64,000 bases of DNA from Nitrospirales bacterium (GTDB lineage: Bacteria; Nitrospirota; Nitrospiria; Nitrospirales; UBA8639). The DNA is taken from assembly GCA_965223765.1 (NCBI GenBank), contig OZ245016.1, positions 594,654 through 658,653 on the forward strand, written 5' to 3'. Below the pieces are notes generated by a model. It ran no database searches. It was not told where the DNA came from and saw nothing but the letters and a program-made list of their open reading frames with translations. Below, piece by piece: positions 1-64,000 of this stretch (position 1 is its first letter; the number at the start of each line of letters is the position of its first letter). The translations under genes and the position numbers were made by a program.

Positions 1-1047
1 GATTGGGCTGTTCCCTATAAAAAAGTACAACGAGTCATTAAATCCGTGAAAGTCAAATGGGTCGTCCTTTCAGACCTCAAACGCTTGGGATTCCCAATCG
101 ATAGGGCTGTGTTAGATCTTCCTCTCGAGGGACCTCATGGGACCACAATCCCATTCGTCGTGGATGCTGGAGGCTATATCCCCCACTCTACTCAGTGGTT
201 TGGGCCTGATGATCAAGACAAAGCTGCAGGGGTCGGCATAGACCAAGCTCAGAGCGCCTCCACCCTATCTGACGCCATCATGAAGCTCAATCGCGTGTTA
301 ATGATCGCCCCGGCAAACCAGCGGGCATTGAGTGTGTTTGCCGACAAACTCTACCAAGGATTCCTGAGTTACGGCGGCCGCCTACATGGCCTTCACATAG
401 CCGATGGCCGTCTTTCAAAGCGATTCAATGAGTTGTACTGGACAGTCCAGTCCCAAACTGATCGCTTTGATCTCTCATTGGGAATGGTCATTGGCGGAAA
501 GTCAGAGCCGACACCAGCCGATTATTTATACCGCATGATTCCAGTGATGGAAGCTTTGAGTTCACTCGAACCTGGGGATTTCGATAATCGCATTCGTCTG
601 GCTTCCACGTATCGCTGGACTAATGATCAAGTCGCCGCGCTATCGGCTCCACAAGAATTATTAGCAGAGGTTCCTGCCGAACAGAACGAAGTGCGTGCTG
701 CCGTGCTCTTAGAATTGGCCTGGGCCCGCATTGGGAAAGTCGCATGGAATCGTCATTACGACGATCCGGATATTCGCAAGGGCTATGAGACAGCCAAGCG
801 GGCGTTTGATCTGACCCAAGATCCCTTGAATAAGTTTACGGCCGCCTATGCTATGGCCTATAGCTTGGCCTTCCATGTGCCTCGAGATAACCAGGCTATG
901 TTTGGCCTTCTGCAACAGGCCAAGGATTGGCACAATAAGATTCCCGGAGCTACTCCGCAAAGTTGGGCCTATATGTTAGAGAACGATACGATGAAAGGAT
1001 TGGTTCAAAGCGATCCAACCTTCGAGACCCTTTTAGCGGCCCAATAA
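1..1047 (+). CDS. hypothetical protein, 5'-truncated by the window edge; helical C-terminus
   Basis: ORF 46..1047; frame stays open back to base 1 (DWAVPYKK...); no recognisable motif. Confidence 0.6.
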   Translation, partial: DWAVPYKKVQRVIKSVKVKWVVLSDLKRLGFPIDRAVLDLPLEGPHGTTIPFVVDAGGYIPHSTQWFGPDDQDKAAGVGIDQAQSASTLSDAIMKLNRVLMIAPANQRALSVFADKLYQGFLSYGGRLHGLHIADGRLSKRFNELYWTVQSQTDRFDLSLGMVIGGKSEPTPADYLYRMIPVMEALSSLEPGDFDNRIRLASTYRWTNDQVAALSAPQELLAEVPAEQNEVRAAVLLELAWARIGKVAWNRHYDDPDIRKGYETAKRAFDLTQDPLNKFTAAYAMAYSLAFHVPRDNQAMFGLLQQAKDWHNKIPGATPQSWAYMLENDTMKGLVQSDPTFETLLAAQ

Positions 1048-1092
1048 CAGCATCGTACAAGGCAATAGGCGCAGAGATTCACTTTCTAGCTG

Positions 1093-1116
1093 AGCAAGGG
1101 CATGATCGCCCTTGCT
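1093..1116 (+). terminator. hairpin, possible intrinsic terminator
   Basis: AGCAAGGGC-6nt-GCCCTTGCT perfect 9-bp stem followed by TTCT, just after the upstream stop. Confidence 0.4.
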
Positions 1117-2544
1117 TTCTGCCGTCCTCACTTTATGCCCCTTCTCGAAGACCTTATGGAATTGGACTTCCGCAAAAACCCCGCCATTCTGAGTAACATG
1201 CTGGATGTGATGGCTGACGGTGTGTTCACAGTGAATGCAAACGGACATATCGTGGCCTGGAGCATTGGCGCGGCGCGAATCACAGGGTATTCGAGTGACG
1301 ACGTCATCGGGCGTTCCTGTCACATGTTAGAAGGACAGAATTGTAAAGGGTTTCGCGTGCTGACGGAATTTCTAGAAAATCCCACGCCGTACCCCTGGGG
1401 AATCTGCAATCAAGAATGCAAGGTGTTATCGAAGGACGGACGAGAACTGTATCTCTACGGCAACGTATCTGTTCTTCGTGATGAACAAGGGCAAGTCGCT
1501 GGCGCGGTTGGAACGTTTACCGACCTGACGTCCTTCATTCTCAACAACCAAAAAATTGCGGTTTTAGAAGAACAGACAAAGTCACGAGATGCTTTTCAGC
1601 AACTCATTGGAAACAGTCCGGTCATGCAAGAAGTTTTTCGTCGCTTGCGGCTCGCCGCACAAAGCGATGTCTCAGTGCTTCTGACGGGCGAATCCGGAAC
1701 CGGCAAGGAACTAGCCGCACGGGCGATCCATGCCTTGAGTGCCAGAAACGAAAAGCCGTTTTTTGCCATTAACTGTTCAGCAATCCCAGAGCCATTACTC
1801 GAAAGTGAGTTGTTCGGACATGTAAAAGGAGCCTTCACAGGGGCTATTCGAGATAAGATCGGCGTATTTCAAGCCGCGGACGGCGGAACGCTCTTTCTCG
1901 ATGAAATCGGAGATACGAGTCCGCTACTTCAACTGAAGTTGCTTCGAGTGCTACAGGAAGGCGAAGTCCGACGAGTCGGCGATGACCGCCCCATTAACGT
2001 AAACGTCCGTCTGATTACCGCCACAAATCGAGATTTGCCGACATTAATGCGTACAGGCACATTGCGAGAAGATTTTTATTATCGCATACATGTATTTGAA
2101 ATTCGGTTGCCTCCTCTTCGAGAACGCCGTGCCGACATTCCACTGTTGGTCAATCACTTCATTCAAGAGCATGCCAAGGTCTTCAAGCGTGATATCACAG
2201 AAGTTGCGCAAGATGCATTGAAGCGTCTTCAGGAGCATGAGTGGCCGGGAAATGTCCGAGAACTCAAGAATGCCATTGAGCATGCCTTTGTGACGGTCAG
2301 AGGCAACTGCATTACTCTCTGGGACCTCCCACCCGAAATCCAGCGCCCGCTGGCTGTGCGGTCCTCGCTATCGCGTTCAACCCCATCCTCCTTGCTGGAT
2401 CCTGCGGAGGAAACCCGAATCCAAGATGCTCTAAGCCAGGCCAACGGTAACAAGACCGAGGCGGCAAAGCTTCTAGGGATAAGCCGGGTCACGCTTTGGA
2501 AAAAACTGAAACACCTTAACCTTCGATCTGTTGCCTTTACCTGA
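1102..2544 (+). CDS. sigma-54-dependent enhancer-binding protein (PAS + AAA+ + Fis HTH); true start may be 1129 or 1156
   Basis: PAS N-terminus, Walker A GESGTGKE, GAFTGA loop, LFLDEIGD, WPGNVRELKN, C-terminal NKTEAAKLLGISRVTLWKKL. Confidence 0.93.
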   Translation: MIALAFCRPHFMPLLEDLMELDFRKNPAILSNMLDVMADGVFTVNANGHIVAWSIGAARITGYSSDDVIGRSCHMLEGQNCKGFRVLTEFLENPTPYPWGICNQECKVLSKDGRELYLYGNVSVLRDEQGQVAGAVGTFTDLTSFILNNQKIAVLEEQTKSRDAFQQLIGNSPVMQEVFRRLRLAAQSDVSVLLTGESGTGKELAARAIHALSARNEKPFFAINCSAIPEPLLESELFGHVKGAFTGAIRDKIGVFQAADGGTLFLDEIGDTSPLLQLKLLRVLQEGEVRRVGDDRPINVNVRLITATNRDLPTLMRTGTLREDFYYRIHVFEIRLPPLRERRADIPLLVNHFIQEHAKVFKRDITEVAQDALKRLQEHEWPGNVRELKNAIEHAFVTVRGNCITLWDLPPEIQRPLAVRSSLSRSTPSSLLDPAEETRIQDALSQANGNKTEAAKLLGISRVTLWKKLKHLNLRSVAFT

Positions 2545-2563
2545 TCCTTCCGCATCACTTTAT

Positions 2564-2593
2564 GCGTTAATACGTTAAGGAAACAGTTAACGC
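2564..2593. promoter_or_regulatory. putative upstream activator sequence for the sigma-54 activator
   Basis: GCGTTAA-N16-TTAACGC inverted repeat containing AACAGTTAAC, about 120 bp upstream of the -24/-12 site. Confidence 0.6.
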
Positions 2594-2709
2594 CTTTGGT
2601 TCACGTTTTCCCATGTTACTGGTGATCTGGGACCATTCCATTCCTCATATTTATATTTAAGTATATGTTTTTATTAAAATTTTAATATCTTATGAACATG
2701 AAGGTACTA

Positions 2710-2725
2710 TGGTATAGATGTTGCT
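2710..2725 (+). promoter_or_regulatory. sigma-54 -24/-12 promoter
   Basis: TGGTATAGATGTTGCT (GG-N10-GC), preceded by an AT-rich tract. Confidence 0.8.
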
Positions 2726-2799
2726 GAACAACAGTTGCCAGTTGCCTAGCAATATGGCCAACATTGCAGGACTTATTACTTAACACGGGAGAGACCGGA

Positions 2800-4242
2800 A
2801 TGTTTCTGAAGCAGTTTTACTTACCCTGTTTGGCCCATGCTTCTTATATGGTTGCGGACGAGTCAAGTCACACAGCCATCATCGTGGATCCGCAACGAGA
2901 TATTGATCAGTATGTACAGGAGGCCCGTTCCCATGGATGCCAGATTCGTTACGTATTCCTTACTCATTTTCACGCGGATTTTTTGGCGGGGCATCTGGAA
3001 ATTCAGAAACTGACTGGTGCGGATATCTGTATGGGTTCTAACGCCCAAACCGATTTTTCTATCACCACATTTAAGGATGGCGAGGTCCTCGAGTTTGGAA
3101 CCGTCAAAATCAAGGTCTTGGAAACACCCGGCCATACACCAGAGAGTATTTCATTAGTCGTCTATGATCTCACTACCAGTTCTGAGCAACCACATAGCGT
3201 CCTGACCGGTGACACCCTATTCATTGGTGATGTAGGACGGCCCGACCTTATGGCATCTGTAGGACTCTCTGCCGAAAAGCTGGGTGGCCACTTATATGAT
3301 TCTCTTCGAAACCAATTGATGCCGTTGCCGGATGAAACCTTGGTGTACCCCGCTCACGGTGCGGGATCCATGTGTGGGAAAAATCTGAGTCGTGACACTG
3401 TTTCAACGATAGGCAAACAGCGACGGGAAAATTACGCGCTACAACCCATGACAAAAGATGAGTTTATTCGGTTAATCACCGCCGATCAGCCAGAAACGCC
3501 AGCCTATTTTGGTTATGACGCGCAGATGAATCGGAAAGCACACCAGACTCTGGAAGAGGTTGTGAGAAACAGTTACCGTCCCTTGAACATGGGTACCGTG
3601 TTGGACTATCAACGCAAGGGAGCGCACATTCTTGATGCCAGGGAGGCTGCTGATTATGCCCGAGGTCATCTAGAAGGGAGTCTCAATATTGGGTTAGAGG
3701 GAAAATTTGCGACATGGGCAGGCACGTTACTCGACATACGACGTCCGGTGGTGTTGATCACAACGCCCGGAACAGAAAAAGAAGCCATTGCTCGTTTAGG
3801 TCGTATTGGGTACGACCGAGTTGTAGGGTATGTGGAAGGCGGCATACACGCCTTCGTAGAACGACCTGACTTGATGCAACAGACCCACCGTATTTCGGCG
3901 CAACGCTTAGCGGAATTACTGACCACAAATGATTCCCCCACGGTAGTGGACGTCCGTACCGAAAAAGAATGGAACGCCGGACATATCGATTGGAGTATCA
4001 ATATTCCTTTGCCACACCTGGCCGAAGAGATTCATCGGATTCCTGAGAAATCACGGATAGTCGTACATTGTGTCAGTGGCTATCGATCATCCGCCGCCAT
4101 TGGAATTTTGGAGCAAGCCGGAAAATATGAACCCATGGATTTGATCGGTGGCTACGACGCCTGGATTACCACCTGGGGACACTCCAAACAGACGCATTCG
4201 TTAGAATGCACTACAAGTGGTACAGCAGAACGAACAACATGA
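2800..4242 (+). CDS. MBL-fold persulfide dioxygenase with pseudo-rhodanese and rhodanese domains (CstB/Blh-like)
   Basis: THFHADF metal motif, TPGHTPES, TGDTLFIGDVGRPDL, YPAHGAGSMCG, C-terminal HCVSGYRS; ATG 2800 with GGAGAG RBS. Confidence 0.88.
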   Translation: MFLKQFYLPCLAHASYMVADESSHTAIIVDPQRDIDQYVQEARSHGCQIRYVFLTHFHADFLAGHLEIQKLTGADICMGSNAQTDFSITTFKDGEVLEFGTVKIKVLETPGHTPESISLVVYDLTTSSEQPHSVLTGDTLFIGDVGRPDLMASVGLSAEKLGGHLYDSLRNQLMPLPDETLVYPAHGAGSMCGKNLSRDTVSTIGKQRRENYALQPMTKDEFIRLITADQPETPAYFGYDAQMNRKAHQTLEEVVRNSYRPLNMGTVLDYQRKGAHILDAREAADYARGHLEGSLNIGLEGKFATWAGTLLDIRRPVVLITTPGTEKEAIARLGRIGYDRVVGYVEGGIHAFVERPDLMQQTHRISAQRLAELLTTNDSPTVVDVRTEKEWNAGHIDWSINIPLPHLAEEIHRIPEKSRIVVHCVSGYRSSAAIGILEQAGKYEPMDLIGGYDAWITTWGHSKQTHSLECTTSGTAERTT

Positions 4243-4252
4243 GGAGAAGGCT

Positions 4253-4837
4253 ATGAACACTATACTCGACCATCAAGACACAGCAAATACGAATGCCACT
4301 CACAGCCGTACGAATTTGGGAAACGCCCCCGTGTATATTGACGTCAGAACGCCCCTGGAATTTGAGACGGTGCATATTCCCGAGGCCCGTAACATTCCTC
4401 TGCCAGAGCTCCATCGCTATTTAGGCGAACTCAAAACTCTTTCTGAAGACCACACCCTCATGTTGGTATGCCGCACACAAAATCGAGTCAAGATCGCCTA
4501 TGACTACCTCACGAATAACGGTCTCACCAATTGTGATATCCTCGAAGGGGGTATCACAGCCTGGATTGCACAGGACAAACCAGTGATCAGGGGACCTCAA
4601 CGACTCTCGCTCGAAGGGCAAGTGCGAGCGATCGCCGGGGGATTGATTCTGCTGGGAGTCGCAACGGGATTTTTGGTGCACAATGGGTTCTTTTTCTTAC
4701 CAGTCCTTGTCGGTGCTGGACTTCTCCATGCTGGATTAACAGATTCCTGTCTGATGGGCTTAGTACTCGCCAAACTTCCCATGAATACGACTGGAAATAC
4801 CCCCTCCTCAATTGAAAAGAAAGGAGGCCGGCCATGA
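4253..4837 (+). CDS. rhodanese + DUF2892 (YgaP-like) membrane protein
   Basis: IDVRTPLEF..HIP, active-site CRTQNR, LEGGITAW, C-terminal TM pair with GLTDSCLM; RBS GAGGAG before ATG 4253. Confidence 0.85.
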   Translation: MNTILDHQDTANTNATHSRTNLGNAPVYIDVRTPLEFETVHIPEARNIPLPELHRYLGELKTLSEDHTLMLVCRTQNRVKIAYDYLTNNGLTNCDILEGGITAWIAQDKPVIRGPQRLSLEGQVRAIAGGLILLGVATGFLVHNGFFFLPVLVGAGLLHAGLTDSCLMGLVLAKLPMNTTGNTPSSIEKKGGRP

Positions 4838-5055
4838 ATTGTCCACGATGTGAAGGTCTACTCATGAGCGATCAAGTGTTTCACTCAGCGGAAGCCCTCT
4901 ACATGTTATCGATTTGGCGGTGTTTGAACTGCGGCGAGGTGTTTGATTCCACTACCCTTCAAAATCGTACGAACCAGAACAAGAATGGGGCCCTGGCTCA
5001 TCCAAAGTCTACCCATTGGTCCGACGCCCGAAGCCCGTTGGCTATCAGAGGGTAG
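4834..5055 (+). CDS. small zinc-ribbon-like protein (CxxC...CxxC)
   Basis: MNCPRCEG...WRCLNCGE; ATGA overlap with upstream stop; GGAGG RBS. Confidence 0.7.
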   Translation: MNCPRCEGLLMSDQVFHSAEALYMLSIWRCLNCGEVFDSTTLQNRTNQNKNGALAHPKSTHWSDARSPLAIRG

Positions 5056-5123
5056 AAGACCTATAATTTTTCTCAGACAGATTCAGATTGGTCCGTTACA
5101 TCATCAACCATAAGGAGGTCTCA

Positions 5124-5642
5124 ATGCATCGTTCAATCCGTTCATATTGTGTCGTTGGCGCATTTAGCCTGTTCGCAATGGGGTGTATGACCACCCCAGC
5201 CATGAGCGACGGGCCTGGCCCAGCTCAAGGGTATGATATTCATGTTCAAGCCCCGCATCTGATGCCGGATGGGACACCTGGAGGACCATTTCATCACTAT
5301 TGCAAAGGAATTAGCGACAAGATTTTGCAATGTCTTCTGTTTGAAACCACAGAAGCCAATGCCCCCTTAGTGGCAATAGAGTACTTCGTCGCCAAAGATC
5401 TTTCACGAAAACTCCCGCTAATCCAATGGCATCGATACTTCCATGACCACAAGCAAGAAATTGCGACTGGTCGAGTGCAGATTCTCGACATTGAAGATCA
5501 AGAAAAAGTCAAAGCCATCGCTGATGCCGCGTCTAAGACCGATGGCGTCATTTATCATCTCTGGCAAAAAGGAAAAGAATTCCCCGATGGGACGGTCACG
5601 TACCCCCAGTCCCTAGGGCATATTTTCAACCAGCCGGAATAA
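5124..5642 (+). CDS. DUF1264/OBAP-like exported protein, possible lipoprotein
   Basis: HHYCK, QCLLF, AIEYFV, HDH motifs; signal peptide ending FAMGC; AAGGAGG RBS. Confidence 0.7.
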   Translation: MHRSIRSYCVVGAFSLFAMGCMTTPAMSDGPGPAQGYDIHVQAPHLMPDGTPGGPFHHYCKGISDKILQCLLFETTEANAPLVAIEYFVAKDLSRKLPLIQWHRYFHDHKQEIATGRVQILDIEDQEKVKAIADAASKTDGVIYHLWQKGKEFPDGTVTYPQSLGHIFNQPE

Positions 5643-5656
5643 CCATCTAGGCGAAA

Positions 5657-5679
5657 CGGGGGACCATTATGGTCCCCCG
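5657..5679. repeat. perfect 11-bp-arm inverted repeat
   Basis: CGGGGGACCAT-T-ATGGTCCCCCG between two genes. Confidence 0.75.
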
Positions 5680-5681
5680 CG

Positions 5682-6179
5682 TTGCCAGAGCATGGGGCCA
5701 TGACACCTCAAAAGTTTGCAAGAACAGTAGAGACTTGGGGACTCGTCCTGAGCATGATGAGCTATAGTCTCGTCGCCGTAGCAGCAGACCCAGCTGTCTT
5801 AACGCCACGAGTGCCGGCGGATCAAATGAAAGAAGTCCGAACCTGGACAAATCCGTTTCCGTCAACGTCGGAGAATATAGAAAAAGGCCGAAAGATTTTT
5901 CACGGAAAAGCATTTTGTGTCACCTGTCATGGACGTGACGGCAAAGGGCTCGGGAACATTCCCGGCTTGCGTGGAAAATTGCCTCGAAACTTTACGGATA
6001 CCACTTGGCAGGCAGCACGCACAGATGGGGAATTATTTTGGATCTTGAAAAATGGAAGCCCAGGAACAGATATGGCCTCCTTCGTGCCGCTGGTTCTCAG
6101 TGAACAGGAAGCTTGGTATGTGTTATTATATGTCAGAGCATTCGGTAACAAGGTATCGCTGGGAGAATCCACACCATGA
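5682..6179 (+). CDS. monoheme cytochrome c (start possibly 5700)
   Basis: signal peptide, CVTCH, distal Met in GSPGTDM. Confidence 0.85.
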   Translation: MPEHGAMTPQKFARTVETWGLVLSMMSYSLVAVAADPAVLTPRVPADQMKEVRTWTNPFPSTSENIEKGRKIFHGKAFCVTCHGRDGKGLGNIPGLRGKLPRNFTDTTWQAARTDGELFWILKNGSPGTDMASFVPLVLSEQEAWYVLLYVRAFGNKVSLGESTP

Positions 6180-6580
6180 CTGGCCTGCCCGCCCTTGCTT
6201 TTTCCAGTTGGCTCGTCTTCTCTTCTGTTCAGATTTCCAACCCAGCTCTTAGTTCTCTGCCACCCGAACCTGATGAAACTAGCCGGATCGATGAAATCTA
6301 CGACCAAGAATCCCGCCTATTTCTGTCTCTCTACTCCTTGAAAGGTAATGGAGAAGTCGACTACATCACGGGGCGTACCGTAGAAGGACATATCCGAAGT
6401 TCCTATGGGAATCCCGTCTACTATCTTCCTGAACACCCGATCTTCTATTGGTGGAACCACACCATGTGGAACGATCCCTTGTTAGATGGCGTCAATGGCA
6501 ATGAATTAGTGTATCAAGAAGATACTGAATTCGATGTGAGCCGCTACAAACCCTGCCTCTTCAATGGACAACCGTGTTAG
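6176..6580 (+). CDS. exported hypothetical protein
   Basis: ATGA overlap with the cytochrome gene, hydrophobic N-terminus. Confidence 0.65.
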   Translation: MTGLPALAFSSWLVFSSVQISNPALSSLPPEPDETSRIDEIYDQESRLFLSLYSLKGNGEVDYITGRTVEGHIRSSYGNPVYYLPEHPIFYWWNHTMWNDPLLDGVNGNELVYQEDTEFDVSRYKPCLFNGQPC

Positions 6581-6715
6581 AAGAAATCGTCTTCACTATT
6601 CTTGATCTGTCAGTAAACAACCCCCAGCTTTCCATATCAACAAAACCTAAAATAGGATTCTATGGAGAATAAACAACTGGAGAAAAAGGTTAGTGGAATT
6701 TTTGATCAATACAGA

Positions 6716-8341
6716 TTATTGGGTAAAGCATGTTATCGCTTTGCATAGAATCTGATCTGATTCTCCATAGTGCTCAATACTTTGCGTGAGAAGAAATTCT
6801 CCAGCTCGCATTACGTGTTCTGATCCGTACGCGCGCGTCAAGTCTTTACTTGCCAAGATATAACAAAGAGTGGCTCCGGCAAAAGCAACCGCACGTGGGG
6901 CCATTTGTGGCCACGAGTCACTGATTCCTCGTTGATAGGTATCAACGATGGTCTGGATGGTCGTATACCAAGAATTGTCTGCAGATGAATTTAAAGCCCA
7001 ATAGACGTAATGCCCAAGAAACATTCCCAGATCCAAAGCTGGGTCGCCCCAACTGGAGCTGCGTTCGAAGTCGATCACACCTATTTCCCCATCCCGGAAC
7101 AATACATTTTTAGGATGAAAATCCAGATGCAGAAAACAAGGTTGCGCGACTTGCTCGCTGGCAAGCTTGAGATTCTTCAGATTGCTAAATGTATCTATTG
7201 AGAACTTTTCTGATGGAAGGGCCACGGTATACAGATCGAGAATCGACTTCCAATGTTTCTGGTCGGCCTCTGGAGTACCCCATAGAACTGGGGCATGGGG
7301 TATCGTATGGCATTTCCTGAGAAATTGGCAGGCCTTGCTAGCGATGACTGGATCAAAAATGCCTCGCTGAAGGTTGTCTTGTAGCGAAGAGCCGTGGGGA
7401 CAGACTTCAGACAACACAACGATCCACGTCTTTTTATCAAAGTGAATCACTGTAGGAATTTCAAAATCCGTATTGAGATGCGTGGCCAACCATTTCAGGA
7501 CTTTCCGTTCGACTGAAAGACGTTCCCGGGGTTTCAGAGTGTGAGCTCCGCTCCACTCTTCTATTCCCAGAGCATCTCCAGCATACTTGATGAAGACAAC
7601 ACGTTCATCTTCGAGTCTGGCGCGAAATACCTGATCTGGTTTGTCTGATGATGAGCAAGATAGTTTTTTTATAGGCCCAAGATTGCTTCGGTTCATCACC
7701 GCATGAATTTTCGCTTGCACGATCGTCTGGAGTTCCAGGATACCTTCCTGGCAGATTGCCCAAATTTCTTCACGCTGCTGGCACGTGAGATGATTGGGAA
7801 GGGCTGAGAAGAATCTGCTCTTTCCAGCATCACCTTCAATGAGTGCGGTCCGTAAATCCGCTGAACGTACCGAATACGCGCCTGTTGGCGCTTGAATGAT
7901 GTTGGCATCAACTCCATATTGCCTCTCCAATTCTTCGAGCTTCCTAAATCGATCGTCACCCCGCTTGAGATCAGTCTCACCAAGACAAAACAATAGCGAA
8001 TCTCCATTCTGACAATGGGCAAAATACTTGAGTGCATGTCCAACAGCGGTGTGCGAGGCAATCTCTATTCGAACTTTCTCAAGATTCCCCAAGAAAAGCA
8101 GCCAAATTCGTCGGGCGATCGTGGCATCAAGAGCTAAAGTTGTTCCCGGGATTAATCGAGCCCGATTAGAAATAATAACCACGATTTCATCGATATCGGA
8201 TCGTGTCAGAAGATAACGCACTGCAGCATAGTGCGCGGCATGGGGGGGGCGAAAAGCGCCAGGATACAACGCGATGACACGTCCAGCTGATTTCTTTGTG
8301 GAGATAAATTCCGAGATCTGATGACTCATCGTGCGATTCAT
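6716..8341 (-). CDS. cytidylyltransferase-like domain fused to an APH/methylthioribose-kinase-like phosphotransferase
   Basis: N-terminal YPGAFRPPHAAH (HxGH-type); C-terminal HLDFHPKN...VIDFE...GDPALDLG. Confidence 0.75.
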   Translation of the reverse strand: MNRTMSHQISEFISTKKSAGRVIALYPGAFRPPHAAHYAAVRYLLTRSDIDEIVVIISNRARLIPGTTLALDATIARRIWLLFLGNLEKVRIEIASHTAVGHALKYFAHCQNGDSLLFCLGETDLKRGDDRFRKLEELERQYGVDANIIQAPTGAYSVRSADLRTALIEGDAGKSRFFSALPNHLTCQQREEIWAICQEGILELQTIVQAKIHAVMNRSNLGPIKKLSCSSSDKPDQVFRARLEDERVVFIKYAGDALGIEEWSGAHTLKPRERLSVERKVLKWLATHLNTDFEIPTVIHFDKKTWIVVLSEVCPHGSSLQDNLQRGIFDPVIASKACQFLRKCHTIPHAPVLWGTPEADQKHWKSILDLYTVALPSEKFSIDTFSNLKNLKLASEQVAQPCFLHLDFHPKNVLFRDGEIGVIDFERSSSWGDPALDLGMFLGHYVYWALNSSADNSWYTTIQTIVDTYQRGISDSWPQMAPRAVAFAGATLCYILASKDLTRAYGSEHVMRAGEFLLTQSIEHYGESDQILCKAITCFTQ

Positions 8342-8373
8342 GGATTGGCAGGAATAGGTGATAGAAGAAAAAG

Positions 8374-9867
8374 CTAGAAAGATAGTTGGATGTCGAAACG
8401 CGCTTCGAATGCGGGGTCATCATCAATGAAAGCTTTTCCTGGCATAAAATACCCTGTTCTGAGGCGGAACCGCATATTTTGAATGGCTCGAACCCCAACG
8501 ATAAGATCGATTTCTTTTCCAAGATCTTTGTTGGCGCCGTTTAGGTCGCCTCTGACATCGATATCTCGTAGCTCATCCGAACGCCAATTTTGTTTGTAGT
8601 AGTGGTAGACGATATCTATCGATGTTCTGGGAATGGGCCGAAAGCCAATGCCGACCGTATAGATGTGCATGTTGCTGAGTTCAGGATCGAATAGCACACC
8701 GTAATAGTCAAAGTTCACGACACCTCCGAACTTCCCTGAATTGTTCTGGAACCCAGTCTGCCGAAAATTTCGGTCATTTCCCTTTGATGAATCATTGTCA
8801 CCAGAGCCATATGCGAATCCCAGAGTGAAATACGGTTGGAAAGCAATCTTTCTAGCGATATACGTCGCCCCAACATCAAAGGCAAAACCTCTGATCGCCT
8901 GACCTTGTTGAGTCCCTCCTACAAATGCAGCATCGATCCAGTATCGAAGGCGGGGCTTAAAGAATTCTCTCAAGGTCCCGGATTCGAATAGATCGAATTT
9001 GAACTTCGGCCGTCCGTAGGAGCGAATGCCAACCCAAATCGGATTATCGTCGTTAGAGGATGTATCTTTCCTCTGCAAGACATAACTACTCAAGAATGAC
9101 TTTTGTTTTTGAGGCCCAATCACATATCCTGTTTCGAACAGGAGGTCAAACTGCCGGCGTTTTCGAAAAATATCATCGAAATAGCGATAATCTTCTTCTC
9201 GATCAAGGACTGGGGTTGAGATGGAAGTTTTGAAATGCCAGGGATCAGGGTCAAAGAAAAAACGAATGCCATCCAATTCTTCATTGAGATACCAGCGTCT
9301 TGGCTCAAAAAACTGTTGCCTTCCAACTCTCAGGGCAGATGGAATGGTAAATGGTAATGGAGCCTGAATGAAGAGCTCGTTTACTTGGGCCTCGACTCTG
9401 TTGACCTTCTCGACATTTTCCTGAAAGGTCAATTCATCTTCAATGCCCAACTCGGAAAAAAAATAAAACCCCTGAGGAAAAGTTAAGATAAAGTTCACAT
9501 CTAATCCGGGAGTGAAACGAAGACGATCTTGTTGATTGTTCTTGTCAAGATTGAGGTTGTCTTGCCAGGTGGTGTCTACATTCAATGCTCCTGTAAATGT
9601 CAGAAGGGTGTTGCCGATTGTCGCTTGAATTTGTGAATCGGGACGGAGTCTCTCGTCATCCCCACGCAGTGCGATGGCGTTGGTTTCTTTTTCGAGTTCT
9701 TTCTTTTGTTGGTCCGGGTCTGTTTCGACAGAAGGTGGAGGAGCCACAGTCGCGGCATGTACCATTTCAATTTTCCACCATGGAACATGATCGGAGCAGG
9801 CAAGGACTAAAACGTACAGAACTCCCAGAAGCCAGATGTTTGTTCGTCGAGACACGATGGACGTCAT
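8374..9867 (-). CDS. alginate export (AlgE-like) outer-membrane porin
   Basis: beta-strand pattern, VGRQQF...WY...DG, GSGD...FRQTGFQNN, DLGKEIDL, terminal Phe. Confidence 0.8.
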   Translation of the reverse strand: MTSIVSRRTNIWLLGVLYVLVLACSDHVPWWKIEMVHAATVAPPPSVETDPDQQKKELEKETNAIALRGDDERLRPDSQIQATIGNTLLTFTGALNVDTTWQDNLNLDKNNQQDRLRFTPGLDVNFILTFPQGFYFFSELGIEDELTFQENVEKVNRVEAQVNELFIQAPLPFTIPSALRVGRQQFFEPRRWYLNEELDGIRFFFDPDPWHFKTSISTPVLDREEDYRYFDDIFRKRRQFDLLFETGYVIGPQKQKSFLSSYVLQRKDTSSNDDNPIWVGIRSYGRPKFKFDLFESGTLREFFKPRLRYWIDAAFVGGTQQGQAIRGFAFDVGATYIARKIAFQPYFTLGFAYGSGDNDSSKGNDRNFRQTGFQNNSGKFGGVVNFDYYGVLFDPELSNMHIYTVGIGFRPIPRTSIDIVYHYYKQNWRSDELRDIDVRGDLNGANKDLGKEIDLIVGVRAIQNMRFRLRTGYFMPGKAFIDDDPAFEARFDIQLSF

Positions 9868-9976
9868 AACGTCGCTGGTCTGTAGGCTCTAGACACGCGC
9901 ATGACGTCCAAGAGTGGTTCGAAAAGTCTGCGCTGAACAGAAGAGTCTCTATAAAAACATGGCCGCATCTTGATTC

Positions 9977-11788
9977 TCACGTGACAGGTTCAGAGACCGA
10001 CGGATATTCGAACTCGGTTTGTTGGCGATAGAGCATACTGTAGTACCCATTCTGATTCTTAAGCGCTTCGTGTGTGCCTTGCTCAACGATTGCGCCATCC
10101 CGAAGAACAAGAATTTGATCAAACTGATCCATGCAAAAAAATTGGTGGGCGATAAATAGCGTCGTTTTCCCTTCTTGAACCTGTGCAATGGCTTTTCGGA
10201 TAAGAGTAGCCGATTCAATATCCACAGCCGATGTGGGTTCATCTAAGATGAGAATCGACGGACGTTTAATGAAGGCCCTGGCTAGGCAAATTCGCTGGCG
10301 TTGCCCGCCAGAGAGAGTGTTTCCTTTCTCTCCAACGATCGTGTCGTAGCCGTCCGAGAGCGCCATAATGAAGTCATGAGCATACGCTTGCTGGGCGGCA
10401 GTCTTCATTTCCTGAAGCGTCGCATCTGGTTTTCCATAGGAAATATTCTCGGCAATGCTGGCGCCAAATAGAACGGTATCCTGAAGCACAATGCCAATCT
10501 CGTGTCGTAATGACTCGCGCTGGTAATGCGTGATATCCACGCGATCGATCATGATATGTCCTTCCTGAGCATCATAGAGACGAAGGAGCAAGCTCACGAT
10601 CGTTGACTTCCCGGCTCCCGATGCGCCAACCAGCGCGACGCGTTGACCGGGAAGGATGTGAAACGAAATTTCGTTCAAAACGGTTTGATTCTTTTGGTAA
10701 CCAAAAGAGACCCGATCAAACGTCAGGTCTCCTTTCAGGTTACCAGCGGGTACAGCATGAGGGGCTTCCGTGATTTCGGGCTCGATCTCTAGCAGCTCGG
10801 CGATTCTCGTCGCACTCACCGACACCTTTGCAAACCTGGCGGAAAGCTTTCCTAAATCGCGGATAGGTTTGAAGAAGCTTCTGACATAGGCGACAAAGAT
10901 TAAGAGATCGCCGGGCAACATGCGGCCTTTCAAAACGTACCAGGCCCCAAAGAACACGGTGCAGGCGACTCCAATCGCGCTGATCAATGAGACCACCGTC
11001 GTAACAGCAGCCGAGGTTCTAGCTGTCTGAATGCCGGCTTCCAAATTCTTTGCACTTTCCTCTTCAAGACGGTCTTTTTCGTATTCTTCCCGTCCAAAAG
11101 CCTGTATGAGTGAGATAGAGGACAAGGCTTCGTTGACCCGTGAATGAATCTTTCCTTCCTGCCTGCGTTGGTATCGTACGGACGTCCTGATCTTCAGATT
11201 GAGAAGAAGGAGGATGCATCCGAGAACGGGCAGCGTCAAAAGGATGACGAGACTCAGTTCCCAGCTCAACATAAACATCACAATAGACATGCCAACCAGC
11301 ATGAGGACGTGGGCAATAGCCTTGAGTGCCCAGTCGGTAAACGCTTCTTTTAAGGTCGTCGTGTCATCCGAGAATTTCGTTAGAATCTCTCCAGTCGGCA
11401 CTCGATTGTGAAAAGAAAGAGACAGCCGTTGGAGATGCGCGAAGAGTTCTCTTCGCAACGTATAGACTAACTCGTGTCCGATTTTTGTGGTGGTATAGAT
11501 TTGGAAATAGGACAAGCTCCCACCCAGGATCGCGAAAAGCGCGATAGAGGCGGAGACAACGAAGAGGGGGAGAAGTGTTTCATCTTGTAAGAAGGCAGTC
11601 AAAAACGTCAGGGTCGGCGGCAATGGATTAGCCAAGAGTATGTAGTCAACCACGATTTTCAATGGCCATGGTGCTAGCAATTGTGTCGTGATCACTCCGA
11701 TGAGACACAAAGCTGCCAAACACAGTTTCCCTTTCACATTGAGCAGATGGGTAGAGATGATACCCCTGAAGGTACGACCATTAAGCAT
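9977..11788 (-). CDS. ABC exporter, fused permease/ATPase
   Basis: TM domain, Walker A GASGAGKS, LSGGQRQR signature, ILILDEPTS. Confidence 0.93.
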   Translation of the reverse strand: MLNGRTFRGIISTHLLNVKGKLCLAALCLIGVITTQLLAPWPLKIVVDYILLANPLPPTLTFLTAFLQDETLLPLFVVSASIALFAILGGSLSYFQIYTTTKIGHELVYTLRRELFAHLQRLSLSFHNRVPTGEILTKFSDDTTTLKEAFTDWALKAIAHVLMLVGMSIVMFMLSWELSLVILLTLPVLGCILLLLNLKIRTSVRYQRRQEGKIHSRVNEALSSISLIQAFGREEYEKDRLEEESAKNLEAGIQTARTSAAVTTVVSLISAIGVACTVFFGAWYVLKGRMLPGDLLIFVAYVRSFFKPIRDLGKLSARFAKVSVSATRIAELLEIEPEITEAPHAVPAGNLKGDLTFDRVSFGYQKNQTVLNEISFHILPGQRVALVGASGAGKSTIVSLLLRLYDAQEGHIMIDRVDITHYQRESLRHEIGIVLQDTVLFGASIAENISYGKPDATLQEMKTAAQQAYAHDFIMALSDGYDTIVGEKGNTLSGGQRQRICLARAFIKRPSILILDEPTSAVDIESATLIRKAIAQVQEGKTTLFIAHQFFCMDQFDQILVLRDGAIVEQGTHEALKNQNGYYSMLYRQQTEFEYPSVSEPVT

Positions 11789-13862
11789 TGGAAGCCTTCG
11801 ACTCGGAAAGCGGGACTATCCGTTGTTGGGTTTGCCAGAGTGTTTGAAAGGAATGGAATACGATATTGGGCCACTGCCGAAGTTCGGCAAGGAGCTGGTC
11901 CAAGAACAGGAACGCTTCCGTATCCATGACTTTGTGATGCAGCAGGATACCGATGAGGTCGAGTTCATGCATCTGCTTGAGGAAACACGTCGCGATGTCT
12001 TCCGGTCCTTTGAGCTGTGGGCCACCTTTCCAGGTGCAGAGATCGAGGGTCGTGGAAATTTCTGTAAATGAGTAGCCTGTGACAGGGGGTTTCCCGTTAT
12101 CTTTGGATAGGATATGGAACCCCAGTTCATCAAGGACCTGGAACGTATCGGTTGTACAACGATTCCAGGGTGGTGTGAATACCGGAAAGAATCGTATGGG
12201 AAATATGGATTCAAGGATGGTTTTCCCCTTGGCTATATCGTGCATTTGCTCTTGGAAAGAACGGCTTGGTCCAAACTCACATTTTCGGCCAACGTTCTCG
12301 TGATTGTGATGTGACAAGCCATGTTGGTTCAGACTCACGAGGGCGGAACTGATTCGGTTGCAATCCTTCAGAAACCGAATACCACCCGGAGTGAGTTTTT
12401 CTGGAATGATCTGAAGATTCAATGGAACATCGTACGAGAGTGTGATATCCCACAAATGCCGGAGAGATTCTTCGTCATCATCGATGTCGTCGTCTCGTAA
12501 AAAGACGTGAACGGTTTGACGAGTTTCGGCTAATCCTTCAAGTCCTCTTCGAAGGTGGTCTTGCCATTCGGACCTCGAGTCTGCGTGCCAGTCGAGTGTC
12601 TTCTGAACAAATGGAGCTGCAGCCTTGGACCACTCAATAAGCCCATCAAGTAGCAGTGGAATGTTTTTCGCACCTTGAATGTCAGGAAGAGATCGTGGAA
12701 GGCTTGCCTCTGTATCGAGTGTGTCCCGTATCGTTTTGGCCAGGTAAGCAGGTTGGAGTTTATCCGGGTCGAGGATGGTGACGATGCCCCGTTTCTGGAG
12801 TTTTTTGGCTCGAATGCGTTGTTCTTCGTTCCCTCTTCCCATGAAGGGGAGCACAAGAGCCCGGATGCCCGTTGAAATAATATTCATGCAGGTGTTGTAG
12901 CCAGCCATGCTGATCGAGAGATCGGCGTAGGTGAGATATGCCAGGAATCGGTTGGTATAGCGCTGCAGGACAATATAGGGTTTATTGCGGCAGCGTTGCT
13001 GCAGGTTCCTATAGTCCTCATCAGACATGTAGGGGCCCGCAAACATGATCAGCCGGTGTGGGAAAGACGATGTCAGCAAGTCACTAGCGATGATTATGCA
13101 TTCCATCAGTTCAGAGCCAACTCTTCCCCCACCGATGCTGGCAATAATAATAGGACTTTCTTCAGGACTTGCGGGAATATCCAGTAGTGACTGGGGGTGA
13201 GATGCCGAAGCGGTCTGCGAAACAAACCCGGTGTAGTGAATGTTGCATGTGAGCGCTGGTACCAGCGAAAACGTTTCCTCCAATGTCTGAAAGTCTGGAT
13301 CGGCATGAACAAGTAATAGGTCAAAATAACGATTCATCAGGGCGACAACCCATTCTTCATGTCTGGTCTGGTCTGATTTGCTCACCAGAATATCTCTCAA
13401 GCTGCAGACGACTTTAGTCTGTCCTCCTGACAATCTGACTCTTGCTAAAAGTGGCACAAGCTCACAGGCGAAACGTTTTCGGCCAAACGGAAACAGTTCG
13501 AGGATCAGCAGATCGGGTTGGATGCGCCCGTATGCCTGTAACATGAGTGCTCGGCGAGCTTTGATGATTTCCTCAACCGGTTGTTCGGAGTCTGCACCGG
13601 AAAGACCTTCAAATTCAGCATCGGATTTAAGGGGTGGAAGATTAATGATGTGGACCGGCGGCGGTACCGAGACATCTGATAATAATTCTCCCCCATTCAG
13701 AAAGTAGACGTCATAGTCTGTTAGCGCTCGGACAATCTCCAGGCTTCGAATCATGTGCCCCATTCCCAGAACATGTTGGCAATAAAACATAATTGTTTTC
13801 ATCATATTCCAATCATGCTCTTTTTGACGGTAAGCAGTGAAGCGATTCAGTCGCGATATCAC
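11781..13862 (-). CDS. GT-B glycosyltransferase (GT28-like) fused to a polysaccharide-deacetylase-like domain
   Basis: YCQHVLGMGH, ELFPFGR, SIGGGRVG, SMAGYNT; C-terminal FLRDDD...QHGLSHHNH...FTPPWN. Confidence 0.8.
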   Translation of the reverse strand: MISRLNRFTAYRQKEHDWNMMKTIMFYCQHVLGMGHMIRSLEIVRALTDYDVYFLNGGELLSDVSVPPPVHIINLPPLKSDAEFEGLSGADSEQPVEEIIKARRALMLQAYGRIQPDLLILELFPFGRKRFACELVPLLARVRLSGGQTKVVCSLRDILVSKSDQTRHEEWVVALMNRYFDLLLVHADPDFQTLEETFSLVPALTCNIHYTGFVSQTASASHPQSLLDIPASPEESPIIIASIGGGRVGSELMECIIIASDLLTSSFPHRLIMFAGPYMSDEDYRNLQQRCRNKPYIVLQRYTNRFLAYLTYADLSISMAGYNTCMNIISTGIRALVLPFMGRGNEEQRIRAKKLQKRGIVTILDPDKLQPAYLAKTIRDTLDTEASLPRSLPDIQGAKNIPLLLDGLIEWSKAAAPFVQKTLDWHADSRSEWQDHLRRGLEGLAETRQTVHVFLRDDDIDDDEESLRHLWDITLSYDVPLNLQIIPEKLTPGGIRFLKDCNRISSALVSLNQHGLSHHNHENVGRKCEFGPSRSFQEQMHDIAKGKTILESIFPIRFFPVFTPPWNRCTTDTFQVLDELGFHILSKDNGKPPVTGYSFTEISTTLDLCTWKGGPQLKGPEDIATCFLKQMHELDLIGILLHHKVMDTEAFLFLDQLLAELRQWPNIVFHSFQTLWQTQQRIVPLSESKASNA

Positions 13863-15189
13863 CCTGCCGAGCTAACGTCAGGTAATGCTCCATTCGTCGA
13901 TTCCACCCGGGTTGCAATTGAAGCAGTTCTCGACATGCCTTGCGGATGAGTTGAATCTGCATATGCCACCGCACTCTGTCTGGTGACATCTCCCAGTCCA
14001 CATGGCGCGCATAGGCTAGACAAAATGAGCGAGTCATGGGTGCAATGAAGTCGACCGCATAGTCGTAAAAATATAACTGTGCAAGAAAATCCGCCACGTC
14101 CTGAAGCGGATCACCTTGAGCCACATCATCAAAATCGCAGAGAACAATCCTGTGCTTGGAGAGCATTAACTGCTCAAGGTGGAAGTCGCCATGAATCACA
14201 GACGTTGGAGCTGATGAAAAGTCTGTTACCTGTTCTTCTAATTCAAGAAGGAAGGAGCACAGCGATTTCTTGTGTTCAGGGAATACCTGATAGATTTTGG
14301 CGGACTGTTTTCGAGCTTCAATCACTCGATCTTTGTGGCTCACAGTCCTCTCCATCATCAGGCGACTTTTATGAAAAACCGCCAGATTCTTGCCCACGAT
14401 TGTGAGCAAGTCATGAAAATTTGTGCGATTGATCATTCTGCGCAGGGGATAGCCATAGATGCCATCTTGCCAAACGGTATTGATCTCTTTCGTAAGCCCT
14501 AATGGTTTGGCAACCGTGAATCCACGGGAATTGGCGAGAGATTGCGACCAGAAATATTCATTCCGGTGAAACACACTCGTGCCACATTCATTGGCAAATG
14601 TCTTTGCATAGATGGCGTGGGCTGGCGAAGTAGATCGGGGGTTCTCGCGAAGGTCATATCGTATTGTACAGCGCGACTCCGGTTTGTACCGAACCAAATT
14701 GGGCCGAATGCCTCGATTTTTCTGCGACCAATCTAATGCGGATTTTCGTTCCATGGGAAGCGGTAACGTGTTTTCTACCGTCTGTATGTCTAGCAACTTT
14801 GGCAGATGATGTAGCTTTGGATCATTGGGAAACGCCCAGATAATCATGTCTAGGTTAGGTAGATGGACCAACGGTTTGCCGAATGCCGGAGATGTCAGAG
14901 GTGTAGGTGGAAGCTTTGTAAAAACTTTCTTGCTATGCCCTCCCATGTAGGCTCTGCCATACAACTTGAGCGGCTGTTGTCTATGAGCAGACATGTCGCT
15001 GATCTGTAAGAGGTATCCGATTCCCAAAAAAGTCTTATGTTGAAAGCCTTCTTTGAAGGATTGTTTCATAAGTAGATAGTCAATCTTGCATGAAGCAATC
15101 CTCAGCCTCCCATCCGAAAAACCTGGGAGGTGATCTTGGAAGAGCCCTCTCATGGTCTGAGCATCTTGAAATGATTGAAATCGTGTCAT
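13813..15189 (-). CDS. aminoglycoside-phosphotransferase-family kinase
   Basis: RYKPESRCTIRY, IHGDFHLEQ, CDFDD, GDPLQDVADF. Confidence 0.82.
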   Translation of the reverse strand: MTRFQSFQDAQTMRGLFQDHLPGFSDGRLRIASCKIDYLLMKQSFKEGFQHKTFLGIGYLLQISDMSAHRQQPLKLYGRAYMGGHSKKVFTKLPPTPLTSPAFGKPLVHLPNLDMIIWAFPNDPKLHHLPKLLDIQTVENTLPLPMERKSALDWSQKNRGIRPNLVRYKPESRCTIRYDLRENPRSTSPAHAIYAKTFANECGTSVFHRNEYFWSQSLANSRGFTVAKPLGLTKEINTVWQDGIYGYPLRRMINRTNFHDLLTIVGKNLAVFHKSRLMMERTVSHKDRVIEARKQSAKIYQVFPEHKKSLCSFLLELEEQVTDFSSAPTSVIHGDFHLEQLMLSKHRIVLCDFDDVAQGDPLQDVADFLAQLYFYDYAVDFIAPMTRSFCLAYARHVDWEMSPDRVRWHMQIQLIRKACRELLQLQPGWNRRMEHYLTLARQGDIATESLHCLPSKRA

Positions 15190-15194
15190 CTCAG

Positions 15195-15419
15195 TTAATC
15201 ACTAGTCAGAAATCTAGAAAAGAATATGGGAATGTTGAAAAAAGCCGCCAGCGGTGTTTTCTTGGTGAGCAACTCAGAAATCGTCTGCTCGATAATTTTG
15301 GATTTCTTGAGGATCTTATGGCTAATTTCTGCCAAGCTGCGTGTGGTAGATTTATACCGCTGTGCGGGAATGGTTAGAGCAGATTCACAATAGTCAGACT
15401 GGCGACCTAGCGTAGTCAT
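15195..15419 (-). CDS. possible small coupled ORF, 74 aa
   Basis: ATG overlaps the upstream TGA; stop is 5 nt before the next ATG, filling the operon gap; no recognisable motif. Confidence 0.35.
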   Translation of the reverse strand: MTTLGRQSDYCESALTIPAQRYKSTTRSLAEISHKILKKSKIIEQTISELLTKKTPLAAFFNIPIFFSRFLTSD

Positions 15420-16654
15420 AGCTGCCTCTCACTCTTGCTCCGAAAAAGATATTCCTGCGCGTGTAACACGTATTGTTTCGCGCACAATGCCCGGTTAGGG
15501 TGAATTTTGGATGTGGCGCGCAGCGCCTTTGCCAGCCACTTATGTGCACAATAGATATCTATGAGTGCCGGGTTGAGAGCAATCGCCATGGATTCATATC
15601 CATGAATAAAGGCTTTTTGGACTTCGACGAATCGACCCCGTCCTTTGTCTTTGAATGCAAGCTCAGTCAAAAATGAGGCAACATCATATTCACGGTCGCC
15701 ACATGCCATCCGATCAAAATCCACCAACCCCAATCCCGAGTCGCTGACTAACCACTGCTCTGGATGAAGGTCGGTGTGTAACGGTACAAGCTCTTGCCCA
15801 TTCCATCTCGCGTGAGCCAATTGTAAGTGGTTGAGTAAAGTCTCAACATCAGCCTGCAGATGAGGGTGATGCTGTGTAAGCATCGCACCATGCCTTCTGG
15901 CCTGCCTCAGCACAGTTTTGTTGTCGAATATGATGGTTGAGGATAGGCGACATTGATGAAGCGTCGCGATGGCTTCTCCTATCTTATAAGCCAGAGGAAG
16001 GCCTTTGGCTTCAAGGAGCTGGTGAATGGTAACGGGTGTTCCTGGTACCGTCTTTTGCCACAGTGTTCGCGTTGATCCATCCCATCCAACAGGTTCAGGC
16101 ACAGAAAACCCGAGTGCGCCTCGGTTTGCGACATCCCACAGAGCCATGCCATCCGTGTGAATTCTTTGTCCCACATCAGAATCAAACACCTTCGCAAATT
16201 CCGCGAAGCCGTGTGGGCCTGTCGAGAACTGGATCGTACATCGATGGTGAGGATGATAGTGAACGACGTGTGCCTGGTCACTTGTCATGAGAACATGGCG
16301 CAACATAGGGAGAGCCGGATCTTCAGGAAATCGTGTGAGTCGAAGCCACCCCATCCCGTTCATAAAGATCGTGGTTTCTTCAGCAGATGAAGGTGCCTGA
16401 AGATGTTGTGATAACTCAATCAGGCAAATGTGTTGCAGTTTATCTTGTGTCTGAAAAACAAGCGTGGCGTAGACCTCTTGATAGGGAGAGAATCTTCCTG
16501 ACATACGTGTCCAGATTCGATCTGGTCGCCACCACCCCAAGCGGCTTCCTCTCTCATTAATGGACTCAATAAAGAATTGATCGTCTGAAAGACGGCCGAT
16601 TTGATCGAGTGAACCGGCGTCGAGTAGATCAGGTATCTTTAGGACAGTCGTCAT
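15416..16654 (-). CDS. aminoglycoside-phosphotransferase-family kinase
   Basis: HYHPHHRCT, LHTDLHPEQ, VDFDR, GDREYDVASF. Confidence 0.8.
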   Translation of the reverse strand: MTTVLKIPDLLDAGSLDQIGRLSDDQFFIESINERGSRLGWWRPDRIWTRMSGRFSPYQEVYATLVFQTQDKLQHICLIELSQHLQAPSSAEETTIFMNGMGWLRLTRFPEDPALPMLRHVLMTSDQAHVVHYHPHHRCTIQFSTGPHGFAEFAKVFDSDVGQRIHTDGMALWDVANRGALGFSVPEPVGWDGSTRTLWQKTVPGTPVTIHQLLEAKGLPLAYKIGEAIATLHQCRLSSTIIFDNKTVLRQARRHGAMLTQHHPHLQADVETLLNHLQLAHARWNGQELVPLHTDLHPEQWLVSDSGLGLVDFDRMACGDREYDVASFLTELAFKDKGRGRFVEVQKAFIHGYESMAIALNPALIDIYCAHKWLAKALRATSKIHPNRALCAKQYVLHAQEYLFRSKSERQL

Positions 16655-18087
16655 AGGGATCGTTCCGAGGCTGGGACTAGAGGACCCCCAACCGAAAGGT
16701 ATTGACTGTCTGAAGTCAGGCGATCGATCAGCTTCACGATTCGTTCTATTTTTACGAAGGTTCCTGGTTTGGCCTTTTTAAGACAGCGATACACGCGTTC
16801 AATAACAAGCGCCGTTGCCACATACCATCGTAGGGCAGGTTCGGATACTTCCCAGTTCACCTGCCTTTGGTAACTTTGCAGAAAAACTTTGATGAGTTCA
16901 TCCATTCGAGATTCGGTTAGTCCCACTTCCAGGCCTTGATACAGGAGATAGGAGACGAAACTTCCCAGATCATGGAGTGGTAATCCGATTCCAATATCAT
17001 CGAGATCAATGATGGAAACCGATGTCCCGTCCACAACAAAATTTTTAAAATGTAAATCTCCATGTAAGGTGACAGCGTCGCCTTGTTCGAAGCGAGTAAC
17101 ATTGTTTTTGATAAATGCGACAATATTGTCAAGCGTCTTGATTGTATGAGGTTTCAGACCAGAGAGAGACGGCTTGAAATGCTCTAATTTGGCGAGGCGA
17201 TCTTCCAATATGATCGGTCGGGCTCCCTGAACTGATAAAGAATGAAGAATGGCGACCGTCCTTCCTGCATCTTCCACAAGTTTCGTAAAGTGCGGACTTT
17301 TCATGTTGTACTGCTGCAACGTCGTTCCTGGTACAGCAAGTTGCCATAGCACGTTTTTGGCGCAGTCATACCAAATAGGCTGCGCCATTCTGAATTCACC
17401 AAGTTTTCTTGCCTCGGTCTTCCAGAGGTCGGACATGACAGCATAGGCATGGTTGCCATGGTGTTTATCAGCATAGGTTTTCGCGTACAAAGTCATCGAT
17501 TTCTTTTTGGCCAATTCTCGGCTGTGCAGGTGAAGCATGACTTTCACGGTGCAGCTATACCTGGGGAGGTAATTCATGACTTCCGGCGAGACACGGAGAA
17601 TTGCCCAATCACCTCGAAAGGTATGGGTCAGCAGCTTGGGCAGCCATTGATCTCGTAAACGAGCGGGATCGGTCAGTTCAGGCAGAGCGGTAAGTTTGCG
17701 GTCATTCGGGAAACACCATATGACCATGTCCCATTCTGGTATATGGATTAAGGCTTTTCCGCATGTCGGGGATATCAGTGATTGGGCTCGTGCTTGGGTA
17801 TAACGAGACCATGAATCTCCAGGCTGAAAAATCTGGGCTGAATACAACTGGGCGAACACTTGTTGTGTACCGGTATCGTGAATACTGAGTTGATAGCAAA
17901 CGGTACAGGGTTTGGTCTGTTTGTATTTCACGTAGACTATCTCGCAGTCCGTGACTCTGAATCGGTGTCGTAGTTGTTCGCTCTCAAACAACAGGTCTTG
18001 AAATTTCTCCGACATCGTCGAAGCATCGAGCGCTTTCGACAGTTGAGGGAGTGTGTCATCAGATGGAATATCTCGAGCACCAATCAT
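16651..18087 (-). CDS. aminoglycoside-phosphotransferase-family kinase
   Basis: WCFPNDRKL, LHGDLHFKN, IDLDD, GLPLHDLGSF. Confidence 0.82.
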   Translation of the reverse strand: MIGARDIPSDDTLPQLSKALDASTMSEKFQDLLFESEQLRHRFRVTDCEIVYVKYKQTKPCTVCYQLSIHDTGTQQVFAQLYSAQIFQPGDSWSRYTQARAQSLISPTCGKALIHIPEWDMVIWCFPNDRKLTALPELTDPARLRDQWLPKLLTHTFRGDWAILRVSPEVMNYLPRYSCTVKVMLHLHSRELAKKKSMTLYAKTYADKHHGNHAYAVMSDLWKTEARKLGEFRMAQPIWYDCAKNVLWQLAVPGTTLQQYNMKSPHFTKLVEDAGRTVAILHSLSVQGARPIILEDRLAKLEHFKPSLSGLKPHTIKTLDNIVAFIKNNVTRFEQGDAVTLHGDLHFKNFVVDGTSVSIIDLDDIGIGLPLHDLGSFVSYLLYQGLEVGLTESRMDELIKVFLQSYQRQVNWEVSEPALRWYVATALVIERVYRCLKKAKPGTFVKIERIVKLIDRLTSDSQYLSVGGPLVPASERSL

Positions 18088-18146
18088 AAACAGCTCAGGA
18101 ATGTTTGAGGGATTTCAGAAGGTTCTTTTGCCATAAGACATCTGAG

Positions 18147-20153
18147 CTATCCAACCACATAGCGCCGGAGAAAAGTGTCCGCTCCATTCGTTCGAATCAA
18201 ACAGGTGGCTCCATCGTGCGCAAACCGGTCAAAGGCGTATTCTCCAGGGCATGAGGAATGCCTCACAAAATAATAGTCGTGAAAGATCTGGTCATCTCGC
18301 GAAATCTTGATGCACAGAGCCGAAGCCTGATTTGGCGTGCAGGAACGGTCATCGTGAAAAACAGGCAACTTCTGAACTGATATCCCGGGAGCCTCTGTTT
18401 TATAAGGCATGATAACCGTGTGGTAGCACATACTGGTTTGTCGGCTTGAGAGTTTCACGATAGGGGCTTGATGTTTTGTCCCATACATGCGAGAGATGTA
18501 GCTGTCTTGGATAGTAGGCTGAATGTTCGCGTCCAATGGTTGAGCGAGTATCAGATGGGGCGCATGAATAATGAGCGAATCATTCGAAGCGACACATGAG
18601 GTTTGCCCCCAGGCTTCATCCGAGAGATGAAAGAGCAGATCATAGTCATGAGGGTCTTCAGCGATGATAAGATCAGATAGAATCCAATAGTCTGGCAACA
18701 CAAAAAAGATCTTGCGTTCATGAATGACCCGATATTCATGGCTCTTTGCGATTCCATGGAGGAAGTCAAATCCTGGTTGCGTGGTGAATTTTTGTAATCG
18801 AAAATCTGGCTGGGGCCCTTTGATTTTAAATCGCGTTTTATCAAAGACATAGCGTGTTTGATTTTTTCCGTCGATCAGCACGGTGTTGTGCGCGGCAGTC
18901 TCCCGAAATCGAACGCGCCAATTGATCTGGCCTGATTCGTCATAGGTATAACGTCCTGGGTCAATGATTAAGGATTTTCCATAAGCGGCCATTTCAAAAC
19001 TCAGCAGATCAAAATGCCCATGATTTCCGGCGCCTAGGGGGCCACAATCGAATATCAAATAGCGCTCACCTTCGTAGGGTTCCGACCCATCCCCCCAGCC
19101 ACTGCGGAGAATATAGTAGCCACTATGACTGAATTCCTTGGATCTCTCCTGAGGCGGAGTTCCACGCACACCTTGTGAGGCTACATACCGAAACTCCTGA
19201 TTGCCGTAGAGTTGAAACCCCTGTTCCAGAAGATCCAAGAAATTTCGGCTATCTCCATCACCGAGTGAAGGAATGGTTCCGTCGGGTTTATGGACATAAA
19301 GGGAAAACTCCAAAGCTTTCTGAATCTTCTCATCGACAATGGCAGGAAAAGTGATTTGATTGAGTACGGCCAAACGTCGAACCCACAAAAAATTCTTGAG
19401 GACTAAGTGATGGTAGTCCGTGGATAGTTCGCAATGAACGCCGTCAGGCAACAGATCTGATTGGATGTTCTTGACGAGTTCCGTTTTCGCAAGCTCCAGC
19501 CAGTTAGATGCTTCACGAAGCTCTGGGAAGACGACTCCCGCAAGAAAGATAGAACAGAGCTCCAAGGTCCGGTGGTTGCGTGCAGGCGTGAGATGTGTAC
19601 ACAAATAACTGACTTGTTGGGACAGAGACGAGAGAAACTTCAGGTAAAAATCCGAGTCTATGCGAGCCGTGTGTTCCTGAGTCACGAAAAAGTAATGCGC
19701 AAAAATCCAGTTCTGAATTCGACGTCCCGCAACATCGCTAGGCAAAAAATTGAGTGGAACCAGATTTATCCAGGACTCTGTGAGTTCAACCCATTTATTG
19801 AGACATTTTTGATCTTGGGTGTCGCCAAAGGCCATTCCCAGGCCCACCGCGTAATAAAACTTGTGAAGTAAGATAAGCCATTCCACATCCTGACTTGGAT
19901 TTTGAAGCCACGGAATGGAACGAAGGTTATGATAGACTTCCCCGTTGAACTCGAATGTGTCATCAAGAATGTTTTCGATTTTTTCCCGTCGGGTTTCGAC
20001 AGGATCGATCACGGGGAAATAGGTGACAGATTCTCGGGAACGGAAATGTTCCAAAATGTCTTGAGGGGTCCATTGAGCATACGGTTCCTGAAAAATCGTC
20101 AATGCTGACTGATGCCATTGGCGTGAGGATGTGCGTGAACGTGTCAGTGGCAT
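18147..20153 (-). CDS. heparinase II/III-family polysaccharide lyase-like protein
   Basis: DGVHCELSTDYH, SGYYILRSGW, FDCGPLG..HGHFDLLSF, IDPGRYTY, AAHNTV. Confidence 0.87.
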   Translation of the reverse strand: MPLTRSRTSSRQWHQSALTIFQEPYAQWTPQDILEHFRSRESVTYFPVIDPVETRREKIENILDDTFEFNGEVYHNLRSIPWLQNPSQDVEWLILLHKFYYAVGLGMAFGDTQDQKCLNKWVELTESWINLVPLNFLPSDVAGRRIQNWIFAHYFFVTQEHTARIDSDFYLKFLSSLSQQVSYLCTHLTPARNHRTLELCSIFLAGVVFPELREASNWLELAKTELVKNIQSDLLPDGVHCELSTDYHHLVLKNFLWVRRLAVLNQITFPAIVDEKIQKALEFSLYVHKPDGTIPSLGDGDSRNFLDLLEQGFQLYGNQEFRYVASQGVRGTPPQERSKEFSHSGYYILRSGWGDGSEPYEGERYLIFDCGPLGAGNHGHFDLLSFEMAAYGKSLIIDPGRYTYDESGQINWRVRFRETAAHNTVLIDGKNQTRYVFDKTRFKIKGPQPDFRLQKFTTQPGFDFLHGIAKSHEYRVIHERKIFFVLPDYWILSDLIIAEDPHDYDLLFHLSDEAWGQTSCVASNDSLIIHAPHLILAQPLDANIQPTIQDSYISRMYGTKHQAPIVKLSSRQTSMCYHTVIMPYKTEAPGISVQKLPVFHDDRSCTPNQASALCIKISRDDQIFHDYYFVRHSSCPGEYAFDRFAHDGATCLIRTNGADTFLRRYVVG

Positions 20154-20163
20154 CGAGTTACCC

Positions 20164-21540
20164 TTAATCTACCTTCGGGGCGTATTCGATGGGGGTGCCG
20201 GGTTGAGTGAGTGGAGAAGGAGCGCTGTCAGGTCGGCCGACGCCTTTTTGCCCCGCATGAGACTGGAAGAGACGAGCCAACCCTGAGATATTGGATCGGG
20301 AATCGAACATGTGAAGGACTTTTTTTCTTCCCGCTTTGGCTAATGTTGTTCGAAGTTCTGAGTCGGTTAAAAGTTCTTCTAATGCATCAGCTAAGGCTCG
20401 CGCGTTTTTCTGAGGGACTAACAGGCCGTCTTGTCGGTGTGTGATAAGTTCTGGAATACCTGATACATCAGTCGAGACGATGGGAATTCCACAGGCCATG
20501 GCTTCTGCCAAGACATTCGGAATTCCATCTCGATCCCCATTATCTAAAACATGACAGGCTAACGTGAAAATCGAGGCCTGTTGATAGATTTTGCCTAGTT
20601 GATCTTGCGTGACCCCCGGTTTCAGGGTGAGCGTGTTATCCAGATAAAGCCTGTGTCTTAAGCTTTTGATATGAGATGTCTCTTCATCGAACTCTCCTAA
20701 AATCACACTCTGAAAACGATGTCCCCGTTGTTGGAGGATTCCCAAAGCTTCAACGAGATAGGAAAACCCCTTTTTCTTCACGTGACGCCCAACTGATAGA
20801 ATCACGGGAACGTCGGAGGGGGGGACGGAGGCTGGCAGGAACCGCCCAGTATTGACCCCGTGATACACCCGATGCACTTTGCCTGCATCCTGAGGGAATA
20901 ATCTTTGAAGATGCTCATGGTTAAATCCTGTGCAGGTGGCGACGAAGGTGGTTCGTTGCATCTTGATCGATAACAGGTTCCCAGGGTTTAACTTTGGCAA
21001 ATAAATATCTTTTGCGTGGGCAGTAAAGCTAAAAGGAATACCTGTAAGGGAACTGGCAAACATCGCCATCGTCGTGGCGCCATGACAAAAATGTGCATGG
21101 AGGTGACGAATCGAAGGTGACTGGATTACCTTATTGGCGATAAACCCAGCTCGAAAAAATTCTTTGTACATAGCCTTTTTGGGTTCAAGACCCCAGGTAT
21201 GACGAAGAGAGAAACTAAGCCAGATGGCTTCCATCAACACTTTCACATACTGTAGAGGGCGCTGGGAGAAGAGATGAAGATGAGCCAGGTAATAACGCGG
21301 AACGTTGGCCTTCAGCCACGGCCAAAACGATGAATCAATAGCAGTCGGTTCCTCAGGTAAATACGTGACGGGGCTTTGGATATTGTTGGCCACGAGTGAT
21401 GTTGTGGTCTCCCTGGGAAAGGCTGAAAAAATTTTGAAACGAAATCCCAAGCGTTCAAGTTCATGAATTTCATTCGTGATAAAGGCTTCAGAGTTTCGAG
21501 GAAACCCTTTGAGGATGTAGGCAATAGTAGAGTGGCTCAT
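20164..21540 (-). CDS. GT4 glycosyltransferase
   Basis: FPRNSEAFI, HLHAHF, SFTAHAKDIY, DRDGIPNVLAEAMA. Confidence 0.9.
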   Translation of the reverse strand: MSHSTIAYILKGFPRNSEAFITNEIHELERLGFRFKIFSAFPRETTTSLVANNIQSPVTYLPEEPTAIDSSFWPWLKANVPRYYLAHLHLFSQRPLQYVKVLMEAIWLSFSLRHTWGLEPKKAMYKEFFRAGFIANKVIQSPSIRHLHAHFCHGATTMAMFASSLTGIPFSFTAHAKDIYLPKLNPGNLLSIKMQRTTFVATCTGFNHEHLQRLFPQDAGKVHRVYHGVNTGRFLPASVPPSDVPVILSVGRHVKKKGFSYLVEALGILQQRGHRFQSVILGEFDEETSHIKSLRHRLYLDNTLTLKPGVTQDQLGKIYQQASIFTLACHVLDNGDRDGIPNVLAEAMACGIPIVSTDVSGIPELITHRQDGLLVPQKNARALADALEELLTDSELRTTLAKAGRKKVLHMFDSRSNISGLARLFQSHAGQKGVGRPDSAPSPLTQPGTPIEYAPKVD

Positions 21541-22736
21541 GGTAGTACGACTTGGTAATGCTCAGATGTTGATTGTTTTTCTTGAGCATCAGATGTGATT
21601 TGCTTGAAAAGATTGTGAATCACACCAATGTTCTTGGATACACAAAAATCCTCTTCCACGGTTCTTCTTGCCGCGGTGCCTAATCGTTTTCGATGCTTAG
21701 GGTTTTGGAGTAGCATTTTTAACACTTCAGCCAATGTTTCCGGTTCACCGGGCAGAGTCAAAATCCCATCGTGGCCATCATGGATGAGCTCAGGAATGCT
21801 GGCGATAGCCGTAGAAACGACTGGGAGACCCATCGCCATGGCTTCGACAAGGACATTGGGGATGCCATCACGGTCACCATCTTCGGCAATTTGACAAGGC
21901 AAGACGAAGACGGAGGTCTTCTGATACCAGTCGATAATGCCATTCTGCGGCATTTTCCCCAGGAGGCGAACACAATCACTGATGTCAAATTGGTGAATCA
22001 TCTGTTTCAGGCTCTGTTCGAGCGGGCCATAGCCCACCAGCACACATTGGAAGTGGCACCCAGCTCTTTTTAGTGAGGCACAGGCTTGAATGAGAACAGG
22101 GAACCCTTTTTTGGGACGGAACCGTCCGATGCTCAGAATTAGCGGGCGCGTTTCATCTCTACCAAAAATTTCTTGGGAGTTAGTATGGAACACATTCAGA
22201 TCCACCCCGTGGTAGACCCGATAAATTGGTATATCGGAATGGACGCATTCTTCCAGATAATTTTTGTTGTACTCGGTACAGGTCAGAACGAACTGTGCTC
22301 TAGTCACCTTACGCGATAAATCTTCCTTAGATGAAAGGAAGAGATCTTTGGCATGGGTGGTAAAGCTATAAGAGATTCCGGTGAGGGTATGTACCTGTAG
22401 GGCTACGTCGGTGGGTTCGGAGACATAATGAGCATGAAGATGTGTGATGCCATATTCATGAACCTTTTCAGTGACCCATTCGGTCCACAAGAATTGTTGG
22501 ATGACGTTCCCCTTTCCTCCATTGAATACAACAGGTCCATACAATACTGGAGCCTTGAGTTGACGAATATGTGGGTGTGTCTCTGTGTCAGAGGGGGGGC
22601 GTAAAGAGAGGACGACAAGATTCAGCCCGAGACGTTCTAGTTCCAGTATTTCTTGAAGAATAAATGTCTCCGACAGTTTCGGAAAAATCTTGACGAGATA
22701 CCCAATCGTTGGTACCGCGTTTGATGTAGATGACAT
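21537..22736 (-). CDS. GT4 glycosyltransferase
   Basis: FPKLSETFI, HLHAHY, SFTTHAKD, DRDGIPNVLVEAMA. Confidence 0.9.
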   Translation of the reverse strand: MSSTSNAVPTIGYLVKIFPKLSETFILQEILELERLGLNLVVLSLRPPSDTETHPHIRQLKAPVLYGPVVFNGGKGNVIQQFLWTEWVTEKVHEYGITHLHAHYVSEPTDVALQVHTLTGISYSFTTHAKDLFLSSKEDLSRKVTRAQFVLTCTEYNKNYLEECVHSDIPIYRVYHGVDLNVFHTNSQEIFGRDETRPLILSIGRFRPKKGFPVLIQACASLKRAGCHFQCVLVGYGPLEQSLKQMIHQFDISDCVRLLGKMPQNGIIDWYQKTSVFVLPCQIAEDGDRDGIPNVLVEAMAMGLPVVSTAIASIPELIHDGHDGILTLPGEPETLAEVLKMLLQNPKHRKRLGTAARRTVEEDFCVSKNIGVIHNLFKQITSDAQEKQSTSEHYQVVLP

Positions 22737-22759
22737 ATGAATCTGACTGCCTCATGCGA

Positions 22760-24082
22760 TCATGCGGGTTGTAGCAAGGCATGATGGAAGGGTTCTATAG
22801 GGTAATGTCTCTTTTGACTATCGGAACGAGCATGACCCCAGCTTCCATTCATTAATAAATTCAGGATAGCCATAGTAAGGGTGGGTAAGGCATTGAGGTT
22901 TACAGCAGGTCCAGGGGTTAGGTTTCTTAGATCGTGGGGTTGGCATAAAAGACCTTCTAATTTTTCACAGAAAGAATCTGGGTTGAGTTTGTCTGGATGA
23001 ATCGCTTGGAACCACCCTAATTTCGCCATGCGCTGGGCACGTATCCATTGTTCTTCAACGGGGCGCGTTCTTGGAATTACTAATGCTGGTTTGCGTAAGG
23101 AGAGTAATTCACAAATGGTTCCATACCCACCCATGGATACGGCTACATCTGCGGCATCTAGGTAACTCATCACATCATCGGAAAAAGTCAGTGTCCTGAG
23201 GGAAGGCCATTGAGAGGCTTGAAGCTCTAATTCAAGACGAGTGGCTTCGGGCATTTCTGGACCGAAAATCAGAGTGCTGTACACTCGCTTGTGTTGAGAT
23301 ATGCGTGGCATGCTTGCCAGGTATTGTTGAAAAAGCTGCACACCATCTTCCCCCCCTCCGGCAGTGACGAGCACCATTTGATCATCTGCCGTCAGGCCTA
23401 ATTTCTTTCTCATATGTTCTCGGGTATGTTGTCCTGACTCTCGACGGAGATATCCACAATATTGGGTTTTGAGTTGAAGCGCTGGCGGGAACTGATATTC
23501 TGAACAGGCTTTGAACACTTCTGGAGAGCCTAGTACAAAAATACGATCGTAATGGGCTTCGAGCGCTTGAAAGTATTTCTGCTTTTTCCAGATGGCTCGT
23601 GTTACCTGTGGACTATCCAGAATGTCACGCAACAAAAGTGTGACGATGGTTTCAGGATGATAGGTTTTTAAATGGGCTAACGCTGGCTCCAATTCATTCT
23701 CGACCCCATAGGGTTTTTTGTCGACGATGACCATGTCAGGTTGAAAATTTACTAATGCGGCGAGAATGAGCTCAGTTCGGAGTTTGACGATGTCCCGCGT
23801 ATGTTCCTTCAGATATTTTGGGCCATAGCCATTGCATTTTGTTCGGGAAAGACAGGGCAATTTAATATAGTCAACACCCTCTGGGATGCGAAAACTATGC
23901 ACCATTGGAGAACCAGAAATGATCAAAATGGACAGGTCGGGAATCGACTTCATGAGAAATTGGCAAATAGAGAGGGTTCGACGAATGTTTCCCAACCCAA
24001 AGGTATCGTGGGAATAAAAGACTACCCGCTTAGTGTTCGCATTGACCATGTCTTTGAATTTTTTGAGTGAATGGAGTTTCAT
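22760..24082 (-). CDS. GT-B glycosyltransferase (GT28-like), first gene of the glycan operon
   Basis: YSHDTFGLGNIRR, YIKLP, LRDILD, VTAGGGEDG, SMGGYGT, EQWIRA. Confidence 0.85.
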   Translation of the reverse strand: MKLHSLKKFKDMVNANTKRVVFYSHDTFGLGNIRRTLSICQFLMKSIPDLSILIISGSPMVHSFRIPEGVDYIKLPCLSRTKCNGYGPKYLKEHTRDIVKLRTELILAALVNFQPDMVIVDKKPYGVENELEPALAHLKTYHPETIVTLLLRDILDSPQVTRAIWKKQKYFQALEAHYDRIFVLGSPEVFKACSEYQFPPALQLKTQYCGYLRRESGQHTREHMRKKLGLTADDQMVLVTAGGGEDGVQLFQQYLASMPRISQHKRVYSTLIFGPEMPEATRLELELQASQWPSLRTLTFSDDVMSYLDAADVAVSMGGYGTICELLSLRKPALVIPRTRPVEEQWIRAQRMAKLGWFQAIHPDKLNPDSFCEKLEGLLCQPHDLRNLTPGPAVNLNALPTLTMAILNLLMNGSWGHARSDSQKRHYPIEPFHHALLQPA

Positions 24083-24107
24083 GATTGGTTCCTGCTTTCT
24101 TGATTAG

Positions 24108-24136
24108 TTAGACGACCCAACGAAGGAATAGTAAAC
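24108..24136 (-). promoter_or_regulatory. putative ECF sigma promoter of the glycan operon
   Basis: minus strand GTTTAC-N16-CGTCTAA, about 26 nt before ATG 24082; its TAA is also the stop codon of the upstream receiver gene. Confidence 0.72.
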
Positions 24137-24563
24137 CGGTACACAAACTATTGACGGTCATGGCCAAACCCGGGGTTCCTGAAAAGAAAGAGGGGGAGGA
24201 AGGAGGCTGTTTACTGGTCAATTGTTCAACGTTGGCCATCAATTCATCAAAAGCAAAAGGCTTTGGCAGGTAGCCATTGGCGCCGGCTATTTGGCTTTCG
24301 AGGAACATCTCTGAAGAATCTTTGGCGGTCATCACTAAGACAGGGATGGTGTGCTGCTGTTGTCGAAGTTTCCGGCAAAAATCCAATCCATTTTCTTCCC
24401 CCAGGAACACATCTAGGATGGCCAAGTCAAAGTTATCGATTTGTAGCAATTCCCATCCCTGACTGTGAGAAGTGGCCGTCGCTACGGAATGAGATTCCGC
24501 CTCGAGACCTCGTTTTAAAAACCGTAATATCCTCAAATCATCGTCTAGCAGTAGAATATTCAT
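24108..24563 (-). CDS. single-domain response regulator (receiver only)
   Basis: MNILLLDDD, AILDVFL (phospho-Asp), MTA, GANGYLPKPF; no DNA-binding domain. Confidence 0.85.
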   Translation of the reverse strand: MNILLLDDDLRILRFLKRGLEAESHSVATATSHSQGWELLQIDNFDLAILDVFLGEENGLDFCRKLRQQQHTIPVLVMTAKDSSEMFLESQIAGANGYLPKPFAFDELMANVEQLTSKQPPSSPSFFSGTPGLAMTVNSLCTGLLFLRWVV

Positions 24564-24613
24564 GGTTTTGGTTCCATCGCAGGTTGATAATGGGCAGACT
24601 ATAGCAATGCCAT

Positions 24614-24684
24614 ATGAAGGAGCCGTGAGGATAAGATGAAAGGTTGGTGAGAAGTACATGAGAATTTGATGAGAGCCTGATGGA
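24614..24684 (-). promoter_or_regulatory. array of seven OmpR/PhoB-type direct repeats, 11-bp period
   Basis: plus strand ATGAA, GTGAG, ATGAA, GTGAG, ATGAG, ATGAG, ATGGA at 24614, 24625, 24636, 24647, 24658, 24669, 24680. Confidence 0.7.
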
Positions 24685-24862
24685 TTCAGTCTTGTAATGA
24701 GATGGGGTCCCTCCTAAAGAGGGGTAGAAAAGGACGACTTGAATGTCATCAGGAAAAATTAACGTAGCGGCTTAAGGAGACGGACCGGCATAGACAACTC
24801 GGAAAACGAGAGATTAAGTTTAGAGGAAACTTAACAGCGAAGTGGTTGAAGAATACTTCTCT

Positions 24863-24938
24863 TGTCATGCCCGCAGTACCAAGCGGACATCCAGTGCTCA
24901 TGCAGAAAACCTAGATTCCCGCCTTCGCAGGAATGACA
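24863..24938. repeat. REP/RPE-like palindromic element
   Basis: TGTCATGCCCGC...CATCCAG...CTAGATTCCCGCCTTCGCAGGAATGACA, the GTCAT...ATGAC double-hairpin architecture. Confidence 0.65.
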
Positions 24939-25002
24939 TGGTTCCCAAAATTCCGACCGCTCCTGTCGTAAACTTCATCGGACATTGTCTGAGAGATATA
25001 AT

Positions 25003-25680
25003 CTAAGTTTCTACCATCGAAATTTTATAGCCGACGTCTCGCACTGTCTGAATGAGCTTCCGTGAAAACCCTTTGTCTATTTTATTACGCAAATAGCGAA
25101 TGTAGACATCCACGACATTAGTGGGCGTGTCGTAGTGGTATCCCCACACTTGTTCCAAAATCATCGTTCGGCTTAGGGGACGATTGGGGTGGGACATCAG
25201 ATATTCCAGTAAGGCAAATTCTTTGGCCGTCAGTGTAATGGGTAGTCCAGCTCGCGTGACTTCGTGTGTTTCTTTATTGAGGCAAAGGTCTTGAATATTG
25301 AGGGTGGTTGGAATGTCTTGATAATTGCCACGGCGGAGGAGTGCTTGGATCCTGGCCAGTAACTCTTCAAACGCAAAGGGCTTGGTTAAATAATCATCCG
25401 CTCCGGTTTGCAAACCTTCCACTTTATCCTGGAGCCCATCTCGTGCTGTCAGCATTAAGATGGGAGTATGAATCTTGTCTTTTCGTAAGATTCGACAAAT
25501 TTCCGTGCCATTCATCCCTGGGAGAAGAAGATCAAGAATAATCAGGGTATACGGATTTCTTCCATACTCCAGGCCTTCTTCTCCGTTGAGTGCGACATCC
25601 ACATGATATCCTTCGGCTTCTAGACCTCGTTTGACAAAACTGACAATGCGTTGGTCATCATCTACGAGGAGAAGATCCAT
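25003..25680 (-). CDS. OmpR-family response regulator
   Basis: REC domain (IILDLLLP, GADDYLTKPF) plus winged helix (LTAKEFALLEYL, NVVDVYIRYLR, IQTVRDVGY). Confidence 0.93.
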   Translation of the reverse strand: MDLLLVDDDQRIVSFVKRGLEAEGYHVDVALNGEEGLEYGRNPYTLIILDLLLPGMNGTEICRILRKDKIHTPILMLTARDGLQDKVEGLQTGADDYLTKPFAFEELLARIQALLRRGNYQDIPTTLNIQDLCLNKETHEVTRAGLPITLTAKEFALLEYLMSHPNRPLSRTMILEQVWGYHYDTPTNVVDVYIRYLRNKIDKGFSRKLIQTVRDVGYKISMVET

Positions 25681-25732
25681 TGAAATGGGTTATTTCAGAT
25701 TGGCAGTGTAGGTTCCTTGTTTTCTCTAGGGG

Positions 25733-25761
25733 TTAGACGGATGAACTTGGGAAAAGTAAAT
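25733..25761 (-). promoter_or_regulatory. putative ECF sigma promoter
   Basis: minus strand ATTTAC-N16-CGTCTAA, 53 nt upstream of ATG 25680. Confidence 0.65.
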
Positions 25762-25875
25762 GAACCTCTCCTCAGATCATCAAGGGAGGTTCTTGAACAA
25801 TGGAAGAATCTTGATTGTTGTGGGTCCTCTACGAAGGAACGGAGAGGGGGCTGGAGGAGAAGGGAGGGAGGAGGA

Positions 25876-26544
25876 TCACTCAGAAATCTTATAACCGATG
25901 TCACGAACCGTCTGGATCAGTTTTGGCGAAAAACCTTTATCTATCTTGTTCCGTAGATAGCGGATATACACATCGACGACATTGGTGAGTGGATCATGGT
26001 GTTGCCCCCACACCTGTTCAATAATCATGGTTCGGCTTAAGGGGCGGTTAGGACGAGACATGAGGTATTCCAACAACGCAAATTCTTTGGCCGTCAGTGA
26101 GATGGATTGTCGTCCTCTAGTGACCTCGCGGGTTTCTTTGTTTAAACACAGGTCGCCCACTTCGAGGACTGCGGATGTCTCTTGGTAGGTGCCTCGTCGG
26201 ATAAGAGCCTGGATTCGGGCTAGCAATTCTTCGAAGGCAAAAGGCTTCGTTAAATAATCGTCAGCACCAGTTTGAAGACCTTCAATCTTATCTTGAAGCG
26301 CATCTCGCGCCGTGAGCATTAAAATTGGGGTACGGATACCTTCTTGCCTTAGCGTCTGGCAAATTTCCTTTCCTGTAAGATCGGGTAAAAATATATCTAG
26401 AAGAATGACCCCATAATTTCCTCTTCCCGACTCTAACCCTTGCGGTCCAGTATTCGCTGTATCGACTTGAAAGCCTTCGGCCTCTAAGCCCCGTTTGACG
26501 AACTGGGTAATACGTTCATCATCCTCGATGAGGAGTAGTCTCAT
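25876..26544 (-). CDS. OmpR-family response regulator, close paralog of 25003..25680
   Basis: same REC and winged-helix motifs; overlaps the histidine kinase 3' end. Confidence 0.93.
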   Translation of the reverse strand: MRLLLIEDDERITQFVKRGLEAEGFQVDTANTGPQGLESGRGNYGVILLDIFLPDLTGKEICQTLRQEGIRTPILMLTARDALQDKIEGLQTGADDYLTKPFAFEELLARIQALIRRGTYQETSAVLEVGDLCLNKETREVTRGRQSISLTAKEFALLEYLMSRPNRPLSRTMIIEQVWGQHHDPLTNVVDVYIRYLRNKIDKGFSPKLIQTVRDIGYKISE

Positions 26545-28399
26545 GTAAGATCTCGTCAGCTACGGCTTGTTGGACAAAACGCAGGGTCACAGTAGTGCCT
26601 TTCTCTGGAAGACTGGAAAAACGAATTGTACCCCCATGAGCCTCAGTAATCCATTTGGCTATGGCTAAGCCCAGTCCGGCGCCAGGTTGGGTATGGTCTT
26701 TGATGCGATGCCCCCTGTAAAAGCGATCAAAAATATGAGGAAGGTCTTTTTCGGCAATACCTTGCCCTTGGTCCATGATCTCAATGGTCGTGTATCGGGA
26801 AACCGCGTTGAGACGTATCTGGATGTGACTATTGGAATCGGAATACTTGATCGCGTTATCCAGGAGAATGAGCAACAGTTGTTTCAACCGTTGAGGGTCA
26901 CCATAGATTCGGCTTGAGGCTAGAGGATCCATGAATGTGACTATGCTGTGTTTTTTCTGAGCCAGAATGGCGGCTTCCTGCAGCACGTCTTGTAAAAGAT
27001 TTTCGAGATCGACTTCCGTTTTGGTGATTTGAATCGTCCCGGTTTCTGAACGGGCGAGAAAGAGGAGATCACTCACTAGTTTATTCACTTCTTCTGTCAA
27101 TTGAACAATGCGTTCCAAGGAGGTTTTATAGTCCAGAATGGGTTTGTCTTTTCCCCTCAGAGTGACTTCGGCTTCTCCCCGAATGACGGTGAGGGGTGTG
27201 CGGAGTTCATGGCTGATGTCGGCAAAAAACTGTGACCGTAGTTGGTCGAGTTCTTTTAACCGGGCATTGGCTTTTTCCAATGCAGCCTGAGCCTTTTTCC
27301 GTTCTGTGATGTCCTGGGCCAAACAGGCAATGCCTTGAATGGTCCCATTGGTTTCCTTCATTGTGGCCGCCGAAATTAAAATGGGGACCAACGTTCCCAG
27401 TTTTGTCCGGTAACAGCTCTCGACATGGCCAAAACTGCCTTCTTTGAGCAATTGCCTCATCCGTTCTGGGGTCAAGAGATTCTGGGTGGGTGGGAATAGG
27501 ACTCCGATATGTTGGTTGATGAGTTCATCCCGTTGGTAGCCTAAGAGCTTCTCCGCCGAACGGTTCATTGATTGGATGATGCCCTCGTGATCCAAGACGA
27601 CTAAGCAGTCCAACATCGATCGTAAAATACTATCCAAGTATTCCTTTGAGACCGTGGTTTGATAAAGTCGTTCTGTCATTTGGTTGAAACCAGTGGCCAA
27701 TTTCCCTAACTCGTCAGTTGCATGAACTGGTACGGATACATCCAGTTGGCCTGAGGCCACTTGTTGAATAGCGCTTGTAAGGGGCTCAATAATTTTGAGA
27801 GATTGGCGGAGTAGAAGGACTAAAATGCTTCCTCCGAATAACGTCGTGAGACCATTGATCACAAGGGTTTGTTGGAGAAGATTCTTGAGTCGCTCTTCCA
27901 GTGGATTGCGATCAAGCAGAATTCGTATCCATCCAATAAATAGTTGGGAATCTTGTGGACCAGGAATATCAGGATGAGAGTCAGGGCTTCGACGAATCAC
28001 CACGTTGATGAATTGGGATATTGATGCACCCTCATGGAGCATGGTGTCTTGCTGAAAGACCGGGGCCATACTGGGTAATTCAATCTCTGATTCAGTCAAT
28101 TCCACGATAGAAGATTCAATCCAGAGGGATTGAGAAGCGTCGTATGCGAGAACAGCTAACACCCCTTCTGCCTCTCCGAGAGATTGTAAGAGTGAGGTAA
28201 ATCCTTCAACGTCTTGTGTGTGATAATAGATTCTTGATTCAGAGGCGATCGCTTTGGCCAGTTCTCGCCCACGGATATGGAATTCCTCGAACATGGCCTC
28301 TCGCGTGGCCTGATAGGTGAAATAAGTCAAAACGCCGATGGCACCGATTAAGATAATCAGCGCGATAGCCAATAGTTTTTGCCACAAGCGAAAATGCAT
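26519..28399 (-). CDS. sensor histidine kinase (2 TM, periplasmic domain, HAMP, PAS, HisKA, HATPase)
   Basis: DELGKLATGFNQM, ADISHELRTPL, LLDNAIKYS, DQGQGI, GAGLGLAI. Confidence 0.93.
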   Translation of the reverse strand: MHFRLWQKLLAIALIILIGAIGVLTYFTYQATREAMFEEFHIRGRELAKAIASESRIYYHTQDVEGFTSLLQSLGEAEGVLAVLAYDASQSLWIESSIVELTESEIELPSMAPVFQQDTMLHEGASISQFINVVIRRSPDSHPDIPGPQDSQLFIGWIRILLDRNPLEERLKNLLQQTLVINGLTTLFGGSILVLLLRQSLKIIEPLTSAIQQVASGQLDVSVPVHATDELGKLATGFNQMTERLYQTTVSKEYLDSILRSMLDCLVVLDHEGIIQSMNRSAEKLLGYQRDELINQHIGVLFPPTQNLLTPERMRQLLKEGSFGHVESCYRTKLGTLVPILISAATMKETNGTIQGIACLAQDITERKKAQAALEKANARLKELDQLRSQFFADISHELRTPLTVIRGEAEVTLRGKDKPILDYKTSLERIVQLTEEVNKLVSDLLFLARSETGTIQITKTEVDLENLLQDVLQEAAILAQKKHSIVTFMDPLASSRIYGDPQRLKQLLLILLDNAIKYSDSNSHIQIRLNAVSRYTTIEIMDQGQGIAEKDLPHIFDRFYRGHRIKDHTQPGAGLGLAIAKWITEAHGGTIRFSSLPEKGTTVTLRFVQQAVADEILHETTPHRG

Positions 28400-28404
28400 G
28401 GGAA

Positions 28405-28845
28405 TTAGTCACCCTCCTCCTGGAGAATGAATACGACTTTGACGTTGTCATTAACCTTTGACAGACTTACGTACCCAATGGCCCCTTCAATGGCAGACAC
28501 AAAACGGATGACGGCTTCCTCGGATCGCTGGATGAGACTTTGGACGGCTACCGGAGTTCCCTGTCTGAAAAATTGTTGGTTGGATTTGGCGTTGAGTACT
28601 TTCTCATAAAATACGCCTCGAACAGGGGAGGCAATCTCCCGGTTGACCAATTTGATTCGACCCCCATCTGACCAATGGAGTTCCTCTCCCCGATACATCG
28701 CGGCAATGTTCGTTTTTGTCAGAGACGTGACTGGATTGTTGTTGTTCACGATGACGGCTAAAGATTCCGCCTGGGCTAACGAACCGCTCCATAAGCTGAT
28801 TGCTAGGATCCAACTCATAAACCGGTAGAGGTGTTTGCAAGGCAT
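28405..28845 (-). CDS. small periplasmic binding-protein-like protein (phosphate-SBP-like family)
   Basis: signal peptide; AVIVNNNNPV..LTK...W.DG..I.L; V..FV....GAIGYV. Confidence 0.72.
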   Translation of the reverse strand: MPCKHLYRFMSWILAISLWSGSLAQAESLAVIVNNNNPVTSLTKTNIAAMYRGEELHWSDGGRIKLVNREIASPVRGVFYEKVLNAKSNQQFFRQGTPVAVQSLIQRSEEAVIRFVSAIEGAIGYVSLSKVNDNVKVVFILQEEGD

Positions 28846-28863
28846 GTGTAACCAGATAGATGT

Positions 28864-30147
28864 TTAAAACAACCAGGCGATTGACGCGATGAAGCCATTC
28901 CAGTTCTTTCGCTCAATGCCGCCGTTATTGATTTGGTATTCAGTTTTGAGGACGTAGTTTTCTATAGGGCGATAATTTAAGCCTGCGGTAAATCGATCTT
29001 CCGTCAAATTGCCACTGCCTGCCTTCGTTGTAATGCGAGCATGGTCATATCGGCCGACAAGCGTGAACGTGGGGTGAGTATAGGGTTCTCCCAAAAAAGT
29101 CTGATCCAAAAAACGCGGCCAGAAGTGATAATTGACTTGGACATAATATCCATATAACCGAGAAGGGGTTCGGGATCCTTGGATGTCAAAATGCGCGAAC
29201 TCTCCCTTGAATTCAAAGTCTTCCCAGAACGGGACACCTCGAGGTTTCAATTCCAAATCCACGTCAAAACCAGTGATCGTTTTTCCATTCCTGGGGCTTG
29301 AGGCTCCACGATATCCACTCACCCCTATTTCATATTGATCAGCAAGCTTTACAGTGGCTCGCCCGACCACAGCTTTTTGTCCATTGTTATCTCGGGTCAA
29401 CGGAGATCTGGCATCTTGAAGGCCGCCGTTAGTGGGAGAAAATTGATCAGTCAGTCCATTAATCACTGCGACTTCATAGGTGCTCACTATATTGGAAGAC
29501 CAAGGGACAAGGCCGAAGAGACTTGCTCCCAAATCCCCCCATGTTGTGGGAACAATTTGGCGGGCAACCAGTGGTCGATCGGTCAAGTCGCGTCTGGGAT
29601 CAAAATGGTCTAAATTAAATTTTCCAAACGGGACCAACACAACCCCTCCCCGTAAATTGATCCATTTGGCGATAAGCAGATCAACGTAGGCTTGTTCCGC
29701 ATGAACTTCTCCTTCAGGAATGCCGAGATCAATTTCATTATAAAAACGAATGCGGTCATGAATTTGTCCAGCAATGAGGACTTCGAGTTTGCCTTCGAAA
29801 GAGGTTTTTGCTCCGGCGAACGTTTCGAATTCAACAGCTCCATATCCTCCGAGGATAACCCGTTGGGAAATGTCATCCAGAATGGAGTTTTGTTGCATTT
29901 CAAGGGCCTCCACGCGGTCCTTCAGGGCTTGAATGTCCTGTTCATACACGTCTTCTTTTTTCACCATTTGAGACTGAGCGGCATCGGAGGTTTGTTCTTG
30001 GGCACCAAATCCCCAGGATGGGCTCAGCATGATTCCCAATACGGTTACACAGAGCCACAAACGAATGTATGGGTTTCGGACGAACCTTGATGGGGATGAA
30101 TTTGCGATATGAGATTGATGGTCGAGTAAAACGTTAAGACATACCAT
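28864..30147 (-). CDS. outer-membrane porin with N-terminal coiled coil
   Basis: EQAYVD, PFGKFN, DRPLV, PTTW.DLG, AGLNYRP, terminal AWLF; ATG 30147 overlaps the upstream TAA. Confidence 0.75.
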   Translation of the reverse strand: MVCLNVLLDHQSHIANSSPSRFVRNPYIRLWLCVTVLGIMLSPSWGFGAQEQTSDAAQSQMVKKEDVYEQDIQALKDRVEALEMQQNSILDDISQRVILGGYGAVEFETFAGAKTSFEGKLEVLIAGQIHDRIRFYNEIDLGIPEGEVHAEQAYVDLLIAKWINLRGGVVLVPFGKFNLDHFDPRRDLTDRPLVARQIVPTTWGDLGASLFGLVPWSSNIVSTYEVAVINGLTDQFSPTNGGLQDARSPLTRDNNGQKAVVGRATVKLADQYEIGVSGYRGASSPRNGKTITGFDVDLELKPRGVPFWEDFEFKGEFAHFDIQGSRTPSRLYGYYVQVNYHFWPRFLDQTFLGEPYTHPTFTLVGRYDHARITTKAGSGNLTEDRFTAGLNYRPIENYVLKTEYQINNGGIERKNWNGFIASIAWLF

Positions 30148-30800
30148 TAGGAAGACCTCTTGAAAATTGGAGCGATGATCCAATGTGGGAAATGATGAGT
30201 GGAATGAGAGGAGGGGGCAAATAGGTGTTGGCCATGCCGAGGAGAAAATTTCCAATGATGAGTTGGTGGACGCGTTTGATTGGCCGGACTATCAAAGTCG
30301 GGTTGTTGAAGTTCTTGAATAATGAGATGAAGCTCATTCTGATGAATAAAACAGAATCCCTTGGTGTAGAGATCGCTAGTTTGTTCATTACGTGCTCTGA
30401 AAGCGATAACTTCTTCAGGAAGAGCTTGCCTAAAAGCTTTAGGGAGTTCCGAGGCCAGAAGACTTAATTGATATTCTGTAAAGGTGGAATGTTGGTTCCC
30501 CATATGGGAGGAAAACAGTTCGCTTTGGCGATAATAAATATTATGTAAAAGCTCTCGAAGTTGAGTGGTCTCAAGATCAGCAGGGTGGGAAAGATTGGTG
30601 ACGATGGGATACCCGCTTGGCCATTCCTGAAGATCAACCCATTCGGTCTCGGTTTGGTATATGGACAGATGAACCGGTGAGCCACAGGAGACGAGAAACA
30701 TGAGAGTGAGGCATATGCTCACCACAAAGACGGAACGAACAATTTTGGTGTAAGGGGGCCGGGAAAGATGGGCTTTAATGTTGTGCGCGGAGACTAGCAT
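30147..30800 (-). CDS. putative lipoprotein
   Basis: lipobox-like FLVSC after a hydrophobic stretch; head of the porin-SBP-HK-RR operon. Confidence 0.6.
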   Translation of the reverse strand: MLVSAHNIKAHLSRPPYTKIVRSVFVVSICLTLMFLVSCGSPVHLSIYQTETEWVDLQEWPSGYPIVTNLSHPADLETTQLRELLHNIYYRQSELFSSHMGNQHSTFTEYQLSLLASELPKAFRQALPEEVIAFRARNEQTSDLYTKGFCFIHQNELHLIIQELQQPDFDSPANQTRPPTHHWKFSPRHGQHLFAPSSHSTHHFPHWIIAPIFKRSS

Positions 30801-31033
30801 CCCAATTCACGCGAACGAAGCACCATAGCCAAATTCCTAATGTCGCAGTGCGTGAAAGGTTGGCTGAAATGTATGTCGTCCATTTCAGGGGCATCTCTAG
30901 ATAAACCACTCGAGTTGGATCATCATATTACTATAAGGTCAAAACTCTTTGCATGTTATGAATTCTATCTAGGCGAGGGAGAAGGCCCCATCAGAACAGA
31001 CACAACTGCAATGACCATTGCCGTCTCATTCTA

Positions 31034-31081
31034 ATGAGGAAAAATGAGAAATCCATGAGAAAAAGATGACAATTACATTAA
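31034..31081 (-). promoter_or_regulatory. OmpR/PhoB-type direct-repeat array
   Basis: plus strand ATGAG, ATGAG, ATGAG, ATGAC, ATTAA at 31034, 31044, 31055, 31066, 31077 (spacing 10, 11, 11, 11); same motif as 24614..24684. Confidence 0.62.
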
Positions 31082-31126
31082 AACCCCTGATCTGGGTCTC
31101 CTCGCAATGAGGTTGCTTCCGTACCG

Positions 31127-31159
31127 TTTGACAAAGCCCAGAGAGTGGGCTTTGTCAAA
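31127..31159. terminator. hairpin, likely terminator
   Basis: TTTGACAAAGCCCA-5nt-TGGGCTTTGTCAAA perfect 14-bp stem overlapping the stop of 31155..31616. Confidence 0.7.
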
Positions 31160-31616
31160 TGCCTTGCCGACCTTCACGCCGGTCGTCCCGTCGTCCAAGG
31201 CTTCGATGCTCTCTTCGATCTTCTCGTCTGCCCAATCGTCGGTCTTCGCGTCGATCGGCTCGTCGGTCTAGTTGGCGATCTTCACGTCGGTCGTTTCGTC
31301 TATCGAGTCTCCGATCTTGTTGCCTGTCCTCTCGTCGATCCATTCTCTGGTCTCCGCGTCGCCCTTCTCGTCTTGTGAGACGGCGATCTTCTCGTTTATC
31401 GGCTTGTCGCATGCGGTTATCCTCATAGCGACGTGATGCACGAGAATAGTCTGAGTAACCAACACCTGACCCTGTGTCCGTCGAACCACGCCTTGAGTCC
31501 ACCGACCCCTTGCCTGAATTAAGGGACCCAGGTCCGGAATTACCCTCATGAGCGATAGCTGCTGTGCCTAAGAGCATGAGGAACGAGGTAGTGAGTATGA
31601 TGATCTTTGGTGTCAT
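31155..31616 (-). CDS. exported low-complexity Arg/Asp repeat protein
   Basis: GGAGG RBS, signal peptide, NSGPGSLNSG linker, then about 80 aa of (RREDRRxD)n. Confidence 0.7.
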   Translation of the reverse strand: MTPKIIILTTSFLMLLGTAAIAHEGNSGPGSLNSGKGSVDSRRGSTDTGSGVGYSDYSRASRRYEDNRMRQADKREDRRLTRREGRRGDQRMDRREDRQQDRRLDRRNDRREDRQLDRRADRREDRRLGRREDRREHRSLGRRDDRREGRQGI

Positions 31617-31753
31617 AAAACCTCCTTCTGGAATTATTGAGTAAAGCGATGTCATTGCAGCAGTCATGAATGTCTCTCGATACGCGAACTCGTCATTCCT
31701 AATCTGTGTGGGCTTTGTACTAGCTAAATCACCGATTCTTCCGTATTGTTTTA

Positions 31754-31783
31754 CTTAGACGACTGAAATGCGCACCCGTAAAC
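31754..31783 (-). promoter_or_regulatory. putative ECF sigma promoter (divergent)
   Basis: minus strand GTTTAC-N16-CGTCTAAG upstream of the repeat-protein gene. Confidence 0.7.
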
Positions 31784-31923
31784 CAGTGGTGCTGTCGAAA
31801 ATGAAAAACCCGAAAGAAAGATTGTTAATTAAAGTGGGGAAACTTGCTGCCAGAGGTTTCTCTTTCTTAAGGTTTTTCGCCATAACTATTGAAAACCCTG
31901 ATGGTTGGAGTCTGTTAGGTTTC

Positions 31924-31954
31924 GTTTACCGTTCAAGGTCATGACACGTCTAAT
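31924..31954 (+). promoter_or_regulatory. putative autoregulatory ECF sigma promoter
   Basis: GTTTAC-N17-CGTCTAAT, about 60 nt upstream of the sigma ATG. Confidence 0.72.
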
Positions 31955-32013
31955 TTTGCAACAAGCTGACCTTCTGAGGAGTTGCATGCAGGGGAGCCGA
32001 TGGAGTTATCCCC

Positions 32014-32604
32014 ATGGATGACTCCTTGGAGAGTCAGAAGGAAGCTCGGCTCATTGTTCGATGTCAGCAAGGCGATCAAGAAGCGATCAGTCTATTGATT
32101 GAGAGATATGGAGATCGTGTTGTCAACGTGATTGGTCGAATCATCGCCAATCCAACCGACGCGCATGACGTGGCTCAAGAGACGTTTGTCGCAGCGTTCA
32201 AGGCCATTGGCAACTTTCGAGCCGATAGCCGGTTTTCGACCTGGATTCATCGAATTGCGGTCAATAAAGCTAAGGACTACCTACGCGTGCAAGGCCGACG
32301 GCAACATAGAGAAGCACCGACCAGCGGCGACAAAGACGGACAGAACTCCGTCTTGGAAATTAGCGATGAACGAACACCAGAGCATGAAGCGTCAGAAAAG
32401 CAGATGGCTTATCATATGGAACAAGCCATTCAAGGATTGTCTCCGCTCTATCGAGAAGCATTCGTGCTCAAACATGTGGAAGGGATGGACTATGAGGAAA
32501 TGGTTGAGGTACTTGGAGTCGGAAAAGATGTCCTGAAAATGCGAGTCTATAAAGCCAGAATCAAACTATCTAAAGAGTTGATGTGGCTCAAGGAGGATGT
32601 ATGA
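32014..32604 (+). CDS. ECF RNA polymerase sigma factor
   Basis: DAHDVAQETFVAAF, FSTWIHRIAVN (region 2), LSPLYREAFVLKHVEGMDYEEM...RVYKAR (region 4). Confidence 0.92.
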   Translation: MDDSLESQKEARLIVRCQQGDQEAISLLIERYGDRVVNVIGRIIANPTDAHDVAQETFVAAFKAIGNFRADSRFSTWIHRIAVNKAKDYLRVQGRRQHREAPTSGDKDGQNSVLEISDERTPEHEASEKQMAYHMEQAIQGLSPLYREAFVLKHVEGMDYEEMVEVLGVGKDVLKMRVYKARIKLSKELMWLKEDV

Positions 32605-33338
32605 CCATGGGACAGCATTTAGATATCCACGACGATGAGGAAGAGTTGAACGATCGAGATTGGTTGGTTCAACGCTTTGTCGATCAAGATCTCTTACCAC
32701 AAGAACGGATCGAATTTTTACGGGAGATGGATCGTGATCCAATCTTGCGTCGACAGGTGTTGGCAACTGAGCAGATACTGTTGCAGGCCACTCAACTACC
32801 TCGAACGACAGCATCGGTTGGATTGAAGGAGCAGGTCTTACAACAGCTGCTTTCTTCCAACAAGACTAACAGGAAATGGTGGGAATCAGCATGGTCGATG
32901 TTGTTTGCACCCCGTGTATTGGAATGGAATCCAGCAATCGCCTTGACTGCGGCATGCTTGCTGGTTGGCGTGCTCTGGATGATCAAGCCGTCGACAATTC
33001 CCGATGACCCCACCGTCACACCCCCTACAGCTTTCGTCAAGACTCGTGAGTCAGGGGATGCTCAGAGCCTAGTCATGGTTCGACTCGTTTTATTAGCACC
33101 CCAAGCCCAATCAGTGGCTGTGGCAGGAGATTTTAATGGCTGGAAGCCTGAAGAAACTCCCTTGCAACCTACAGAAGGTGGAGCCTGGACGGTGACGTTA
33201 CAGGTTCATCCGGGCCGATATCACTACATGTTTGTTGTCGATGATGAGTCTTGGGTCACTGATCCCTTTGCAGGTGAATATAGTGCTGACGGGTTTGGGG
33301 CCAAAAATGCGATCTTGGATGTCTCTCATGTTCTTTAA
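32601..33338 (+). CDS. putative anti-sigma factor with a C-terminal glycogen-binding (CBM48/AMPK-beta E-set) domain
   Basis: ATGA overlap with sigma; cytoplasmic N-terminus, one TM, then APQAQSVAVAGDFNGW...GRYHYMFVVD..WVTDP...DGFGAKN. Confidence 0.85.
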   Translation: MTMGQHLDIHDDEEELNDRDWLVQRFVDQDLLPQERIEFLREMDRDPILRRQVLATEQILLQATQLPRTTASVGLKEQVLQQLLSSNKTNRKWWESAWSMLFAPRVLEWNPAIALTAACLLVGVLWMIKPSTIPDDPTVTPPTAFVKTRESGDAQSLVMVRLVLLAPQAQSVAVAGDFNGWKPEETPLQPTEGGAWTVTLQVHPGRYHYMFVVDDESWVTDPFAGEYSADGFGAKNAILDVSHVL

Positions 33339-33388
33339 ATGCCATCCCACTTGCAGGAGAGGAAGCTGTTGGATACTCTCTGGAAGAT

Positions 33389-33769
33389 ATGAGGTGCTTC
33401 CGGGGATTAGGGTTACGGTTTGGTTGCTTCATGGTTGCAGGAGTAGCCTGCGGGTTGTTCAACGCTTGCGGGTCTTTTCCGTCTGTTCCTCTTACTCCTT
33501 ATCAAGTCAATGGAGGTGTGGAGTTTTCTCTGGTTGTCTCCGATGCTGAATCGGTAGCGGTCGTAGGAAATTTTAATGGGTGGTCACATACGGCCCATCC
33601 ATTGGCTCAAGTAGAAGAGGACTTCTGGTCGGGAACGGTGCCATTATCTCGTGGTGAGCATGTATTTATGTTTGTGGTGAACGACGAGGAATGGGTGGTT
33701 CCCCCGCTGGCGGATGACTATGTTGATGATGGATTTGGACAGAAAAATGGCGTTGTCGTCGTGCCGTAG
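33389..33769 (+). CDS. stand-alone glycogen-binding (E-set/CBM48-like) lipoprotein
   Basis: lipobox-like FNAC; AESVAVVGNFNGW, GEHVFMFVVND.EWV.PP, DDGFGQKN. Confidence 0.82.
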   Translation: MRCFRGLGLRFGCFMVAGVACGLFNACGSFPSVPLTPYQVNGGVEFSLVVSDAESVAVVGNFNGWSHTAHPLAQVEEDFWSGTVPLSRGEHVFMFVVNDEEWVVPPLADDYVDDGFGQKNGVVVVP

Positions 33770-33778
33770 CCATGCAAG

Positions 33779-34771
33779 GTGAAGCGCAGACCATTAGATG
33801 ATCAAAAAATTATGCGTAGACTGAAAACCTTTGCAATCGGATTCGTGAGTCTCGTGGCGATCATTCTGCCATATGTCAGTCACGCTGCGTCGTTACCTGC
33901 TCAAGACGTGCAGGACATTAATATGTTAGGGCAGACAAGAGGCCATGCGCCAGAATCCATCAACCGTCTTCTAGACCATGCCAAGCGAGCACTTGACCAA
34001 GGGCTACCAGAACGGCCTGTGGTGAATAAGATAAAGGAAGGTCTGGCGAAGGGGGCCCCGCCGGAACGCATACGGCCGGTCATTCGAGATATGGTCGATC
34101 GTCTTCGTAAGGCTCGAGATATGCTACGGGAGATGGCACCAGAGAGATCGAGAAAAAGCAGCCCAGAGGGTTCACGAGCAACTGAGGTGATGGCAGAAGC
34201 TTTGGGGCGGGGAGTGACCATTGACGAAATACGGTCTCTCAATCGTTCCAGAGGAAAAGGGGCGGTGAGTCGTGAAGCTTTGGCTTTTGGTGCAAAAGGG
34301 TTAGCTCTAACGAAAGAAGGTGGCTTAAAAGCTCCTGAAACGCTTCCGGTCGTTGGGGAAGCCATTCGGCAAGGGTTTCGAGCCAATGAATTGCTCGATC
34401 TTGGTAGGGAAATGAAAAAGCGTGGAAAAGAGTTTCGGACAGACCGCAACCGACTGCGAGATCTTAAGAGAGCGGTAGAGCGGGGAGAACGCGCAGAAAA
34501 AATCTTCGAGCGAGACCGGCGATCCAGTTCAGGACGAGGTCGGGGTGGAGAGCGGTTGTCCAGAGAGGATCGTGATACATCAAAAAATCCGGATCACGAT
34601 CGAACCCGCCGCGATGACCGATCTGGAAAAGGCAGAGGTCGTGATCGCATCGAATCTCGAGAGCGAATCGATCGGGGGCGAGACTCTCGAGGAAGCTCTG
34701 ATGCTCAACGGGATAGCCGAGATCAAGGACGGGACTCGAGTGGGCGAGGGCGAGGCGGGCGAGATGATTAG
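33779..34771 (+). CDS. exported hypothetical protein, helical core with R/D/G-rich disordered tail
   Basis: signal peptide; GLPERPVVNKIKEGLAKGAP; C-terminal RDRD/SSGRGRGG repeats. Confidence 0.7.
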   Translation: MKRRPLDDQKIMRRLKTFAIGFVSLVAIILPYVSHAASLPAQDVQDINMLGQTRGHAPESINRLLDHAKRALDQGLPERPVVNKIKEGLAKGAPPERIRPVIRDMVDRLRKARDMLREMAPERSRKSSPEGSRATEVMAEALGRGVTIDEIRSLNRSRGKGAVSREALAFGAKGLALTKEGGLKAPETLPVVGEAIRQGFRANELLDLGREMKKRGKEFRTDRNRLRDLKRAVERGERAEKIFERDRRSSSGRGRGGERLSREDRDTSKNPDHDRTRRDDRSGKGRGRDRIESRERIDRGRDSRGSSDAQRDSRDQGRDSSGRGRGGRDD

Positions 34772-34774
34772 GGC

Positions 34775-35719
34775 TTAGAATCGGAATCGGATTCCGCCTG
34801 AGAAACCAAAATCTGCCGCACTTTTCGAGAGTCCGACAAAGCCACCTACATTCATTCCAATCGCGCGAGTTATGCGGTAACGAATATCGCCATAGACATC
34901 TCTTGCGTGAGGAATGCCTTTCACGACAGCTCGATATTCTTCATAAAATACACTCGTGCGTAATTTGTCGGTCAGGTAATATCCCAGACCCACATCGTAA
35001 TTCCATTGGTTTCGAAAATTCCGGCCCTTGGGGTCGCCAAGAATAGTATAGCCTCCATCTAGATACAAAATAAGGTCTCGGGTTAAGGCCTTAGCGGCCT
35101 CGCCACCAAACCCATAGTCAAATTCGCCAGTCCCTAAACCCTTATCTTCGTCGGCCGTCGGGAATTTTACTCGACCGGTGAGGTTCACCGATGGAATCCA
35201 ATCTTGTTCATCGATGAGATAGTAGCGCGTAGCAAGTGTAATATCTCCTAATCCACTCTCTGTTTGCTTGTCTCTTTTTGTGGTTGTGGTGATAGGACCG
35301 GAATCGTCATCATCAACTTCGTCATCATCGGATGGTCCGCTACTGCCGGAGCCACTGTTGCTACTTCCCGGTCCACTGTTATCGCTGCCGGAACCACTGT
35401 TACTCCCCCCGCCGCCACTTCGGTCACCACCAATAAAGGTCACGGAGCCATCACTGGTAATCCGGACATAGGGAACCGTAACCGACAGTTCTCCAAAACT
35501 GAATAAGCGTTTGATAGCGAAAGGGACATAGGTCACCGTAGTCGTCGTGTCGGTTCCATAATCACCTCGGCTATAGGAAGGATTGACTGAGATCTGCCAG
35601 TTTTGTGCACTCTCTTCAGCAAGGAGACGGGGTGGGAACAACAGAATGGGTATCAATAGTAGACAGTACAACCCTCCAGCCCAAGCCAAAAAAGTCCTAT
35701 CAGAACTTCTATAGCGCAT
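34775..35719 (-). CDS. outer-membrane beta-barrel 'transporter'-like protein with a G/S/D-rich insertion
   Basis: AAGGAG RBS; YSRGDYG, SGLGDITL, KFPTADEDKGLGTGEFD, terminal FRF; internal GGGSNSGSGSDNSGPGSSNSG...DDDE. Confidence 0.75.
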   Translation of the reverse strand: MRYRSSDRTFLAWAGGLYCLLLIPILLFPPRLLAEESAQNWQISVNPSYSRGDYGTDTTTTVTYVPFAIKRLFSFGELSVTVPYVRITSDGSVTFIGGDRSGGGGSNSGSGSDNSGPGSSNSGSGSSGPSDDDEVDDDDSGPITTTTKRDKQTESGLGDITLATRYYLIDEQDWIPSVNLTGRVKFPTADEDKGLGTGEFDYGFGGEAAKALTRDLILYLDGGYTILGDPKGRNFRNQWNYDVGLGYYLTDKLRTSVFYEEYRAVVKGIPHARDVYGDIRYRITRAIGMNVGGFVGLSKSAADFGFSGGIRFRF

Positions 35720-35881
35720 AAACACTCGACTCCTTGTGGTGATTGGTATGATAGGTATTATTTGATCAGGCAGCAAGACAAGATCTAGAACTGTTATCGG
35801 TTTGACCATAAAGTCTTCATGGGGGCTTCGAGAAACAAGAAATATCGCTATGGAGTAGATAATTCAATTGGCTGTCTGCAT

Positions 35882-35910
35882 TTAGACATTCTAAAGATCC
35901 AATGGTAAAC
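35882..35910 (-). promoter_or_regulatory. putative ECF sigma promoter
   Basis: minus strand GTTTAC-N16-TGTCTAA upstream of the beta-barrel gene. Confidence 0.65.
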
Positions 35911-36094
35911 ACCATCTAAGTTCTCGGATTCCAGAAGGCGTATCATACCTGGATAGAGAACAGACCACTCGTTGGTCACAACCAGTAGCTCTTGTATACT
36001 GTTTCTGAACCGAGGGTCACACATCGGATGATGATATTGGGATACCGGCGAGTAGACAATAAATATATTATATCAATTCCTGACCCTATACTTA

Positions 36095-36766
36095 ATGGAG
36101 ATGGTCATCATGTCTGATGAATACACATACGAAGAGTTACAGAAACTCGTTGATACGTTAACGGAAAGGGTTGAGAAAGCTGAGAAGTTTTGCCGAAGTT
36201 TCTTTGAAAATAGCCATTCCATTATGGTCATTATTCACCCAGAGACCGGAAAGCTTCTCGACGCCAATAGGACAGCCTGCGAATACTATGGCTATACCAA
36301 ACGGGAACTCACGAATATGAAGATCATGGAGATCAACATGCTTCCTCAAGACCAAGTATTTGAGAAAATGCAGGAAGCTCAAAGAGGGCAACAGAAGCAT
36401 TTTATCTTTCGCCATAGACTGTCGAGCGGAGAAATAAAAGATGTTGAAGTCTTTAGTGGACCGATTACCAAAGATGGTGAAGAAGTGTTGTATTCCATTA
36501 TCCATGATATTTCTGAACGGAAAACACACGAACGAGAGAGAGAACACCTCATTACGAAACTTGAGCAAGCCCTTGCTGAAATAACGACCCTACGAGGGAT
36601 CCTACCTATCTGTGCAACTTGCAAAAAGATTCGGGACGACAAAGGCTATTGGAGTCAAATCGAAACGTATATTCGGACTCATTCAGAAGTAGAGTTTACT
36701 CATGGGATTTGCCCGGAATGCGAAGGAAAAAGTTACTCAAGCTTAAATAAATCTGGTGGTAACTGA
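36095..36766 (+). CDS. PAS-domain protein with Cys/His-rich C-terminal tail
   Basis: PAS (DANRTACEYYGY); LPICATCKKIRDDKGYW...FTHGICPEC. Confidence 0.85.
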   Translation: MEMVIMSDEYTYEELQKLVDTLTERVEKAEKFCRSFFENSHSIMVIIHPETGKLLDANRTACEYYGYTKRELTNMKIMEINMLPQDQVFEKMQEAQRGQQKHFIFRHRLSSGEIKDVEVFSGPITKDGEEVLYSIIHDISERKTHEREREHLITKLEQALAEITTLRGILPICATCKKIRDDKGYWSQIETYIRTHSEVEFTHGICPECEGKSYSSLNKSGGN

Positions 36767-37083
36767 AGGCGTAATTAGCTCAAGCTCACTCGGCAATGGA
36801 CAGCTAATTCATCACAATGATGTATGTTCCATTTGTCACATTGAATGGAATACTCAGTTATTCTCCAGCCACAGAAATCCCATGAAAAAAAGAACAGATT
36901 ATTCCTTCACACATCTGGGCCTCTGCCATAATGAAAAATTTCTATTTCGTTTTTGCATGATTCAACACTGACTTTCAGGCTTTCTCCGAACCTGTCTCAG
37001 GTGATGGCCATATCACTGAAAGTGTCTTAATCAAAAACAAGGGTTCGGTAAAATCAGTTAGCGGAATTGTTAACCCTCACTAC

Positions 37084-37109
37084 TTAACTGTTAACGATTT
37101 TGCGTTAAC
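37084..37109. promoter_or_regulatory. putative upstream activator sequence
   Basis: TTAACTGTTAAC plus a second GCGTTAAC, about 108 bp upstream of the -24/-12 site. Confidence 0.6.
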
Positions 37110-37202
37110 TAGTCTGTTCTATCTCCTCATTGTTTTCGAGTTTTATTCTATAAATCATTGTTTTTAAAGTAAAAATATAGAGATATTCCTCAACATGGTT
37201 TA

Positions 37203-37218
37203 TGGCCCCAGCCTTGCT
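37203..37218 (+). promoter_or_regulatory. sigma-54 -24/-12 promoter
   Basis: TGGCCCCAGCCTTGCT. Confidence 0.75.
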
Positions 37219-37289
37219 GAATGGGTCTGAATAATTCAATTTCAAGTTACGAAAAGGCCTTCAGAATCAAAGTGACTTCAATGCGATGG

Positions 37290-37506
37290 GAAGGGTCAAA
37301 GTACGTCCAGGAAGGCCGCTGACTGCCTGGCTCGTCTCGAAGAGCGACTCCATTGTATTACGCGTGGAGCGTTCCTTCTGTACGTGAGCGCTCACGGCCC
37401 GAAGAGGGCTTTCGTTTGGTCCGTCCTCTTAGGCGGGATCGTTGCTGTGAGCCCGAAGGTCCGGAAAATTGCGAGAATGCCACTGGCGGATTTTTTCAGA
37501 GGCTCC
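37290..37506. repeat. MITE-like dispersed repeat in the 5' leader
   Basis: ends GTCCAGGAAGGCCGC... and ...GCGAGAATGCCACTGGCGGATTTTTTCAG resemble a Nitrospira-type repeat as I recall it (unverified); internal palindromes such as GTGAGCGCTCAC. Confidence 0.4.
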
Positions 37507-37536
37507 TTGTTACAAGGAGGTTCGAGGGATGGAGCT

Positions 37537-39207
37537 ATGAAACTACAAAAGATTGTTATCGTTGGGGGAGTGGCTGGCGGAGCCAGTGCAGCCGCGAAGG
37601 CCCGCCGAACGAACGAAACGGCCGACATTACCATTTTTGAAAAAGGCCCCTATGTGTCCTTTGCTAACTGCGGGCTTCCCTATTATGTTGGAGAAACGAT
37701 TCAGGATCGGGATGAACTCTTGCTGCAAACGCCGGAGCGATTTTGGAAACGATTTCGTGTTCAAGTCCACGTCTTACACGAGGTCCTAAAAATTGACCGG
37801 GTGACAAAGCAGGTCAGCGTAAAAAATATCATTTCAGAAGAAGTGACATCCCACCCATATGACAAATTAATTCTGGCTCCGGGAGCTGGAGCAATCGTGC
37901 CAAAAATTCCTGGCATTCAGGCCAAGAATATTTTTTCCGTCAAAACTGTTCCTGACTCGGATAGAATTAAATCGTTTCTTCACGACCACCCCTCCCAGAA
38001 GGCATTAGTCATTGGTGGTGGCTTTATCGGACTGGAAACGGCCGAAGCCTTGGCGAATCGAGGGCTAGCGGTGACCATCGTTGAGAAAGCTCCGCACATT
38101 CTCCCCCCTTTTGATTCAGACATGGCAAGACTTGTTGCCCACCACATAAAAGAGAAAGGGCTGGCCATCATCACCGGCGATGGTATTGCAGGATTTCGTC
38201 AAGATGGGGAGTTCGCCCATGAAGCTGCATTAGAAAGCGGGAAACGGCTCCCCATGGATCTTGCCATCCTCTCAATTGGCGTTCGTCCGGAATTGAAACT
38301 TGCACGAGAGGCCGGCCTGGAAATTGGTGCGTCAGGGGGGATTGCCGTCAATGCACGACAGCAAACATCTGATCCCGATATCTATGCGGCAGGAGATGCT
38401 GTTGAAACCACGCATTTGATCACAGGGAGACAAACACGCATTCCCTTAGCAGGACCAGCCAATAAACAAGGAAGGGTCGCCGGTGCAAATGCCGCGGGAA
38501 GAGATTTACAATTCGATGGAGCGTTAGGTACCGCTATCGTTGAAATAATGGGTATCACCGCTGCCAAAACAGGGTTGACTGGTCAGGAAGCCGAGAGGCA
38601 TGGGTTACAATTTTTCGTCTCAGTCACTCACCCGTTAGATCACGCCGGATACTATCCCGGTGCTGAAGCCCTCCATATGAAATTAGTGGTAGAAGAAGAA
38701 ACCGGAAAACTTCTGGGCGCCCAAATTGTGGGTGAACAGGGAGTGGACAAACGGATTGATGTGCTGGCCACAGCATTACATGCCAAGATGAGAGTCCAGG
38801 ATTTGGAGCAACTGGATTTGGCCTATGCCCCACAATTTAATTCAGCCAAAGGTCCGGTCATCATGGCAGGATTTGTGGCGGCCAATACCCTACGAGGGGA
38901 AGTGACGATCATCACCGGGGAAGAATTGAAAAAAAGACTCGAAGCAAACGCATCGCTTCAATTGTTAGATGTCCGAACTCCAGGTGAATATCAAAAAACC
39001 CACCTACCTCAAGCCCGCCTGGTTCCGGTGGATGATCTCAGAGATCACCTCCAAGATTTGGATCCTACCCAAGAAACCGTCGTCTATTGCCGCGTAGGAT
39101 TACGCGGCTATCTTGCCGCACGTATTCTCCTCCAACATGGCTTTACGAACGTCTCAAATCTTACCGGTGGAATACTCAGTTACTCTCCATCTACAGAAAA
39201 ATCTTGA
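37537..39207 (+). CDS. CoA-disulfide/persulfide reductase with C-terminal rhodanese (CoADR-RHD/Npsr-like)
   Basis: GGVAGG, SFANCGLPY, GGGFIGLE, YAAGDA, DLAYAPQF, rhodanese YCRVGLRG. Confidence 0.9.
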   Translation: MKLQKIVIVGGVAGGASAAAKARRTNETADITIFEKGPYVSFANCGLPYYVGETIQDRDELLLQTPERFWKRFRVQVHVLHEVLKIDRVTKQVSVKNIISEEVTSHPYDKLILAPGAGAIVPKIPGIQAKNIFSVKTVPDSDRIKSFLHDHPSQKALVIGGGFIGLETAEALANRGLAVTIVEKAPHILPPFDSDMARLVAHHIKEKGLAIITGDGIAGFRQDGEFAHEAALESGKRLPMDLAILSIGVRPELKLAREAGLEIGASGGIAVNARQQTSDPDIYAAGDAVETTHLITGRQTRIPLAGPANKQGRVAGANAAGRDLQFDGALGTAIVEIMGITAAKTGLTGQEAERHGLQFFVSVTHPLDHAGYYPGAEALHMKLVVEEETGKLLGAQIVGEQGVDKRIDVLATALHAKMRVQDLEQLDLAYAPQFNSAKGPVIMAGFVAANTLRGEVTIITGEELKKRLEANASLQLLDVRTPGEYQKTHLPQARLVPVDDLRDHLQDLDPTQETVVYCRVGLRGYLAARILLQHGFTNVSNLTGGILSYSPSTEKS

Positions 39208-39350
39208 AAAACGGAACCGATTATTCCTGCACACCTCTGGCTTAGAGGCCTGCCTAGAACTTTCAACTGTTTGTTGACTGATTCCACACAAAAGAATTCA
39301 CTTCAATTAGAGTTTTGGGGAAATCAGTTAGCTGAACCGTTAAGACCAAC

Positions 39351-39362
39351 TTAACAGTTAAC
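39351..39362. promoter_or_regulatory. putative upstream activator sequence
   Basis: TTAACAGTTAAC, 109 bp upstream of the -24/-12 site. Confidence 0.6.
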
Positions 39363-39470
39363 ATTCCTTCCTTAACTATTCTCTTCTATCTCCTCATGAT
39401 TTTTCGAGTTTTATTCTATAACTAATTGTTTTCAAAATAAAATATCGGACATATTTTTGAACGTGAATTA

Positions 39471-39486
39471 TGGTACCAGGCTTGCT
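39471..39486 (+). promoter_or_regulatory. sigma-54 -24/-12 promoter
   Basis: TGGTACCAGGCTTGCT. Confidence 0.8.
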
Positions 39487-39532
39487 GAATAGAGAAATAG
39501 GACGATTACAAACAATCAGCAGGGAGGGAATT

Positions 39533-39745
39533 ATGTTGAGAAATGTTGGAGAGACAGAAAAGGGAATTCGACTGGTGTTAGGAGGACTTCTTCTTGTGGC
39601 GACCTTCGTTCTCGATTTGCCCACTTGGGGGACGGCCACATTGGGTGTGATTGGGATTGTGGCCTTAGTGACTGGAGCGATGGGGTACTGCCCGGCTTGG
39701 ACCATTTTTGGAATTAATACATGCCGGACTAAGTCTACAACCTAA
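39533..39745 (+). CDS. DUF2892 (YgaP-like) small membrane protein
   Basis: NVGETEKGIRLVLG, two TMs, TG...YCPAW..FGINTC; GGAGG RBS. Confidence 0.85.
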   Translation: MLRNVGETEKGIRLVLGGLLLVATFVLDLPTWGTATLGVIGIVALVTGAMGYCPAWTIFGINTCRTKSTT

Positions 39746-39760
39746 CCAGATGATTAATTC

Positions 39761-40339
39761 ATGAAACCGACTTACACATCAATTCCAGCTCAAAGAAACA
39801 CGCCAGGAAAAGAACAGACAACCTCCATTAGTGGATGGGCGACTCCACTCCTCATGTCCTTCTTTCTGAGCGTACCCACTGCATTGGCACAGCAGCATGG
39901 GCATCAGCAGATGATGATGCCCAGAGTGCCAGCAGATAAATTAGAAGAAGCCCGAGCCTTGAGGAACCCATTGACAGCTTCACCGAGTATCATTGAACAG
40001 GGGAAATTCATTTATGAAGGCAAAGGCACCTGTATGAATTGCCATGGCGTCAATGGCCGTGGGGATGGGCCAGGCGCGGCCACCCTCAATCCACCGCCAC
40101 GCGTATTTCGCTCCCATGGATTTTGGCGACATCGAACGGAAGGTGAAATCTTTTGGGTCATCAAACACGGGTCCCCTGGAACAGCCATGATTCCTTTTGG
40201 TGGGATACTCACAGATGAAGAAATCTGGACGGTCATGCTGTATGAAAGGAGTTTTGCCAGTGGTTCGCCTGGCGGAAGAGGTCCTCGCCAGGGGCGACGA
40301 GGCGGGGGTGGAATGGGCCACGGTCATCATAGGCGATAA
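39761..40339 (+). CDS. monoheme cytochrome c, paralog of 5682..6179
   Basis: PRVPAD, CMNCH, EGEIFWVIKHGSPGTAM. Confidence 0.85.
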   Translation: MKPTYTSIPAQRNTPGKEQTTSISGWATPLLMSFFLSVPTALAQQHGHQQMMMPRVPADKLEEARALRNPLTASPSIIEQGKFIYEGKGTCMNCHGVNGRGDGPGAATLNPPPRVFRSHGFWRHRTEGEIFWVIKHGSPGTAMIPFGGILTDEEIWTVMLYERSFASGSPGGRGPRQGRRGGGGMGHGHHRR

Positions 40340-40394
40340 CCCTGTTCTCCACTCGAATGTACCATACTGCAGTAGGTCCAAAAGGAAACAGACG

Positions 40395-41093
40395 ATGAAT
40401 TGTCATTATGCAAAACAACAAATTCTACATTGGTTTGGTGCGATTATTGGGGGCGCCATGTTTGTGTTGTGGGGGACAGTTCCTACGTTCTCAGCCGAAA
40501 CCCAGTTACCCGTGGATGGAAAACAACTTGTCCAGGCTCGATGTGTAAGTTGCCATCGTATCAAGGGGTTGCCTTCACCACGATCTGCTAAGAATGCCCC
40601 AGATTTAATTTGGGCAGGGAGTAAATACCAACACACCTGGTTGGTTCGTTGGCTACAAGACCCGAAAGAAAAACTCTATCCTGTTGGCTATGATTTTAAC
40701 TTCAAACGAAAAGGGCCACACATGGCCATCTCCGCTGCCGAAGCAAGAAAGGTGGCAAACTTTCTCGGCACGTTGAAGGATGTACGTGTCACAGAAGGCC
40801 TGATGAAATCAGGGACGCCACAAGAGCTGTCCCGCGGGAAACAACTCTACCGTGAGCACGGATGCCAAAATTGCCATCGGACACCCGCTAACAACAAGCG
40901 AGGCTATACCGGAGGCACCTCAAGTACCTCTCTAGTCAACATGGGCAATCGGCTACAAGGTGATTGGGTCTACCGATTTAATCTTAATCCCGATGATTTT
41001 GTGCCGGAGAGTGGAGCGTATATTCCCAATCCTTTGCTTCCCGATTCCGATATCTATGCGATCACGGCCTATATGATGACCTTTGGGAATTAA
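40395..41093 (+). CDS. diheme cytochrome c
   Basis: CVSCH and CQNCH; signal peptide; AGGA RBS before ATG 40395. Confidence 0.85.
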   Translation: MNCHYAKQQILHWFGAIIGGAMFVLWGTVPTFSAETQLPVDGKQLVQARCVSCHRIKGLPSPRSAKNAPDLIWAGSKYQHTWLVRWLQDPKEKLYPVGYDFNFKRKGPHMAISAAEARKVANFLGTLKDVRVTEGLMKSGTPQELSRGKQLYREHGCQNCHRTPANNKRGYTGGTSSTSLVNMGNRLQGDWVYRFNLNPDDFVPESGAYIPNPLLPDSDIYAITAYMMTFGN

Positions 41094-41142
41094 CCTAGCA
41101 TATTCTGTGTGTGAACATGCCCCAGGAAGGAGAGATCTAGAA

Positions 41143-41514
41143 ATGGCGAAAGGGATTAAGGCGAAGGTTAGGCTACCATTGATCAACCTGATGACCGTGC
41201 TCGGTATATTGTGGATAATCGGGACAGCCCCTGCAGCTGGTAATGGAGATCCTGAAAAAGGCAAAGATCTCTTTCGAGAAAATTGTCAGCATTGCCACGG
41301 ATTTTCCGGGAAGGGGGATGGTGAAATGGCTTCATACCTCACCCCGCCTCCATCTGATCTGGGAAGCCAGACAACGCAAGCCAAGTCTGATGCAGAGTTA
41401 AAGAAGGTTATTCTTAAGGGAAAAGAAGGAACCGCGATGGCTGGGTTTGAAGGGGCCTTAGAAGACTCGCAACTGAATAATCTATTGGCCTACCTTCGAT
41501 CACTCAAGTCGTAA
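41143..41514 (+). CDS. monoheme cytochrome c
   Basis: CQHCH, GTAMAGF. Confidence 0.85.
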   Translation: MAKGIKAKVRLPLINLMTVLGILWIIGTAPAAGNGDPEKGKDLFRENCQHCHGFSGKGDGEMASYLTPPPSDLGSQTTQAKSDAELKKVILKGKEGTAMAGFEGALEDSQLNNLLAYLRSLKS

Positions 41515-41569
41515 GATTGTCAACATTGAGACTTCATTCCTTATAGACCCTGCGAAAGGAAGTCCGACC

Positions 41570-42184
41570 ATGAAAGCTAAGACCACTTCGTTAAAGGCAA
41601 CAGGCGTAGTGGGTTCTGTGTTCATCATGCTGACTGTTGGGATAGCTTTGGCTGACCTCAGTCAACATGAACAGGCTGCGGTAAAAGTCACGGGAACCTT
41701 TCTACAAGAATTGAGTACGGCCATGAAACAGGAAATGGGAAAAGGAGGGCCATTAGAGGCCATTAAGGTTTGTGGAGAATTGGCTCCGGAAATTGCCAAC
41801 CGCTTATCACGAGAAAATGGATGGCGAGTCACGCGTGTGGGGACTCGAGTACGGAACCCCTTGCTTGGAACGCCGGATGCGTGGGAGCAGAAAATCCTTG
41901 GAGAGTTTTCCACACGTGCCGCAAAAGGAGAAGCCCTGAACACAATGACGCACAGCGAAGTGGTATCAGAGCCTGATGGAGAATATTTTCGATTCATGCA
42001 ACCGATTGCTGTTCAGCCCCAATGCCTTCTCTGTCATGGTCCGGCCGAAACCATTCCAGAGTCGATCAAGAAGGTCTTACATACCCACTACCCCTTCGAT
42101 GCGGCCACGGGATATAAAGCCGGAGATCTACGGGGAGCCGTGAGTATCAAGCAGCCACTGACTTCGGCACCAACCGGAGGATAA
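41570..42184 (+). CDS. Tll0287-like (DUF3365) heme c protein
   Basis: AIKVC, RVGTRVRNP, PDAWE, FRFMQPI, CLLCHG, GYKAGDLRGAVS. Confidence 0.85.
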   Translation: MKAKTTSLKATGVVGSVFIMLTVGIALADLSQHEQAAVKVTGTFLQELSTAMKQEMGKGGPLEAIKVCGELAPEIANRLSRENGWRVTRVGTRVRNPLLGTPDAWEQKILGEFSTRAAKGEALNTMTHSEVVSEPDGEYFRFMQPIAVQPQCLLCHGPAETIPESIKKVLHTHYPFDAATGYKAGDLRGAVSIKQPLTSAPTGG

Positions 42185-42216
42185 AGACATTTTCCTTTCA
42201 GACATATATTGAACAA

Positions 42217-42228
42217 TTAACTGTTAAC
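42217..42228. promoter_or_regulatory. putative upstream activator sequence
   Basis: TTAACTGTTAAC, 97 bp upstream of the -24/-12 site. Confidence 0.6.
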
Positions 42229-42324
42229 CCTTAACACCCTCTTTCTTTAAGCGTGCCATTCTCTTTTGAGGTTTGCAAAGTATTGAAGATTAAAAGTTTT
42301 TCTGGTTCTATTTTTTGTACAATT

Positions 42325-42340
42325 TGGTGCTGATTTTGCT
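42325..42340 (+). promoter_or_regulatory. sigma-54 -24/-12 promoter
   Basis: TGGTGCTGATTTTGCT. Confidence 0.75.
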
Positions 42341-42440
42341 TTAACATTTATTGCTAATGTGAACGAGAGAAATATTTGTCAAAAATAATATTGAAATTTT
42401 TTGGCTTTCTGCTTTTCTCAAATAAGGGAGGTTAATCAAG

Positions 42441-43865
42441 ATGAAACAAAAAAGATCACTGAATCAAGAATTTCATAGTCCACTTCTTGGGTTCACGTTG
42501 AGTGTCTTGCTCTTTTTTGTTTTTCCCTTATCTATTTCTGCTAATCCTCAGGAGATAGAGTCCCTGATTAAAGATACCTGTTCAACTTGCCATAAATTTG
42601 AGGGAAAGGAAGAGAGCCGGTTTAATTTGAAAGCCCCGGACTTGATGTGGGGTGGAAGCAAGTACCAACGGGATTGGCTCATTCGTTGGCTCACCGGAAA
42701 AGAACCATTGTTGTATGCGAAAAATTATCGCTGGGATCTCAAGCAGGACCCTGATCCCCATATGACGGTGACTGAAGAAAAAGCCAATTCCATTGCCGAT
42801 TATTTTGAAAAAAATCTCATTGACTCCCGTGTCACTGTTGGGGCCTTTGATCTCTCCAAGGTGACAAAACGCGATGCCGAAGTAGGGGCAGTGATTTATA
42901 AAGCCCATGCCTGCATCGGCTGCCACACCATTCAAGAAAATGGTCAACTGGTCGGCGGGCCACAAAGTGCCAATTTGGCAGATTCCGGAAATCGGTACAA
43001 TGAAGATTGGTTGTTTCGATTTGGGATCAATCCCCAAGACTATGTGCCACATAGTGGAGAGTTTTTGGCTGATGCTACCGAACCTCAGTTACGAAGTGTC
43101 ATCGGCTATTTAATGACGCTTGGCGTGAAAGACTTCAAATTCTATGAACCTTGGACTAGCACTGAGTTTGCTCAACCCAATGTAGATCGGGGATCGGGGA
43201 TCTACAAAGAATATTGCTCGCAATGTCATGGCGCGGAAGGAAAAGGCGATGGACCAGCGGCATCGGGTTTGAGTCCAAAACCTGCCGTGCATGCCAACAT
43301 TCCTTTCGAAAAGCTCCCAATGGAATATCTCTATAATGTGATTAACTTTGGTGGACCAAGTGTGGGTAAATCGGCCAATATGCCTTATTGGGGACTGACC
43401 ATTGGACAACAGGGCGTCGCTGATGTCATTGCCTATCTTAAAGCAACGTTTAAAGGTGGGGCAGAGGTGGCACAAGCTGGAGGCGGAACTGGACCTTCAG
43501 GCGTCTGTCCACAACCACGCAAGACTAAACGTGCTCCCGGCAAATTCCGGAACATGGAAAACCCTCTGGCGCAGAATGCCGAGAACATTAAGGCCGGCGA
43601 GACCTTGTTTCAACAAACTGCAAAACCACTAACCTGCATGAACTGTCATGGCGCACAAGGAGACGGCGAAGGACCGATGGGAGCTGCCTTAGATCCTCGT
43701 CCAAGGAATTTCACCTGTGCGGAAACCATGAAAGATATTTCTGATGGTCAAATGTTCTGGATCATTAAAAACGGATCCGTTGGAACTGGGATGATGGCCT
43801 TTTCTGGAATGCCCGATAATCAAATTTGGCAAGTGATTCAGTATATCCGAACATTAGCCAAGTAA
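42441..43865 (+). CDS. tetraheme cytochrome c (four class-I-like domains)
   Basis: CSTCH, CIGCH, CSQCH, CMNCH; signal peptide. Confidence 0.88.
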   Translation: MKQKRSLNQEFHSPLLGFTLSVLLFFVFPLSISANPQEIESLIKDTCSTCHKFEGKEESRFNLKAPDLMWGGSKYQRDWLIRWLTGKEPLLYAKNYRWDLKQDPDPHMTVTEEKANSIADYFEKNLIDSRVTVGAFDLSKVTKRDAEVGAVIYKAHACIGCHTIQENGQLVGGPQSANLADSGNRYNEDWLFRFGINPQDYVPHSGEFLADATEPQLRSVIGYLMTLGVKDFKFYEPWTSTEFAQPNVDRGSGIYKEYCSQCHGAEGKGDGPAASGLSPKPAVHANIPFEKLPMEYLYNVINFGGPSVGKSANMPYWGLTIGQQGVADVIAYLKATFKGGAEVAQAGGGTGPSGVCPQPRKTKRAPGKFRNMENPLAQNAENIKAGETLFQQTAKPLTCMNCHGAQGDGEGPMGAALDPRPRNFTCAETMKDISDGQMFWIIKNGSVGTGMMAFSGMPDNQIWQVIQYIRTLAK

Positions 43866-43911
43866 GCGTTCGACGAATCATCTGGGCTGCGCCCTAACGA
43901 GGATTCACTGC

Positions 43912-45498
43912 ATGCTGCCACCTTCAACAAAATTCAACACAACTCCTAAAAATAATACACAGGCTCTTGATGAACTTGAAAGGCATCATGCTCTGATCTT
44001 GGAAGCTGCTGGTGAAGGCATTTTTGGCCTGGATCTTGAGGGACGCCATACCTTTGTGAATCCAGCTGCTGCCAAAATGTTGGGGTACGAACCTCAAGAA
44101 CTGGTGGGACAACCAAGCCATTCTCTCTGGCACCACACCAAACCCAATGGGAGTCCATACCCTAAAGAAGATTGCCCGATTTATCGTGCATATAAAGATG
44201 GGCAAGTCCATCAGGGCGACAATGAGGTGTTTTGGAGGAAGGACGGCACGAGTTTTCCTGCTGAATACACTAGTACTCCGATTCGTGACCAAAATGGCCT
44301 CCTAGTAGGGGCCGTTGTGGTCTTTCAAGATATCACCTATCGCCGACAATGCGAGAAAGCTATAGAAAATTTTCGTCGGCAGAATGACTTAATCTTACAA
44401 GCCGCCGGGGAAGGCATTTTCGGACTGGACCTTGAAGGTCGGCATACGTTCGTCAATCCCGCTGCCAGTCGATTGTTGGGCTATGAACCTGGAGAGTTAT
44501 TAGGAAAGCCGAGTCATCGCACCTGGCATCATACAAGGGCTGACGGCTCGCCGTATCCAACAGAAGAATGCCCAATCTATAAAGCCTACAAAGATGGGCA
44601 GGTTCATCAAGGAGAAGAAGAGGTCTTTTGGAAAAAAGATGGATCATCCTTTCCTGCTCAATATACAAGCACCCCCATATGGGATGAAAACCAAAACTTG
44701 GTTGGTGCCGTCGTCACGTTCCAAGATATCACCGAAAAAAAGCGAATGGCTGCTCAATTATTAGAGGAAGCCAAATTAGCGGAAGTCACTCGGGTCCTTG
44801 GCGATATCGGACACGACATCAAAAACATGTTGATGCCGGTCTTGTCAGGAGCCGCTCTGTTAAAAGATGAATTAGAGGAGCAGTTTCCTCAATTGGTTCA
44901 GGCGCAGGGCAAAGGAGTCGAAACCGCTTATACGAATAGTGTGGATCTCTTAACGATGATGGACAGGAATGCGAGACGCATCCAGGTTCGGGTTCGAGAG
45001 ATTGCCGATGCCGTGAAAGGTGTCACGAGTCCCCCGCACTTCCAGAGCTGTGAGATCACCCACATTGTCGAAAGCGTCTACGAAACCCTCCGTGTTTATG
45101 CCGCAGAGAAGAATATTGTACTCTTAACTTCCAAGCTCGACAGGCTTCCTTCGATTGAATGCGACGAGCAGAGACTCTTTAATGCATTATACAATCTCGT
45201 CAACAATGCGATTCCTGAAGTTCCGTCTGGAGGATCAATTACCATTCTCGGGTCTCATCACCAACCATCAGACACGATCGATTTGATCGTCGCAGACACA
45301 GGGCGAGGAATGCCCCCGGAAGTTCGGGACCGGCTGTTTACGTCAGCGGCCATCAGCACAAAAAAAGAAGGAACCGGGCTTGGCACGAAAATCGTCAAGG
45401 ACGTGATTGATATTCACAAAGGCACAATTTGGGTTGACAGTGAACCCGGGAAAGGCACACAGTTCCATCTCCAATTGCCTATTTCGCAGCATGTGTAA
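43912..45498 (+). CDS. cytoplasmic PAS-PAS histidine kinase
   Basis: two near-duplicate PAS/PAC domains, GHDIKNML, LYNLVNNA, DTGRGM, GTGLGT. Confidence 0.9.
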   Translation: MLPPSTKFNTTPKNNTQALDELERHHALILEAAGEGIFGLDLEGRHTFVNPAAAKMLGYEPQELVGQPSHSLWHHTKPNGSPYPKEDCPIYRAYKDGQVHQGDNEVFWRKDGTSFPAEYTSTPIRDQNGLLVGAVVVFQDITYRRQCEKAIENFRRQNDLILQAAGEGIFGLDLEGRHTFVNPAASRLLGYEPGELLGKPSHRTWHHTRADGSPYPTEECPIYKAYKDGQVHQGEEEVFWKKDGSSFPAQYTSTPIWDENQNLVGAVVTFQDITEKKRMAAQLLEEAKLAEVTRVLGDIGHDIKNMLMPVLSGAALLKDELEEQFPQLVQAQGKGVETAYTNSVDLLTMMDRNARRIQVRVREIADAVKGVTSPPHFQSCEITHIVESVYETLRVYAAEKNIVLLTSKLDRLPSIECDEQRLFNALYNLVNNAIPEVPSGGSITILGSHHQPSDTIDLIVADTGRGMPPEVRDRLFTSAAISTKKEGTGLGTKIVKDVIDIHKGTIWVDSEPGKGTQFHLQLPISQHV

Positions 45499-45623
45499 GC
45501 TGGCTATCGTGAAAGGGTGAATAATAATTTTTAGGATTTCGGATCGCATCCTTTCTCTGTTCAAACCACGAAGGTCGCTGAAAAGACCAGATATCCTTTG
45601 CTCGAAGTACTCCCAGTCCCATC

Positions 45624-46871
45624 ATGAGCGATAGTACGTTTGCCTTCTCCAGTGGACTAACCCGTAGACGGTTTCTCCAGACCGCGATAATTTCAGGCGG
45701 GCTAGCTATGCTTGGGAAGAATACAGCTGACGCAACATCGGCCTCCAATATCCAGCTTCCCTTTGCACGAGGGCACCGACCTCTCGTGGCCTTTCCCGAA
45801 AAGCGTCCGTTGATGGTGATGACCACGAGGCCGCCTCAATTAGAGACTCCGTTTTCGGTGTTTAACGATTCTGTATTTACTCCTAACGATGCATTTTTTG
45901 TTCGTTGGCATTTAGCGAATATTCCAACTGAGATTGCCCTCGAGAGCTTTCGCTTGACCGTTCGAGGACGTGTCAGAAATCGGCTTTCGTTGACTCTCAA
46001 AGACTTAAAAGAAAAATTTGAACCCAGAGAAATTGCGGCCGTCTGCCAATGTGCAGGCAATAGTCGAGGGTTTTCTGATCCCCGAGTGGCAGGAGGACAG
46101 TGGGGGCATGGTGCGATGGGGAATGGGCGGTGGAGGGGAGTGCGGTTGCGCGACTTGTTGGAACAAGCCCAATTAGAAAATGATGCCAAACATATTCGGT
46201 TCGACGGCATGGATCGTCCAGTGACCGATGCGACCCCCGATTTTCTGAAGTCACTGCCCCTTGATGCTGCGACTGCGAACCAGGTGCTGGTTGCTTATGC
46301 CATGAATGGCGAGCCTCTCCCCTTCCTCAATGGCTATCCACTCCGCTTGGTTGTTCCGGGATGGTACGCCACGTACTGGGTGAAGATGCTGAATGATATC
46401 GAAGTGCTCAACGAGGAAGACCAGAATTTCTGGATGAATCCCGCATACCGGATTCCTGATAATGCCTGTGGGTGTGTAGACCCCGGTGAGACGGCTAGGA
46501 AACAGATTCCAATATCTACGATGACGGTTCGATCGTTTATCACGAGTCCTCAAGATGGAGATACCGTGTTAGGAAACACTCACGTAAAAATCAAAGGGAT
46601 CGCGTTCGATCAAGGTTATGGCATTGATCGGGTACTAGTATCACTAGATGGCGGAAACAATTGGAAAGCCGCCCAATTAGGAAATGATTATGGAAATTTT
46701 TCTTTCCGTCCATGGGAAATTCCGGTGTTCTTAAAGCCTGGGCAGCAGTATCACCTGCAGTCCCTAGCAATTAATCGCATTGGCGAATCCCAACAATTCC
46801 ACCCCAAATGGAATCCCCAGGGGTATTTACGCAATGCGGTTGAGACCATTCGTATTTCTACACAAGGGTAA
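45624..46871 (+). CDS. sorA: molybdopterin sulfite dehydrogenase subunit (SorA-like, sulfite oxidase family)
   Basis: Tat motif LTRRRFLQ, ETPF, FFVRWH, CQCAGNSR (Moco Cys), NGYPLRLVVPGWYATYWVK. Confidence 0.85.
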   Translation: MSDSTFAFSSGLTRRRFLQTAIISGGLAMLGKNTADATSASNIQLPFARGHRPLVAFPEKRPLMVMTTRPPQLETPFSVFNDSVFTPNDAFFVRWHLANIPTEIALESFRLTVRGRVRNRLSLTLKDLKEKFEPREIAAVCQCAGNSRGFSDPRVAGGQWGHGAMGNGRWRGVRLRDLLEQAQLENDAKHIRFDGMDRPVTDATPDFLKSLPLDAATANQVLVAYAMNGEPLPFLNGYPLRLVVPGWYATYWVKMLNDIEVLNEEDQNFWMNPAYRIPDNACGCVDPGETARKQIPISTMTVRSFITSPQDGDTVLGNTHVKIKGIAFDQGYGIDRVLVSLDGGNNWKAAQLGNDYGNFSFRPWEIPVFLKPGQQYHLQSLAINRIGESQQFHPKWNPQGYLRNAVETIRISTQG

Positions 46872-46878
46872 GCTTCTC

Positions 46879-47238
46879 GTGATACGCCATTGGCTAGTTC
46901 CCTTCCTTATTATATGTACCTTTCTCATGGGTTTATTCCTACCGTCCTGGGCCGAACAACCCGTCAACTTGACAGAGACTTTTGCCTTGCCAGCCGATCC
47001 TTTTTTCTTTCAGCCTGGCAAAGGCCAAGCAATAGCAAATACCTATTGCCTCATTTGCCACTCCGCCGATTACATCTATATGCAACCTAAGCATTCAAAA
47101 ACGAAATGGCAGGCGATCATCACCAAAATGCAACAGGTCTTCGGATGTCCCATCCCCGACGATCAGATTGGATCATTGGCTACTTACCTCTTCGAGCAGA
47201 ATACCGTAGCCATTTCGTCATCATCTTACTCGCGCTAA
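46879..47238 (+). CDS. sorB: monoheme cytochrome c subunit (SorB-like); start could be 46834
   Basis: CLICHSADY..MQP...W...I.KM...FGCPI directly after the SorA-like gene. Confidence 0.75.
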   Translation: MIRHWLVPFLIICTFLMGLFLPSWAEQPVNLTETFALPADPFFFQPGKGQAIANTYCLICHSADYIYMQPKHSKTKWQAIITKMQQVFGCPIPDDQIGSLATYLFEQNTVAISSSSYSR

Positions 47239-47351
47239 CGTCACCTACTTCGCAAGCTCATGAAGCCACCAACAAGTTGTCACCTCATTCGGATAGTCCG
47301 GGCCATAGCCAACCGGCTAAGAAGATCATAGCCCAGCGCACTGCTGTCGAT

Positions 47352-48583
47352 ACCCGTATGGTCAAAAGACTTATGCAGCTTGGCAGTAATAGTATTTCAA
47401 TAGACCACCCAACCTTTCCCGAGTACCAATCGTTTGACGGCCCCCACATTCTTTGTACACTAGCGGTATCAGCAACTCATTACCTTTGCCCTGGTGATTG
47501 CGTTCTTGATGATAGTGAACCGCATACTCTTTGAGCACCTGCCGAAGAGCACCCTCTCCAAATAAAATGACCTTAGACAAGGCTTCTTCCTTCACTGACC
47601 TCACCCATCGCTCTGCGTAGGCATTCAGATTCGGACTCCGTGGAGGAAGTTTGATCGATGTGACCTGAGCAGCTTTGAGTGTGTTCTGAAAGTTCACCCC
47701 GTACTTGGCATCTCGGTCATGGAGTAACCGTTGACCTGGAGCCAAGAATTCCCCTTCTGCCATGGTGACATTGCGTGCCATCTGAATCATCCATGCCGCA
47801 TTGGGGTTTGGTGTCAGGCCAGCAAGATGGACCTTGCGACTCTCTACCTGGATAAAAAACAAGATGTAATAGGTCACTAACCCACTCCTCGTCCAAACTT
47901 CCGCAGTAAAGAAATCAGTCGCGGCTAAGAGATCCCAGTGAGAACGAATAAACTCGGACCATGTGGTGGTTTTTTTTCGCTCTGCTATGGGAGGAAGGTG
48001 ATGCCGTCTTAAAATATTGCCGACTGTTTGGTCGTTAACACTATATCCAATATTCTTCAATACACCGACAATACGATCATACCCCCATGTGCGATTCTCT
48101 TCCGCCAATTGGACAATCAAGTCCTCAATGGCGGAATCAATCCGTGGCCTTCCTCTTTTGGAATGGTGCCTTGACCCATCGGACTTTTTCGCAATGAGTT
48201 TCCGATGCCAAGCCAGTAAAGTCGCCGGTTTCACCACTGATACGATTTCTGTTAGGGCCTGTTTTCCGAGCCGTTTACCAATTTCGGCCAGAGTGATGCG
48301 TTCCCTATCAGTGAGACGTACTCGGCCCGCTATCTGGTTGCGCAAAATACGGTTTTCTGCAACCAGATATTCATTTCGCGCCAACAGCTCTTGGTCAACA
48401 GTTCCTGTGATATAGGCCAGCAGTGTTTTCCACTCCATAGTTCCTCCGCTTGTTCATGTTCACGTTCTTGTTGATGTGGAGTATCCGGCATCAGGACGGG
48501 ACAGGACAAGCGTAAGGAAAGGGCTAGGGTAGCGAGAGAAATCCTGAGGAAACAACGCGTTCGAGTTTTTTGACCATACGAGT
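47352..48583 (-). mobile_element. IS-like element carrying an rve/integrase-core DDE transposase
   Basis: 16-bp TIRs ACCCGTATGGTCAAAA / TTTTGACCATACGAGT flanking ORF 47371..48438; no obvious TSD. Confidence 0.75.
47371..48438 (-). CDS. integrase-core (DDE) transposase
   Basis: ATDFFT, LLHDRDAKY, PRSPNLNAYAERWVRSVKEE, HYHQERNHQG, LGGLLKYY. Confidence 0.9.
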   Translation of the reverse strand: MEWKTLLAYITGTVDQELLARNEYLVAENRILRNQIAGRVRLTDRERITLAEIGKRLGKQALTEIVSVVKPATLLAWHRKLIAKKSDGSRHHSKRGRPRIDSAIEDLIVQLAEENRTWGYDRIVGVLKNIGYSVNDQTVGNILRRHHLPPIAERKKTTTWSEFIRSHWDLLAATDFFTAEVWTRSGLVTYYILFFIQVESRKVHLAGLTPNPNAAWMIQMARNVTMAEGEFLAPGQRLLHDRDAKYGVNFQNTLKAAQVTSIKLPPRSPNLNAYAERWVRSVKEEALSKVILFGEGALRQVLKEYAVHYHQERNHQGKGNELLIPLVYKECGGRQTIGTRERLGGLLKYYYCQAA

Positions 48584-48675
48584 CTGGCTCCGGCAGTCAC
48601 GCCTTTTAGAAATGCCTCTGCCTGTTTAGTTGCCAAGTGATAGTAGGCAATTGAACACACCCGTGCTATAAATGG

Positions 48676-48966
48676 ATGGAGAGTAACAGGCCATGGCTTT
48701 TGTCAGGAAGGACCACTCCCTGCGTGAGCACGCGTGAACACAATGAGCGGAAATTTCCCAACTGGCAGGAACTCACTGCCGGCAGACGACGGTATTGGCT
48801 AGATGTGCTCGGCCGTCACGGCTGGAAAGCCCGGTACGTGAAAGAGGTTGACGCCACGGAAGTGACAGTGCGATTTTATCAAGAAATCTACAACGAAGAG
48901 GGGGCCCTCGTCGAGGTGCACGAGAAGTATCCCATTGACCACGGCCATCAGAAGGTAAAACCATGA
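48676..48966 (+). CDS. small hypothetical protein (true start possibly GTG near 48725)
   Basis: ATGA overlap with the next gene; YWLDV.GRHGWKARYVKEVD...FYQEIY. Confidence 0.65.
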   Translation: MESNRPWLLSGRTTPCVSTREHNERKFPNWQELTAGRRRYWLDVLGRHGWKARYVKEVDATEVTVRFYQEIYNEEGALVEVHEKYPIDHGHQKVKP

Positions 48967-49229
48967 ACCAGATCATTACTCGGCAAATTGTTGCAGACCA
49001 ACTCGCCGCCTACCTCCAGCATGAGCTGTCGCTCCCTGAACTCGTGACCTGGGCCGAATCAACACTGATGGAGGGGGAGTTTGAGTCGGAACATCTCACG
49101 GCCATTCGCGATGTGGTGGCCCGCCTCGGCGTGGCCGACGTCCGGGCTTTCGGCCTGACCTGGGACGACTGCGAGCAACTCCTGAAGCAGCTCGGGTATG
49201 CAGCGCATGTCCACATCGAAGTTGCGTAA
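48963..49229 (+). CDS. small acidic helical hypothetical protein
   Basis: 88 aa, translationally coupled to the upstream ORF. Confidence 0.7.
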   Translation: MNQIITRQIVADQLAAYLQHELSLPELVTWAESTLMEGEFESEHLTAIRDVVARLGVADVRAFGLTWDDCEQLLKQLGYAAHVHIEVA

Positions 49230-49367
49230 TCCTCATTGAGGACACGCCCGGCTCTCCGCTTCGAACCACCGCGCTTGCCGGTTTTCGCCAGTATCTCCCA
49301 ACACAATACATGCTTCCCTTTTTAGTTGCGTGGTTTCATTCAATCTATGTGCGTGTCGTTTCTTTCA

Positions 49368-49470
49368 GGGCGGCGGCCGAGGGCGGAGCGGAGGCCCGCA
49401 TCGGGCCGCAGCCGTCCGCAGGCCGACAGGGGGCGGGCGACTGAGTCGCCTCGAGGCTGAGCCAACAAGG
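49368..49470. repeat. GC-rich repeat R, copy 1
   Basis: 65-nt core 49406..49470 matches 51376..51440 with 1 mismatch; contains GGCGACT-G-AGTCGCC palindrome. Confidence 0.85.
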
Positions 49471-50619
49471 TGTCCCTTCTATTTATCCATCCATCGTCCT
49501 CAAATAGCCCTCTAGTCCTCACGCCGCGCGGCGAGTATACCTGTGGTGCAAGCCTCCGACCATCGGAATGGCGTTGATCTTCCCCATTTCGAGTGTCTCG
49601 TTCTCTCGTTCTTCTGGGGCATCTTTATTGAGAGAAAGATGAGTCCGACTCCCGTGGTAATACGCCAAATAACTTCGTAAGATCCGATGAAGGTGCGATG
49701 TGTTCAAGATGATCAGATGGTCGAGACACTCTCGGCGCACTGAGCCAATGAGTCGCTCGACATACGGATTCTGCCACGGGGATCGTGGAGCGGTGCACAC
49801 TTGCTCAATACCCATTCCATCAACCCTGCGCCGAAATGCACTCCCGTAGATGCTATCCCGATCCCGCAAGACATACGTTGGAGCCGTGTCATAGGGAAAG
49901 GCCTCAACAATCTGTTGGGCCGTCCATTCAGCCGTGGGATGTTCAGTAATGGCGAAATGCAGTACTGACCGCCGCTCATGGGACACCACCAGAAAAACAT
50001 AAAGCACACGAAACGTCGCCGTGGGAACAGTCAAAAAATCCATGGAGACCAGGTCAGGCGCATGATTCTTCAGAAAAGTCTTCCATGATTGAGAGGGAGG
50101 CTTCCGAGGCCGAATCATGTATTTGGAGACGGTGGCTTGTGAGAGATGAATGTCGAGCTTCAGTAGCTCCCCGTGAATCCGCGGGGCTCCCCACAACGGA
50201 TTGGCCTGACTCATATTTCGGATAAGTTCCTTGACCTTTGGATCAATAAAGGGCCGTCCGAGCTTTTCGCCTCGACTTTTCCAGATCCAGAAGAGTCGGA
50301 ACCCCTGCCGGGGCCACCGGAGGACTGTCTGAGGTTGCACAATGATGAGGGCCTTAGACCAGTGACTCCAAAATTGTGAGGCCATGACCCAGAACAGTCG
50401 ATCAGCGCAAGTCAGTTGTGGGCGTTTAGCTGACCTCTTTAGCACCACCAACTGTTGCCGAAGCACAAGATTCTCGAAGAGCAGCTGCTGTCGAGTCTTA
50501 AAGACGGAGAGAAGCATGTTTCCAGCCCATTTCAGTATTGTCATCATGGCTGGAAATGGTGCCTGCGTAGACAAAAAATATTCAAGTATTTCAACATGGA
50601 TGAATTAATAGAAGGGACA
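49471..50619 (-). mobile_element. IS-like element (TG...CA), copy 1
   Basis: TIRs TGTCCCTTCTATTTATCCATC / GATGAATTAATAGAAGGGACA. Confidence 0.85.
49519..50574 (-). CDS. integrase-core (DDE) transposase
   Basis: NPLWGAPRIHGELLKL, SMDFLTV, LRDRDSIYG, SPWQNPYVERLIGSVRRECLDH. Confidence 0.9.
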   Translation of the reverse strand: MSTQAPFPAMMTILKWAGNMLLSVFKTRQQLLFENLVLRQQLVVLKRSAKRPQLTCADRLFWVMASQFWSHWSKALIIVQPQTVLRWPRQGFRLFWIWKSRGEKLGRPFIDPKVKELIRNMSQANPLWGAPRIHGELLKLDIHLSQATVSKYMIRPRKPPSQSWKTFLKNHAPDLVSMDFLTVPTATFRVLYVFLVVSHERRSVLHFAITEHPTAEWTAQQIVEAFPYDTAPTYVLRDRDSIYGSAFRRRVDGMGIEQVCTAPRSPWQNPYVERLIGSVRRECLDHLIILNTSHLHRILRSYLAYYHGSRTHLSLNKDAPEERENETLEMGKINAIPMVGGLHHRYTRRAA

Positions 50620-50710
50620 CTCTTCGTGCCCTCGAAGCAGGACTTGCATTTGTCCTAATTTTCTTGTAGTTCTGTACCAACAGGCCCCAACACTTTCAGG
50701 AGGATACCCT

Positions 50711-50932
50711 ATGACCCGTCTTGAACAACTGGTGAAAGAACTCCCTCCCAATCTGCAACGTGAGGTCGAAGACTTCGCGCAGTTTTTAGTGGACAAGCGC
50801 CACGCTCCTCCCCCACGCCGGTTTCTGCAGCAAGACTGGGCGGGAGGCTTGCGGGAGTTTCGTGAGCAATATTCCGCCTTGGACCTCCAACGGCAAGGCC
50901 TGGCGTGGCGTGGCAATGCCTCATGTACTTGA
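50711..50932 (+). CDS. DUF2281-like antitoxin
   Basis: LPPNLQREVEDFAQFL...QDWAGGLREFREQYSALDLQ; AGGAGG RBS; overlaps the PIN gene. Confidence 0.75.
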   Translation: MTRLEQLVKELPPNLQREVEDFAQFLVDKRHAPPPRRFLQQDWAGGLREFREQYSALDLQRQGLAWRGNASCT

Positions 50933-51318
50933 TTGATACCAACATCTGGCTGGAACGCCTCCTGGACCAAGCCCAAGCGCCTGCCGTCGGGCAATTCCTC
51001 GCTCAAACGCCCACCGATACGTTGTTTCTCACCGACTTTGCCTTACATTCCCTGGCCGTCATTCTCTTGCGTCTGAAGCAACCTGAGGTCTGGCGCATGT
51101 TCTTACAGGACACCATGATTCAGGGTCGGGTCGGCGTGCTCTCCCTGACATCGGATGAGTTAGTGCCCCTTCATGCCGTCATGACGCAACACGGGTTAGA
51201 CTTTGACGATGCCTACCAATATGCCGTCGCCGAACGCGACGCGCTCACCCTCGTGAGTTTCGATACCGACTTTGATCGAACCCCGCGGGGCCGCAAGATA
51301 CCCGCCGATCTTCTCTAA
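50923..51318 (+). CDS. vapC: PIN-domain VapC-like toxin
   Basis: MYLIDTNIWLE, LDFDDAYQY, LVSFDTDFD. Confidence 0.85.
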   Translation: MYLIDTNIWLERLLDQAQAPAVGQFLAQTPTDTLFLTDFALHSLAVILLRLKQPEVWRMFLQDTMIQGRVGVLSLTSDELVPLHAVMTQHGLDFDDAYQYAVAERDALTLVSFDTDFDRTPRGRKIPADLL

Positions 51319-51355
51319 CCTTCTTATCCATTTATTCTTTCTTTAGTGGCTCTTG

Positions 51356-51440
51356 GGGCGGCGGCCAGCCGCTGACCGCAGCCGTCCGTAGGCCGACAGG
51401 GGGCGGGCGACTGAGTCGCCTCGAGGCTGAGCCAACAAGG
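51356..51440. repeat. GC-rich repeat R, copy 2
   Basis: near-identical to the core of copy 1; again directly abuts the IS end. Confidence 0.85.
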
Positions 51441-51686
51441 TGTCCCTTCTATTTATTATCCATCCATCGTCCTCAAATAGCCCTCTAGTCCTCACGCCGC
51501 GCGGCGAGTATACCTGTGGTGCAAGCCTCCGACCATCGGAATGGCGTTGATCTTCCCCATTTCGAGTGTCTCGTTCTCTCGTTCTTCTGGGGCATCTTTA
51601 TTGAGAGAAAGATGAGTCCGACTCCCATGGTAATACGCCAAATAACTTCGTAAGATCCGATGAAGGTGTGAGGTTGCCCCTCTTTA

Positions 51687-52043
51687 GTGGACCCCAGGAA
51701 GTATGGTAGGAAGGGTTCACTAAAACAGGAGGGAGACAAGATGCAGACCATTCCGCATCGACAGTACACGAAGGAATTCCAGGACGCGGCGGTGAATCAA
51801 GTTCTGGAAGGGGGCCGCTCGCTTGCCGAGGTGGCCCGCCGTTTGGAGATGTCCGACAAAACCTTGGGGAATTGGGTTCGACGTGTGCGGCGTGGGCAAC
51901 CGCTCGCCCACGGAGGACGGCCACCTGAAGTGACGGACGTGCAGGCGGAGCTGTCCCGCCTGCGCACCGAAAACGCGCAGTTGAAGCTCGACCGGGAAAT
52001 CTTAAAAAAGGCGGCGGCGTACTTCGTGAGAGAGTCGCGGTGA
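51687..52043 (+). CDS. IS3 transposase OrfA (HTH); likely start 51741
   Basis: RQYTKEFQDAAV, SLAEVARRLEMSDKTLGNWV, EILKKAAAYF. Confidence 0.88.
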   Translation: MDPRKYGRKGSLKQEGDKMQTIPHRQYTKEFQDAAVNQVLEGGRSLAEVARRLEMSDKTLGNWVRRVRRGQPLAHGGRPPEVTDVQAELSRLRTENAQLKLDREILKKAAAYFVRESR

Positions 52044-52888
52044 GGTACGCCTGGATTCAGCACGATCGCGACGTGTATCCGGTCGATCGGAGCTGTTTCT
52101 TATTTGGAGTGGCGCGCAGTGGGTATTATGCCTGGCAGGAGCGGCATCGTCGGCATCGGCAGTGTTACGGGAGTCCCCGCATGACAGCTGATCTGCGGGC
52201 CGCAGGGTGGCGAGTGAATCGGAAACGGATTGCTCGAGTAATGCGGCAGGCGGGCATCCGGGCTCGCGGACGCTGTCGGCGGCGGTATACCACCCAATCC
52301 CAGCATCCGTATCCGATCGCGCCCAATCGGTTAGCCCAACAATTTACCGTGGTCGCGCCCAATCGGGTCTGGGTGACTGACATCACCTATGTGGCGACGA
52401 AGGAAGGATGGGTGTATGTGGCACTCGTGCTGGACCTGTTTTCTCGGAAATTGGTGGGCTGGGCGCTGGAAGCTTTTGTCGATACGCGGTTAACGCTGGC
52501 CGCGTTGCGCATGGCCCTTGGCTGGCGACAGCCGGATACGACGCTCATGCATCACTCTGATCGAGGTGTGCAATATGCCGCGGCAGCCTATCGTACGGTG
52601 CTAGAAGGACACGGCATCACGCGCTCGATGAGCCGGAGAGGTAATTGTTATGATAATGCTCCGATGGAATCGGCCAATGGGACGTTGAAAACCGAACGGG
52701 TCTACCAGCAGCAGTACCAGACGCGAGCAGAAGCCAAAGCAGATCTCATCGAGTATATCGGGTATTACAACACAGAACGTCGCCATTCGGCATTAGGGTA
52801 TCTGAGTCCAGCAGAGTTTGAACGGCAGTGGCAGAGCCTCCAACAGCCAGCAGCGGCGCCGTCGACCGCCGAACAGGGGGATGCCTAG
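52040..52888 (+). CDS. IS3 transposase OrfB (DDE), apparently shortened near the N-terminus
   Basis: YGSPR, WVTDITY, HHSDRGVQY, GNCYDNAPMES, YNTERRHSALGYLSP. Confidence 0.88.
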   Translation: MRYAWIQHDRDVYPVDRSCFLFGVARSGYYAWQERHRRHRQCYGSPRMTADLRAAGWRVNRKRIARVMRQAGIRARGRCRRRYTTQSQHPYPIAPNRLAQQFTVVAPNRVWVTDITYVATKEGWVYVALVLDLFSRKLVGWALEAFVDTRLTLAALRMALGWRQPDTTLMHHSDRGVQYAAAAYRTVLEGHGITRSMSRRGNCYDNAPMESANGTLKTERVYQQQYQTRAEAKADLIEYIGYYNTERRHSALGYLSPAEFERQWQSLQQPAAAPSTAEQGDA

Positions 52889-53908
52889 GTATGGACCGAA
52901 GGGCGATCGCCCGTTATCGGGCAAATATGAAGGCCAAATTTTTCATGGAAACCTGGTGTCCACTTTTTGGGGGAAAGATCAGTGCGATGTGTTCAAGATG
53001 ATCAGATGGTCGAGACACTCTCGGCGCACTGAGCCAATGAGTCGCTCGACATACGGATTCTGCCACGGGGATCGTGGAGCGGTGCACACTTGCTCAATAC
53101 CCATTCCATCAACCCTGCGCCGAAATGCACTCCCGTAGATGCTATCCCGATCCCGCAAGACATACGTTGGAGCCGTGTCATAGGGAAAGGCCTCAACAAT
53201 CTGTTGGGCCGTCCATTCAGCCGTGGGATGTTCAGTAATGGCGAAATGCAGTACTGACCGCCGCTCATGGGACACCACCAGAAAAACATAAAGCACACGA
53301 AACGTCGCCGTGGGAACAGTCAAAAAATCCATGGAGACCAGGTCAGGCGCATGATTCTTCAGAAAAGTCTTCCATGATTGAGAGGGAGGCTTCCGAGGCC
53401 GAATCATGTATTTGGAGACGGTGGCTTGTGAGAGATGAATGTCGAGCTTCAGTAGCTCCCCGTGAATCCGCGGGGCTCCCCACAACGGATTGGCCTGACT
53501 CATATTTCGGATAAGTTCCTTGACCTTTGGATCAATAAAGGGCCGTCCGAGCTTTTCGCCTCGACTTTTCCAGATCCAGAAGAGTCGGAACCCCTGCCGG
53601 GGCCACCGGAGGACTGTCTGAGGTTGCACAATGATGAGGGCCTTAGACCAGTGACTCCAAAATTGTGAGGCCATGACCCAGAACAGTCGATCAGCACAAG
53701 TCAGTTGTGGTCGTTTAGCTGACCTCTTTAGCACCACCAACTGTTGCCGAAGCACAAAATTCTCGAAGAGCAGCTGACGTTGAGTCTTAAAGACAGAGAG
53801 AAGCATGTTTCCAGCCCATTTCAGTATTGTCATCATGGCTGGAAATGGTGCCTGCGTAGACAAAAACATTCAAGTATTTCAACGCAGATGAGTTAATAGA
53901 AGGGATAA

Positions 53909-54029
53909 GTCGACTACCTCAATAACCGTCCCAGGAAAACACGAGGGTATCGAACCCCCAACCAATTATTTCACAAGCACTTCGTCCCGCTGGTGGAGCA
54001 GGACATTGCACTTACTCCTTGAATTCAAG
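53909..54029 (+). pseudogene. 3' stub of an IS30-family transposase with right end
   Basis: translates VDYLNNRPRKTRGYRTPNQLF...IALTP*, followed by TGAATTCAAG. Confidence 0.7.
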
Positions 54030-54049
54030 TATGACCCCTTTTCCAAAAT

Positions 54050-54721
54050 CTAAAATCGAGAATCACACCAGTGCGATTGGGAGGTGTATTCTTGTGCACG
54101 GGCTCGAACCCCCCTCACGTAGGATTTTTGGTCTTGATCTGAAATTAATAATTCCAGTTCATCGAGTGCGTTTTTCGCCGCTTGATTGCACATATATGAA
54201 AGGCCGAAAACGGCAACTCTGAAGATCCCCCCTCTCCGGTCTTTAGCAATTTTCAACAGTACGGGCACGTCCTGGGGATCGTCAAACCGTGAAAGGGCAT
54301 CGACGGCATCCATGGCAAGGTCATTCTCCCGCGCTTCAATCAACGAACGTACATATTGATGCGCCTTTTCGAGATTCATGTCAATTCTTTCATTCATCTG
54401 TGCTTGAACCAAAATATCCACCATACTCACGCGGATGATCGGTTGGTGTATCACCTCCCACGGAAGACCGGGGTATTTATCTTTACGGGCCTCCCAAAGG
54501 TCTTGAATGAAGGGCAAGATTTCACCCTGGTCGTACGTGGCCTTTATCTCGTTCAGGGCCTGAAGAATTTGATACTGATTTTTCGTCTGTAATTCTTCAG
54601 TCAACGTGGGAACATCCCACGACCGTTCGCTTCGCTCTGGGGCAGCGATAGTCGTGTTGCTCACCAAATACGAAACAAGGAGGAGAGACAGACGCACTCC
54701 TAGTAGACTCTTGACGTTCAC
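54050..54721 (-). CDS. exported HEAT-repeat-like protein, candidate immunity protein
   Basis: signal peptide; AVDALSRFDDPQDVPVLLKIA...AVFGL. Confidence 0.6.
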   Translation of the reverse strand: MNVKSLLGVRLSLLLVSYLVSNTTIAAPERSERSWDVPTLTEELQTKNQYQILQALNEIKATYDQGEILPFIQDLWEARKDKYPGLPWEVIHQPIIRVSMVDILVQAQMNERIDMNLEKAHQYVRSLIEARENDLAMDAVDALSRFDDPQDVPVLLKIAKDRRGGIFRVAVFGLSYMCNQAAKNALDELELLISDQDQKSYVRGVRARAQEYTSQSHWCDSRF

Positions 54722-54818
54722 GAGAGCTCCTATCTGTTCCGAGAACCAAATCGACCGCTACCGGTATTAGGCTATGGGCCATGAGGGCTTGCCACTAAGC
54801 CATCCCGTTAGGGATTGT

Positions 54819-55100
54819 TCAGAAAGTCCCCCCGCCGCCAGTCTCCCTTACCTCATGTCGTTCAAAAGGCGTTGTCCGTATTAATCTTTCATGTCGGCCA
54901 AGAAACTGGTTAATTGTAATTGGAAATGTAAAAACTTCTTTCTCCCCACAGGGCCCCTCCTTTTCTTCTTTACATTCAAAAAATACATCCTGAAACTCCT
55001 TAATCACCTCGAACACGTTTTCCACTCCGATTGTCACTTCTATCGTAACACCTGTCAAGACTGCGGCTAAAGGGGAGGAAGACGTAAACAGAACAGGCAC
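54819..55100 (-). pseudogene. possible orphan toxin C-terminal remnant
   Basis: open frame without a good RBS, directly after a boundary motif and just before the candidate immunity gene. Confidence 0.35.
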
Positions 55101-55116
55101 GGAGCGAGGGGAGGAA

Positions 55117-55145
55117 CTATCTCATAAAACAAGTGACTTGACCCC
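55117..55145 (-). repeat. cassette-boundary motif copy
   Basis: plus strand CTATCTCATAAAACAAGTGACTTGACCCC. Confidence 0.55.
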
Positions 55146-55227
55146 CTATTCCACGCCTGCTAGCTACATAAACAAATCGACCTTCCGCAATATGAGGCGC
55201 AGTTAAAGAGGGCCAGAGATGTGGTGT

Positions 55228-55243
55228 TGCAAGACCTGACCCC
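55228..55243 (-). repeat. cassette-boundary motif copy
   Basis: plus strand TGCAAGACCTGACCCC. Confidence 0.55.
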
Positions 55244-55426
55244 AAGCGTTGTACTTTGCCTTTCTCGCCTCACCTTTTTCATGTTTTGGCAAATTTGCTG
55301 GATTTTTGTTTTTTGTGTGTTCAGAAGATTCAAACGTGGAAGGCACCTCGGCCCCACTCTCTGAGATAGAAGGGACAGGCAGCTTGAGGAGGCGAGCGGC
55401 TAAAGGCGAGAAAGTAGAGAGAATAT

Positions 55427-55448
55427 CATGAAGCAAGCAACCTGCCGC
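55427..55448 (-). repeat. cassette-boundary motif copy (degenerate)
   Basis: plus strand CATGAAGCAAGCAACCTGCCGC abutting the stop of 55449..55769. Confidence 0.5.
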
Positions 55449-55769
55449 TTATCCTTCTTTTGTTGGATAAAACGAGACAAATATCTCCTCATTTTTTTCC
55501 TCCCAATATGTTTGCATATTTTTATCCTTAGCATAGGTATAAATGCTCCAGAAGACAGACAGCCGTAGACATTTCCAAAAAAGGAAAAACTTTTTTATTT
55601 TAGATGGAGGACCTTCCGCAAGCTCACGAAAATCTTTTCCCCAAATCTTAGTTTTTTTTAACTTATTAACGATTGGCCCTTTTACTTGAACGACGAAAGG
55701 CTGTCCATTCTGAATAGCTTCATAGGCATGATCAAAAAAATTTTCCCCTGGATAAAAAATCGTTTCCAT
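55449..55769 (-). CDS. candidate immunity protein
   Basis: AT-rich 106-aa ORF starting 8 nt after the orphan Rhs C-terminal stop. Confidence 0.6.
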   Translation of the reverse strand: METIFYPGENFFDHAYEAIQNGQPFVVQVKGPIVNKLKKTKIWGKDFRELAEGPPSKIKKFFLFWKCLRLSVFWSIYTYAKDKNMQTYWEEKNEEIFVSFYPTKEG

Positions 55770-55777
55770 AATGACAT

Positions 55778-56251
55778 TTAACCTCCATCGCCATCCTCCC
55801 CACCACCTGAGGCAGCTGCTTCACACGCTACTTTTACAAGAAAGCAGGCCCCAACACACACTTTCTGAAATTTCTTTGGGCAAGCATTCTTGCAGCCTGC
55901 AAGACATTTTTCAAAAATACTTTGGCAGAAACCTCGTGAGCTTTTTGGTGGTTTCTTAACAGGAGGTTTGCTCCCCTTTGGTTCTTGAAGAGTACCACTT
56001 TTACTTTTGGATTGATCAGGATTTTTGGGATCAAACGTTTTTCCAGTCGTAGGATCATAGACCTTAACATCAGAAGACTTCCCTGAATTGCCCCCTTTTG
56101 AACTAGACGCCTGCCTACCGGTGGCATCAATGAGATTGACAGGATTGTTGCGCACATACCGGTAAAGATTCTTATCTGCTGAACTGAATTCGATGGGGTC
56201 TTCCCCAAGAAATCTTCCAGCATTCTGATCGAAGTACCGAGCTCTGTAGAA
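55778..56251 (-). pseudogene. orphan Rhs core end plus C-terminal toxin domain (Cys-rich tip)
   Basis: FYRARYFDQNAGRFLGEDPI...NLYRYVRNNPVNLIDATG, then a K/P/S-rich linker and CQSIFEKCLAGCKNAC...CVGAC. Confidence 0.8.
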
Positions 56252-56584
56252 AACAGCTCGGCCCGACGATCCCCGTCGTACCCACAGTCGATTTCCTCAA
56301 TGCGATTCCCCACTTAGCCGCCGTTTTTTCTCGTGGCACCTCCCACTTTAAAAATTTTCGCCCAGACGCGATTTTTAGCTTAGCAACAACAGCGAATTAT
56401 GGCGAGGAAAGGATGAAGCGTGCACCACGAAATCAGCTGCAGAAGATTTTGGATGGGGTCGATACGCTGGCTTCGCAGACGAGGCAACGCTCCGCGTTGC
56501 GAGGATAAGTGGCTAAAGGGCATGGGATAGCAAGTCAGCAATGACCCCACATGTGAATCCGCGGAGGAATGGAGAGAAGCAAAT

Positions 56585-56612
56585 CTATCTCATGAAGCAA
56601 ACAACCTGACCC
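56585..56612 (-). repeat. cassette-boundary motif copy
   Basis: plus strand CTATCTCATGAAGCAAACAACCTGACCC, 6 nt from the stop of 56619..56846. Confidence 0.55.
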
Positions 56613-56618
56613 TTTAAC

Positions 56619-56846
56619 TTAGAGTTTTTCAGATTCCTGACGTTTTTTAATTTTATGGATAATCCAGAGACCAAGTAGAGCTGCAGAAAAACTGCATAAA
56701 GTGCCAAACCAAAAAGAATAATTTAATTTCCCATCATTGAATTGGATAATGATGGCTACGACTAGTGGAGCAATTACAAAAGATGCGATTATCTGATACA
56801 TCTTTCGAAACGCCGTTTTTTGTTCTTTTGTTCCTTGGTCGGCCAT
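56619..56846 (-). CDS. small two-TM protein, candidate immunity protein
   Basis: 75 aa, two hydrophobic helices, downstream of the Rhs gene. Confidence 0.55.
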   Translation of the reverse strand: MADQGTKEQKTAFRKMYQIIASFVIAPLVVAIIIQFNDGKLNYSFWFGTLCSFSAALLGLWIIHKIKKRQESEKL

Positions 56847-57045
56847 AAAAATTCACATGTTACCTTAAGCAGCCTCTGAGAAGGTCAGTTGCAAAATCGA
56901 GTGTTCTTTCAATCCACTCCATTATGCATAACTTTGGGGGAGTTACCGTTTAACCTTATTTTTTGTGAGTCATATAATAAGCTATCTGCCCGTCAGGTTT
57001 AATCAAACAACTCGAGACGAAAAATTATCGTGCAATCAGACTCAT

Positions 57046-58395
57046 TTAAAAACCTGAAGTTTGTCCAACGGCGTTCCCAAATAAACCAAAACCTGTAGTA
57101 CCTATACCTTGCAATCCCGCGGTAAAATTAGAGAGAGCAGAATTCCCACCTGCTAATTTAGTAAGTTGCCCAAATCTAAATGAAGTACTGGCGCCTAGAC
57201 CAGCTCCAATGGCGGAACTAAAATTGAGACAGTCAAATGCTCCTTCCCCCTGGGCTAGATTCGTCGAAATCTGGGCAGCTAGGTCGACTGCTCCGGCAAA
57301 TACCCCTGCCGCCGCAGAGGTAGAAATTCTTGCGGACGTTAACGCCCCAGTGGCCCCGCCAGCCGCAATATTAGCTACAGTTTGCCCTAGTGAGGCCCCT
57401 TGTGCCAGCGAACCCACGAAAGCACTCGTACCACCAAATATTGCTCCAGCAATTGCGAGAGGATTTTCTCCTCTTGGATCATTCAGATTAACCGGATTAT
57501 TCAACACATAGCGATAGAGGTTCTGGTCCCCACCTCTGAAGCGGATGGGATCTTCACTCAGGAATCTGCCGAGCTGTGCGTCGTAGTATCTTGCTCTGTA
57601 GAAGTATAACCCCGATTCACCATCATATTCTCGGCCGGTATAGCTAAAGGGTTGACTCACCGCCTCAGCAACAGACAGTCTTCTCCCATAACTATCATAC
57701 ACATACGAGTTGGCAATGGTCCCAGAACTATCCGTTAAGTGTGTAACTGAGCCCTGGTGGTTGCTGTGGTAGTAGAAAAAGCCTTGCCCGGCTTTCTGTA
57801 AGACCAACGGTTGATCCACTTGATCGCCGTGAGAATACCGCGCGGTGAACGTATTGCTGCCGTCGTATTCTAAGAGAATATCCTCGCCATCGTAGACATA
57901 CCGAGTGATGGTACCTGCGACATTCTTCTCAATGCGCCGCCCCAGTCCATCATACTTGTACGTCACAGTGGTACTATCGGGCCGATCAATCTGAATGAGT
58001 TGATCTTGCGCATCCCAAGTGTACGTGGTCACGTCCGTGGGAATGGCTTTATTGGTCTTGGTCTGCAGATTCCCATTGTTGTCGTAGGTGTACGTGAATT
58101 GGTCATCTTCCAAGAGCCGATTCAGGTCATCATGATTGTGGCTGGATGAAAGGAACGAGGTGGTCCGGTTGCCGACCAAATCGTAATCATAGCTTTCCGC
58201 ATTCGCGACAGAGCCGCCTGATGTCAACCGTTGCAACGCATCATAGGCATGGGACCGATTCTCACTGGGCGTCACCTGATCCAAAATGTCCAGAATGTTG
58301 CCCACCGGAAACCACATCGCCAGCAGCATCAGCCCCTCAAAGATCTGCCGGACATGCTTGGCGAGCCAATGATCTTGTTTGCCTGTCGTGCGCAT
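57046..58395 (-). CDS. 5'-truncated Rhs/YD-repeat protein with a Gly/Ala-rich C-terminal toxin domain
   Basis: YD repeats, YTGREYDGESGLYFYRARYYDAQLGRFLSEDP...NNPVNLNDPRG; ATG 58395 has an AAGGAG RBS, but the first 29 aa are not Rhs-like. Confidence 0.85.
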   Translation of the reverse strand: MRTTGKQDHWLAKHVRQIFEGLMLLAMWFPVGNILDILDQVTPSENRSHAYDALQRLTSGGSVANAESYDYDLVGNRTTSFLSSSHNHDDLNRLLEDDQFTYTYDNNGNLQTKTNKAIPTDVTTYTWDAQDQLIQIDRPDSTTVTYKYDGLGRRIEKNVAGTITRYVYDGEDILLEYDGSNTFTARYSHGDQVDQPLVLQKAGQGFFYYHSNHQGSVTHLTDSSGTIANSYVYDSYGRRLSVAEAVSQPFSYTGREYDGESGLYFYRARYYDAQLGRFLSEDPIRFRGGDQNLYRYVLNNPVNLNDPRGENPLAIAGAIFGGTSAFVGSLAQGASLGQTVANIAAGGATGALTSARISTSAAAGVFAGAVDLAAQISTNLAQGEGAFDCLNFSSAIGAGLGASTSFRFGQLTKLAGGNSALSNFTAGLQGIGTTGFGLFGNAVGQTSGF

Positions 58396-58535
58396 TATCC
58401 ACTCCTTTGCATCAGAGCCTTCAGAACTTCCCCTCTCGTTCGCCCCTCTCACGCGGCGTGTGCGGGGAGGGCGAGGGAACACCGTAGCGTTGGAGTGATA
58501 CCAGTTTTGTGAAAAAAGCAAAATCCGGCCTTTTC

Positions 58536-58555
58536 CTCAACGAGATCTCGTTGAG
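58536..58555. repeat. perfect 20-bp palindrome
   Basis: CTCAACGAGATCTCGTTGAG. Confidence 0.8.
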
Positions 58556-58793
58556 AAGAACTACGTATCATCGCCGATACATGATTGTCTACGTTGGGAG
58601 CGTCATGATCGAACGATAGCCTGAGTTTCGATCTGGAGTGCGAGGTCCCGGCTCGGTATCACCTGCTGGAAAATGCTCACAGATTCAATGAGTTTGGTTC
58701 CTCAATTCCTCCTCGCGCGCTCCCGATCCAGGTTAAGCATCATTCTTGCCTCAGTCCTCACCCTAGACTCAGACACACAACCCCGGAGGCCAC

Positions 58794-59264
58794 ATGTCCG
58801 ACCAATCGACAACACGCTCGCCATCTGTGGTGGTGACGCCCCAAGAACATCGCGTGTTGGTCTTGCTCAAGGACGGCTGGACGATCGCGCAATTGGCGGC
58901 GGCCTTGGCGCTGCAGCCCGCGACGGTGGAGTCGTATCTCCGCAGCCTCTACCGGAAAACGGGGTTGTCGAGACGGGAAGCACTCCTCTGGTGGTGGGAG
59001 TCAGTCGCACGGGACGACCCGACTGGACCAATGAGAACGCCGAGGAACCTTCGCTTCATCACGCGATCTAGACCCAGCCCATGCGAGCCATGTGGTGAAG
59101 ATCACAAGGCCCAGCAACCGACTGCAGAATTGAGAAGCAACAAGACGAGAATGGGCGATGCCAAAAACGCAGACAGCACAAGAAACGGCAACGCTCACGT
59201 AACGGCATCAACCGGAAAGCCCAGGAACCTCATTCGTCAGAGTTCAGGTTCGCGAATTTCGTAA
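58794..59264 (+). CDS. LuxR/GerE-type HTH protein; C-terminal half may be read-through
   Basis: GGAGG RBS; TPQEHRVLVLLKDGWTIAQLAAALALQPATVESYLRSLYRKTG. Confidence 0.65.
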   Translation: MSDQSTTRSPSVVVTPQEHRVLVLLKDGWTIAQLAAALALQPATVESYLRSLYRKTGLSRREALLWWWESVARDDPTGPMRTPRNLRFITRSRPSPCEPCGEDHKAQQPTAELRSNKTRMGDAKNADSTRNGNAHVTASTGKPRNLIRQSSGSRIS

Positions 59265-59438
59265 GGGTTCTGGGCTCTTGACACATGTATGACTTGAAAT
59301 TGCATTAGTCAACAGTCCCAATTCCCCATTGAGAGCTACAACGCTCTATCTTGTTTCTTGATCAACCTTCCCCATACAATATTCTTAAGAATCCCCCTCC
59401 TCAGTTACTTATTCATTTCAGGACAGGAGGTATCTATT

Positions 59439-59684
59439 GTGAGAAACGTCTATTCAGGATTCATTATCAGTCTGGCGATGTTTGGCCTAACGGCCTGTGA
59501 AAGCACCGGAGGAAATGTGGGACTCGGCGTGTTAGGCGGAGCTGCAGGCGCTGCGGGCGGATATGAGTTACACCTCAATCATCAAAAAGACCGGGTTGAA
59601 CAAGACTTTAAGGATAAGAAGATTGATGAGAAAGAGCGAGATATTCGGTTAGATCAGATTAAGCGAGACTCGTTACTTCAATAA
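59439..59684 (+). CDS. small glycine-zipper lipoprotein
   Basis: AGGAGG RBS, GTG start, lipobox LTAC, GLGVLGGAAGAAGGY. Confidence 0.75.
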   Translation: MRNVYSGFIISLAMFGLTACESTGGNVGLGVLGGAAGAAGGYELHLNHQKDRVEQDFKDKKIDEKERDIRLDQIKRDSLLQ

Positions 59685-59716
59685 ACACTGACAACATCTA
59701 AGTTTTCACCGATTTA

Positions 59717-59754
59717 CTCCGAAGAAAAGAGCTCAAGCACTCTTTTCTTCGGAG
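59717..59754. terminator. 15-bp perfect hairpin
   Basis: CTCCGAAGAAAAGAG-8nt-CTCTTTTCTTCGGAG after the lipoprotein gene. Confidence 0.7.
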
Positions 59755-59864
59755 ATTCCGTCGATAACCCGTACCTACCGCCTTCTGTAACATTAGAACA
59801 TTTGGCTCGTACCAACCCGTAAAAGTTCATTCTTGCTATTTAACATCACACATCGTCTCGTGTA

Positions 59865-60653
59865 ATGGATCCCTCTTTGCTGCTAGCGTTGCTGTCAGGG
59901 GGATTCGTCGGTCTATTGCTGGGAGCCACGGGTGGAGGTGGCTCACTCATGGCCATTCCTCTTCTCGTGTATGTCGTCGGAGTCCCTGTCCAAAAAGCCA
60001 GTGCGATGTCGTTGATCGTCGTAGGCTATTCCGCGTTGTTCGGGGCATGGCAAGAACATCGACAACAACACGTCCATATTCCTGCCGCCATTGTGTTTAG
60101 CTTAACCGGGGTGATTGGCGCATGGATTGGAGCACAGGGGCATCAACTGGTTTCGGAAACGATTGTCTTATTTTTGTTCGGCAACCTACTCATGTTTATG
60201 AGTGTCTGGACGTTCTGGCAACATCAGAAGGATGAGAGTCAACATACTATGTCGGGATGTGCTAAATATTTTTCTTGGCCCTGTGCATTTAGGGCATCCG
60301 CAATTGGATGGGGGGTTGGATTGCTCACTGGATTTTTCGGAATAGGTGGAGGGTTTCTCATTGTTCCAGCTCTCATGATCCTTTTAGAGTTTCCCATACG
60401 GCTTGCGATAGGTACGTCTTTTTTGATCATCGCCCTCATTTCGATAGGTGGGGTATTCGGACATTTGCATCTAGCCTCGTTGGATTGGCTCTTAACGGGG
60501 TTAGTGTTAATTGGTAGTGTCCTGGGGTTAGTCTTTGGATCGAGAGTAGCACGGTCCATTCCCTCTCATCATTTGAGACGATGCATTGCGATTCTGATTG
60601 GTATCATCGGATTGGGGTTAATCCTCGATAATGGTTGGCATCTCATCTTTTAA
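59865..60653 (+). CDS. TauE/SafE-family sulfite exporter
   Basis: GLLLGATGGGGSLMAIP and second repeat GLLTGFFGIGGGFLIVP, AIGTS. Confidence 0.9.
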   Translation: MDPSLLLALLSGGFVGLLLGATGGGGSLMAIPLLVYVVGVPVQKASAMSLIVVGYSALFGAWQEHRQQHVHIPAAIVFSLTGVIGAWIGAQGHQLVSETIVLFLFGNLLMFMSVWTFWQHQKDESQHTMSGCAKYFSWPCAFRASAIGWGVGLLTGFFGIGGGFLIVPALMILLEFPIRLAIGTSFLIIALISIGGVFGHLHLASLDWLLTGLVLIGSVLGLVFGSRVARSIPSHHLRRCIAILIGIIGLGLILDNGWHLIF

Positions 60654-60724
60654 GATATGGTGTTAAGAAAAATCCCCACATGCACTCCCTTTCCTTCACA
60701 CAGCGCGAAGTTGAGAAAACCGCA

Positions 60725-62449
60725 CTATGGAATATTGGGGCCAGGTTTCGTCTCTACCCTCACCTGGTTCGTTCGTTCATAATAATCTGTCCGTAGATCA
60801 TCCAGCGCTACTTCGACTTCCGGTGCTTCAACTCCCATATGAAGTAAGGCTTCGCGCGAAAGTTCTATGCTAGCTTCCAGGGTCTCTGAAGCGGTGAAGT
60901 GAGCCCCAAGTGCTTTAAGGGCCTGACATTTCATCATGTCGTGCCCGCGTACAAAAATAGGAATGTCAGGATAGGAGGCATGAAGAGTAGAAACCACTCG
61001 CTCAGTTATCTCAAAGTCATCAATAGCCACGATGACAAGAGGGGCATCCGCAACACCGGCCGCTCGAAAAACTTCGGCACGTGTAAGATCTCCGAAATAC
61101 ACCGGTTTTCCTTCTGAGCGCTCGCGATCCACCAGAGCGGCATTACTATCGATGGCTACATACGGCACCTTCATAGACTCCAAAATAAAGCCGACCTTAC
61201 GGCCCATTCGTCCAAAACCAATAAGGAGGACGGGCTTGGCATCTTGCTCTATCCTGCCAATTTCAAACTCGGGCATGGGAGTGCTCCCTTCACGAATAGA
61301 GGAAAAGATCCGGTACGCGGCGCGCTCTAGAGCTGGGGTGGCCAGCATACTCAGAAGGACAATAATCAGAAGATGTTGAAAATACGTTTCATCTAACAAC
61401 CCCATGCCTTTTGCTAAGGCGAACAGTACCAAGGCGAATTCACCACTTTGAGCTAGGAGCAAGGCTATCGAAATCGATGTCTTTTTTTCTATGCCAAACA
61501 CACGTGACAAAGGCCAGAGTGTGAGAAATTTCCCAGCAAGTAAGACCACCACAATACATACAAGGACAAGAGGGTTCGCAAAAAAGAGGGAGAGATTGAT
61601 GGACATGCCCATGGACATAAAAAACAGCCCAAGCAATAAACCCCGAAAAGGCTGGATCTCGGCGATAATTTGGTGGCGATACGATGAATCGGCAATCAAG
61701 AGGCCAGCGGTAAATGCCCCCATAGCCATGGAGAGGCCAATACGTTCCATGACGTACGCTGAGCCCAACACCAACAGTAACGCTGATGCGGTAAATATTT
61801 CTGGAGAACTATACCGGGCCAGTTTATTCAGGATGGGGTTCAAAATGTAGCGGGCAATTGTAATAATGAGAACGAGAATGAGAATCCCTTCAGCGGCTGC
61901 AAAAAACACATCTTCCGCGGTGGTTAACTCCGGTGTGGCCATCAAAGACACAAAAGCCAGAAGTGGCACAACCGCCAGATCTTGTAACAGTAAGACGGCC
62001 ACAGCGGGTCTGCCGTATTCTGAAGAAAGCATCTTTCGTTCCGTGAGCAGTTGAAGGACAAACGCAGTTGAAGACAGAGCTAACGCCGATCCAATTAACA
62101 GCGAAATCCCCAACGAAGTATGAAGGATTGCATGGGCACTGATTGTGATCATCCCTCCAGTGATGAAAACCTGCAGCGATCCCAGCCCTAACACTAGTCC
62201 CTTCATCTTCCAAAGACGAGAGGGATTAATTTCTATCCCAATCACAAACAACAGGAGCACAACGCCCAGCTCCGCAAGGTGCGCAATCTCATCATAATTC
62301 TCGATAAATCCTAGCCCCGATGGCCCTAAGACAATCCCCGCCACCAAAAATCCCGGGATCGCCCCGAGACCTAGGGCTTGAAACAACGGGACCGCAATCA
62401 CCGCCGCAGCTAGCAGCACAATCGTGTCAGTCAAATATTCCGTATTCAT
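60725..62449 (-). CDS. CPA2 cation:proton antiporter with TrkA-N domain (KefB/KefC-like)
   Basis: LAELGVVLLLFVIGIE, LALSSTA, LLLQDLA, FRGLLLGLFF, GEFALV, IGFGRMG. Confidence 0.9.
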   Translation of the reverse strand: MNTEYLTDTIVLLAAAVIAVPLFQALGLGAIPGFLVAGIVLGPSGLGFIENYDEIAHLAELGVVLLLFVIGIEINPSRLWKMKGLVLGLGSLQVFITGGMITISAHAILHTSLGISLLIGSALALSSTAFVLQLLTERKMLSSEYGRPAVAVLLLQDLAVVPLLAFVSLMATPELTTAEDVFFAAAEGILILVLIITIARYILNPILNKLARYSSPEIFTASALLLVLGSAYVMERIGLSMAMGAFTAGLLIADSSYRHQIIAEIQPFRGLLLGLFFMSMGMSINLSLFFANPLVLVCIVVVLLAGKFLTLWPLSRVFGIEKKTSISIALLLAQSGEFALVLFALAKGMGLLDETYFQHLLIIVLLSMLATPALERAAYRIFSSIREGSTPMPEFEIGRIEQDAKPVLLIGFGRMGRKVGFILESMKVPYVAIDSNAALVDRERSEGKPVYFGDLTRAEVFRAAGVADAPLVIVAIDDFEITERVVSTLHASYPDIPIFVRGHDMMKCQALKALGAHFTASETLEASIELSREALLHMGVEAPEVEVALDDLRTDYYERTNQVRVETKPGPNIP

Positions 62450-62628
62450 AAGTAAATTCTCATCTATTACCCATCTCCTGACAAGAGAAATCTTCTTGTC
62501 AGAATCTAAACGTACTCAATCAATTCCAGTATTAAAAACTTATACGATTACAGTTGAACTAATGACCTATGGCGTCATGCCATTCATGAGGAAGGGGATG
62601 AAAAGCAGGCGATCCCCACCATATACTT

Positions 62629-62822
62629 GCCGGGTTTCGCCCGGACGCTCGAGCTACTTTTCTCCCGGGAAAGGTAGCCAAAACCATGTTGGCCGTGGTG
62701 TGGCCCTTCGGGTCCTACGCGGTTCGCCAACACCGGTGGCGCGCAAACTCGCTACGCTCAAACAGTGTGCGCCTTTTTCCCGGGGTCGGCTTCACTGCTC
62801 AGCCACATCACCAGGCCAGGGA
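62629..62822. repeat. MITE/REP-like palindromic element
   Basis: GCCGGGTTTCGCCCGG hairpin, GCTACTTTT..GGGAAAGGTAGC hairpin, AACTCGCTACGCTCAAACAG; partial second hairpin at about 62876..62893. Confidence 0.5.
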
Positions 62823-63012
62823 AGACTATTGAAGTAAGGATATTGAATGATTGGATCAACCCATGTTCTGTGTTTCCGGGTTTCGACCCGGCAACCCTCG
62901 GAAGGCCAATAATGGCTTGGCAATAGAAGTGAGATGCAAATATTAGGAAGTTAAATGGAAGAACTATATTAATAGACGATACAGGGTTGAAACCTATGGC
63001 GTGGTTAAAAAG

Positions 63013-64000
63013 TTATGAAGGAATTTTTTCATCTTGAACAGGTCGGAATAATAACATCACATCACCTGACTCCAGACGTTGCCCATCTTGGAATTCCCAG
63101 GGAGATAACGTCGTGCCATGCCGATAGACTCTGAGCAACACATCTGGCTGTAAATCGTTGGCCGTTTTTCCCACATCGTCCTCTTCCACTGTTCGCTCGA
63201 CAATTTTGACCTGTCCACCCGCTGTCAGAAAATCCTCCAAATAGTCAGCCAGGTACTTCTGGTCCACGGCGGCAGCTAACATATAGCCTCCGTATGTGGC
63301 CGGGGAAATAATGGTTTGTGCGCCTCCCTGGCGAAAAAGTTTGACGTTTTCTTCTTCCTTCGCACTCACAATGACTCGGCATTCGGTATTGAGGTTTCGA
63401 ACCGTCAATAGGATAAGTGCATTCGTGTCGTCGCGACCGGAGGCAATAATGACGGCTTTGGCTGCCCTCAAGAATGCACCATGTTGTAACAACCCTTCCT
63501 GAGTAGCATCGCCTTTAAGAGCGACCACCCCTAATTCCACAGCCGTTCGTACTCGATCGTCTCTGGGGTCGATGACGACGATATGTTCGGGGTCAGTTCC
63601 TTTGGCGAGTAATTCTTTAACCGCCGAATAGCCGGTGTGTCCGAACCCACAGACGACGACATGGTCACTTAAATTTGATTGGAGTTTTGCCATGCGAAAT
63701 ACCTCAGTAAATTTTCGAAGTGCTAATTGATACGCAGTGCCTAAAAAAATTACCCAAATAAATATTCTGACCGGCGTGACCACCAGGGCATCAATCATTC
63801 TCGCCCGGGGTGTCACGGGAACAATATCCCCATAGCCAACCGTTGTAACGGTTACCATCGTGAAATACACCACATCAGTGAACGACATGTGTCCATCATT
63901 CTGATCTCTTAGTCCCTCACGATCCAGCCACAGGAGGCCGATCAACATTCCAAATAGGAAAAGGACCATCCCCAGTCTGATTAACAAGGTACGAATGGGA
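63013..64000 (-). CDS. potassium channel protein (2-TM pore + RCK/TrkA-N), 5'-truncated by the window edge
   Basis: YFTMVTVTTVGYGD selectivity filter, VVCGFGHTG; frame open to base 64000. Confidence 0.9.
   Translation of the reverse strand, partial: PIRTLLIRLGMVLFLFGMLIGLLWLDREGLRDQNDGHMSFTDVVYFTMVTVTTVGYGDIVPVTPRARMIDALVVTPVRIFIWVIFLGTAYQLALRKFTEVFRMAKLQSNLSDHVVVCGFGHTGYSAVKELLAKGTDPEHIVVIDPRDDRVRTAVELGVVALKGDATQEGLLQHGAFLRAAKAVIIASGRDDTNALILLTVRNLNTECRVIVSAKEEENVKLFRQGGAQTIISPATYGGYMLAAAVDQKYLADYLEDFLTAGGQVKIVERTVEEDDVGKTANDLQPDVLLRVYRHGTTLSPWEFQDGQRLESGDVMLLFRPVQDEKIPS

Follow-up and report, generated by a model that had tools for sequence, protein, structure and literature searches.

A previously undescribed ECF sigma factor regulon predicted to include a glycan operon in a Nitrospirales bacterium

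A 64,000-nucleotide stretch of the genome of a Nitrospirales bacterium (the window; positions are counted from its first letter) contains the core of a real but conventional ECF sigma factor regulon that had not previously been described. As an earlier note on this DNA had proposed, an autoregulated set of ECF-type promoters ties a sigma factor and its candidate anti-sigma factor to an OmpR-type response regulator, a repeat protein and a 17-kb glycan operon. This link is supported because the promoter motif is conserved upstream of orthologues, because it co-occurs with the sigma/anti-sigma pair, and because the glycan operon is confined to sigma-bearing genomes. We consider it probable that GTTTAC-N16/17-CGTCTAA, the consensus promoter, is used by the RNA polymerase holoenzyme that contains the product of the sigma gene at 32014-32604, and that the release-and-activation model described below holds as a whole. 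The features of the locus are collected in Table 1.

Table 1. Genes and promoter-like sites of the sigma locus and the glycan operon (window positions)
Feature	Position	Strand	Details
Eleven-gene glycan synthesis/modification/export operon, 17 kb	6716-24082	-	First gene GT28-like; no ECF motif in the internal gaps
Glycan operon promoter	24108-24136	-	GTTTAC-N16-CGTCTAA; GT28-like start 25 nt downstream
Receiver-only response regulator	24108-24659	-	Response_reg; last codons form the glycan operon promoter
OmpR2, second OmpR-type response regulator	25003-25680	-	Response_reg, Trans_reg_C
OmpR2 promoter	25733-25761	-	ATTTAC-N16-CGTCTAA; ATG 52 nt downstream
Secreted Arg/Asp-repeat protein, 170 aa	31155-31667	-	Orthologues in 5 relatives
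Arg/Asp-repeat protein promoter, divergent from sigma	31755-31783	-	GTTTAC-N16-CGTCTAA; ATG 87 nt downstream
Sigma operon promoter (autoregulatory)	31924-31953	+	GTTTAC-N17-CGTCTAA; ATG 60 nt downstream
ECF sigma factor, 196 aa	32014-32604	+	Sigma70_r2, Sigma70_r4_2, Sigma70_ECF
Single-pass anti-sigma candidate, 245 aa, periplasmic CBM48	32601-33338	+	CBM_48, AMPK1_CBM; start overlaps sigma stop codon
Free CBM48 protein, 126 aa, lipoprotein-like N-terminus	33389-33769	+	CBM_48
Exported 330-aa protein, Arg/Asp/Ser-rich tail	33779-34771	+	Last gene of sigma operon; syntenic in relatives
Outer-membrane beta-barrel	34775-35809	-	Phenol_MetA_deg family; always linked to sigma locus
Beta-barrel gene, doubtful fifth site	35882-35910	-	GTTTAC-N16-TGTCTAA; start codon 72 nt downstream

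The sigma factor and its candidate anti-sigma factor

The sigma factor consists of regions 2 and 4 only (Sigma70_r2 at residues 28-96 and Sigma70_r4_2 at 136-185), the arrangement that marks ECF (group 4) sigmas, and it passes the ECF superfamily model TIGR02937 with 98.7 bits against a cut-off of 42.9. The best equivalog is RpoE (TIGR02939), at 147.7 bits below its cut-off of 236.15, and SigW is the third-best. The gene is also preceded by its own two-block promoter with a CGT-type -10, as is characteristic of autoregulated ECF sigmas.

The product of the next gene is assigned as a candidate anti-sigma factor on the basis of genomic context. Pfam returned no anti-sigma domain for it, and apart from a weak match to the NCBIfam anti-sigma model NF052375 (E 1.9e-4, below the cut-off) both collections gave only CBM48-type domains. 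Members of its family, of which we found at least 640 homologues, share a 'QRFxDxDLxPxER' helix at the N-terminus and, after it, a hydrophobic stretch taken to cross the membrane. In the structural model, helices at residues 18-64 form an N-terminal bundle (pLDDT 93-96), and one further helix, at 111-127, is read as a putative membrane span. The fold of the model matched that of RsiW (5wuq), the only anti-sigma factor among the structural matches, with a probability of 0.97 and a target TM-score of 0.64 at a non-significant E of 0.33. The exported 330-aa protein encoded at the end of the sigma operon matched no family in Pfam or NCBIfam.

Promoter-like sites are rare and clustered

A loose version of the motif, TTTAC-N16/17-NGTCTAA, occurs five times between 24.1 and 35.9 kb, always in an intergenic stretch or at a gene end, with the next gene in the same orientation and its start codon 25-87 nt further on. 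These are the five bipartite sites that the earlier note had placed upstream of, and on the strand of, a gene; three lie at exactly the coordinates it gave, and in the other two one boundary shifts by a nucleotide (31754 becomes 31755, and 31954 becomes 31953). When the window was shuffled 100 times, the strict pattern was never matched. The motif is likewise rare, rather than common at random positions, in the 3,792,887-bp genome, which holds four strict and seven loose matches, with five of the seven loose ones in these 12 kb. Exact TTTAC-N16/17-CGTCTAA is found six times genome-wide, four of them within 7.9 kb; the reversed pattern and eight controls with scrambled words gave counts of 0-3. 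Of the exact sites, the one at genome position 1375015 falls within a gene and looks accidental; position 546870 carries a surviving paralogous copy of the Arg/Asp-repeat promoter.

Four of the sites, those of the sigma gene, the divergent Arg/Asp-repeat gene, the OmpR-type regulator and the first glycosyltransferase, are solid. The site upstream of the beta-barrel gene belongs to a one-mismatch class with 14 members in the genome, compared with 13-47 in controls, and by itself is not above chance. Upstream of the barrel orthologue, no match with up to two mismatches was present in four of five same-genus relatives, and the sole match, in L027, has two mismatches and a 15-nt spacer and lies ~550 nt from the matched coding part. 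Although the barrel gene accompanies the sigma locus throughout, and in G037 immediately precedes the sigma gene in the same orientation, its membership of the regulon is doubtful. The proposal of a five-member regulon thus needs adjusting on both sides: four members stand firm, the barrel site carries a mismatch and is not conserved, and a sixth perfect site lies beyond the window, adjoining a decayed sigma-gene fragment.

The weakness of the barrel site and the intragenic position of the exact match at 1375015 are what one would expect if the sites were chance matches or copies of a repeated element. We attach next to no probability to this explanation, given the empty shuffles and the conservation and phyletic data presented below; moreover, the spacers are unrelated between sites, which are therefore not repeat copies. 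For the four solid sites, a chance origin was considered and is ruled out by the shuffles, the rarity in the genome, the conservation and the phyletic distribution.

Conservation and distribution of the motif

Upstream of Nitrospirales orthologues the hexamers of the four solid sites are kept while the spacers drift. In front of sigma the motif is present in all five same-genus orthologues (sigma identity 69-71%), at the same distance, with invariant hexamers and differing spacers, and it is also found in G034 and G037, two genomes of another family (f2) whose sigma is 50-54% identical. The Arg/Asp-repeat promoter is kept in three of the five same-genus loci, and an RD-repeat protein is encoded in the G037 locus as well; the OmpR2 promoter is kept before its orthologue in L023, L025, L027, G001 and G022, and the glycan-operon (GT28) site in G001 and G022. 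In G025 the sigma is present, its -35 is degraded and GT28 is absent. We also counted the motif in 301 Nitrospirales genomes, using the reversed pattern as a control. With shared ancestry ignored, the mean was 2.85 sites per genome (control 0.82) in the 67 genomes with the anti-sigma candidate and 0.22 (control 0.85) in the 234 without it, and the two groups differed in the proportion of genomes with at least two sites (Fisher's test, p = 4.6e-39, shared ancestry again ignored).

These observations bear on what reads the motif. The genome encodes at least two further ECF-like sigmas and the locus three response regulators, such that another ECF sigma, or an OmpR-type regulator encoded between the sites, might be the factor involved and the proximity to this sigma incidental. 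We regard this as highly unlikely: the motif has the two-block form of a -35 and a -10 separated by a free spacer of 16-17 nt, rather than that of a direct or inverted repeat, it lies directly before sigma in every orthologue examined, and its count tracks the presence of the anti-sigma candidate over the 301 genomes.

The glycan operon and other target genes

The glycan operon encodes a GT28-like glycosyltransferase, two GT4 transferases, a heparinase II/III-like protein, three APH-like kinases, a GT28-DUF2334 protein, an ABC exporter, an alginate-export-type porin and an APH-type kinase fusion, and the gaps between its genes contain no ECF motif. Its assigned promoter overlaps the receiver-only gene in an unusual way, since the whole 29-bp site lies inside that gene and the TAA of the -10 is the stop codon, an arrangement shared by G001 and G022. 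Protein constraint could therefore keep the site in this genus, and it might be argued that the regulon extends no further than autoregulation and the divergent gene, and that the receiver coding sequence yields the glycan-operon site as a by-product. This is very improbable in light of G037 and G034, in which the GT28 site lies past the receiver stop codon, in non-coding DNA ~160 nt before GT28, and still reads GTTTAC-N16-CGTCCAA with three spacer differences between the two genomes. The operon, moreover, would be left without any ECF motif, and in a 41-genome sample its first gene, GT28, was found in five of the seven genomes that carry the sigma and in none of the 34 that lack it (shared ancestry ignored).

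That the sigma would switch the glycan operon on follows from the promoter logic. OmpR2, the regulator with a promoter of the same type, is followed by a terminator-like hairpin (24915-24934) and, as a regulon member, could relay the signal onward. No motif belongs to the p217-p463-PBP-kinase-OmpR1 block itself, and the view that the whole of 6.7-35.9 kb forms one regulatory unit is not supported.

Carbohydrate or stress as the input

The terms 'carbohydrate-sensing' and 'glycan-sensing', which the earlier note applied to this system, have as their sole basis the CBM48 Pfam match in the anti-sigma candidate. PF02922 scores 46.1 bits there and 35.7 bits in the free paralogue, both above the cut-off of 22.4, and the PDB sequence matches of the domain are N-terminal modules of pullulanase and branching enzymes. 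W181, W218 and N236 are invariant in 32 homologues and would align with the residues through which the AMPK beta domain contacts glycogen; in the structural model, the CBM48 region is of low confidence (pLDDT 35-67). The free CBM48 protein is 44% identical to the anti-sigma CBM48 domain and syntenic in all relatives examined. Of the steps in our reading, the one with the least support is a glycan ligand for the periplasmic CBM48, which might be what the operon itself produces; we propose it tentatively, with more doubt than conviction. A more specific version is unlikely, namely that the glycan exported by the cell itself, perhaps in phosphorylated form, or a periplasmic intermediate of this glycan is the ligand of both the CBM48 domain of the anti-sigma candidate and the free CBM48 lipoprotein. 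If it were true, the pair would gauge the flow of polymer and return this information to the synthesis/export operon, making this a product-sensing ECF circuit that governs exopolymer production and a Nitrospirales-specific switch by which nitrifiers form floc and biofilm matrix.

The orthologous regulons of family f2 suggest another input. There the motif precedes a small lipoprotein and a DUF5666 protein, a 606-aa cupredoxin-like (CKIHPYM) beta-propeller protein, and a lipoprotein-HlyD-RND efflux operon, and the cupredoxin-like and RND efflux targets would fit an envelope or metal-stress input equally well. The regulon might thus be real and respond to general envelope or metal stress rather than to a carbohydrate, with the CBM48-like beta-sandwich serving for protein contact or for stress sensing, and with the glycan operon having joined an older envelope-stress regulon in a lineage-specific manner. 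To this we assign a probability just short of even. It would also account for the retention of the sigma/anti-sigma pair in G025 without the GT28 operon, and the best family matches of the sigma, RpoE and SigW, are both envelope-stress sigmas. It is less easily reconciled with CBM48 scores above the cut-off in two proteins, with the invariance of the three residues, or with a GT28 gene found only in sigma-bearing genomes and adjoining the sigma locus in both families.

A model for the regulon

From these data we infer the binding of the sigma to the sites, activation, the mechanism of release and the signal. In the resting state, the anti-sigma candidate, a single-pass protein co-transcribed with the sigma, would use its N-terminal helical domain to keep the sigma at the inner membrane. 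Once the anti-sigma candidate is inactivated, for which regulated proteolysis of the kind seen with other single-pass anti-sigmas is the likeliest route, the sigma would be free to transcribe five units. The first would be its own operon (sigma, anti-sigma, free CBM48 lipoprotein and 330-aa exported protein), so that autoregulation would be positive yet carry its own negative feedback; the others would be the divergent gene for the secreted Arg/Asp-repeat protein, the second OmpR-type response regulator, the 11-gene glycan synthesis/export operon and, 80 kb distant, a 379-aa secreted repeat protein.

In wastewater flocs, biofilters and marine particles, nitrite oxidisers of the Nitrospira group form microcolonies embedded in a matrix, and they are genetically hard to manipulate. 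The defined promoter, sigma/anti-sigma pair and target list lend themselves to heterologous tests in E. coli, for which the organism need not be cultivated, and the control of polymer export in these nitrifiers thereby becomes testable. They also offer a regulatory handle on an uncharacterised, kinase-rich glycan operon. In addition, at least 640 proteins become probable anti-sigmas, several of which, where named, are called 'isoamylase early set domain-containing protein'.

Comparison with known systems

A search of the available literature returned no paper on an ECF sigma with a CBM48 anti-sigma or on any Nitrospira ECF regulon, in agreement with the earlier note, which knew of no description of this one. 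Most ECF groups have an AAC core in the -35. Here the -35 is (G/A)TTTAC in 17 of 17 aligned sites, with TAC in place of AAC, which is a deviation in specificity and no bar to ECF membership. Base 7 after CGTCTAA is A in 14 of the 17. The -10 is identical to the CGTCTAAH of Neisseria meningitidis sigma-E (NMB2144), and in both systems a conserved A lies about six to seven nt past the -10; in Neisseria it is six nt downstream and coincides with the mapped start in gonococci (PMC2893595). Both regulons are small and autoregulated, ours as predicted from sequence, but the Neisseria -35 is GTMAGBWTT, its spacer is 12-13 nt, and its anti-sigma MseR and regulon msrA/msrB are unrelated to the present ones (PMC2893595).

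Bacillus subtilis SigW/RsiW combines an ECF sigma with a single-pass anti-sigma, as is predicted for the present pair, and its promoters likewise have a -35 ending in AC, 16 nt and then CGT. However, the anti-sigma family here lacks a zinc-binding HxxxCxxC motif, and the extracytoplasmic domain and regulon are unlike. In SigI/RsgI of cellulolytic clostridia, the anti-sigma is a membrane protein with a carbohydrate-binding module on the extracytoplasmic side, and its partner sigma autoregulates, much as the candidate here carries an extracytoplasmic carbohydrate-binding-type module and the sigma gene has its own promoter. SigI is not an ECF sigma, though, and no SigI model was among the best 25 of 112 NCBIfam sigma matches; RsgI has its own N-terminal domain, which Pfam did not find in our candidate, and CBM3, PA14 or GH-like sensors instead of CBM48, and the SigI/RsgI targets are polysaccharide-degrading enzymes rather than a synthesis/export operon.

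A close parallel in circuit logic is AlgU(AlgT)/MucA of Pseudomonas aeruginosa, in which an RpoE-like ECF sigma held by a membrane anti-sigma autoregulates and controls the alginate (algD) operon. AlgU also switches on a response regulator, and its long exopolysaccharide operon includes a lyase and an AlgE-type outer-membrane porin; the operon here codes for a heparinase II/III-like lyase and for a porin of the Alginate_exp family. The components differ: the present sigma falls below the RpoE equivalog (147.7 vs 236 bits), the anti-sigma candidate has CBM48 instead of the RseA/MucA N- and C-terminal domains, a free CBM48 lipoprotein and the exported 330-aa protein stand in place of a MucB/RseB partner, the -35 is GTTTAC and not GAACTT, and the operon has GT28 and GT4 transferases, four APH-like kinases and an ABC exporter. 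The logic of the circuit, an autoregulated ECF sigma with an exopolymer operon and a response regulator, is nevertheless already familiar from AlgU.

A rare promoter motif marks the sigma locus

In its strict form, the ECF-type promoter motif GTTTAC-N16/17-CGTCTAA has three copies in the window, and two further sites are recovered when the first base of each block is relaxed (the loose form; see table). All five sites listed by the earlier note are present, with positions correct to within one base, and each lies directly upstream of a gene on its own strand, 25-87 nt from the start codon. The strict pattern had no matches in 100 dinucleotide-preserving shuffles of the window. It is also rare in the genome, scanned as one contig of 3,792,887 bp (48.6% G+C): we found the strict pattern four times and the loose pattern seven times, and five of the seven loose sites fall inside 12 kb of the window. 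The seventh, at genome position 1375015, is intragenic and looks accidental. Exact copies of TTTAC-N16/17-CGTCTAA number six genome-wide versus 0-3 for the controls (the reversed pattern and eight scrambled-word patterns); sites with one mismatch, the class to which the site before the beta-barrel gene belongs, number 14, inside the control range of 13-47.

Motif sites and genes of the sigma locus (window coordinates unless marked as genome positions; distances run from the end of the -10 to the start codon)
Feature	Coordinates	Strand	Remarks
Strict site	24108-24136	-	before GT28-like glycosyltransferase; 25 nt
Strict site	31755-31783	-	before Arg/Asp-repeat (RD) protein; 87 nt
Strict site	31924-31953	+	before sigma; 60 nt
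Loose site, ATTTAC	25733-25761	-	before OmpR-type regulator OmpR2; 52 nt
Loose site, TGTCTAA	35882-35910	-	before beta-barrel; 72 nt
Sixth, perfect site, GTTTAC-N16-CGTCTAA	genome 546870-546898	-	129 nt before 379-aa secreted repeat protein
ECF sigma	32014-32604	+	regions 2 and 4 only; best equivalog RpoE, under cut-off
Anti-sigma candidate, 245 aa	32601-33338	+	ATG overlaps sigma stop codon; N-terminal helical segment, one hydrophobic helix, C-terminal CBM48
Free CBM48 protein, lipoprotein-like		+	third gene of sigma operon
Exported 330-aa protein (p330)	33779-34771	+	Arg/Asp/Ser-rich tail; sigma operon
Phenol_MetA_deg beta-barrel	34775-35809	-	convergent to sigma operon
Exported 170-aa RD protein	31155-31667		DRREDRR-type repeats
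Histidine kinase, 626 aa	26519-28399	-	PAS/HAMP
OmpR1 and OmpR2	25003-26544	-	adjacent paralogues
Terminator-like hairpin	24915-24934		follows OmpR2
Receiver-only regulator, 3' end of gene	24108-24190	-	last 10 codons overlap promoter
Glycan operon	6716-24082	-	first gene GT28-like
Glycan-operon region with its long gap	13813-15416	-	gap of 226 nt between second and third APH-like kinase genes

Gene content of the locus

The gene calls of the earlier note were borne out by Pfam and NCBIfam. Divergent to the sigma operon, the minus strand carries the RD protein, p217, p463, a periplasmic binding protein fragment, the histidine kinase and OmpR1, and continues through OmpR2 and the receiver-only regulator into the 17.4-kb glycan operon. 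The latter encodes, besides the GT28-like protein, two GT4 enzymes, a heparinase II/III-like protein, three APH-like kinases, a GT28-DUF2334 fusion, an ABC exporter, an alginate-export-type porin and an APH fusion.

With up to two mismatches allowed, no ECF motif was found inside the glycan operon or before the block from p217 to the kinase, and only two poor matches precede the receiver gene. With no ECF motif belonging to the kinase block, the proposal that 6.7-35.9 kb forms one regulatory unit is too broad. The base composition of 6.7-36 kb is not island-like, showing no difference from the remaining window, and a simple scan for sigma-70 promoters and terminators gave hits not above shuffles, the hairpin after OmpR2 excepted. 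The 226-nt gap is the sole long one in the glycan operon; as it contains no ECF motif, the choice is between an earlier start of the third kinase and a different internal promoter within the gap.

OmpR1 and OmpR2 are 70-77% identical, as estimated from cross-hits on the orthologues of relatives. At its end the kinase gene overlaps OmpR1, and OmpR2 has its own ECF promoter. Because OmpR1 is encoded with the kinase, OmpR2 could couple sigma output to the adjacent two-component system. The side-by-side arrangement suggests that the sigma supplies this kinase with a second regulator. The kinase itself varies in length: in several relatives (among loci L013, L023, L025 and L027) it carries ~250-330 extra residues mid-protein, reaching 960 aa in L013, and the relatives align to the window kinase as two blocks, so that a sensor segment was either lost in the window genome or gained in the relatives.

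We also note extreme low-complexity charged segments in three exported proteins of the locus: the 170-aa protein has its repeats, p330 ends in a tail rich in R, D, S and G, and the barrel contains an insert rich in G, S and D. RD-rich proteins are present again in the locus of another family, f2, represented by genomes G034 and G037.

Conservation of the sites in relatives

The nearest loci come from metagenome-assembled genomes of Nitrospirota, Nitrospirales and Nitrospiraceae. Five same-genus loci (sigma 69-71% identical) share the gene order barrel, p330, CBM48 protein, anti-sigma and sigma and, on the divergent side, RD protein, p217, p463, binding protein, kinase, OmpR1 and OmpR2. In all five the motif stands at an equal distance upstream of the sigma, with identical hexamers and varying spacers (for example CGTTCAAGGTCATGACA, CTTTCAAGGTGAGGATA, TTTTGGGGTTCATGGCA and CTTTTATGTCCGGTCGA). 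The RD-protein site is conserved in three of the five, the OmpR2 site in every locus that extends to OmpR2 (L023, L025, L027, G001 and G022), and the glycan-operon site in G001 and G022, where it overlaps the receiver-only stop codon.

In sequence terms, the glycan-operon promoter, from -35 through spacer to -10, is formed by the last 10 codons of the receiver-only gene (...TGLLFLRWVV*), with the TAA of CGTCTAA serving as the stop codon; G001 and G022 keep both this arrangement and the protein tail. In the other family (sigma 50-54% and GT28 38-39% identical; glycan operon convergent to the sigma operon) the receiver gene stops before the promoter, and GTTTAC-N16-CGTCCAA precedes the GT28 orthologue, ~160 nt from it and ~28 nt past the receiver stop, with spacers that differ at three positions between G037 and G034. 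A site beyond the receiver stop removes the worry that the motif is retained purely by protein coding.

Aligning 17 sites yields the consensus (c)(G/A)TTTAC-N16/17-CGTCTAA-(c)(t). In 14 of the 17 the 7th base past the -10 is an A, whose conservation makes it a candidate start point.

The barrel site was checked for conservation and downgraded to doubtful, there being no credible match (two or fewer mismatches) before the orthologue in five relatives; the sole such match, in L027, has a 15-nt spacer and lies ~550 nt upstream. In place of the proposed five-member regulon we count four solid promoters and one doubtful site within the window, plus a further site beyond it.

Co-inheritance of motif, sigma and glycan operon

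Of 41 genomes sampled, seven have a sigma orthologue and together contain 26 exact motif copies, and the 29 without a sigma match hold one; the other five carry only a distant (~32% identical) sigma homologue. Across 301 Nitrospirales genomes, mean motif copies were 2.85 where the anti-sigma is present (n=67) versus 0.22 where it is absent (n=234), with corresponding means of 0.82 and 0.85 for a reversed-pattern control. Two or more copies occur in 56/67 genomes with the anti-sigma versus 10/234 without (Fisher p = 4.6e-39, kinship of genomes ignored); because genomes share ancestry, this p-value overstates independence, and the contrast with the control pattern is unaffected.

Orthologues of GT28 were found in five of the seven sigma-bearing and none of the 34 sigma-less genomes of the 41-genome sample, and GT28 lies within ~25 kb of the sigma in both families, indicating co-inheritance of the glycan operon with the sigma locus. 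Together with the conserved site, this gives the link from sigma to glycan operon good computational support.

Several genomes of genus g5 (G110, G158, G180, G245, G278 and G286) conserve one motif site, TTTACACTTTGGCTCATAACTCGTCTAA, and lack the CBM48 anti-sigma, absence being judged at E 1e-25 or better; the site may reflect either another sigma of like specificity or a conserved coding sequence.

The candidate anti-sigma family

At least 640 proteins belong to the family of the candidate anti-sigma; among those that are named, several are annotated as 'isoamylase early set domain-containing protein'. In a 32-member alignment an N-terminal 'QRFxDxDLxPxER...DPxLRR' is invariant and followed by a hydrophobic helix, and the CBM48 core is strongly conserved (GDFNGW, WT, PGRYxYMF, WxxDP, DGFGxxNA). 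The C-terminus matches by sequence the N-terminal modules of pullulanase and GlgB. Confidence in the AlphaFold model is limited to helices 18-64 (pLDDT 93-96; overall pTM 0.37), and a fold search with this whole low-confidence two-domain model gave no match at E <=0.001. One anti-sigma was among the fold matches, RsiW in its SigW complex (probability 0.97, target TM-score 0.64, non-significant E 0.33); the others were branching-enzyme CBM48 modules, all non-significant. None of 75 loci with distant sigma homologues (<=36% identity, other phyla) has a CBM48 anti-sigma beside the sigma, and among the loci retrieved only the Nitrospirales clade shows this pairing.

Regulon members outside the window

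The sixth site lies ~47.7 kb ahead of the window start (G000:C1:546870-547102 region). The 379-aa protein behind it has no Pfam domain and no orthologue among nine relatives. On the opposite (+) strand is a decayed sigma-gene fragment (47.5% identity to residues 36-96, with an early stop), and the two together run collinear with window 31755-32130, the main divergent promoter region. Judging by this sequence likeness, the region is a relic of a partial sigma-locus duplicate whose outward promoter retains both hexamers.

In the other family the motif stands before three further units: a small lipoprotein with, behind it, a DUF5666 protein, an RD-repeat protein and the barrel; a 606-aa cupredoxin-like (CKIHPYM) YNCE beta-propeller protein; and a lipoprotein-HlyD-RND efflux operon. 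These targets are located in L018 (G037:C2:650001-656000) and L105 (G037:C3:266001-278000), and many of the site sequences were found again across genomes. They point to a metal or envelope-stress core regulon.

A model for the switch and its input

The best reading of the locus is a standard ECF switch, in which the sigma would be sequestered by the single-pass anti-sigma and released upon a periplasmic signal, presumably through proteolysis. Freed sigma would bind and activate at GTTTAC-N16/17-CGTCTAA, and its predicted output comprises its own operon and the glycan operon, together with OmpR2, the secreted RD-repeat protein and a single secreted protein encoded far away. As for the signal, the carbohydrate sensing put forward in the earlier note is not yet supported, the idea of a glycan ligand coming solely from domain homology. 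General envelope or metal stress is at least as likely an input as a glycan, given the copper-protein and efflux members of the regulons in the other family.

Comparison with known systems

Our literature search turned up neither an ECF sigma paired with a CBM48 anti-sigma nor a Nitrospira ECF regulon, and Nitrospira, glycogen, CBM and GTTTAC are all absent from the main text of the 2021 ECF reclassification. Likeness to RsgI/SigI is limited to the carbohydrate-binding module on the anti-sigma. Neisseria sigma-E promoters have exactly this -10, with a different -35 and spacer; in them an A six nt past the -10 coincides with a mapped start (PMC2893595). Closest in logic is AlgU/MucA with the algD operon and algR: both systems have an RpoE-like sigma that autoregulates, along with a response regulator and an exopolymer operon encoding a lyase and a porin of AlgE type. 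The sigma here scores under the RpoE equivalog cut-off, and the RseA/MucA and RseB/MucB domains are absent. The regulon is real, conserved and undescribed, and it is familiar in kind.

Follow-up and report, generated by a model that had tools for sequence, protein, structure and literature searches.

Two 11-bp-periodic repeat arrays in a Nitrospirales regulator and glycan gene cluster are probable PhoB-type operators in a predicted dual-input circuit

We identified two arrays of 11-bp-periodic direct repeats in one gene cluster of a marine, Nitrospira-like member of the Nitrospirales, within the 64,000-nucleotide stretch analysed (GCA_965223765.1 OZ245016.1:594654-658653; hereafter the window). 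Judged by their sequence architecture, the arrays are likely to be tandem head-to-tail sites for one or both of the OmpR-family response regulators encoded in the cluster (RR1 and RR2), each combined with a -10 element and without a -35 element, as in activator-dependent class II sigma-70 promoters of the PhoB type. The phosphorylated regulator would oligomerise on the repeats, stand in for the missing -35 and recruit RNA polymerase. The array wiring is conserved across the Nitrospira family, and its design is the well-known PhoB/PhoP one. The first-pass annotation placed array 1 before the receiver gene that heads the glycan genes and array 2 before the lipoprotein-porin-SBP-kinase-regulator operon, and the gene context agrees in both cases (Table 1).

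Table 1. Features of the cluster, in coordinates of the window
Feature	Coordinates	Strand	Remarks
Glycan gene run	6716..24082	-	Co-oriented; from a scan, last ORF (6716-8341) outside it
Receiver-only response regulator, 152 aa	24108..24566	-	Pfam Response_reg, E = 5.9e-26
ECF-type promoter before GT440, GGTTTAC-N16-CGTCTAA	24108..24135	-	-10 overlaps receiver stop codon
Array 1 candidate -10, TATAGT	24598..24603	-	10 bp downstream of last repeat
Array 1	24614..24686	-	Heptamers, 11-bp period; six units kept in L029 and L033
Array 1 heptamers		-	CCTTCAT 24620-24614; TCCTCAC 24631-24625; CTTTCAT 24642-24636; TTCTCAC 24653-24647; TTCTCAT 24664-24658; CTCTCAT 24675-24669; degenerate distal AATCCAT 24686-24680
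Terminator-like hairpin	24915..24934	-	After RR2; sets RR2 transcript apart from array 1 promoter
RR2, OmpR-family response regulator, 225 aa	25003..25680	-
ECF-type promoter upstream of RR2, ATTTAC-N16-CGTCTAA	25733..25760	-
RR1, OmpR-family response regulator, 222 aa	25876..26544	-
Sensor histidine kinase	26519..28399	-	HAMP, PAS, HisKA and HATPase domains
PstS-like binding protein, porin-like protein, lipoprotein	28405..30800	-	28405-28845; 28864-30255; 30147-30800
Array 2 candidate -10, TAGAAT	31028..31033	-	10 bp past last in-phase repeat
Array 2	31034..31083	-	Core TTCTCAT 31050-31044, TTCTCAT 31061-31055, TTGTCAT 31072-31066
Array 2 extra units		-	Degenerate distal TTTTAAT 31083-31077; additional CCTCAT 31039-31034 in the 10-bp gap
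Perfect 14-bp inverted repeat, TTTGACAAAGCCCA / TGGGCTTTGTCAAA	31127..31159	-	Read off the sequence; overlaps stop codon of RD-rich gene
RD-rich exported protein, 170 aa	31155..31667	-
ECF-type promoter upstream of RD-rich gene, GGTTTAC-N16-CGTCTAA	31755..31782	-
ECF-type promoter upstream of sigma gene, GTTTAC-N17-CGTCTAA	31925..31953	+	Predicted autoregulation
ECF sigma factor	32014..32604	+
Anti-sigma factor with CBM48 domain	32583..33338	+

In coordinate order, 5' to 3', array 1 consists of the pentamers ATGAA, GTGAG, ATGAA, GTGAG, ATGAG, ATGAG and ATGGA, which start at 24614, 24625, 24636, 24647, 24658, 24669 and 24680, a step of 11 bp throughout. The exact spacing claimed for seven RTGAR-like pentamers (24614-24684) thus stands, but only six are RTGAR; the seventh, ATGGA, is a degenerate copy that is not kept in the closest relatives. 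In array 2, ATGAG occurs at 31034, 31044 and 31055, ATGAC at 31066 and ATTAA at 31077, with gaps of 10, 11, 11 and 11 bp, so the spacing is not uniformly exact. Five similar pentamers had been reported there (31034-31081). The array is real, but only the copies at 31044, 31055 and 31066 are at once strong, in phase and kept in relatives, the copy at 31034 lying inside the 10-bp gap that precedes the -10 and the copy at 31077 being degenerate. Since the cluster genes all lie on the minus strand, the repeat should be read functionally as YTCAY, or TTCTCAT. TTCTCAT is also the consensus of an alignment anchored on the -10, in which the information content is periodic and each 11-nt unit has about seven conserved and about four variable positions. 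Direct repeats of at least two such units are present in both arrays, with six to seven in array 1 and three to four in array 2.

Three phased RTGAR pentamers occurred four times in the window, always within array 1, the shuffles predicting 0.01. No second run of six RTGAR at period 11 exists anywhere in the 3.79-Mb genome, and at the other periods from 8 to 14 there was no RTGAR run longer than three. Runs of four or more RTGA spaced 11 +/- 1 bp number only three genome-wide, and two of them are arrays 1 and 2, which lie 6.4 kb apart on the same strand and are the two best such arrays in the genome. With a weight matrix the arrays scored 52.0 and 42.9 and the next best genomic site 29.2, although the matrix was trained on these very sites, whereas the regex scans of the arrays were not. 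Chance, tandem repeats derived by slippage or intrinsically curved DNA might also be considered, and the phased A-tracts of array 2 could bend DNA. Array 1, however, has no A-tracts, the shuffles predict only 0.01 matches, and there were no matches on the opposite strand or with the reversed pattern. Across more than 25 genomes, moreover, the heptamers are kept while the spacers diverge, and the phylogenetic footprint shows three positions of the -10 (T, A and the final T) kept along with the heptamers next to variable 4-nt spacers. These comparative data essentially refute such origins.

The set of related loci comprised 38 Nitrospiraceae loci (583 kb), in all of which the synteny of the lipoprotein-porin-SBP region is kept. 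They contained 18 strict arrays and 26 composite sites, every one of which is on the operon strand, with no site on the opposite strand. The strict arrays occupy two kinds of position: between the RD-rich gene and the lipoprotein operon, or after the regulator genes, in which case they stand in front of ugd or the receiver gene if the locus includes those. Of 19 receiver gene homologues, 18 have an array in front, invariably on the operon strand, so the motif conservation proposed as a check was indeed found. In some relatives a third array precedes a UDP-glucose dehydrogenase gene, which fits a glycan regulon. The array before the lipoprotein-porin-SBP-kinase-regulator operon occurs in the window's clade only. 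Array 2 is missing in Nitrospira proper, where the operon head has an ECF-type promoter in its place, and autoregulation is therefore not a general feature. The proposal that the local OmpR regulators autoregulate and co-activate the glycan operon is thus favored by comparative and architectural evidence, but its autoregulatory part, acting through array 2, would be specific to one clade.

A composite pattern gave 42 matches in the genomes of 41 relatives and none for its reversed control. Of these matches, 25 lie on the same strand as, and no more than 6.5 kb from, an OmpR-type winged-helix gene; by our own estimate, fewer than one would be so linked by chance. Both the composite regex and the weight matrix were designed after the sites were known, and the independent parts of the evidence are the strand asymmetry, the reversed control and the linkage to regulator genes.

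RR1 and RR2 are 74% identical, have Response_reg and Trans_reg_C domains, and share an identical recognition helix, TNVVDVYIRYLRNKID. Their assignment as PhoB equivalogs was rejected, since RR2 (203.7 bits) and RR1 (192.1 bits) score under the TIGR02154 cut-off of 296.2; a better PhoB candidate elsewhere in the genome has the best genomic score for this family, 262.9 bits. The best-scoring named subfamily for the pair is TIGR01387 (CusR/CopR/HprR, heavy-metal), at 239.4 and 235.4 bits, below its cut-off of 279.2. The CusR box has the half-site ATGACAA arranged as an inverted repeat. This half-site resembles ATGAGAA and ATGACAA here, but the arrays are direct repeats and, in contrast to CusR/CopR/HprR, this cluster contains no metal-resistance genes.

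The arrays could instead be operators for another factor, either an unlinked regulator or the paralogous OmpR-type regulator whose gene is at genome position 3,080,256. The promoter of the paralogous regulator-kinase operon has a like architecture (three TTCAT repeats, 10 bp, TATGGT), similar promoters are common in the clade, and three units of array 1 are of the TTCAT type. Nevertheless, we regard this as improbable. In 18 of 19 loci, from several genera, the RR-containing cluster comes with arrays; the cluster encodes no winged-helix proteins other than RR1 and RR2; and the repeats themselves differ, the cluster arrays favoring CTCAT (38 of 78 units) and the paralogue promoters TTCAT (82 of 96 units). 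This preference points to separate specificities of the cluster and paralogue regulators, although the paralogous regulator, with its related TTCAT motif, may cross-bind. We infer that the probable binder of the arrays is RR1, RR2 or both.

The position of the repeats relative to the -10 suggests how such a binder would act. A gap of 10 bp between repeats and TANNNT was seen in about 28 promoters, where the operator is predicted to replace the -35; all -10 assignments are TANNNT matches only. For array 1, the equivalent hexamers are TACAGT and TACCGT at an equal distance in L029 and L033, and for array 2 the T, A and final T do not vary among four genomes. No -35 consensus and no full promoter were found at array 1 by a sigma-70 consensus scan, and no sigma-70 -35/-10 pair was found at array 2, a weak alternative sigma-70 match being at 30959-30930. 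The sites do overlap the -35 position, and some OmpR-family regulators repress, so that RR1 and RR2 might bind the arrays as repressors, occlude the promoter and switch the glycan operon off. We give little credence to this arrangement: neither promoter has a -35 consensus, a repressor site has no need of such exact phasing to the -10, and the fixed 10-bp distance is a hallmark of PhoB-type activation, which we accordingly infer to be the more probable mode.

The E. coli pstS promoter, whose sequence and position were checked, has four phased heptamers followed by 10 bp and TATTTT, which we take to be its -10. Its Pho boxes resemble the arrays in being 11-nt tandem direct repeats on the coding strand, with about seven conserved and four variable positions, and in having the last unit end 10 bp before the -10 without a -35. 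The PhoB heptamer CTGTCAT and TTCTCAT have xTxTCAT in common, but the core here is CTCAT rather than GTCAT and array 1 has six to seven units. The systems also differ in that the present regulators are not PhoB equivalogs (192-204 bits, cut-off 296) and that a glycan operon and a porin-SBP-kinase operon take the place of phosphate uptake genes as targets. In PHO boxes, direct-repeat units of 11 nt are bound head to tail (PMC4415409). In Streptomyces, PhoP operators have up to six units, which are bound cooperatively; a 10-nt unit impairs binding, and binding starts at the core units, some units being poorly conserved (PMC2275107). The complex class III operators of Streptomyces coelicolor PhoP are likewise arrays of 11-nt units, with a GTTCACC core that shares TTCAC with several units here, although phylum, regulator clade and regulon differ and binding in the present case is a prediction.

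The array 2 promoter is about 230 nt before the lipoprotein start, so its transcript would have a long leader, and the repeats could in principle act in RNA, as a structured leader or one bound by an RNA-binding protein. This is very improbable. There was no Rfam family match, even at E <= 1; both the constant 10 bp to TANNNT and the strict period of 11 nt are features of the DNA helix; and the genes to which the arrays are linked encode DNA-binding regulators. Array 2 also directly follows the strong hairpin that ends the preceding gene, a terminator-like structure without a T-run.

With RR1 and/or RR2 as activators, array 2 would give positive autoregulation of the lipoprotein-porin-SBP-kinase-RR1 operon, and array 1 would drive the receiver-only gene and then, by read-through, a glycan operon of about 17 kb. 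The receiver-only gene, the first after array 1, truly starts with the ATG at 24566, and the homologue in L029 begins at the equivalent Met; a longer ORF reaching up to 24659 was rejected, as the extension is not conserved. Read-through into GT440 is predicted across a gap of 25 bp, in which no terminator was found. The glycan run encodes two GT28-like proteins, two GT4 proteins, a heparinase II/III-like lyase, three APH-type kinases, an ABC exporter and an alginate-export-type porin.

A second kind of promoter, with the ECF-type motif GTTTAC-N16/17-CGTCTAA, lies before the sigma gene, the RD-rich gene, RR2 and GT440. These four matches in the window compare with 0.04 expected, and genome-wide there are six matches to TTTAC-N15-18-CGTCTAA, of which this cluster has four. 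In relatives the motif positions are kept before the sigma gene, the regulator gene, GT440 or the operon head. The sigma gene motif, GTTTAC-N17-CGTCTAA, is invariant in a four-genome alignment and stands at a distance of 63 nt in five relatives and 65 nt in a sixth. One of the regulators had been said to have an ECF promoter as well, and the motif before RR2 is real and specific: it is kept 55-59 nt before RR2 in L029, L032 and L033, and an equivalent is found 37-50 nt before the single RR of nine Nitrospira-type loci. Of 18 related loci, only 7 have the ECF promoter before GT440. The sequence pattern is that of an autoregulated ECF regulon, in which a -35/-10 pair precedes the sigma factor's own gene and the motif recurs above chance. 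The adjacent sigma factor presumably reads GTTTAC..CGTCTAA, the one basis for this assignment being the motif before its own gene.

This sigma factor would independently drive itself, the RD-rich gene, RR2 and the second promoter before GT440. Because the glycan genes would receive the ECF input both directly and via RR2, the arrangement would be a coherent feed-forward loop with two tandem promoters. Every element of the feed-forward circuit that had been proposed was found at the level of motifs, and most are kept in relatives; the edges are present in the window and in L029, L039, L046 and L055, the edge from regulator to glycan genes requiring read-through from the receiver gene into GT440. 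An ECF sigma factor and a two-component system are also placed in series by CseBC-SigE of Streptomyces, in envelope or surface control. PorXY-SigP of Porphyromonas has the same two kinds of regulator in series, again in envelope or surface control (PMC12152298). In both of those systems the two-component system is above the sigma factor. In the present case it is the regulator gene, or the two-component operon as a whole, that has the sigma motif in front, and the target is served by a tandem pair of promoters of the two types.

More tentatively, the cluster could represent a previously undescribed, Nitrospiraceae-wide dual-input circuit over the export of an uncharacterised acidic or phospho-glycan, a broader reading that is possible rather than probable. 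The ECF sigma factor, with its carbohydrate-binding CBM48 anti-sigma factor, would set the expression of the OmpR-type regulator, and both would act on the glycan operon through the tandem promoters. The receiver-only paralogue, which would be encoded in the regulator-driven transcript only, might be a phosphate sink or dimer poison, and the expansion from three to four units to six to seven in the marine clade might tune cooperativity and threshold. If this is true, the receiver-only paralogue would make the regulator arm a self-limiting pulse, and the sigma arm would provide sustained expression.

We confirmed two arrays of short direct repeats in the cluster, one (array 1, 24614-24686) ahead of the receiver-only gene and one (array 2, 31034-31083) ahead of the lipoprotein operon. 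The first-pass annotation had seven pentamers in array 1 at exact 11-bp spacing; the spacing holds, and the seventh unit, ATGGA, is degenerate. Of its five pentamers in array 2, three are strong and in phase and the others are weaker. Since the minus strand carries all of the genes here, the functional reading of the repeat is YTCAY, extended to TTCTCAT. The window contains four instances of three phased RTGAR units, each of them within array 1 (0.01 expected from dinucleotide shuffles), and one of three phased ATGA units, in array 2 (0.01 expected). Only array 1 has six successive RTGAR at period 11 in the complete 3.79-Mb genome; at the other periods from 8 to 14 such runs never exceed three, and arrays 1 and 2 account for two of the three places in the genome where four or more RTGA follow one another at 11 +/- 1 bp. 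A search of the same genome for other strong arrays gave just weak three-unit matches lacking the composite architecture (three repeat units, 10 bp and TANNNT), except for the promoter of a paralogous operon at 3079154. An additional, out-of-phase CTCAT lies 17 bp upstream of array 1 (24697-24701), and a palindrome, CTCAT-TAGA-ATGAG (31028-31039), overlaps the putative -10 of array 2; neither is kept in every relative.

On the coding strand, the distal units of array 1 read AATCCAT cagg CTCTCAT caaa TTCTCAT gtac TTCTCAC caac and its proximal part CTTTCAT ctta TCCTCAC ggct CCTTCAT atggcattgc TATAGT, with the start codon 31 nt beyond TATAGT. Array 2 reads TTTTAAT gtaa TTGTCAT cttt TTCTCAT ggat TTCTCAT ttttcctcat TAGAAT and lies about 230 nt upstream of the first start codon. 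In both, exactly 10 bp separate the last in-phase heptamer from a TANNNT hexamer, and a -35 is lacking; TATAGT and TAGAAT are the predicted -10 elements. A consensus scan found no full sigma-70 promoter at either array, its sole matches being unrelated 9-of-12 sites at 25050-25022 and 30959-30930, in no excess over shuffles. The hairpin that follows RR2 and the inverted repeat at the end of the RD-rich gene indicate that the arrays stand at the starts of transcription units. No Rfam family was found in 23900-32100, even at E <= 1. That array 1 is coding, as part of the long ORF 24108-24659, was ruled out, the homologues beginning at the methionine equivalent to 24566.

Features of the cluster and of related loci (window coordinates unless a locus or contig is named)
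Feature	Position	Strand	Remark
ECF sigma factor	32014-32604		divergent from the minus-strand genes
Anti-sigma factor with CBM48 domain	32583-33338		divergent from the minus-strand genes
RD-rich exported protein	31155-31667	minus	followed by array 2
Perfect 14-bp inverted repeat	31127-31159		overlaps stop codon of RD-rich gene
Array 2 pentamers	ATGAG 31034, 31044, 31055; ATGAC 31066; ATTAA 31077	plus	gaps 10, 11, 11, 11
Lipoprotein	30147-30800	minus
Porin-like protein	28864-30255	minus
PstS-like binding protein	28405-28845	minus
HAMP-PAS histidine kinase	26519-28399	minus
RR1	25876-26544	minus
RR2	25003-25680	minus	followed by array 1
Terminator-like hairpin	24934-24915		after RR2
Array 1 pentamers	ATGAA 24614, GTGAG 24625, ATGAA 24636, GTGAG 24647, ATGAG 24658, ATGAG 24669, ATGGA 24680	plus	11-bp period
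Receiver-only protein	24108-24566	minus
Glycan run, 17 kb		minus	GT28-like, two GT4, heparinase II/III-like lyase, three APH-type kinases, second GT28-like protein, ABC exporter, alginate-export porin
ECF motif	31925-31953	plus	before sigma gene
ECF motif	31755-31782	minus	before RD-rich gene
ECF motif	25733-25760	minus	before RR2
ECF motif	24108-24135	minus	directly before GT440; -10 overlaps receiver gene stop codon
ugd gene/array in close relatives	L029:16438-17968; L033:19509-19546
Paralogous operon, own genome	C1:3079154-3082370		PepSY-like (117 aa), membrane protein (166 aa), OmpR-type regulator (225 aa), kinase (477 aa)
ECF-headed lipoprotein operon	L042, L043, L044, L045, L048, L049, L051, L057, L062, L064

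The E. coli pstS promoter, CTGTCAT aaaa CTGTCAT attc CTTACAT ataa CTGTCAC ctgtttgtcc TATTTT, has the same layout as arrays 1 and 2; we confirmed this sequence 38 nt before pstS and take TATTTT to be its -10. The arrays would work like Pho boxes and the direct-repeat operators of Streptomyces PhoP, yet they do not belong to a Pho regulon. That the cluster is the Pho regulon itself was ruled out, RR1 and RR2 scoring under the PhoB cut-off; a better PhoB candidate is encoded elsewhere (genome positions 2043355-2044032). The best named subfamily for these two OmpR-family regulators is the heavy-metal regulator group, with a score under its cut-off, and membership in CusR/CopR was ruled out by score. 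RR1 and RR2 are 74% identical and have the recognition helix TNVVDVYIRYLRNKID in common. The receiver-only protein is about 42% identical to their receiver domains and keeps KPFAF, the OmpR-family dimerisation segment.

In many of the 38 related loci compared, including those of Nitrospira and comammox-type MAGs, the gene order lipoprotein, porin, SBP (the PstS-like protein), kinase, regulator, receiver, GT440, GT399, GT458 and lyase is kept. Conservation of the motif in related genomes had been proposed as a check, and arrays do recur before 18 of the 19 receiver-gene homologues. Across these loci (583 kb), strict arrays, defined as at least three YTCAY at 11 +/- 1 bp, number 18 on the operon strand and none on the opposite strand; for the composite pattern, which like the weight matrix was designed once sites had been seen, the counts are 26 and 0. 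Every strict array lies either between the RD-rich gene and the lipoprotein operon or further downstream, past the regulator genes, and strict arrays precede the receiver gene or ugd wherever a locus contains them. Alignment on the -10 gives the consensus TTCTTAT caat TTCTCAT ctc. cTCTCAt ..gc cTCTCAT (10 bp) TA.ggT with periodic information content; between genomes the spacers differ, and the heptamers stay constant, as do T, A and the final T of the -10.

The closest relatives, L029 and L033, also have array 1 with six units; in Nitrospira proper it has three to four. Both close relatives carry a third, four-unit array before a UDP-glucose 6-dehydrogenase gene (ugd) between RR2 and the receiver gene, which fits a glycan regulon. 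The window has a 437-bp spacer in place of this gene, with hairpins at 24934-24915 and 24750-24733. Only loci of the window's own clade have an array ahead of the lipoprotein operon (6 of 36 loci); no equivalent of array 2 was found in Nitrospira proper, which has ECF-type promoters there instead. Two loci, L022 and L030, have three extra small lipoprotein genes (6131-7574 in L022) after array 2 and before the conserved lipoprotein. One of the three has a glycine-zipper-like segment, and the array still heads the enlarged operon. The kinase homologues of L029, L032, L033 and L030 match the window kinase in two blocks 350-870 nt apart, suggesting an extra domain or insertion, and in G022 about 10 kb separate the kinase from the regulator genes downstream of it.

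The composite pattern had 42 matches in 41 genomes of the order, and none when read backward. Twenty-five of the 42 lie within 6.5 kb of a same-strand Trans_reg_C gene, whereas our estimate for chance alone, from 101 such genes in the 19 genomes searched, is below one. Many of the matches head a paralogous operon, found in many relatives, for a PepSY-like protein, a membrane protein, a regulator and a kinase; its promoter in the own genome is TTCTTCAT gat TTCTTCAT gggt CCCTCAT followed by 10 bp and TATGGT. Units at the paralogue sites are mostly of the TTCAT type (82 of 96), versus CTCAT in 38 of the 78 units of the cluster arrays, which suggests that the two sets of regulators have related yet distinct specificities. 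This split, together with RR1 and RR2 being the sole winged-helix proteins encoded in cis, argues that RR1 and RR2 read the cluster arrays. We consider it quite probable that the array units are operators for one or both of them.

The annotation had also placed an ECF promoter before one local OmpR regulator, and such a motif does lie upstream of RR2. GTTTAC-N17-CGTCTAA upstream of the sigma gene is invariant across four genomes; its distance to the sigma gene is a constant 63 nt in five relatives, and a sixth has 65 nt. The pattern TTTAC-N15-18-CGTCTAA has four matches in the window (0.04 expected) and six genome-wide. Among related loci, the motif precedes the regulator gene or the operon head in 22 of 27. 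It stands 37-59 nt upstream of a regulator gene in 12 loci, at the head of the lipoprotein operon in 13 Nitrospira-type loci without array 2, and ahead of GT440 in 7 of 18. In Nitrospira proper, GTTTAC-N16-CGTC(A/T)xA without a repeat array heads the lipoprotein-porin-SBP-kinase-regulator operon, an arrangement that would place the sigma factor above the entire two-component system. Other sites that may belong to the sigma regulon are a GTTTAC-N17-TGTCTAA at 35882-35908 (minus), 73 nt before a 344-aa ORF (34775-35809), and perfect TTTAC-N16/17-CGTCTAA motifs at genome positions 546870-546897 (minus) and 1375015-1375043 (plus).

These elements suggest a mechanism in which the kinase would phosphorylate RR1, RR2 or both. 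The phosphorylated regulator would bind head-to-tail on the 11-nt units and spread cooperatively onto weaker ones, as described for Streptomyces PhoP, whose operators have up to six units (PMC2275107; also PMC4415409). Bound regulator would fill the -35 position and turn on a promoter that has only a -10; we infer both the binding and its activating sign. Array 2 would then provide positive autoregulation in the window's clade, and array 1 would activate the receiver-only gene and, presumably by read-through, the glycan operon; the gap from the receiver gene to GT440 is 25 bp and contains no terminator. An ECF sigma factor, presumably the one encoded in the cluster, would raise RR2 separately and drive a second transcript that starts at GT440 and omits the receiver-only gene, whose product, speculatively, could serve as a sink or poison. 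The three edges of the proposed feed-forward loop co-occur, as motifs, in the window and in L029, L039, L046 and L055. We lean only slightly toward the whole loop of operators, ECF arm and feed-forward wiring.

Nitrospira and related bacteria have a key role as nitrite oxidisers and comammox organisms, and to our knowledge there are essentially no genetic tools for them. We found no paper on this cluster in a literature search. Mechanistically the design is of the ordinary PhoB/PhoP type and introduces no new principle. It offers a testable regulon conserved across the family, with TTCTCAT at an 11-bp period, 10 bp and a -10, a candidate regulator, and the ECF promoter motif GTTTAC-N16/17-CGTCTAA. 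Purified proteins and reporter fusions would allow it to be tested wholly in vitro or in E. coli. Its target is a cluster for glycan synthesis and export, plausibly in matrix or biofilm formation. The regulon is of use for annotation and as a way into the regulation of surface polymers in Nitrospira, an organism group without genetics.

Follow-up and report, generated by a model that had tools for sequence, protein, structure and literature searches.

A putative ECF sigma/anti-sigma module of Nitrospirota with CBM48-type domains on the anti-sigma factor and on a paralogous lipoprotein

Introduction

What chiefly sets one ECF sigma system apart from another is the signal that its anti-sigma factor senses, and to our knowledge few of the receptor domains in these systems have known ligands. 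The window analysed here, a 64,000-nt stretch of DNA from a Nitrospirales bacterium, poses this question directly: what would a membrane anti-sigma factor sense with a glycogen-binding-type domain, and why does the next gene encode the same domain by itself? A first-pass annotation had described an ECF sigma factor, a transmembrane anti-sigma factor ending in a CBM48 domain and a following gene consisting of CBM48 only, and all three are indeed encoded here. As far as sequence can tell, the locus is a stress-type sigma/anti-sigma switch whose predicted periplasmic sensor is a glycogen-binding-type domain, accompanied by a lipoprotein copy of that domain. Our literature searches for anti-sigma factors with AMPK1_CBM or CBM48 domains, and for ECF factors together with Nitrospira or carbohydrate-binding modules, returned no description of such a system, and it goes unmentioned in the main text of the paper that re-classified the ECF factors. 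The anti-sigma factor has 159 database homologues, and its public annotation reads only "isoamylase early set domain-containing protein", so that its regulatory role is at present hidden.

A compact four-gene ECF sigma unit

Four tightly packed genes on the forward strand (32014-34771) encode a sigma factor, an anti-sigma factor, a CBM48 lipoprotein and a secreted protein, p330. The first gene (32014-32604, +) encodes an AlgU/RpoE-like ECF sigma factor of 196 aa that matches the Pfam models Sigma70_r2 (1.7e-19) and Sigma70_r4_2 (2.8e-10) and reaches 98.7 bits against the ECF superfamily model TIGR02937 (cut-off 42.9); regions 2 and 4 only, a length of about 200 aa and the superfamily match are what is expected of an ECF (group 4) sigma-70 factor. 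Its closest family is the RpoE/AlgU equivalog TIGR02939, yet a score of 147.7 bits, below the cut-off of 236.15, places the protein outside that family by profile comparison. The closest solved structures are 6in7_B, which we take to be the AlgU-MucA complex, and 8z6g_B (2.5e-32 each), followed by RpoE in 1or7 (3.5e-28).

The anti-sigma start codon and the sigma stop codon share the four nucleotides ATGA, with AAGGAGG immediately 5', and the sigma gene is translationally coupled to this gene for a single-pass class I anti-sigma factor that has no zinc motif. The later gaps in the unit are 50 nt and then 9 nt, and scans for sigma-70 promoters and terminators within the module yielded nothing above shuffled sequences. 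The four genes are accordingly presented here as a predicted single transcription unit encoding an AlgU/RpoE-like ECF sigma system.

An anti-sigma factor with a predicted periplasmic CBM48 domain

The anti-sigma factor (245 aa; 32601-33338, +) was recognised from Pfam, AF2, Foldseek and an RsiW-profile match, and consists of an anti-sigma domain (~32628-32858), a TM helix (~32931-32981), a disordered linker and a CBM48 domain (~33072-33320). In the AF2 model, with a pLDDT of 82 overall, helices at residues 10-27, 33-45, 47-64 and 73-86 precede a TM helix (111-127) and a disordered linker (133-152); the beta-sandwich that follows (158-240), tethered by about 30 flexible residues, exceeds a pLDDT of 93. 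An N-terminal helical domain followed by a TM helix, in a gene beside that of the sigma factor, is the class I anti-sigma architecture. The family profile matches the RsiW anti-sigma domain (5wuq_C, E 4.4e-4), and the NCBIfam model NF052375 "antisigma" gives a weak match. Across an alignment of 46 sequences, no Cys or His occupies the positions of the H-x3-C-x2-C zinc motif of the ZAS subclass, and the conserved signature is QRF-x-D-x-x-L-x-x-x-ER. By analogy with characterised systems, these features support a putative ECF sigma/transmembrane anti-sigma pair.

Four Lys/Arg residues precede the TM helix, and one Lys and two Asp follow it. Because of this charge bias and because a cytoplasmic-type anti-sigma domain lies at the N-terminus, the CBM48 domain is predicted to be periplasmic, in agreement with the topology first proposed for it. 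The domain, at residues ~166-248 of the 251-aa open reading frame, matches both CBM_48 (6.3e-12, 46.1 bits, cut-off 22.4) and AMPK1_CBM (2e-11, 44.4 bits, cut-off 26.8) above their gathering scores. Comparison of fold with solved CBM48 domains, made for the anti-sigma factor only, returned the AMPK beta1 and beta2 CBMs, SEX4 and GlgB at a Foldseek probability of 1.00 and target-normalised TM-scores of 0.70-0.82, with the AMPK beta CBMs as the best matches at up to 0.82.

A lipoprotein copy of the domain, p330 and flanking genes

The third gene (33389-33769, +) encodes a stand-alone CBM48 lipoprotein of 126 aa, identified by Pfam and by its lipobox Cys. It matches CBM_48 (1.1e-8, 35.7 bits) and AMPK1_CBM (2.3e-7, 31.4 bits), its profile matches the AMPK beta2 CBM at 8.6e-11, and its domain, on a tether of about 15 residues, is ~41-44% identical to the anti-sigma sensor domain over ~82 aa. 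All 10 orthologues have Cys27, with which the hydrophobic N-terminal segment ends, and Ala or Gly precedes it at -1; most of their lipoboxes are canonical (LLAAC, LLSAC, LLGAC, ISGC), and the box of the protein in the window, FNAC, is non-canonical at -3/-2. Together with the Pfam match, this invariant Cys bears out the suggestion that the gene encodes the same domain alone behind a lipobox-like signal. In E. coli, a residue other than Asp at +2 favours sorting of lipoproteins to the outer membrane; the +2 residue here is never Asp, and outer-membrane sorting would therefore be favoured by that rule.

The last gene of the unit, p330 (33779-34771, +; translation probably begins at the ATG at 33812), encodes a secreted helical-repeat protein. 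AF2 predicts residues 41-251 as all-helical, with pLDDT mostly 90-98 except for a loop near residue 125, and a disordered C-terminal tail rich in Arg, Asp and Gly (pLDDT <50). Searches of Pfam, NCBIfam and PDB recovered no sequence relative, and among PDB folds none was related, the best being designed helical repeats at a TM-score of about 0.2-0.25. This gene and the promoter-motif regulon described below are additions to the first-pass annotation, which had missed both.

Divergent from the module lies a gene for a periplasmic Arg/Asp-repeat protein of 170 aa with a signal peptide and RREDRR-type repeats (31155-31667, -), and convergent with it one for an outer-membrane beta-barrel of the Phenol_MetA_deg family (34775-35809, -; PF13557 at 8e-10). 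Orthologues of the former adjoin the module in L001-L003, L008 and L037, and orthologues of the barrel do so in these loci and in L038 and G044. A barrel gene also follows the module in the distant loci; homology between it and the MetA-like barrel of the window was considered and rejected at E 0.099, and since no homology is detectable we call the two barrels analogous only.

Conservation of the module

Of the 151 Nitrospirota genomes sampled, about 25 have the module, counted by its full-length anti-sigma factor; it also occurs sporadically outside the phylum. Its synteny is kept across classes in two arrangements: sigma, anti-sigma, lipoprotein and p330 in Nitrospirales (L001-L003, L008, L037, L038, G044), and lipoprotein, sigma, anti-sigma and p330 in Thermodesulfovibrio-type loci (L004-L007, L039, L040). 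The p330 gene thus always comes last, in the distant loci too. In nearly every genome of the phylum sample that has a full-length anti-sigma gene, a lipoprotein paralogue lies within about 1 kb of it, and because this proximity is so widely kept, the pairing of the lipoprotein with the sigma/anti-sigma pair is not due to chance.

A promoter motif and a putative envelope regulon

In this genome a bipartite motif, GTTTAC-N16/17-CGTCTAA, is found ahead of the sigma gene, of the genes for the Arg/Asp-rich protein, the barrel, an OmpR-type regulator and a secreted protein encoded at a distance, and of a glycan operon. Apart from these six there are no intergenic matches in the 3.79-Mb genome; genome-wide there are eight sites, six of them placed as promoters, and the two others (C1:1375014 and C1:2571997) were set aside as probably chance, being inside long open reading frames. 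Within the window, five sites with at most one mismatch were observed against ~0.02 expected. The putative module promoter (31924-31953, +) is an exact GTTTAC-N17-CGTCTAA 60 nt 5' of the sigma ATG and one of only four strict matches in the genome, none being expected in shuffles. The putative Arg/Asp-repeat promoter, GTTTAC-N16-CGTCTAA (31755-31783, -), stands 87 nt 5' of its ATG, and a variant with one mismatch, GTTTAC-N16-TGTCTAA (35882-35910, -), stands 72 nt 5' of the barrel gene. Another variant, ATTTAC-N16-CGTCTAA (25733-25761, -), lies 52 nt 5' of the OmpR-type regulator gene (25003-25680), and the putative glycan-operon promoter, GTTTAC-N16-CGTCTAA (24108-24136, -), lies 25 nt 5' of the first glycosyltransferase gene.

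In related genomes the motif is kept upstream of sigma in L001, L002, L003, L008 and L037 and upstream of the Arg/Asp-repeat gene in L001-L003, and the exact consensus precedes the orthologous GT28-like gene in L041, L042 and L043, where the spacers have diverged. An ATTTAC-type motif precedes the OmpR-like gene in G044; the matches at C35:321494 (G151) and C148:35140 (G153) correspond to the OmpR site by location alone. Eight other genomes gave 27 matches, clustered around the module, against 3 for a reversed control, and in G104 the putative regulon members include DUF5666 and beta-propeller proteins. Inspection by eye found no shared promoter motif upstream of the lipoprotein gene in the distant loci L004-L007 and L039. 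On the strength of the motif statistics and this conservation, we infer that the sigma factor reads GTTTAC-N16/17-CGTCTAA promoters. If it does, it would therefore be autoregulated and drive a compact, mostly local envelope regulon, which would comprise the Arg/Asp-repeat protein, the barrel, the OmpR regulator and, in this lineage, a 17-kb glycan operon.

That operon (6716-24082, -), assigned from Pfam and NCBIfam as a putative glycan synthesis/export operon, appears to be a regulon member. Its first part encodes a GT28-like protein, two GT4 proteins, a heparinase II/III-like protein and four APH-type kinases, and the remainder a GT28-like+DUF2334 protein, an MsbA-like ABC exporter and an AlgE-like porin. 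It lies within 8-22 kb of the module in G151-G153, G036 and G044, abutting it in the last, where no ECF motif stands directly 5' of the GT genes and the OmpR regulator alone has one. The GT28/DUF2334 signature gene was found in five of the 151 genomes of the phylum sample, all five with the module; about 20 of the 25 module-bearing genomes are without the operon, and the module-bearing genomes G104 and G059 contain no GT28 homologue.

What the CBM48 domains may bind

Residues W181, W218, N236 and F232 are invariant in the 46 anti-sigma factors, as are W65, W102 and N120 in the 10 lipoproteins. The conserved Trp/Trp/Asn of both paralogue families align with W100, W133 and N150 of AMPK beta1, and AMPK beta CBMs with these aligning residues were crystallised with cyclodextrins. 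Lys126 of AMPK beta is needed for glycogen binding, and the aligned position holds Met210 in the anti-sigma factor and Met or Leu in the lipoprotein. Sensing of a glucan or of the cell's own product, as the first reading had it, therefore fares unevenly: the invariant Trp-Trp-Asn and the motif before the glycan operon speak for it, whereas the loss of the Lys and the absence of the operon from most module-bearing genomes speak against it. As the motif before the operon is kept in three related genomes, product sensing is a reasonable idea. The adjacent operon's product was considered as a universal ligand and rejected, the operon being found in 5 of 151 genomes and the module in about 25; because the triad is invariant across the 46-sequence alignment but most genomes with the module are without the operon, its product cannot be the general ligand.

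We favour, with rather better than even confidence, a four-gene ECF system with a sugar-sensing CBM48 anti-sigma factor and a motif-defined regulon as the best overall explanation. Binding of sigma by the anti-sigma factor and its release by proteolysis are assumed here from known systems. The conserved Trp-Trp-Asn platform of the anti-sigma CBM48 domain would bind a saccharide in the periplasm, and binding would alter the susceptibility of the anti-sigma factor to regulated proteolysis, as in RseA and MucA. The lipoprotein and p330 may be accessory modulators in an RseB/MucB-like role, sharing the ligand or contacting the sensor; for the lipoprotein, the co-sensor and the competing sink of the first reading would fit the sequence equally well. 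In genomes that have the glycan operon, envelope glycan status would be coupled to glycan production in a closed loop.

The most serious alternative, which we think unlikely, is that the CBM48 domains are protein-protein modules, the domain of a lipoprotein anchored in the outer membrane and that of the anti-sigma factor in the inner membrane contacting each other or both contacting p330, and that the system reports outer-membrane or lipoprotein-trafficking status, as RcsF-IgaA and NlpE-CpxA do. Domains of the CBM48 fold make protein contacts too, AMPK being an example, and are carried by enzymes that do not act on starch, among them feruloyl esterases (6rzn). In the best-matching structures the CBM of AMPK beta itself serves as a protein-contact module. 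The replacement of the canonical Lys in both families, the retention of the module in many genomes without the glycan operon, the lack of Asp at +2 with its bearing on outer-membrane sorting under the E. coli rule, and the continued adjacency of the paralogues after permutation of gene order all fit such an arrangement. Against it, what is invariant in both families is precisely the set of sugar-platform residues (Trp, Trp, Asn and the DGFG-x-N loop), which a pure protein interface would be unlikely to preserve in two paralogues and two classes.

A second alternative, quite improbable in our estimate, keeps the anti-sigma factor as sole sensor and makes the lipoprotein and p330 regulon outputs that handle envelope glycan, for instance as tethers or chaperones of a polymer at the outer membrane, co-transcribed through autoregulation. 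Other putative regulon members are likewise exported structural or handling proteins (the Arg/Asp-repeat protein, the barrel, and the DUF5666 and beta-propeller proteins of G104), and tandem arrays of 3-18 copies of this CBM48 subtype are common in large proteins other than anti-sigma factors. However, the lipoprotein gene stays attached to the pair even in the Thermodesulfovibrio-type order, where it lies 5' of sigma, and its domain is nearer to that of the anti-sigma factor than to other CBM48s, a sign that it may have co-evolved with the sensor. That adjacency and motif are coincidental and the CBM48 matches generic E-set beta-sandwiches without a signalling role is hardly credible: the wording of the database annotations would allow it, but both Pfam models are exceeded at their gathering thresholds with a specific fold match, synteny across classes already contradicts it, and the motif is enriched 27 to 3 over the control with none expected in shuffles.

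The sugar-sensing reading can be extended, into territory that we regard as rather doubtful, to a trans-periplasmic glycan gauge. In such a device the inner-membrane anti-sigma factor and the outer-membrane lipoprotein would bind the same saccharide, from the envelope or an intermediate of export, with p330 as scaffold. The degree of occupancy would determine how stable the anti-sigma factor is, with feedback on a cascade of ECF, OmpR and glycan export. If true, it would make this system the first ECF switch of a diderm to sense a product or glycan with a carbohydrate-binding module as receptor. The system offers a recognisable and testable ligand-binding platform, a free paralogous copy of the sensor and a small, mostly local regulon that can be read from sequence, and in some Nitrospirales an entire, uncharacterised pathway of glycan synthesis and export belongs to the putative regulon. 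The main nitrite oxidisers of oceans and of wastewater plants are among the Nitrospirota, and in these settings the formation of aggregates and biofilms is important. If the switch is tied to envelope glycan, it would give a concrete handle on this behaviour.

Comparison with known systems

FecI/FecR signalling offers no parallel, as neither FecR nor a TonB-receptor family was found by Pfam and NCBIfam in the module or its flanks. Like the glycogen- and starch-binding CBM48 domains of AMPK beta and SEX4, the module domains have the same fold, exceed the Pfam thresholds and keep Trp/Trp/Asn. Unlike them, they are predicted to be extracytoplasmic, where glycogen is not expected, they have Met or Leu for the canonical Lys, and they sit on an anti-sigma factor and a free lipoprotein, with no enzyme or kinase subunit. 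The anti-sigma domain resembles RsiW-type class I domains in its profile match, four predicted N-terminal helices and single-pass architecture, and differs in having the QRF signature and no H-x3-C-x2-C.

In clostridial SigI/RsgI systems, a membrane anti-sigma factor with an extracytoplasmic carbohydrate-binding-type module controls glycan-related genes (PMC6582324). The module shares such an anti-sigma factor and, putatively, a glycan-gene target. It differs in that its sigma factor is ECF with regions 2 and 4 only, the binding family is CBM48, a stand-alone paralogous lipoprotein is present, no RsgI N-terminal domain (RsgI_N) was matched in Pfam or NCBIfam, and, in a diderm host, the sensor would be periplasmic, not at the cell surface, and the target a synthesis/export operon and not degradative enzymes.

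The best solved relatives of the sigma factor lie in AlgU(AlgT)-MucA-MucB of Pseudomonas and RpoE-RseA-RseB-RseC of E. coli. AlgU and RpoE promoters are of the GAACTT/TCTGA type, unlike the GTTTAC/CGTCTAA of the module, whose sigma factor falls under the equivalog cut-off. Its anti-sigma factor carries CBM48 in place of the RseA/MucA C-terminal region, and in place of RseB/MucB it has a CBM48 lipoprotein and a novel helical protein, with no RseA_N, RseA_C or RseB/MucB family among the Pfam and NCBIfam matches of the downstream genes. What the systems have in common is a sigma gene, apparently autoregulated, followed in one operon by a single-pass anti-sigma factor and periplasmic accessory genes and, as with AlgU, a putative envelope-directed regulon with an exopolysaccharide pathway whose last component is an AlgE-type porin.

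Organization of the module

Four closely packed genes on the forward strand of the window (32014-34771) are best read, in our judgement with fair probability, as an AlgU/RpoE-like ECF switch for the envelope that has a CBM48 receptor, regulates itself and controls a compact envelope regulon. The first gene (32014-32604) encodes a 196-aa sigma factor with Sigma70_r2 and r4_2 domains that scores above the cut-off of the ECF superfamily model; its best specific model, RpoE TIGR02939, gives 147.7 bits and does not reach the cut-off of 236. The nearest solved structures are 6in7_B and 8z6g_B (both 2.5e-32), the former from what we take to be the AlgU-MucA complex, followed by E. coli RpoE 1or7 (3.5e-28).

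The second gene, for the 245-aa anti-sigma factor, begins on the same strand with an ATG at 32601 that runs into the stop codon of sigma (ATGA) and is preceded by AAGGAGG. Its AlphaFold2 model, computed from an alignment of 46 homologues (mean pLDDT 82), has four N-terminal helices, a transmembrane helix (residues 111-127), a disordered linker (133-152) and a beta-sandwich (158-240, pLDDT >93). The sandwich matches CBM_48 (6.3e-12) and AMPK1_CBM (2e-11) in Pfam, and in structure it comes closest to the AMPK beta1 and beta2 carbohydrate-binding modules (target-normalised TM 0.70-0.82), with SEX4 and branching-enzyme CBM48 domains next, all of which bears out the first-pass annotation of a membrane-spanning anti-sigma factor ending in a glycogen-binding-type domain. 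The family profile matches the RsiW anti-sigma domain (5wuq_C, E 4.4e-4); across the 46-sequence alignment the zinc motif is absent and the signature QRF-x-D-x-x-L-x-x-x-ER is conserved. Four Lys/Arg residues precede the transmembrane helix and one Lys and two Asp follow it, and from these charges and the cytoplasmic nature of anti-sigma domains we infer that the CBM48 domain lies in the periplasm.

The third gene (33389-33769, forward strand) encodes a lone CBM48 domain of 126 aa (CBM_48 1.1e-8). A Cys closing its N-terminal hydrophobic stretch is invariant in ten orthologues, with Ala or Gly at -1, and most of them have typical lipoboxes (LLAAC, LLSAC, LLGAC, ISGC), the window's own FNAC being atypical. 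Judged from this sequence pattern the product is a lipoprotein, as the lipobox-like signal noticed at first had indicated. Asp never directly follows the lipobox Cys in these orthologues.

The fourth gene (33779-34771, forward strand; the true start is probably the ATG at 33812) is absent from the first-pass annotation and encodes p330, which has a Sec-type signal peptide, a helical-repeat region of about 210 residues predicted with high confidence (pLDDT mostly 90-98) and a predicted disordered tail in which Arg, Asp and Gly abound. Searches of Pfam, NCBIfam and the PDB, the last by both sequence and fold, returned no relatives. The window protein and its orthologues at L004-L007, L039 and L040 share the core motif GLP-x-RP-x-x-(N/D)-(K/R)-I-x-x-GL(A/S)KG-x-x-P-x-RI. 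The tail varies by clade, being Arg/Asp/Gly-rich in Nitrospirales and Met/Gly-rich, with GMGGG repeats ending H-R, in Thermodesulfovibrio-type genomes.

Conservation and genomic neighbors

Database searching gave 159 anti-sigma homologues, nearly all of them in Nitrospira/Nitrospirota; their usual annotation is 'isoamylase early set domain-containing protein', and JGI labels a few as RsiW or RskA. About 25 of 151 sampled Nitrospirota genomes contain a full-length match, and in nearly all of these a small CBM48 paralogue lies within about 1 kb. The order sigma, anti-sigma, lipoprotein, p330 is that of Nitrospirales (L001-L003, L008, L037, L038, G044); in Thermodesulfovibrio-type genomes (L004-L007, L039, L040) the lipoprotein gene has shifted to directly upstream of sigma, with the four genes still together. 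Two further MAGs, one from Anaeromyxobacteraceae (L009) and one unclassified (L026), also carry a sigma/anti-sigma-CBM48 pair. An outer-membrane beta-barrel gene adjoins the module in both clades, with no detectable homology between the two barrel types.

Several neighbors deserve mention. In genome G131 the barrel gene is followed by lgt, for prolipoprotein diacylglyceryl transferase (L039 5911-6702, reverse strand, 6.2e-82), notable beside a module with a lipoprotein, although this may be coincidence. A PAS protein in the window (36095-36766, forward strand) has the C-terminal Cys-rich motif ICATCKKIRDDKGYW...HGICPEC, and its C-terminal part is shared (41% identity over 105 aa) by a Thermodesulfovibrio MAG protein (L006 4208-4789) whose gene lies immediately before the module. 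Among metagenome protein clusters, 600 score <=1e-30 for the module's CBM48 subtype, and full-length anti-sigma types make up about 40 of the top 150. The subtype is also found repeated in tandem, 3 to 18 times per protein, in products that range from 300 to 6200 aa (P0241-P0389), a common class having four copies in about 480 aa.

Does the CBM48 domain bind sugar?

In HMMER alignments, W181, W218 and N236 of the anti-sigma factor and W65, W102 and N120 of the lipoprotein align with the Trp, Trp and Asn of the AMPK beta FNNW, GQW and TxNN loop, presumably W100, W133 and N150 of AMPK beta1, which contact cyclodextrin in 1Z0M. This triad and a DGFG-x-N loop are invariant in 46 anti-sigma factors and 10 lipoproteins, whereas the position of Lys126 is occupied by Met, or by Leu in some lipoproteins, so the platform has been kept and the polar clamp lost. 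The domain may plausibly bind sugar, and the specificity may be for a sugar other than glycogen. Alternatively, the CBM48 domains of the two proteins could be protein-contact modules joining the outer and inner membranes; the lost clamp leaves room for such a role and the invariant triad speaks for a sugar site, and we consider it unlikely.

The product of the nearby glycan operon is ruled out as the general ligand, since the triad is invariant across the family and the operon is missing from most module-bearing genomes. The original proposal of glucan or own-product sensing is supported in part: the Trp-Trp-Asn platform in both paralogues speaks for it, and the Lys substitution and the operon's distribution count against it.

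Promoter motif and putative regulon

The bipartite motif GTTTAC-N16/17-CGTCTAA is built like an ECF promoter: its -35 part ends in AC, the spacer is 16-17 nt long and the -10 part carries CGTC. It occurs in the window in three exact copies (none expected) and in five when up to one mismatch is allowed (about 0.02 expected); the corresponding numbers for the 3.79-Mb genome are four and eight. Six of these eight are placed as promoters would be, correctly oriented and 25-128 nt ahead of a gene. The genes behind them are sigma itself, a divergent gene for an Arg/Asp-repeat periplasmic protein, a convergent beta-barrel gene, a regulator gene of OmpR type, the 17-kb glycan operon (at its first glycosyltransferase) and a secreted repeat protein 48 kb off. 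The other two fall within long ORFs. One of these (C1:2571997-2572025, reverse strand, one mismatch, on the contig of the window's own genome), in an ORF of about 990 aa resembling a trehalose/maltooligosaccharide enzyme, is probably chance.

The motif is kept upstream of sigma in L001, L002, L003, L008 and L037, before the Arg/Asp-repeat gene in L001-L003, before the GT28-like gene in L041-L043, where the spacers have diverged, and before the OmpR gene in G044, and a relaxed pattern gave 27 matches in eight other genomes, mostly clustered at the module, vs 3 for a reversed control. We infer that the module's sigma factor reads these sites.

The Arg/Asp-repeat protein (31155-31667, reverse strand) is a secreted 170-aa protein consisting mostly of RREDRR-type repeats, divergent from sigma and with its own ECF-type motif. 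Its orthologue adjoins the module in Nitrospira G104 (L037 7422-8051). At C1:546360-546898 (reverse strand), outside the window, the fourth exact motif copy stands before the gene of the secreted repeat protein, which has 379 aa with internal repeats and no Pfam match and is alone among the putative regulon members in being distant from the module. A unit of lipoprotein, porin, histidine kinase and OmpR genes (26519-30800, reverse strand) beside the glycan operon is conserved in Nitrospira G044 (region 1-5087), and the motif before the OmpR gene in both genomes suggests an ECF to two-component cascade.

The glycan operon (6716-24082, reverse strand) codes for one GT28-like enzyme, a GT28-like+DUF2334 fusion and two GT4 enzymes of EpsE-like type. 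Its other products are a heparinase II/III-like protein, four kinases of APH type, an MsbA-like ABC exporter and an AlgE-like porin; no product reaches an equivalog cut-off. The signature fusion gene occurs in only 5 of the 151 phylum genomes, all five with the module. In G151-G153, G036 and G044 the distance between operon and module is within 8-22 kb, and in G044 the two adjoin. The module-bearing G104 and G059 have no GT28 homologue; in G104 the motif is found instead before genes for a DUF5666 lipoprotein and a beta-propeller protein. Since the module is distributed more widely than the operon, it is older and broader than the glycan pathway, and the pathway appears to have been added to the regulon in a lineage-specific manner.

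Mechanism and comparison with known systems

If the module is an envelope switch of this kind, ligand binding would, by analogy, lead to proteolytic release of the sigma factor, with the lipoprotein and p330 as accessory modulators. That these two are instead outputs of the system, although their genes stay with the sigma and anti-sigma genes in both clades, strikes us as improbable.

The sigma factor falls outside the RpoE equivalog, and the anti-sigma factor belongs to none of the ZAS, RsgI and FecR families. Our literature search found no paper on a CBM48-bearing anti-sigma factor or on the module. Signalling by an ECF sigma/anti-sigma pair is already known; what is new here is the receptor domain, the presence of its paralogue as a free protein, and the accessory protein.
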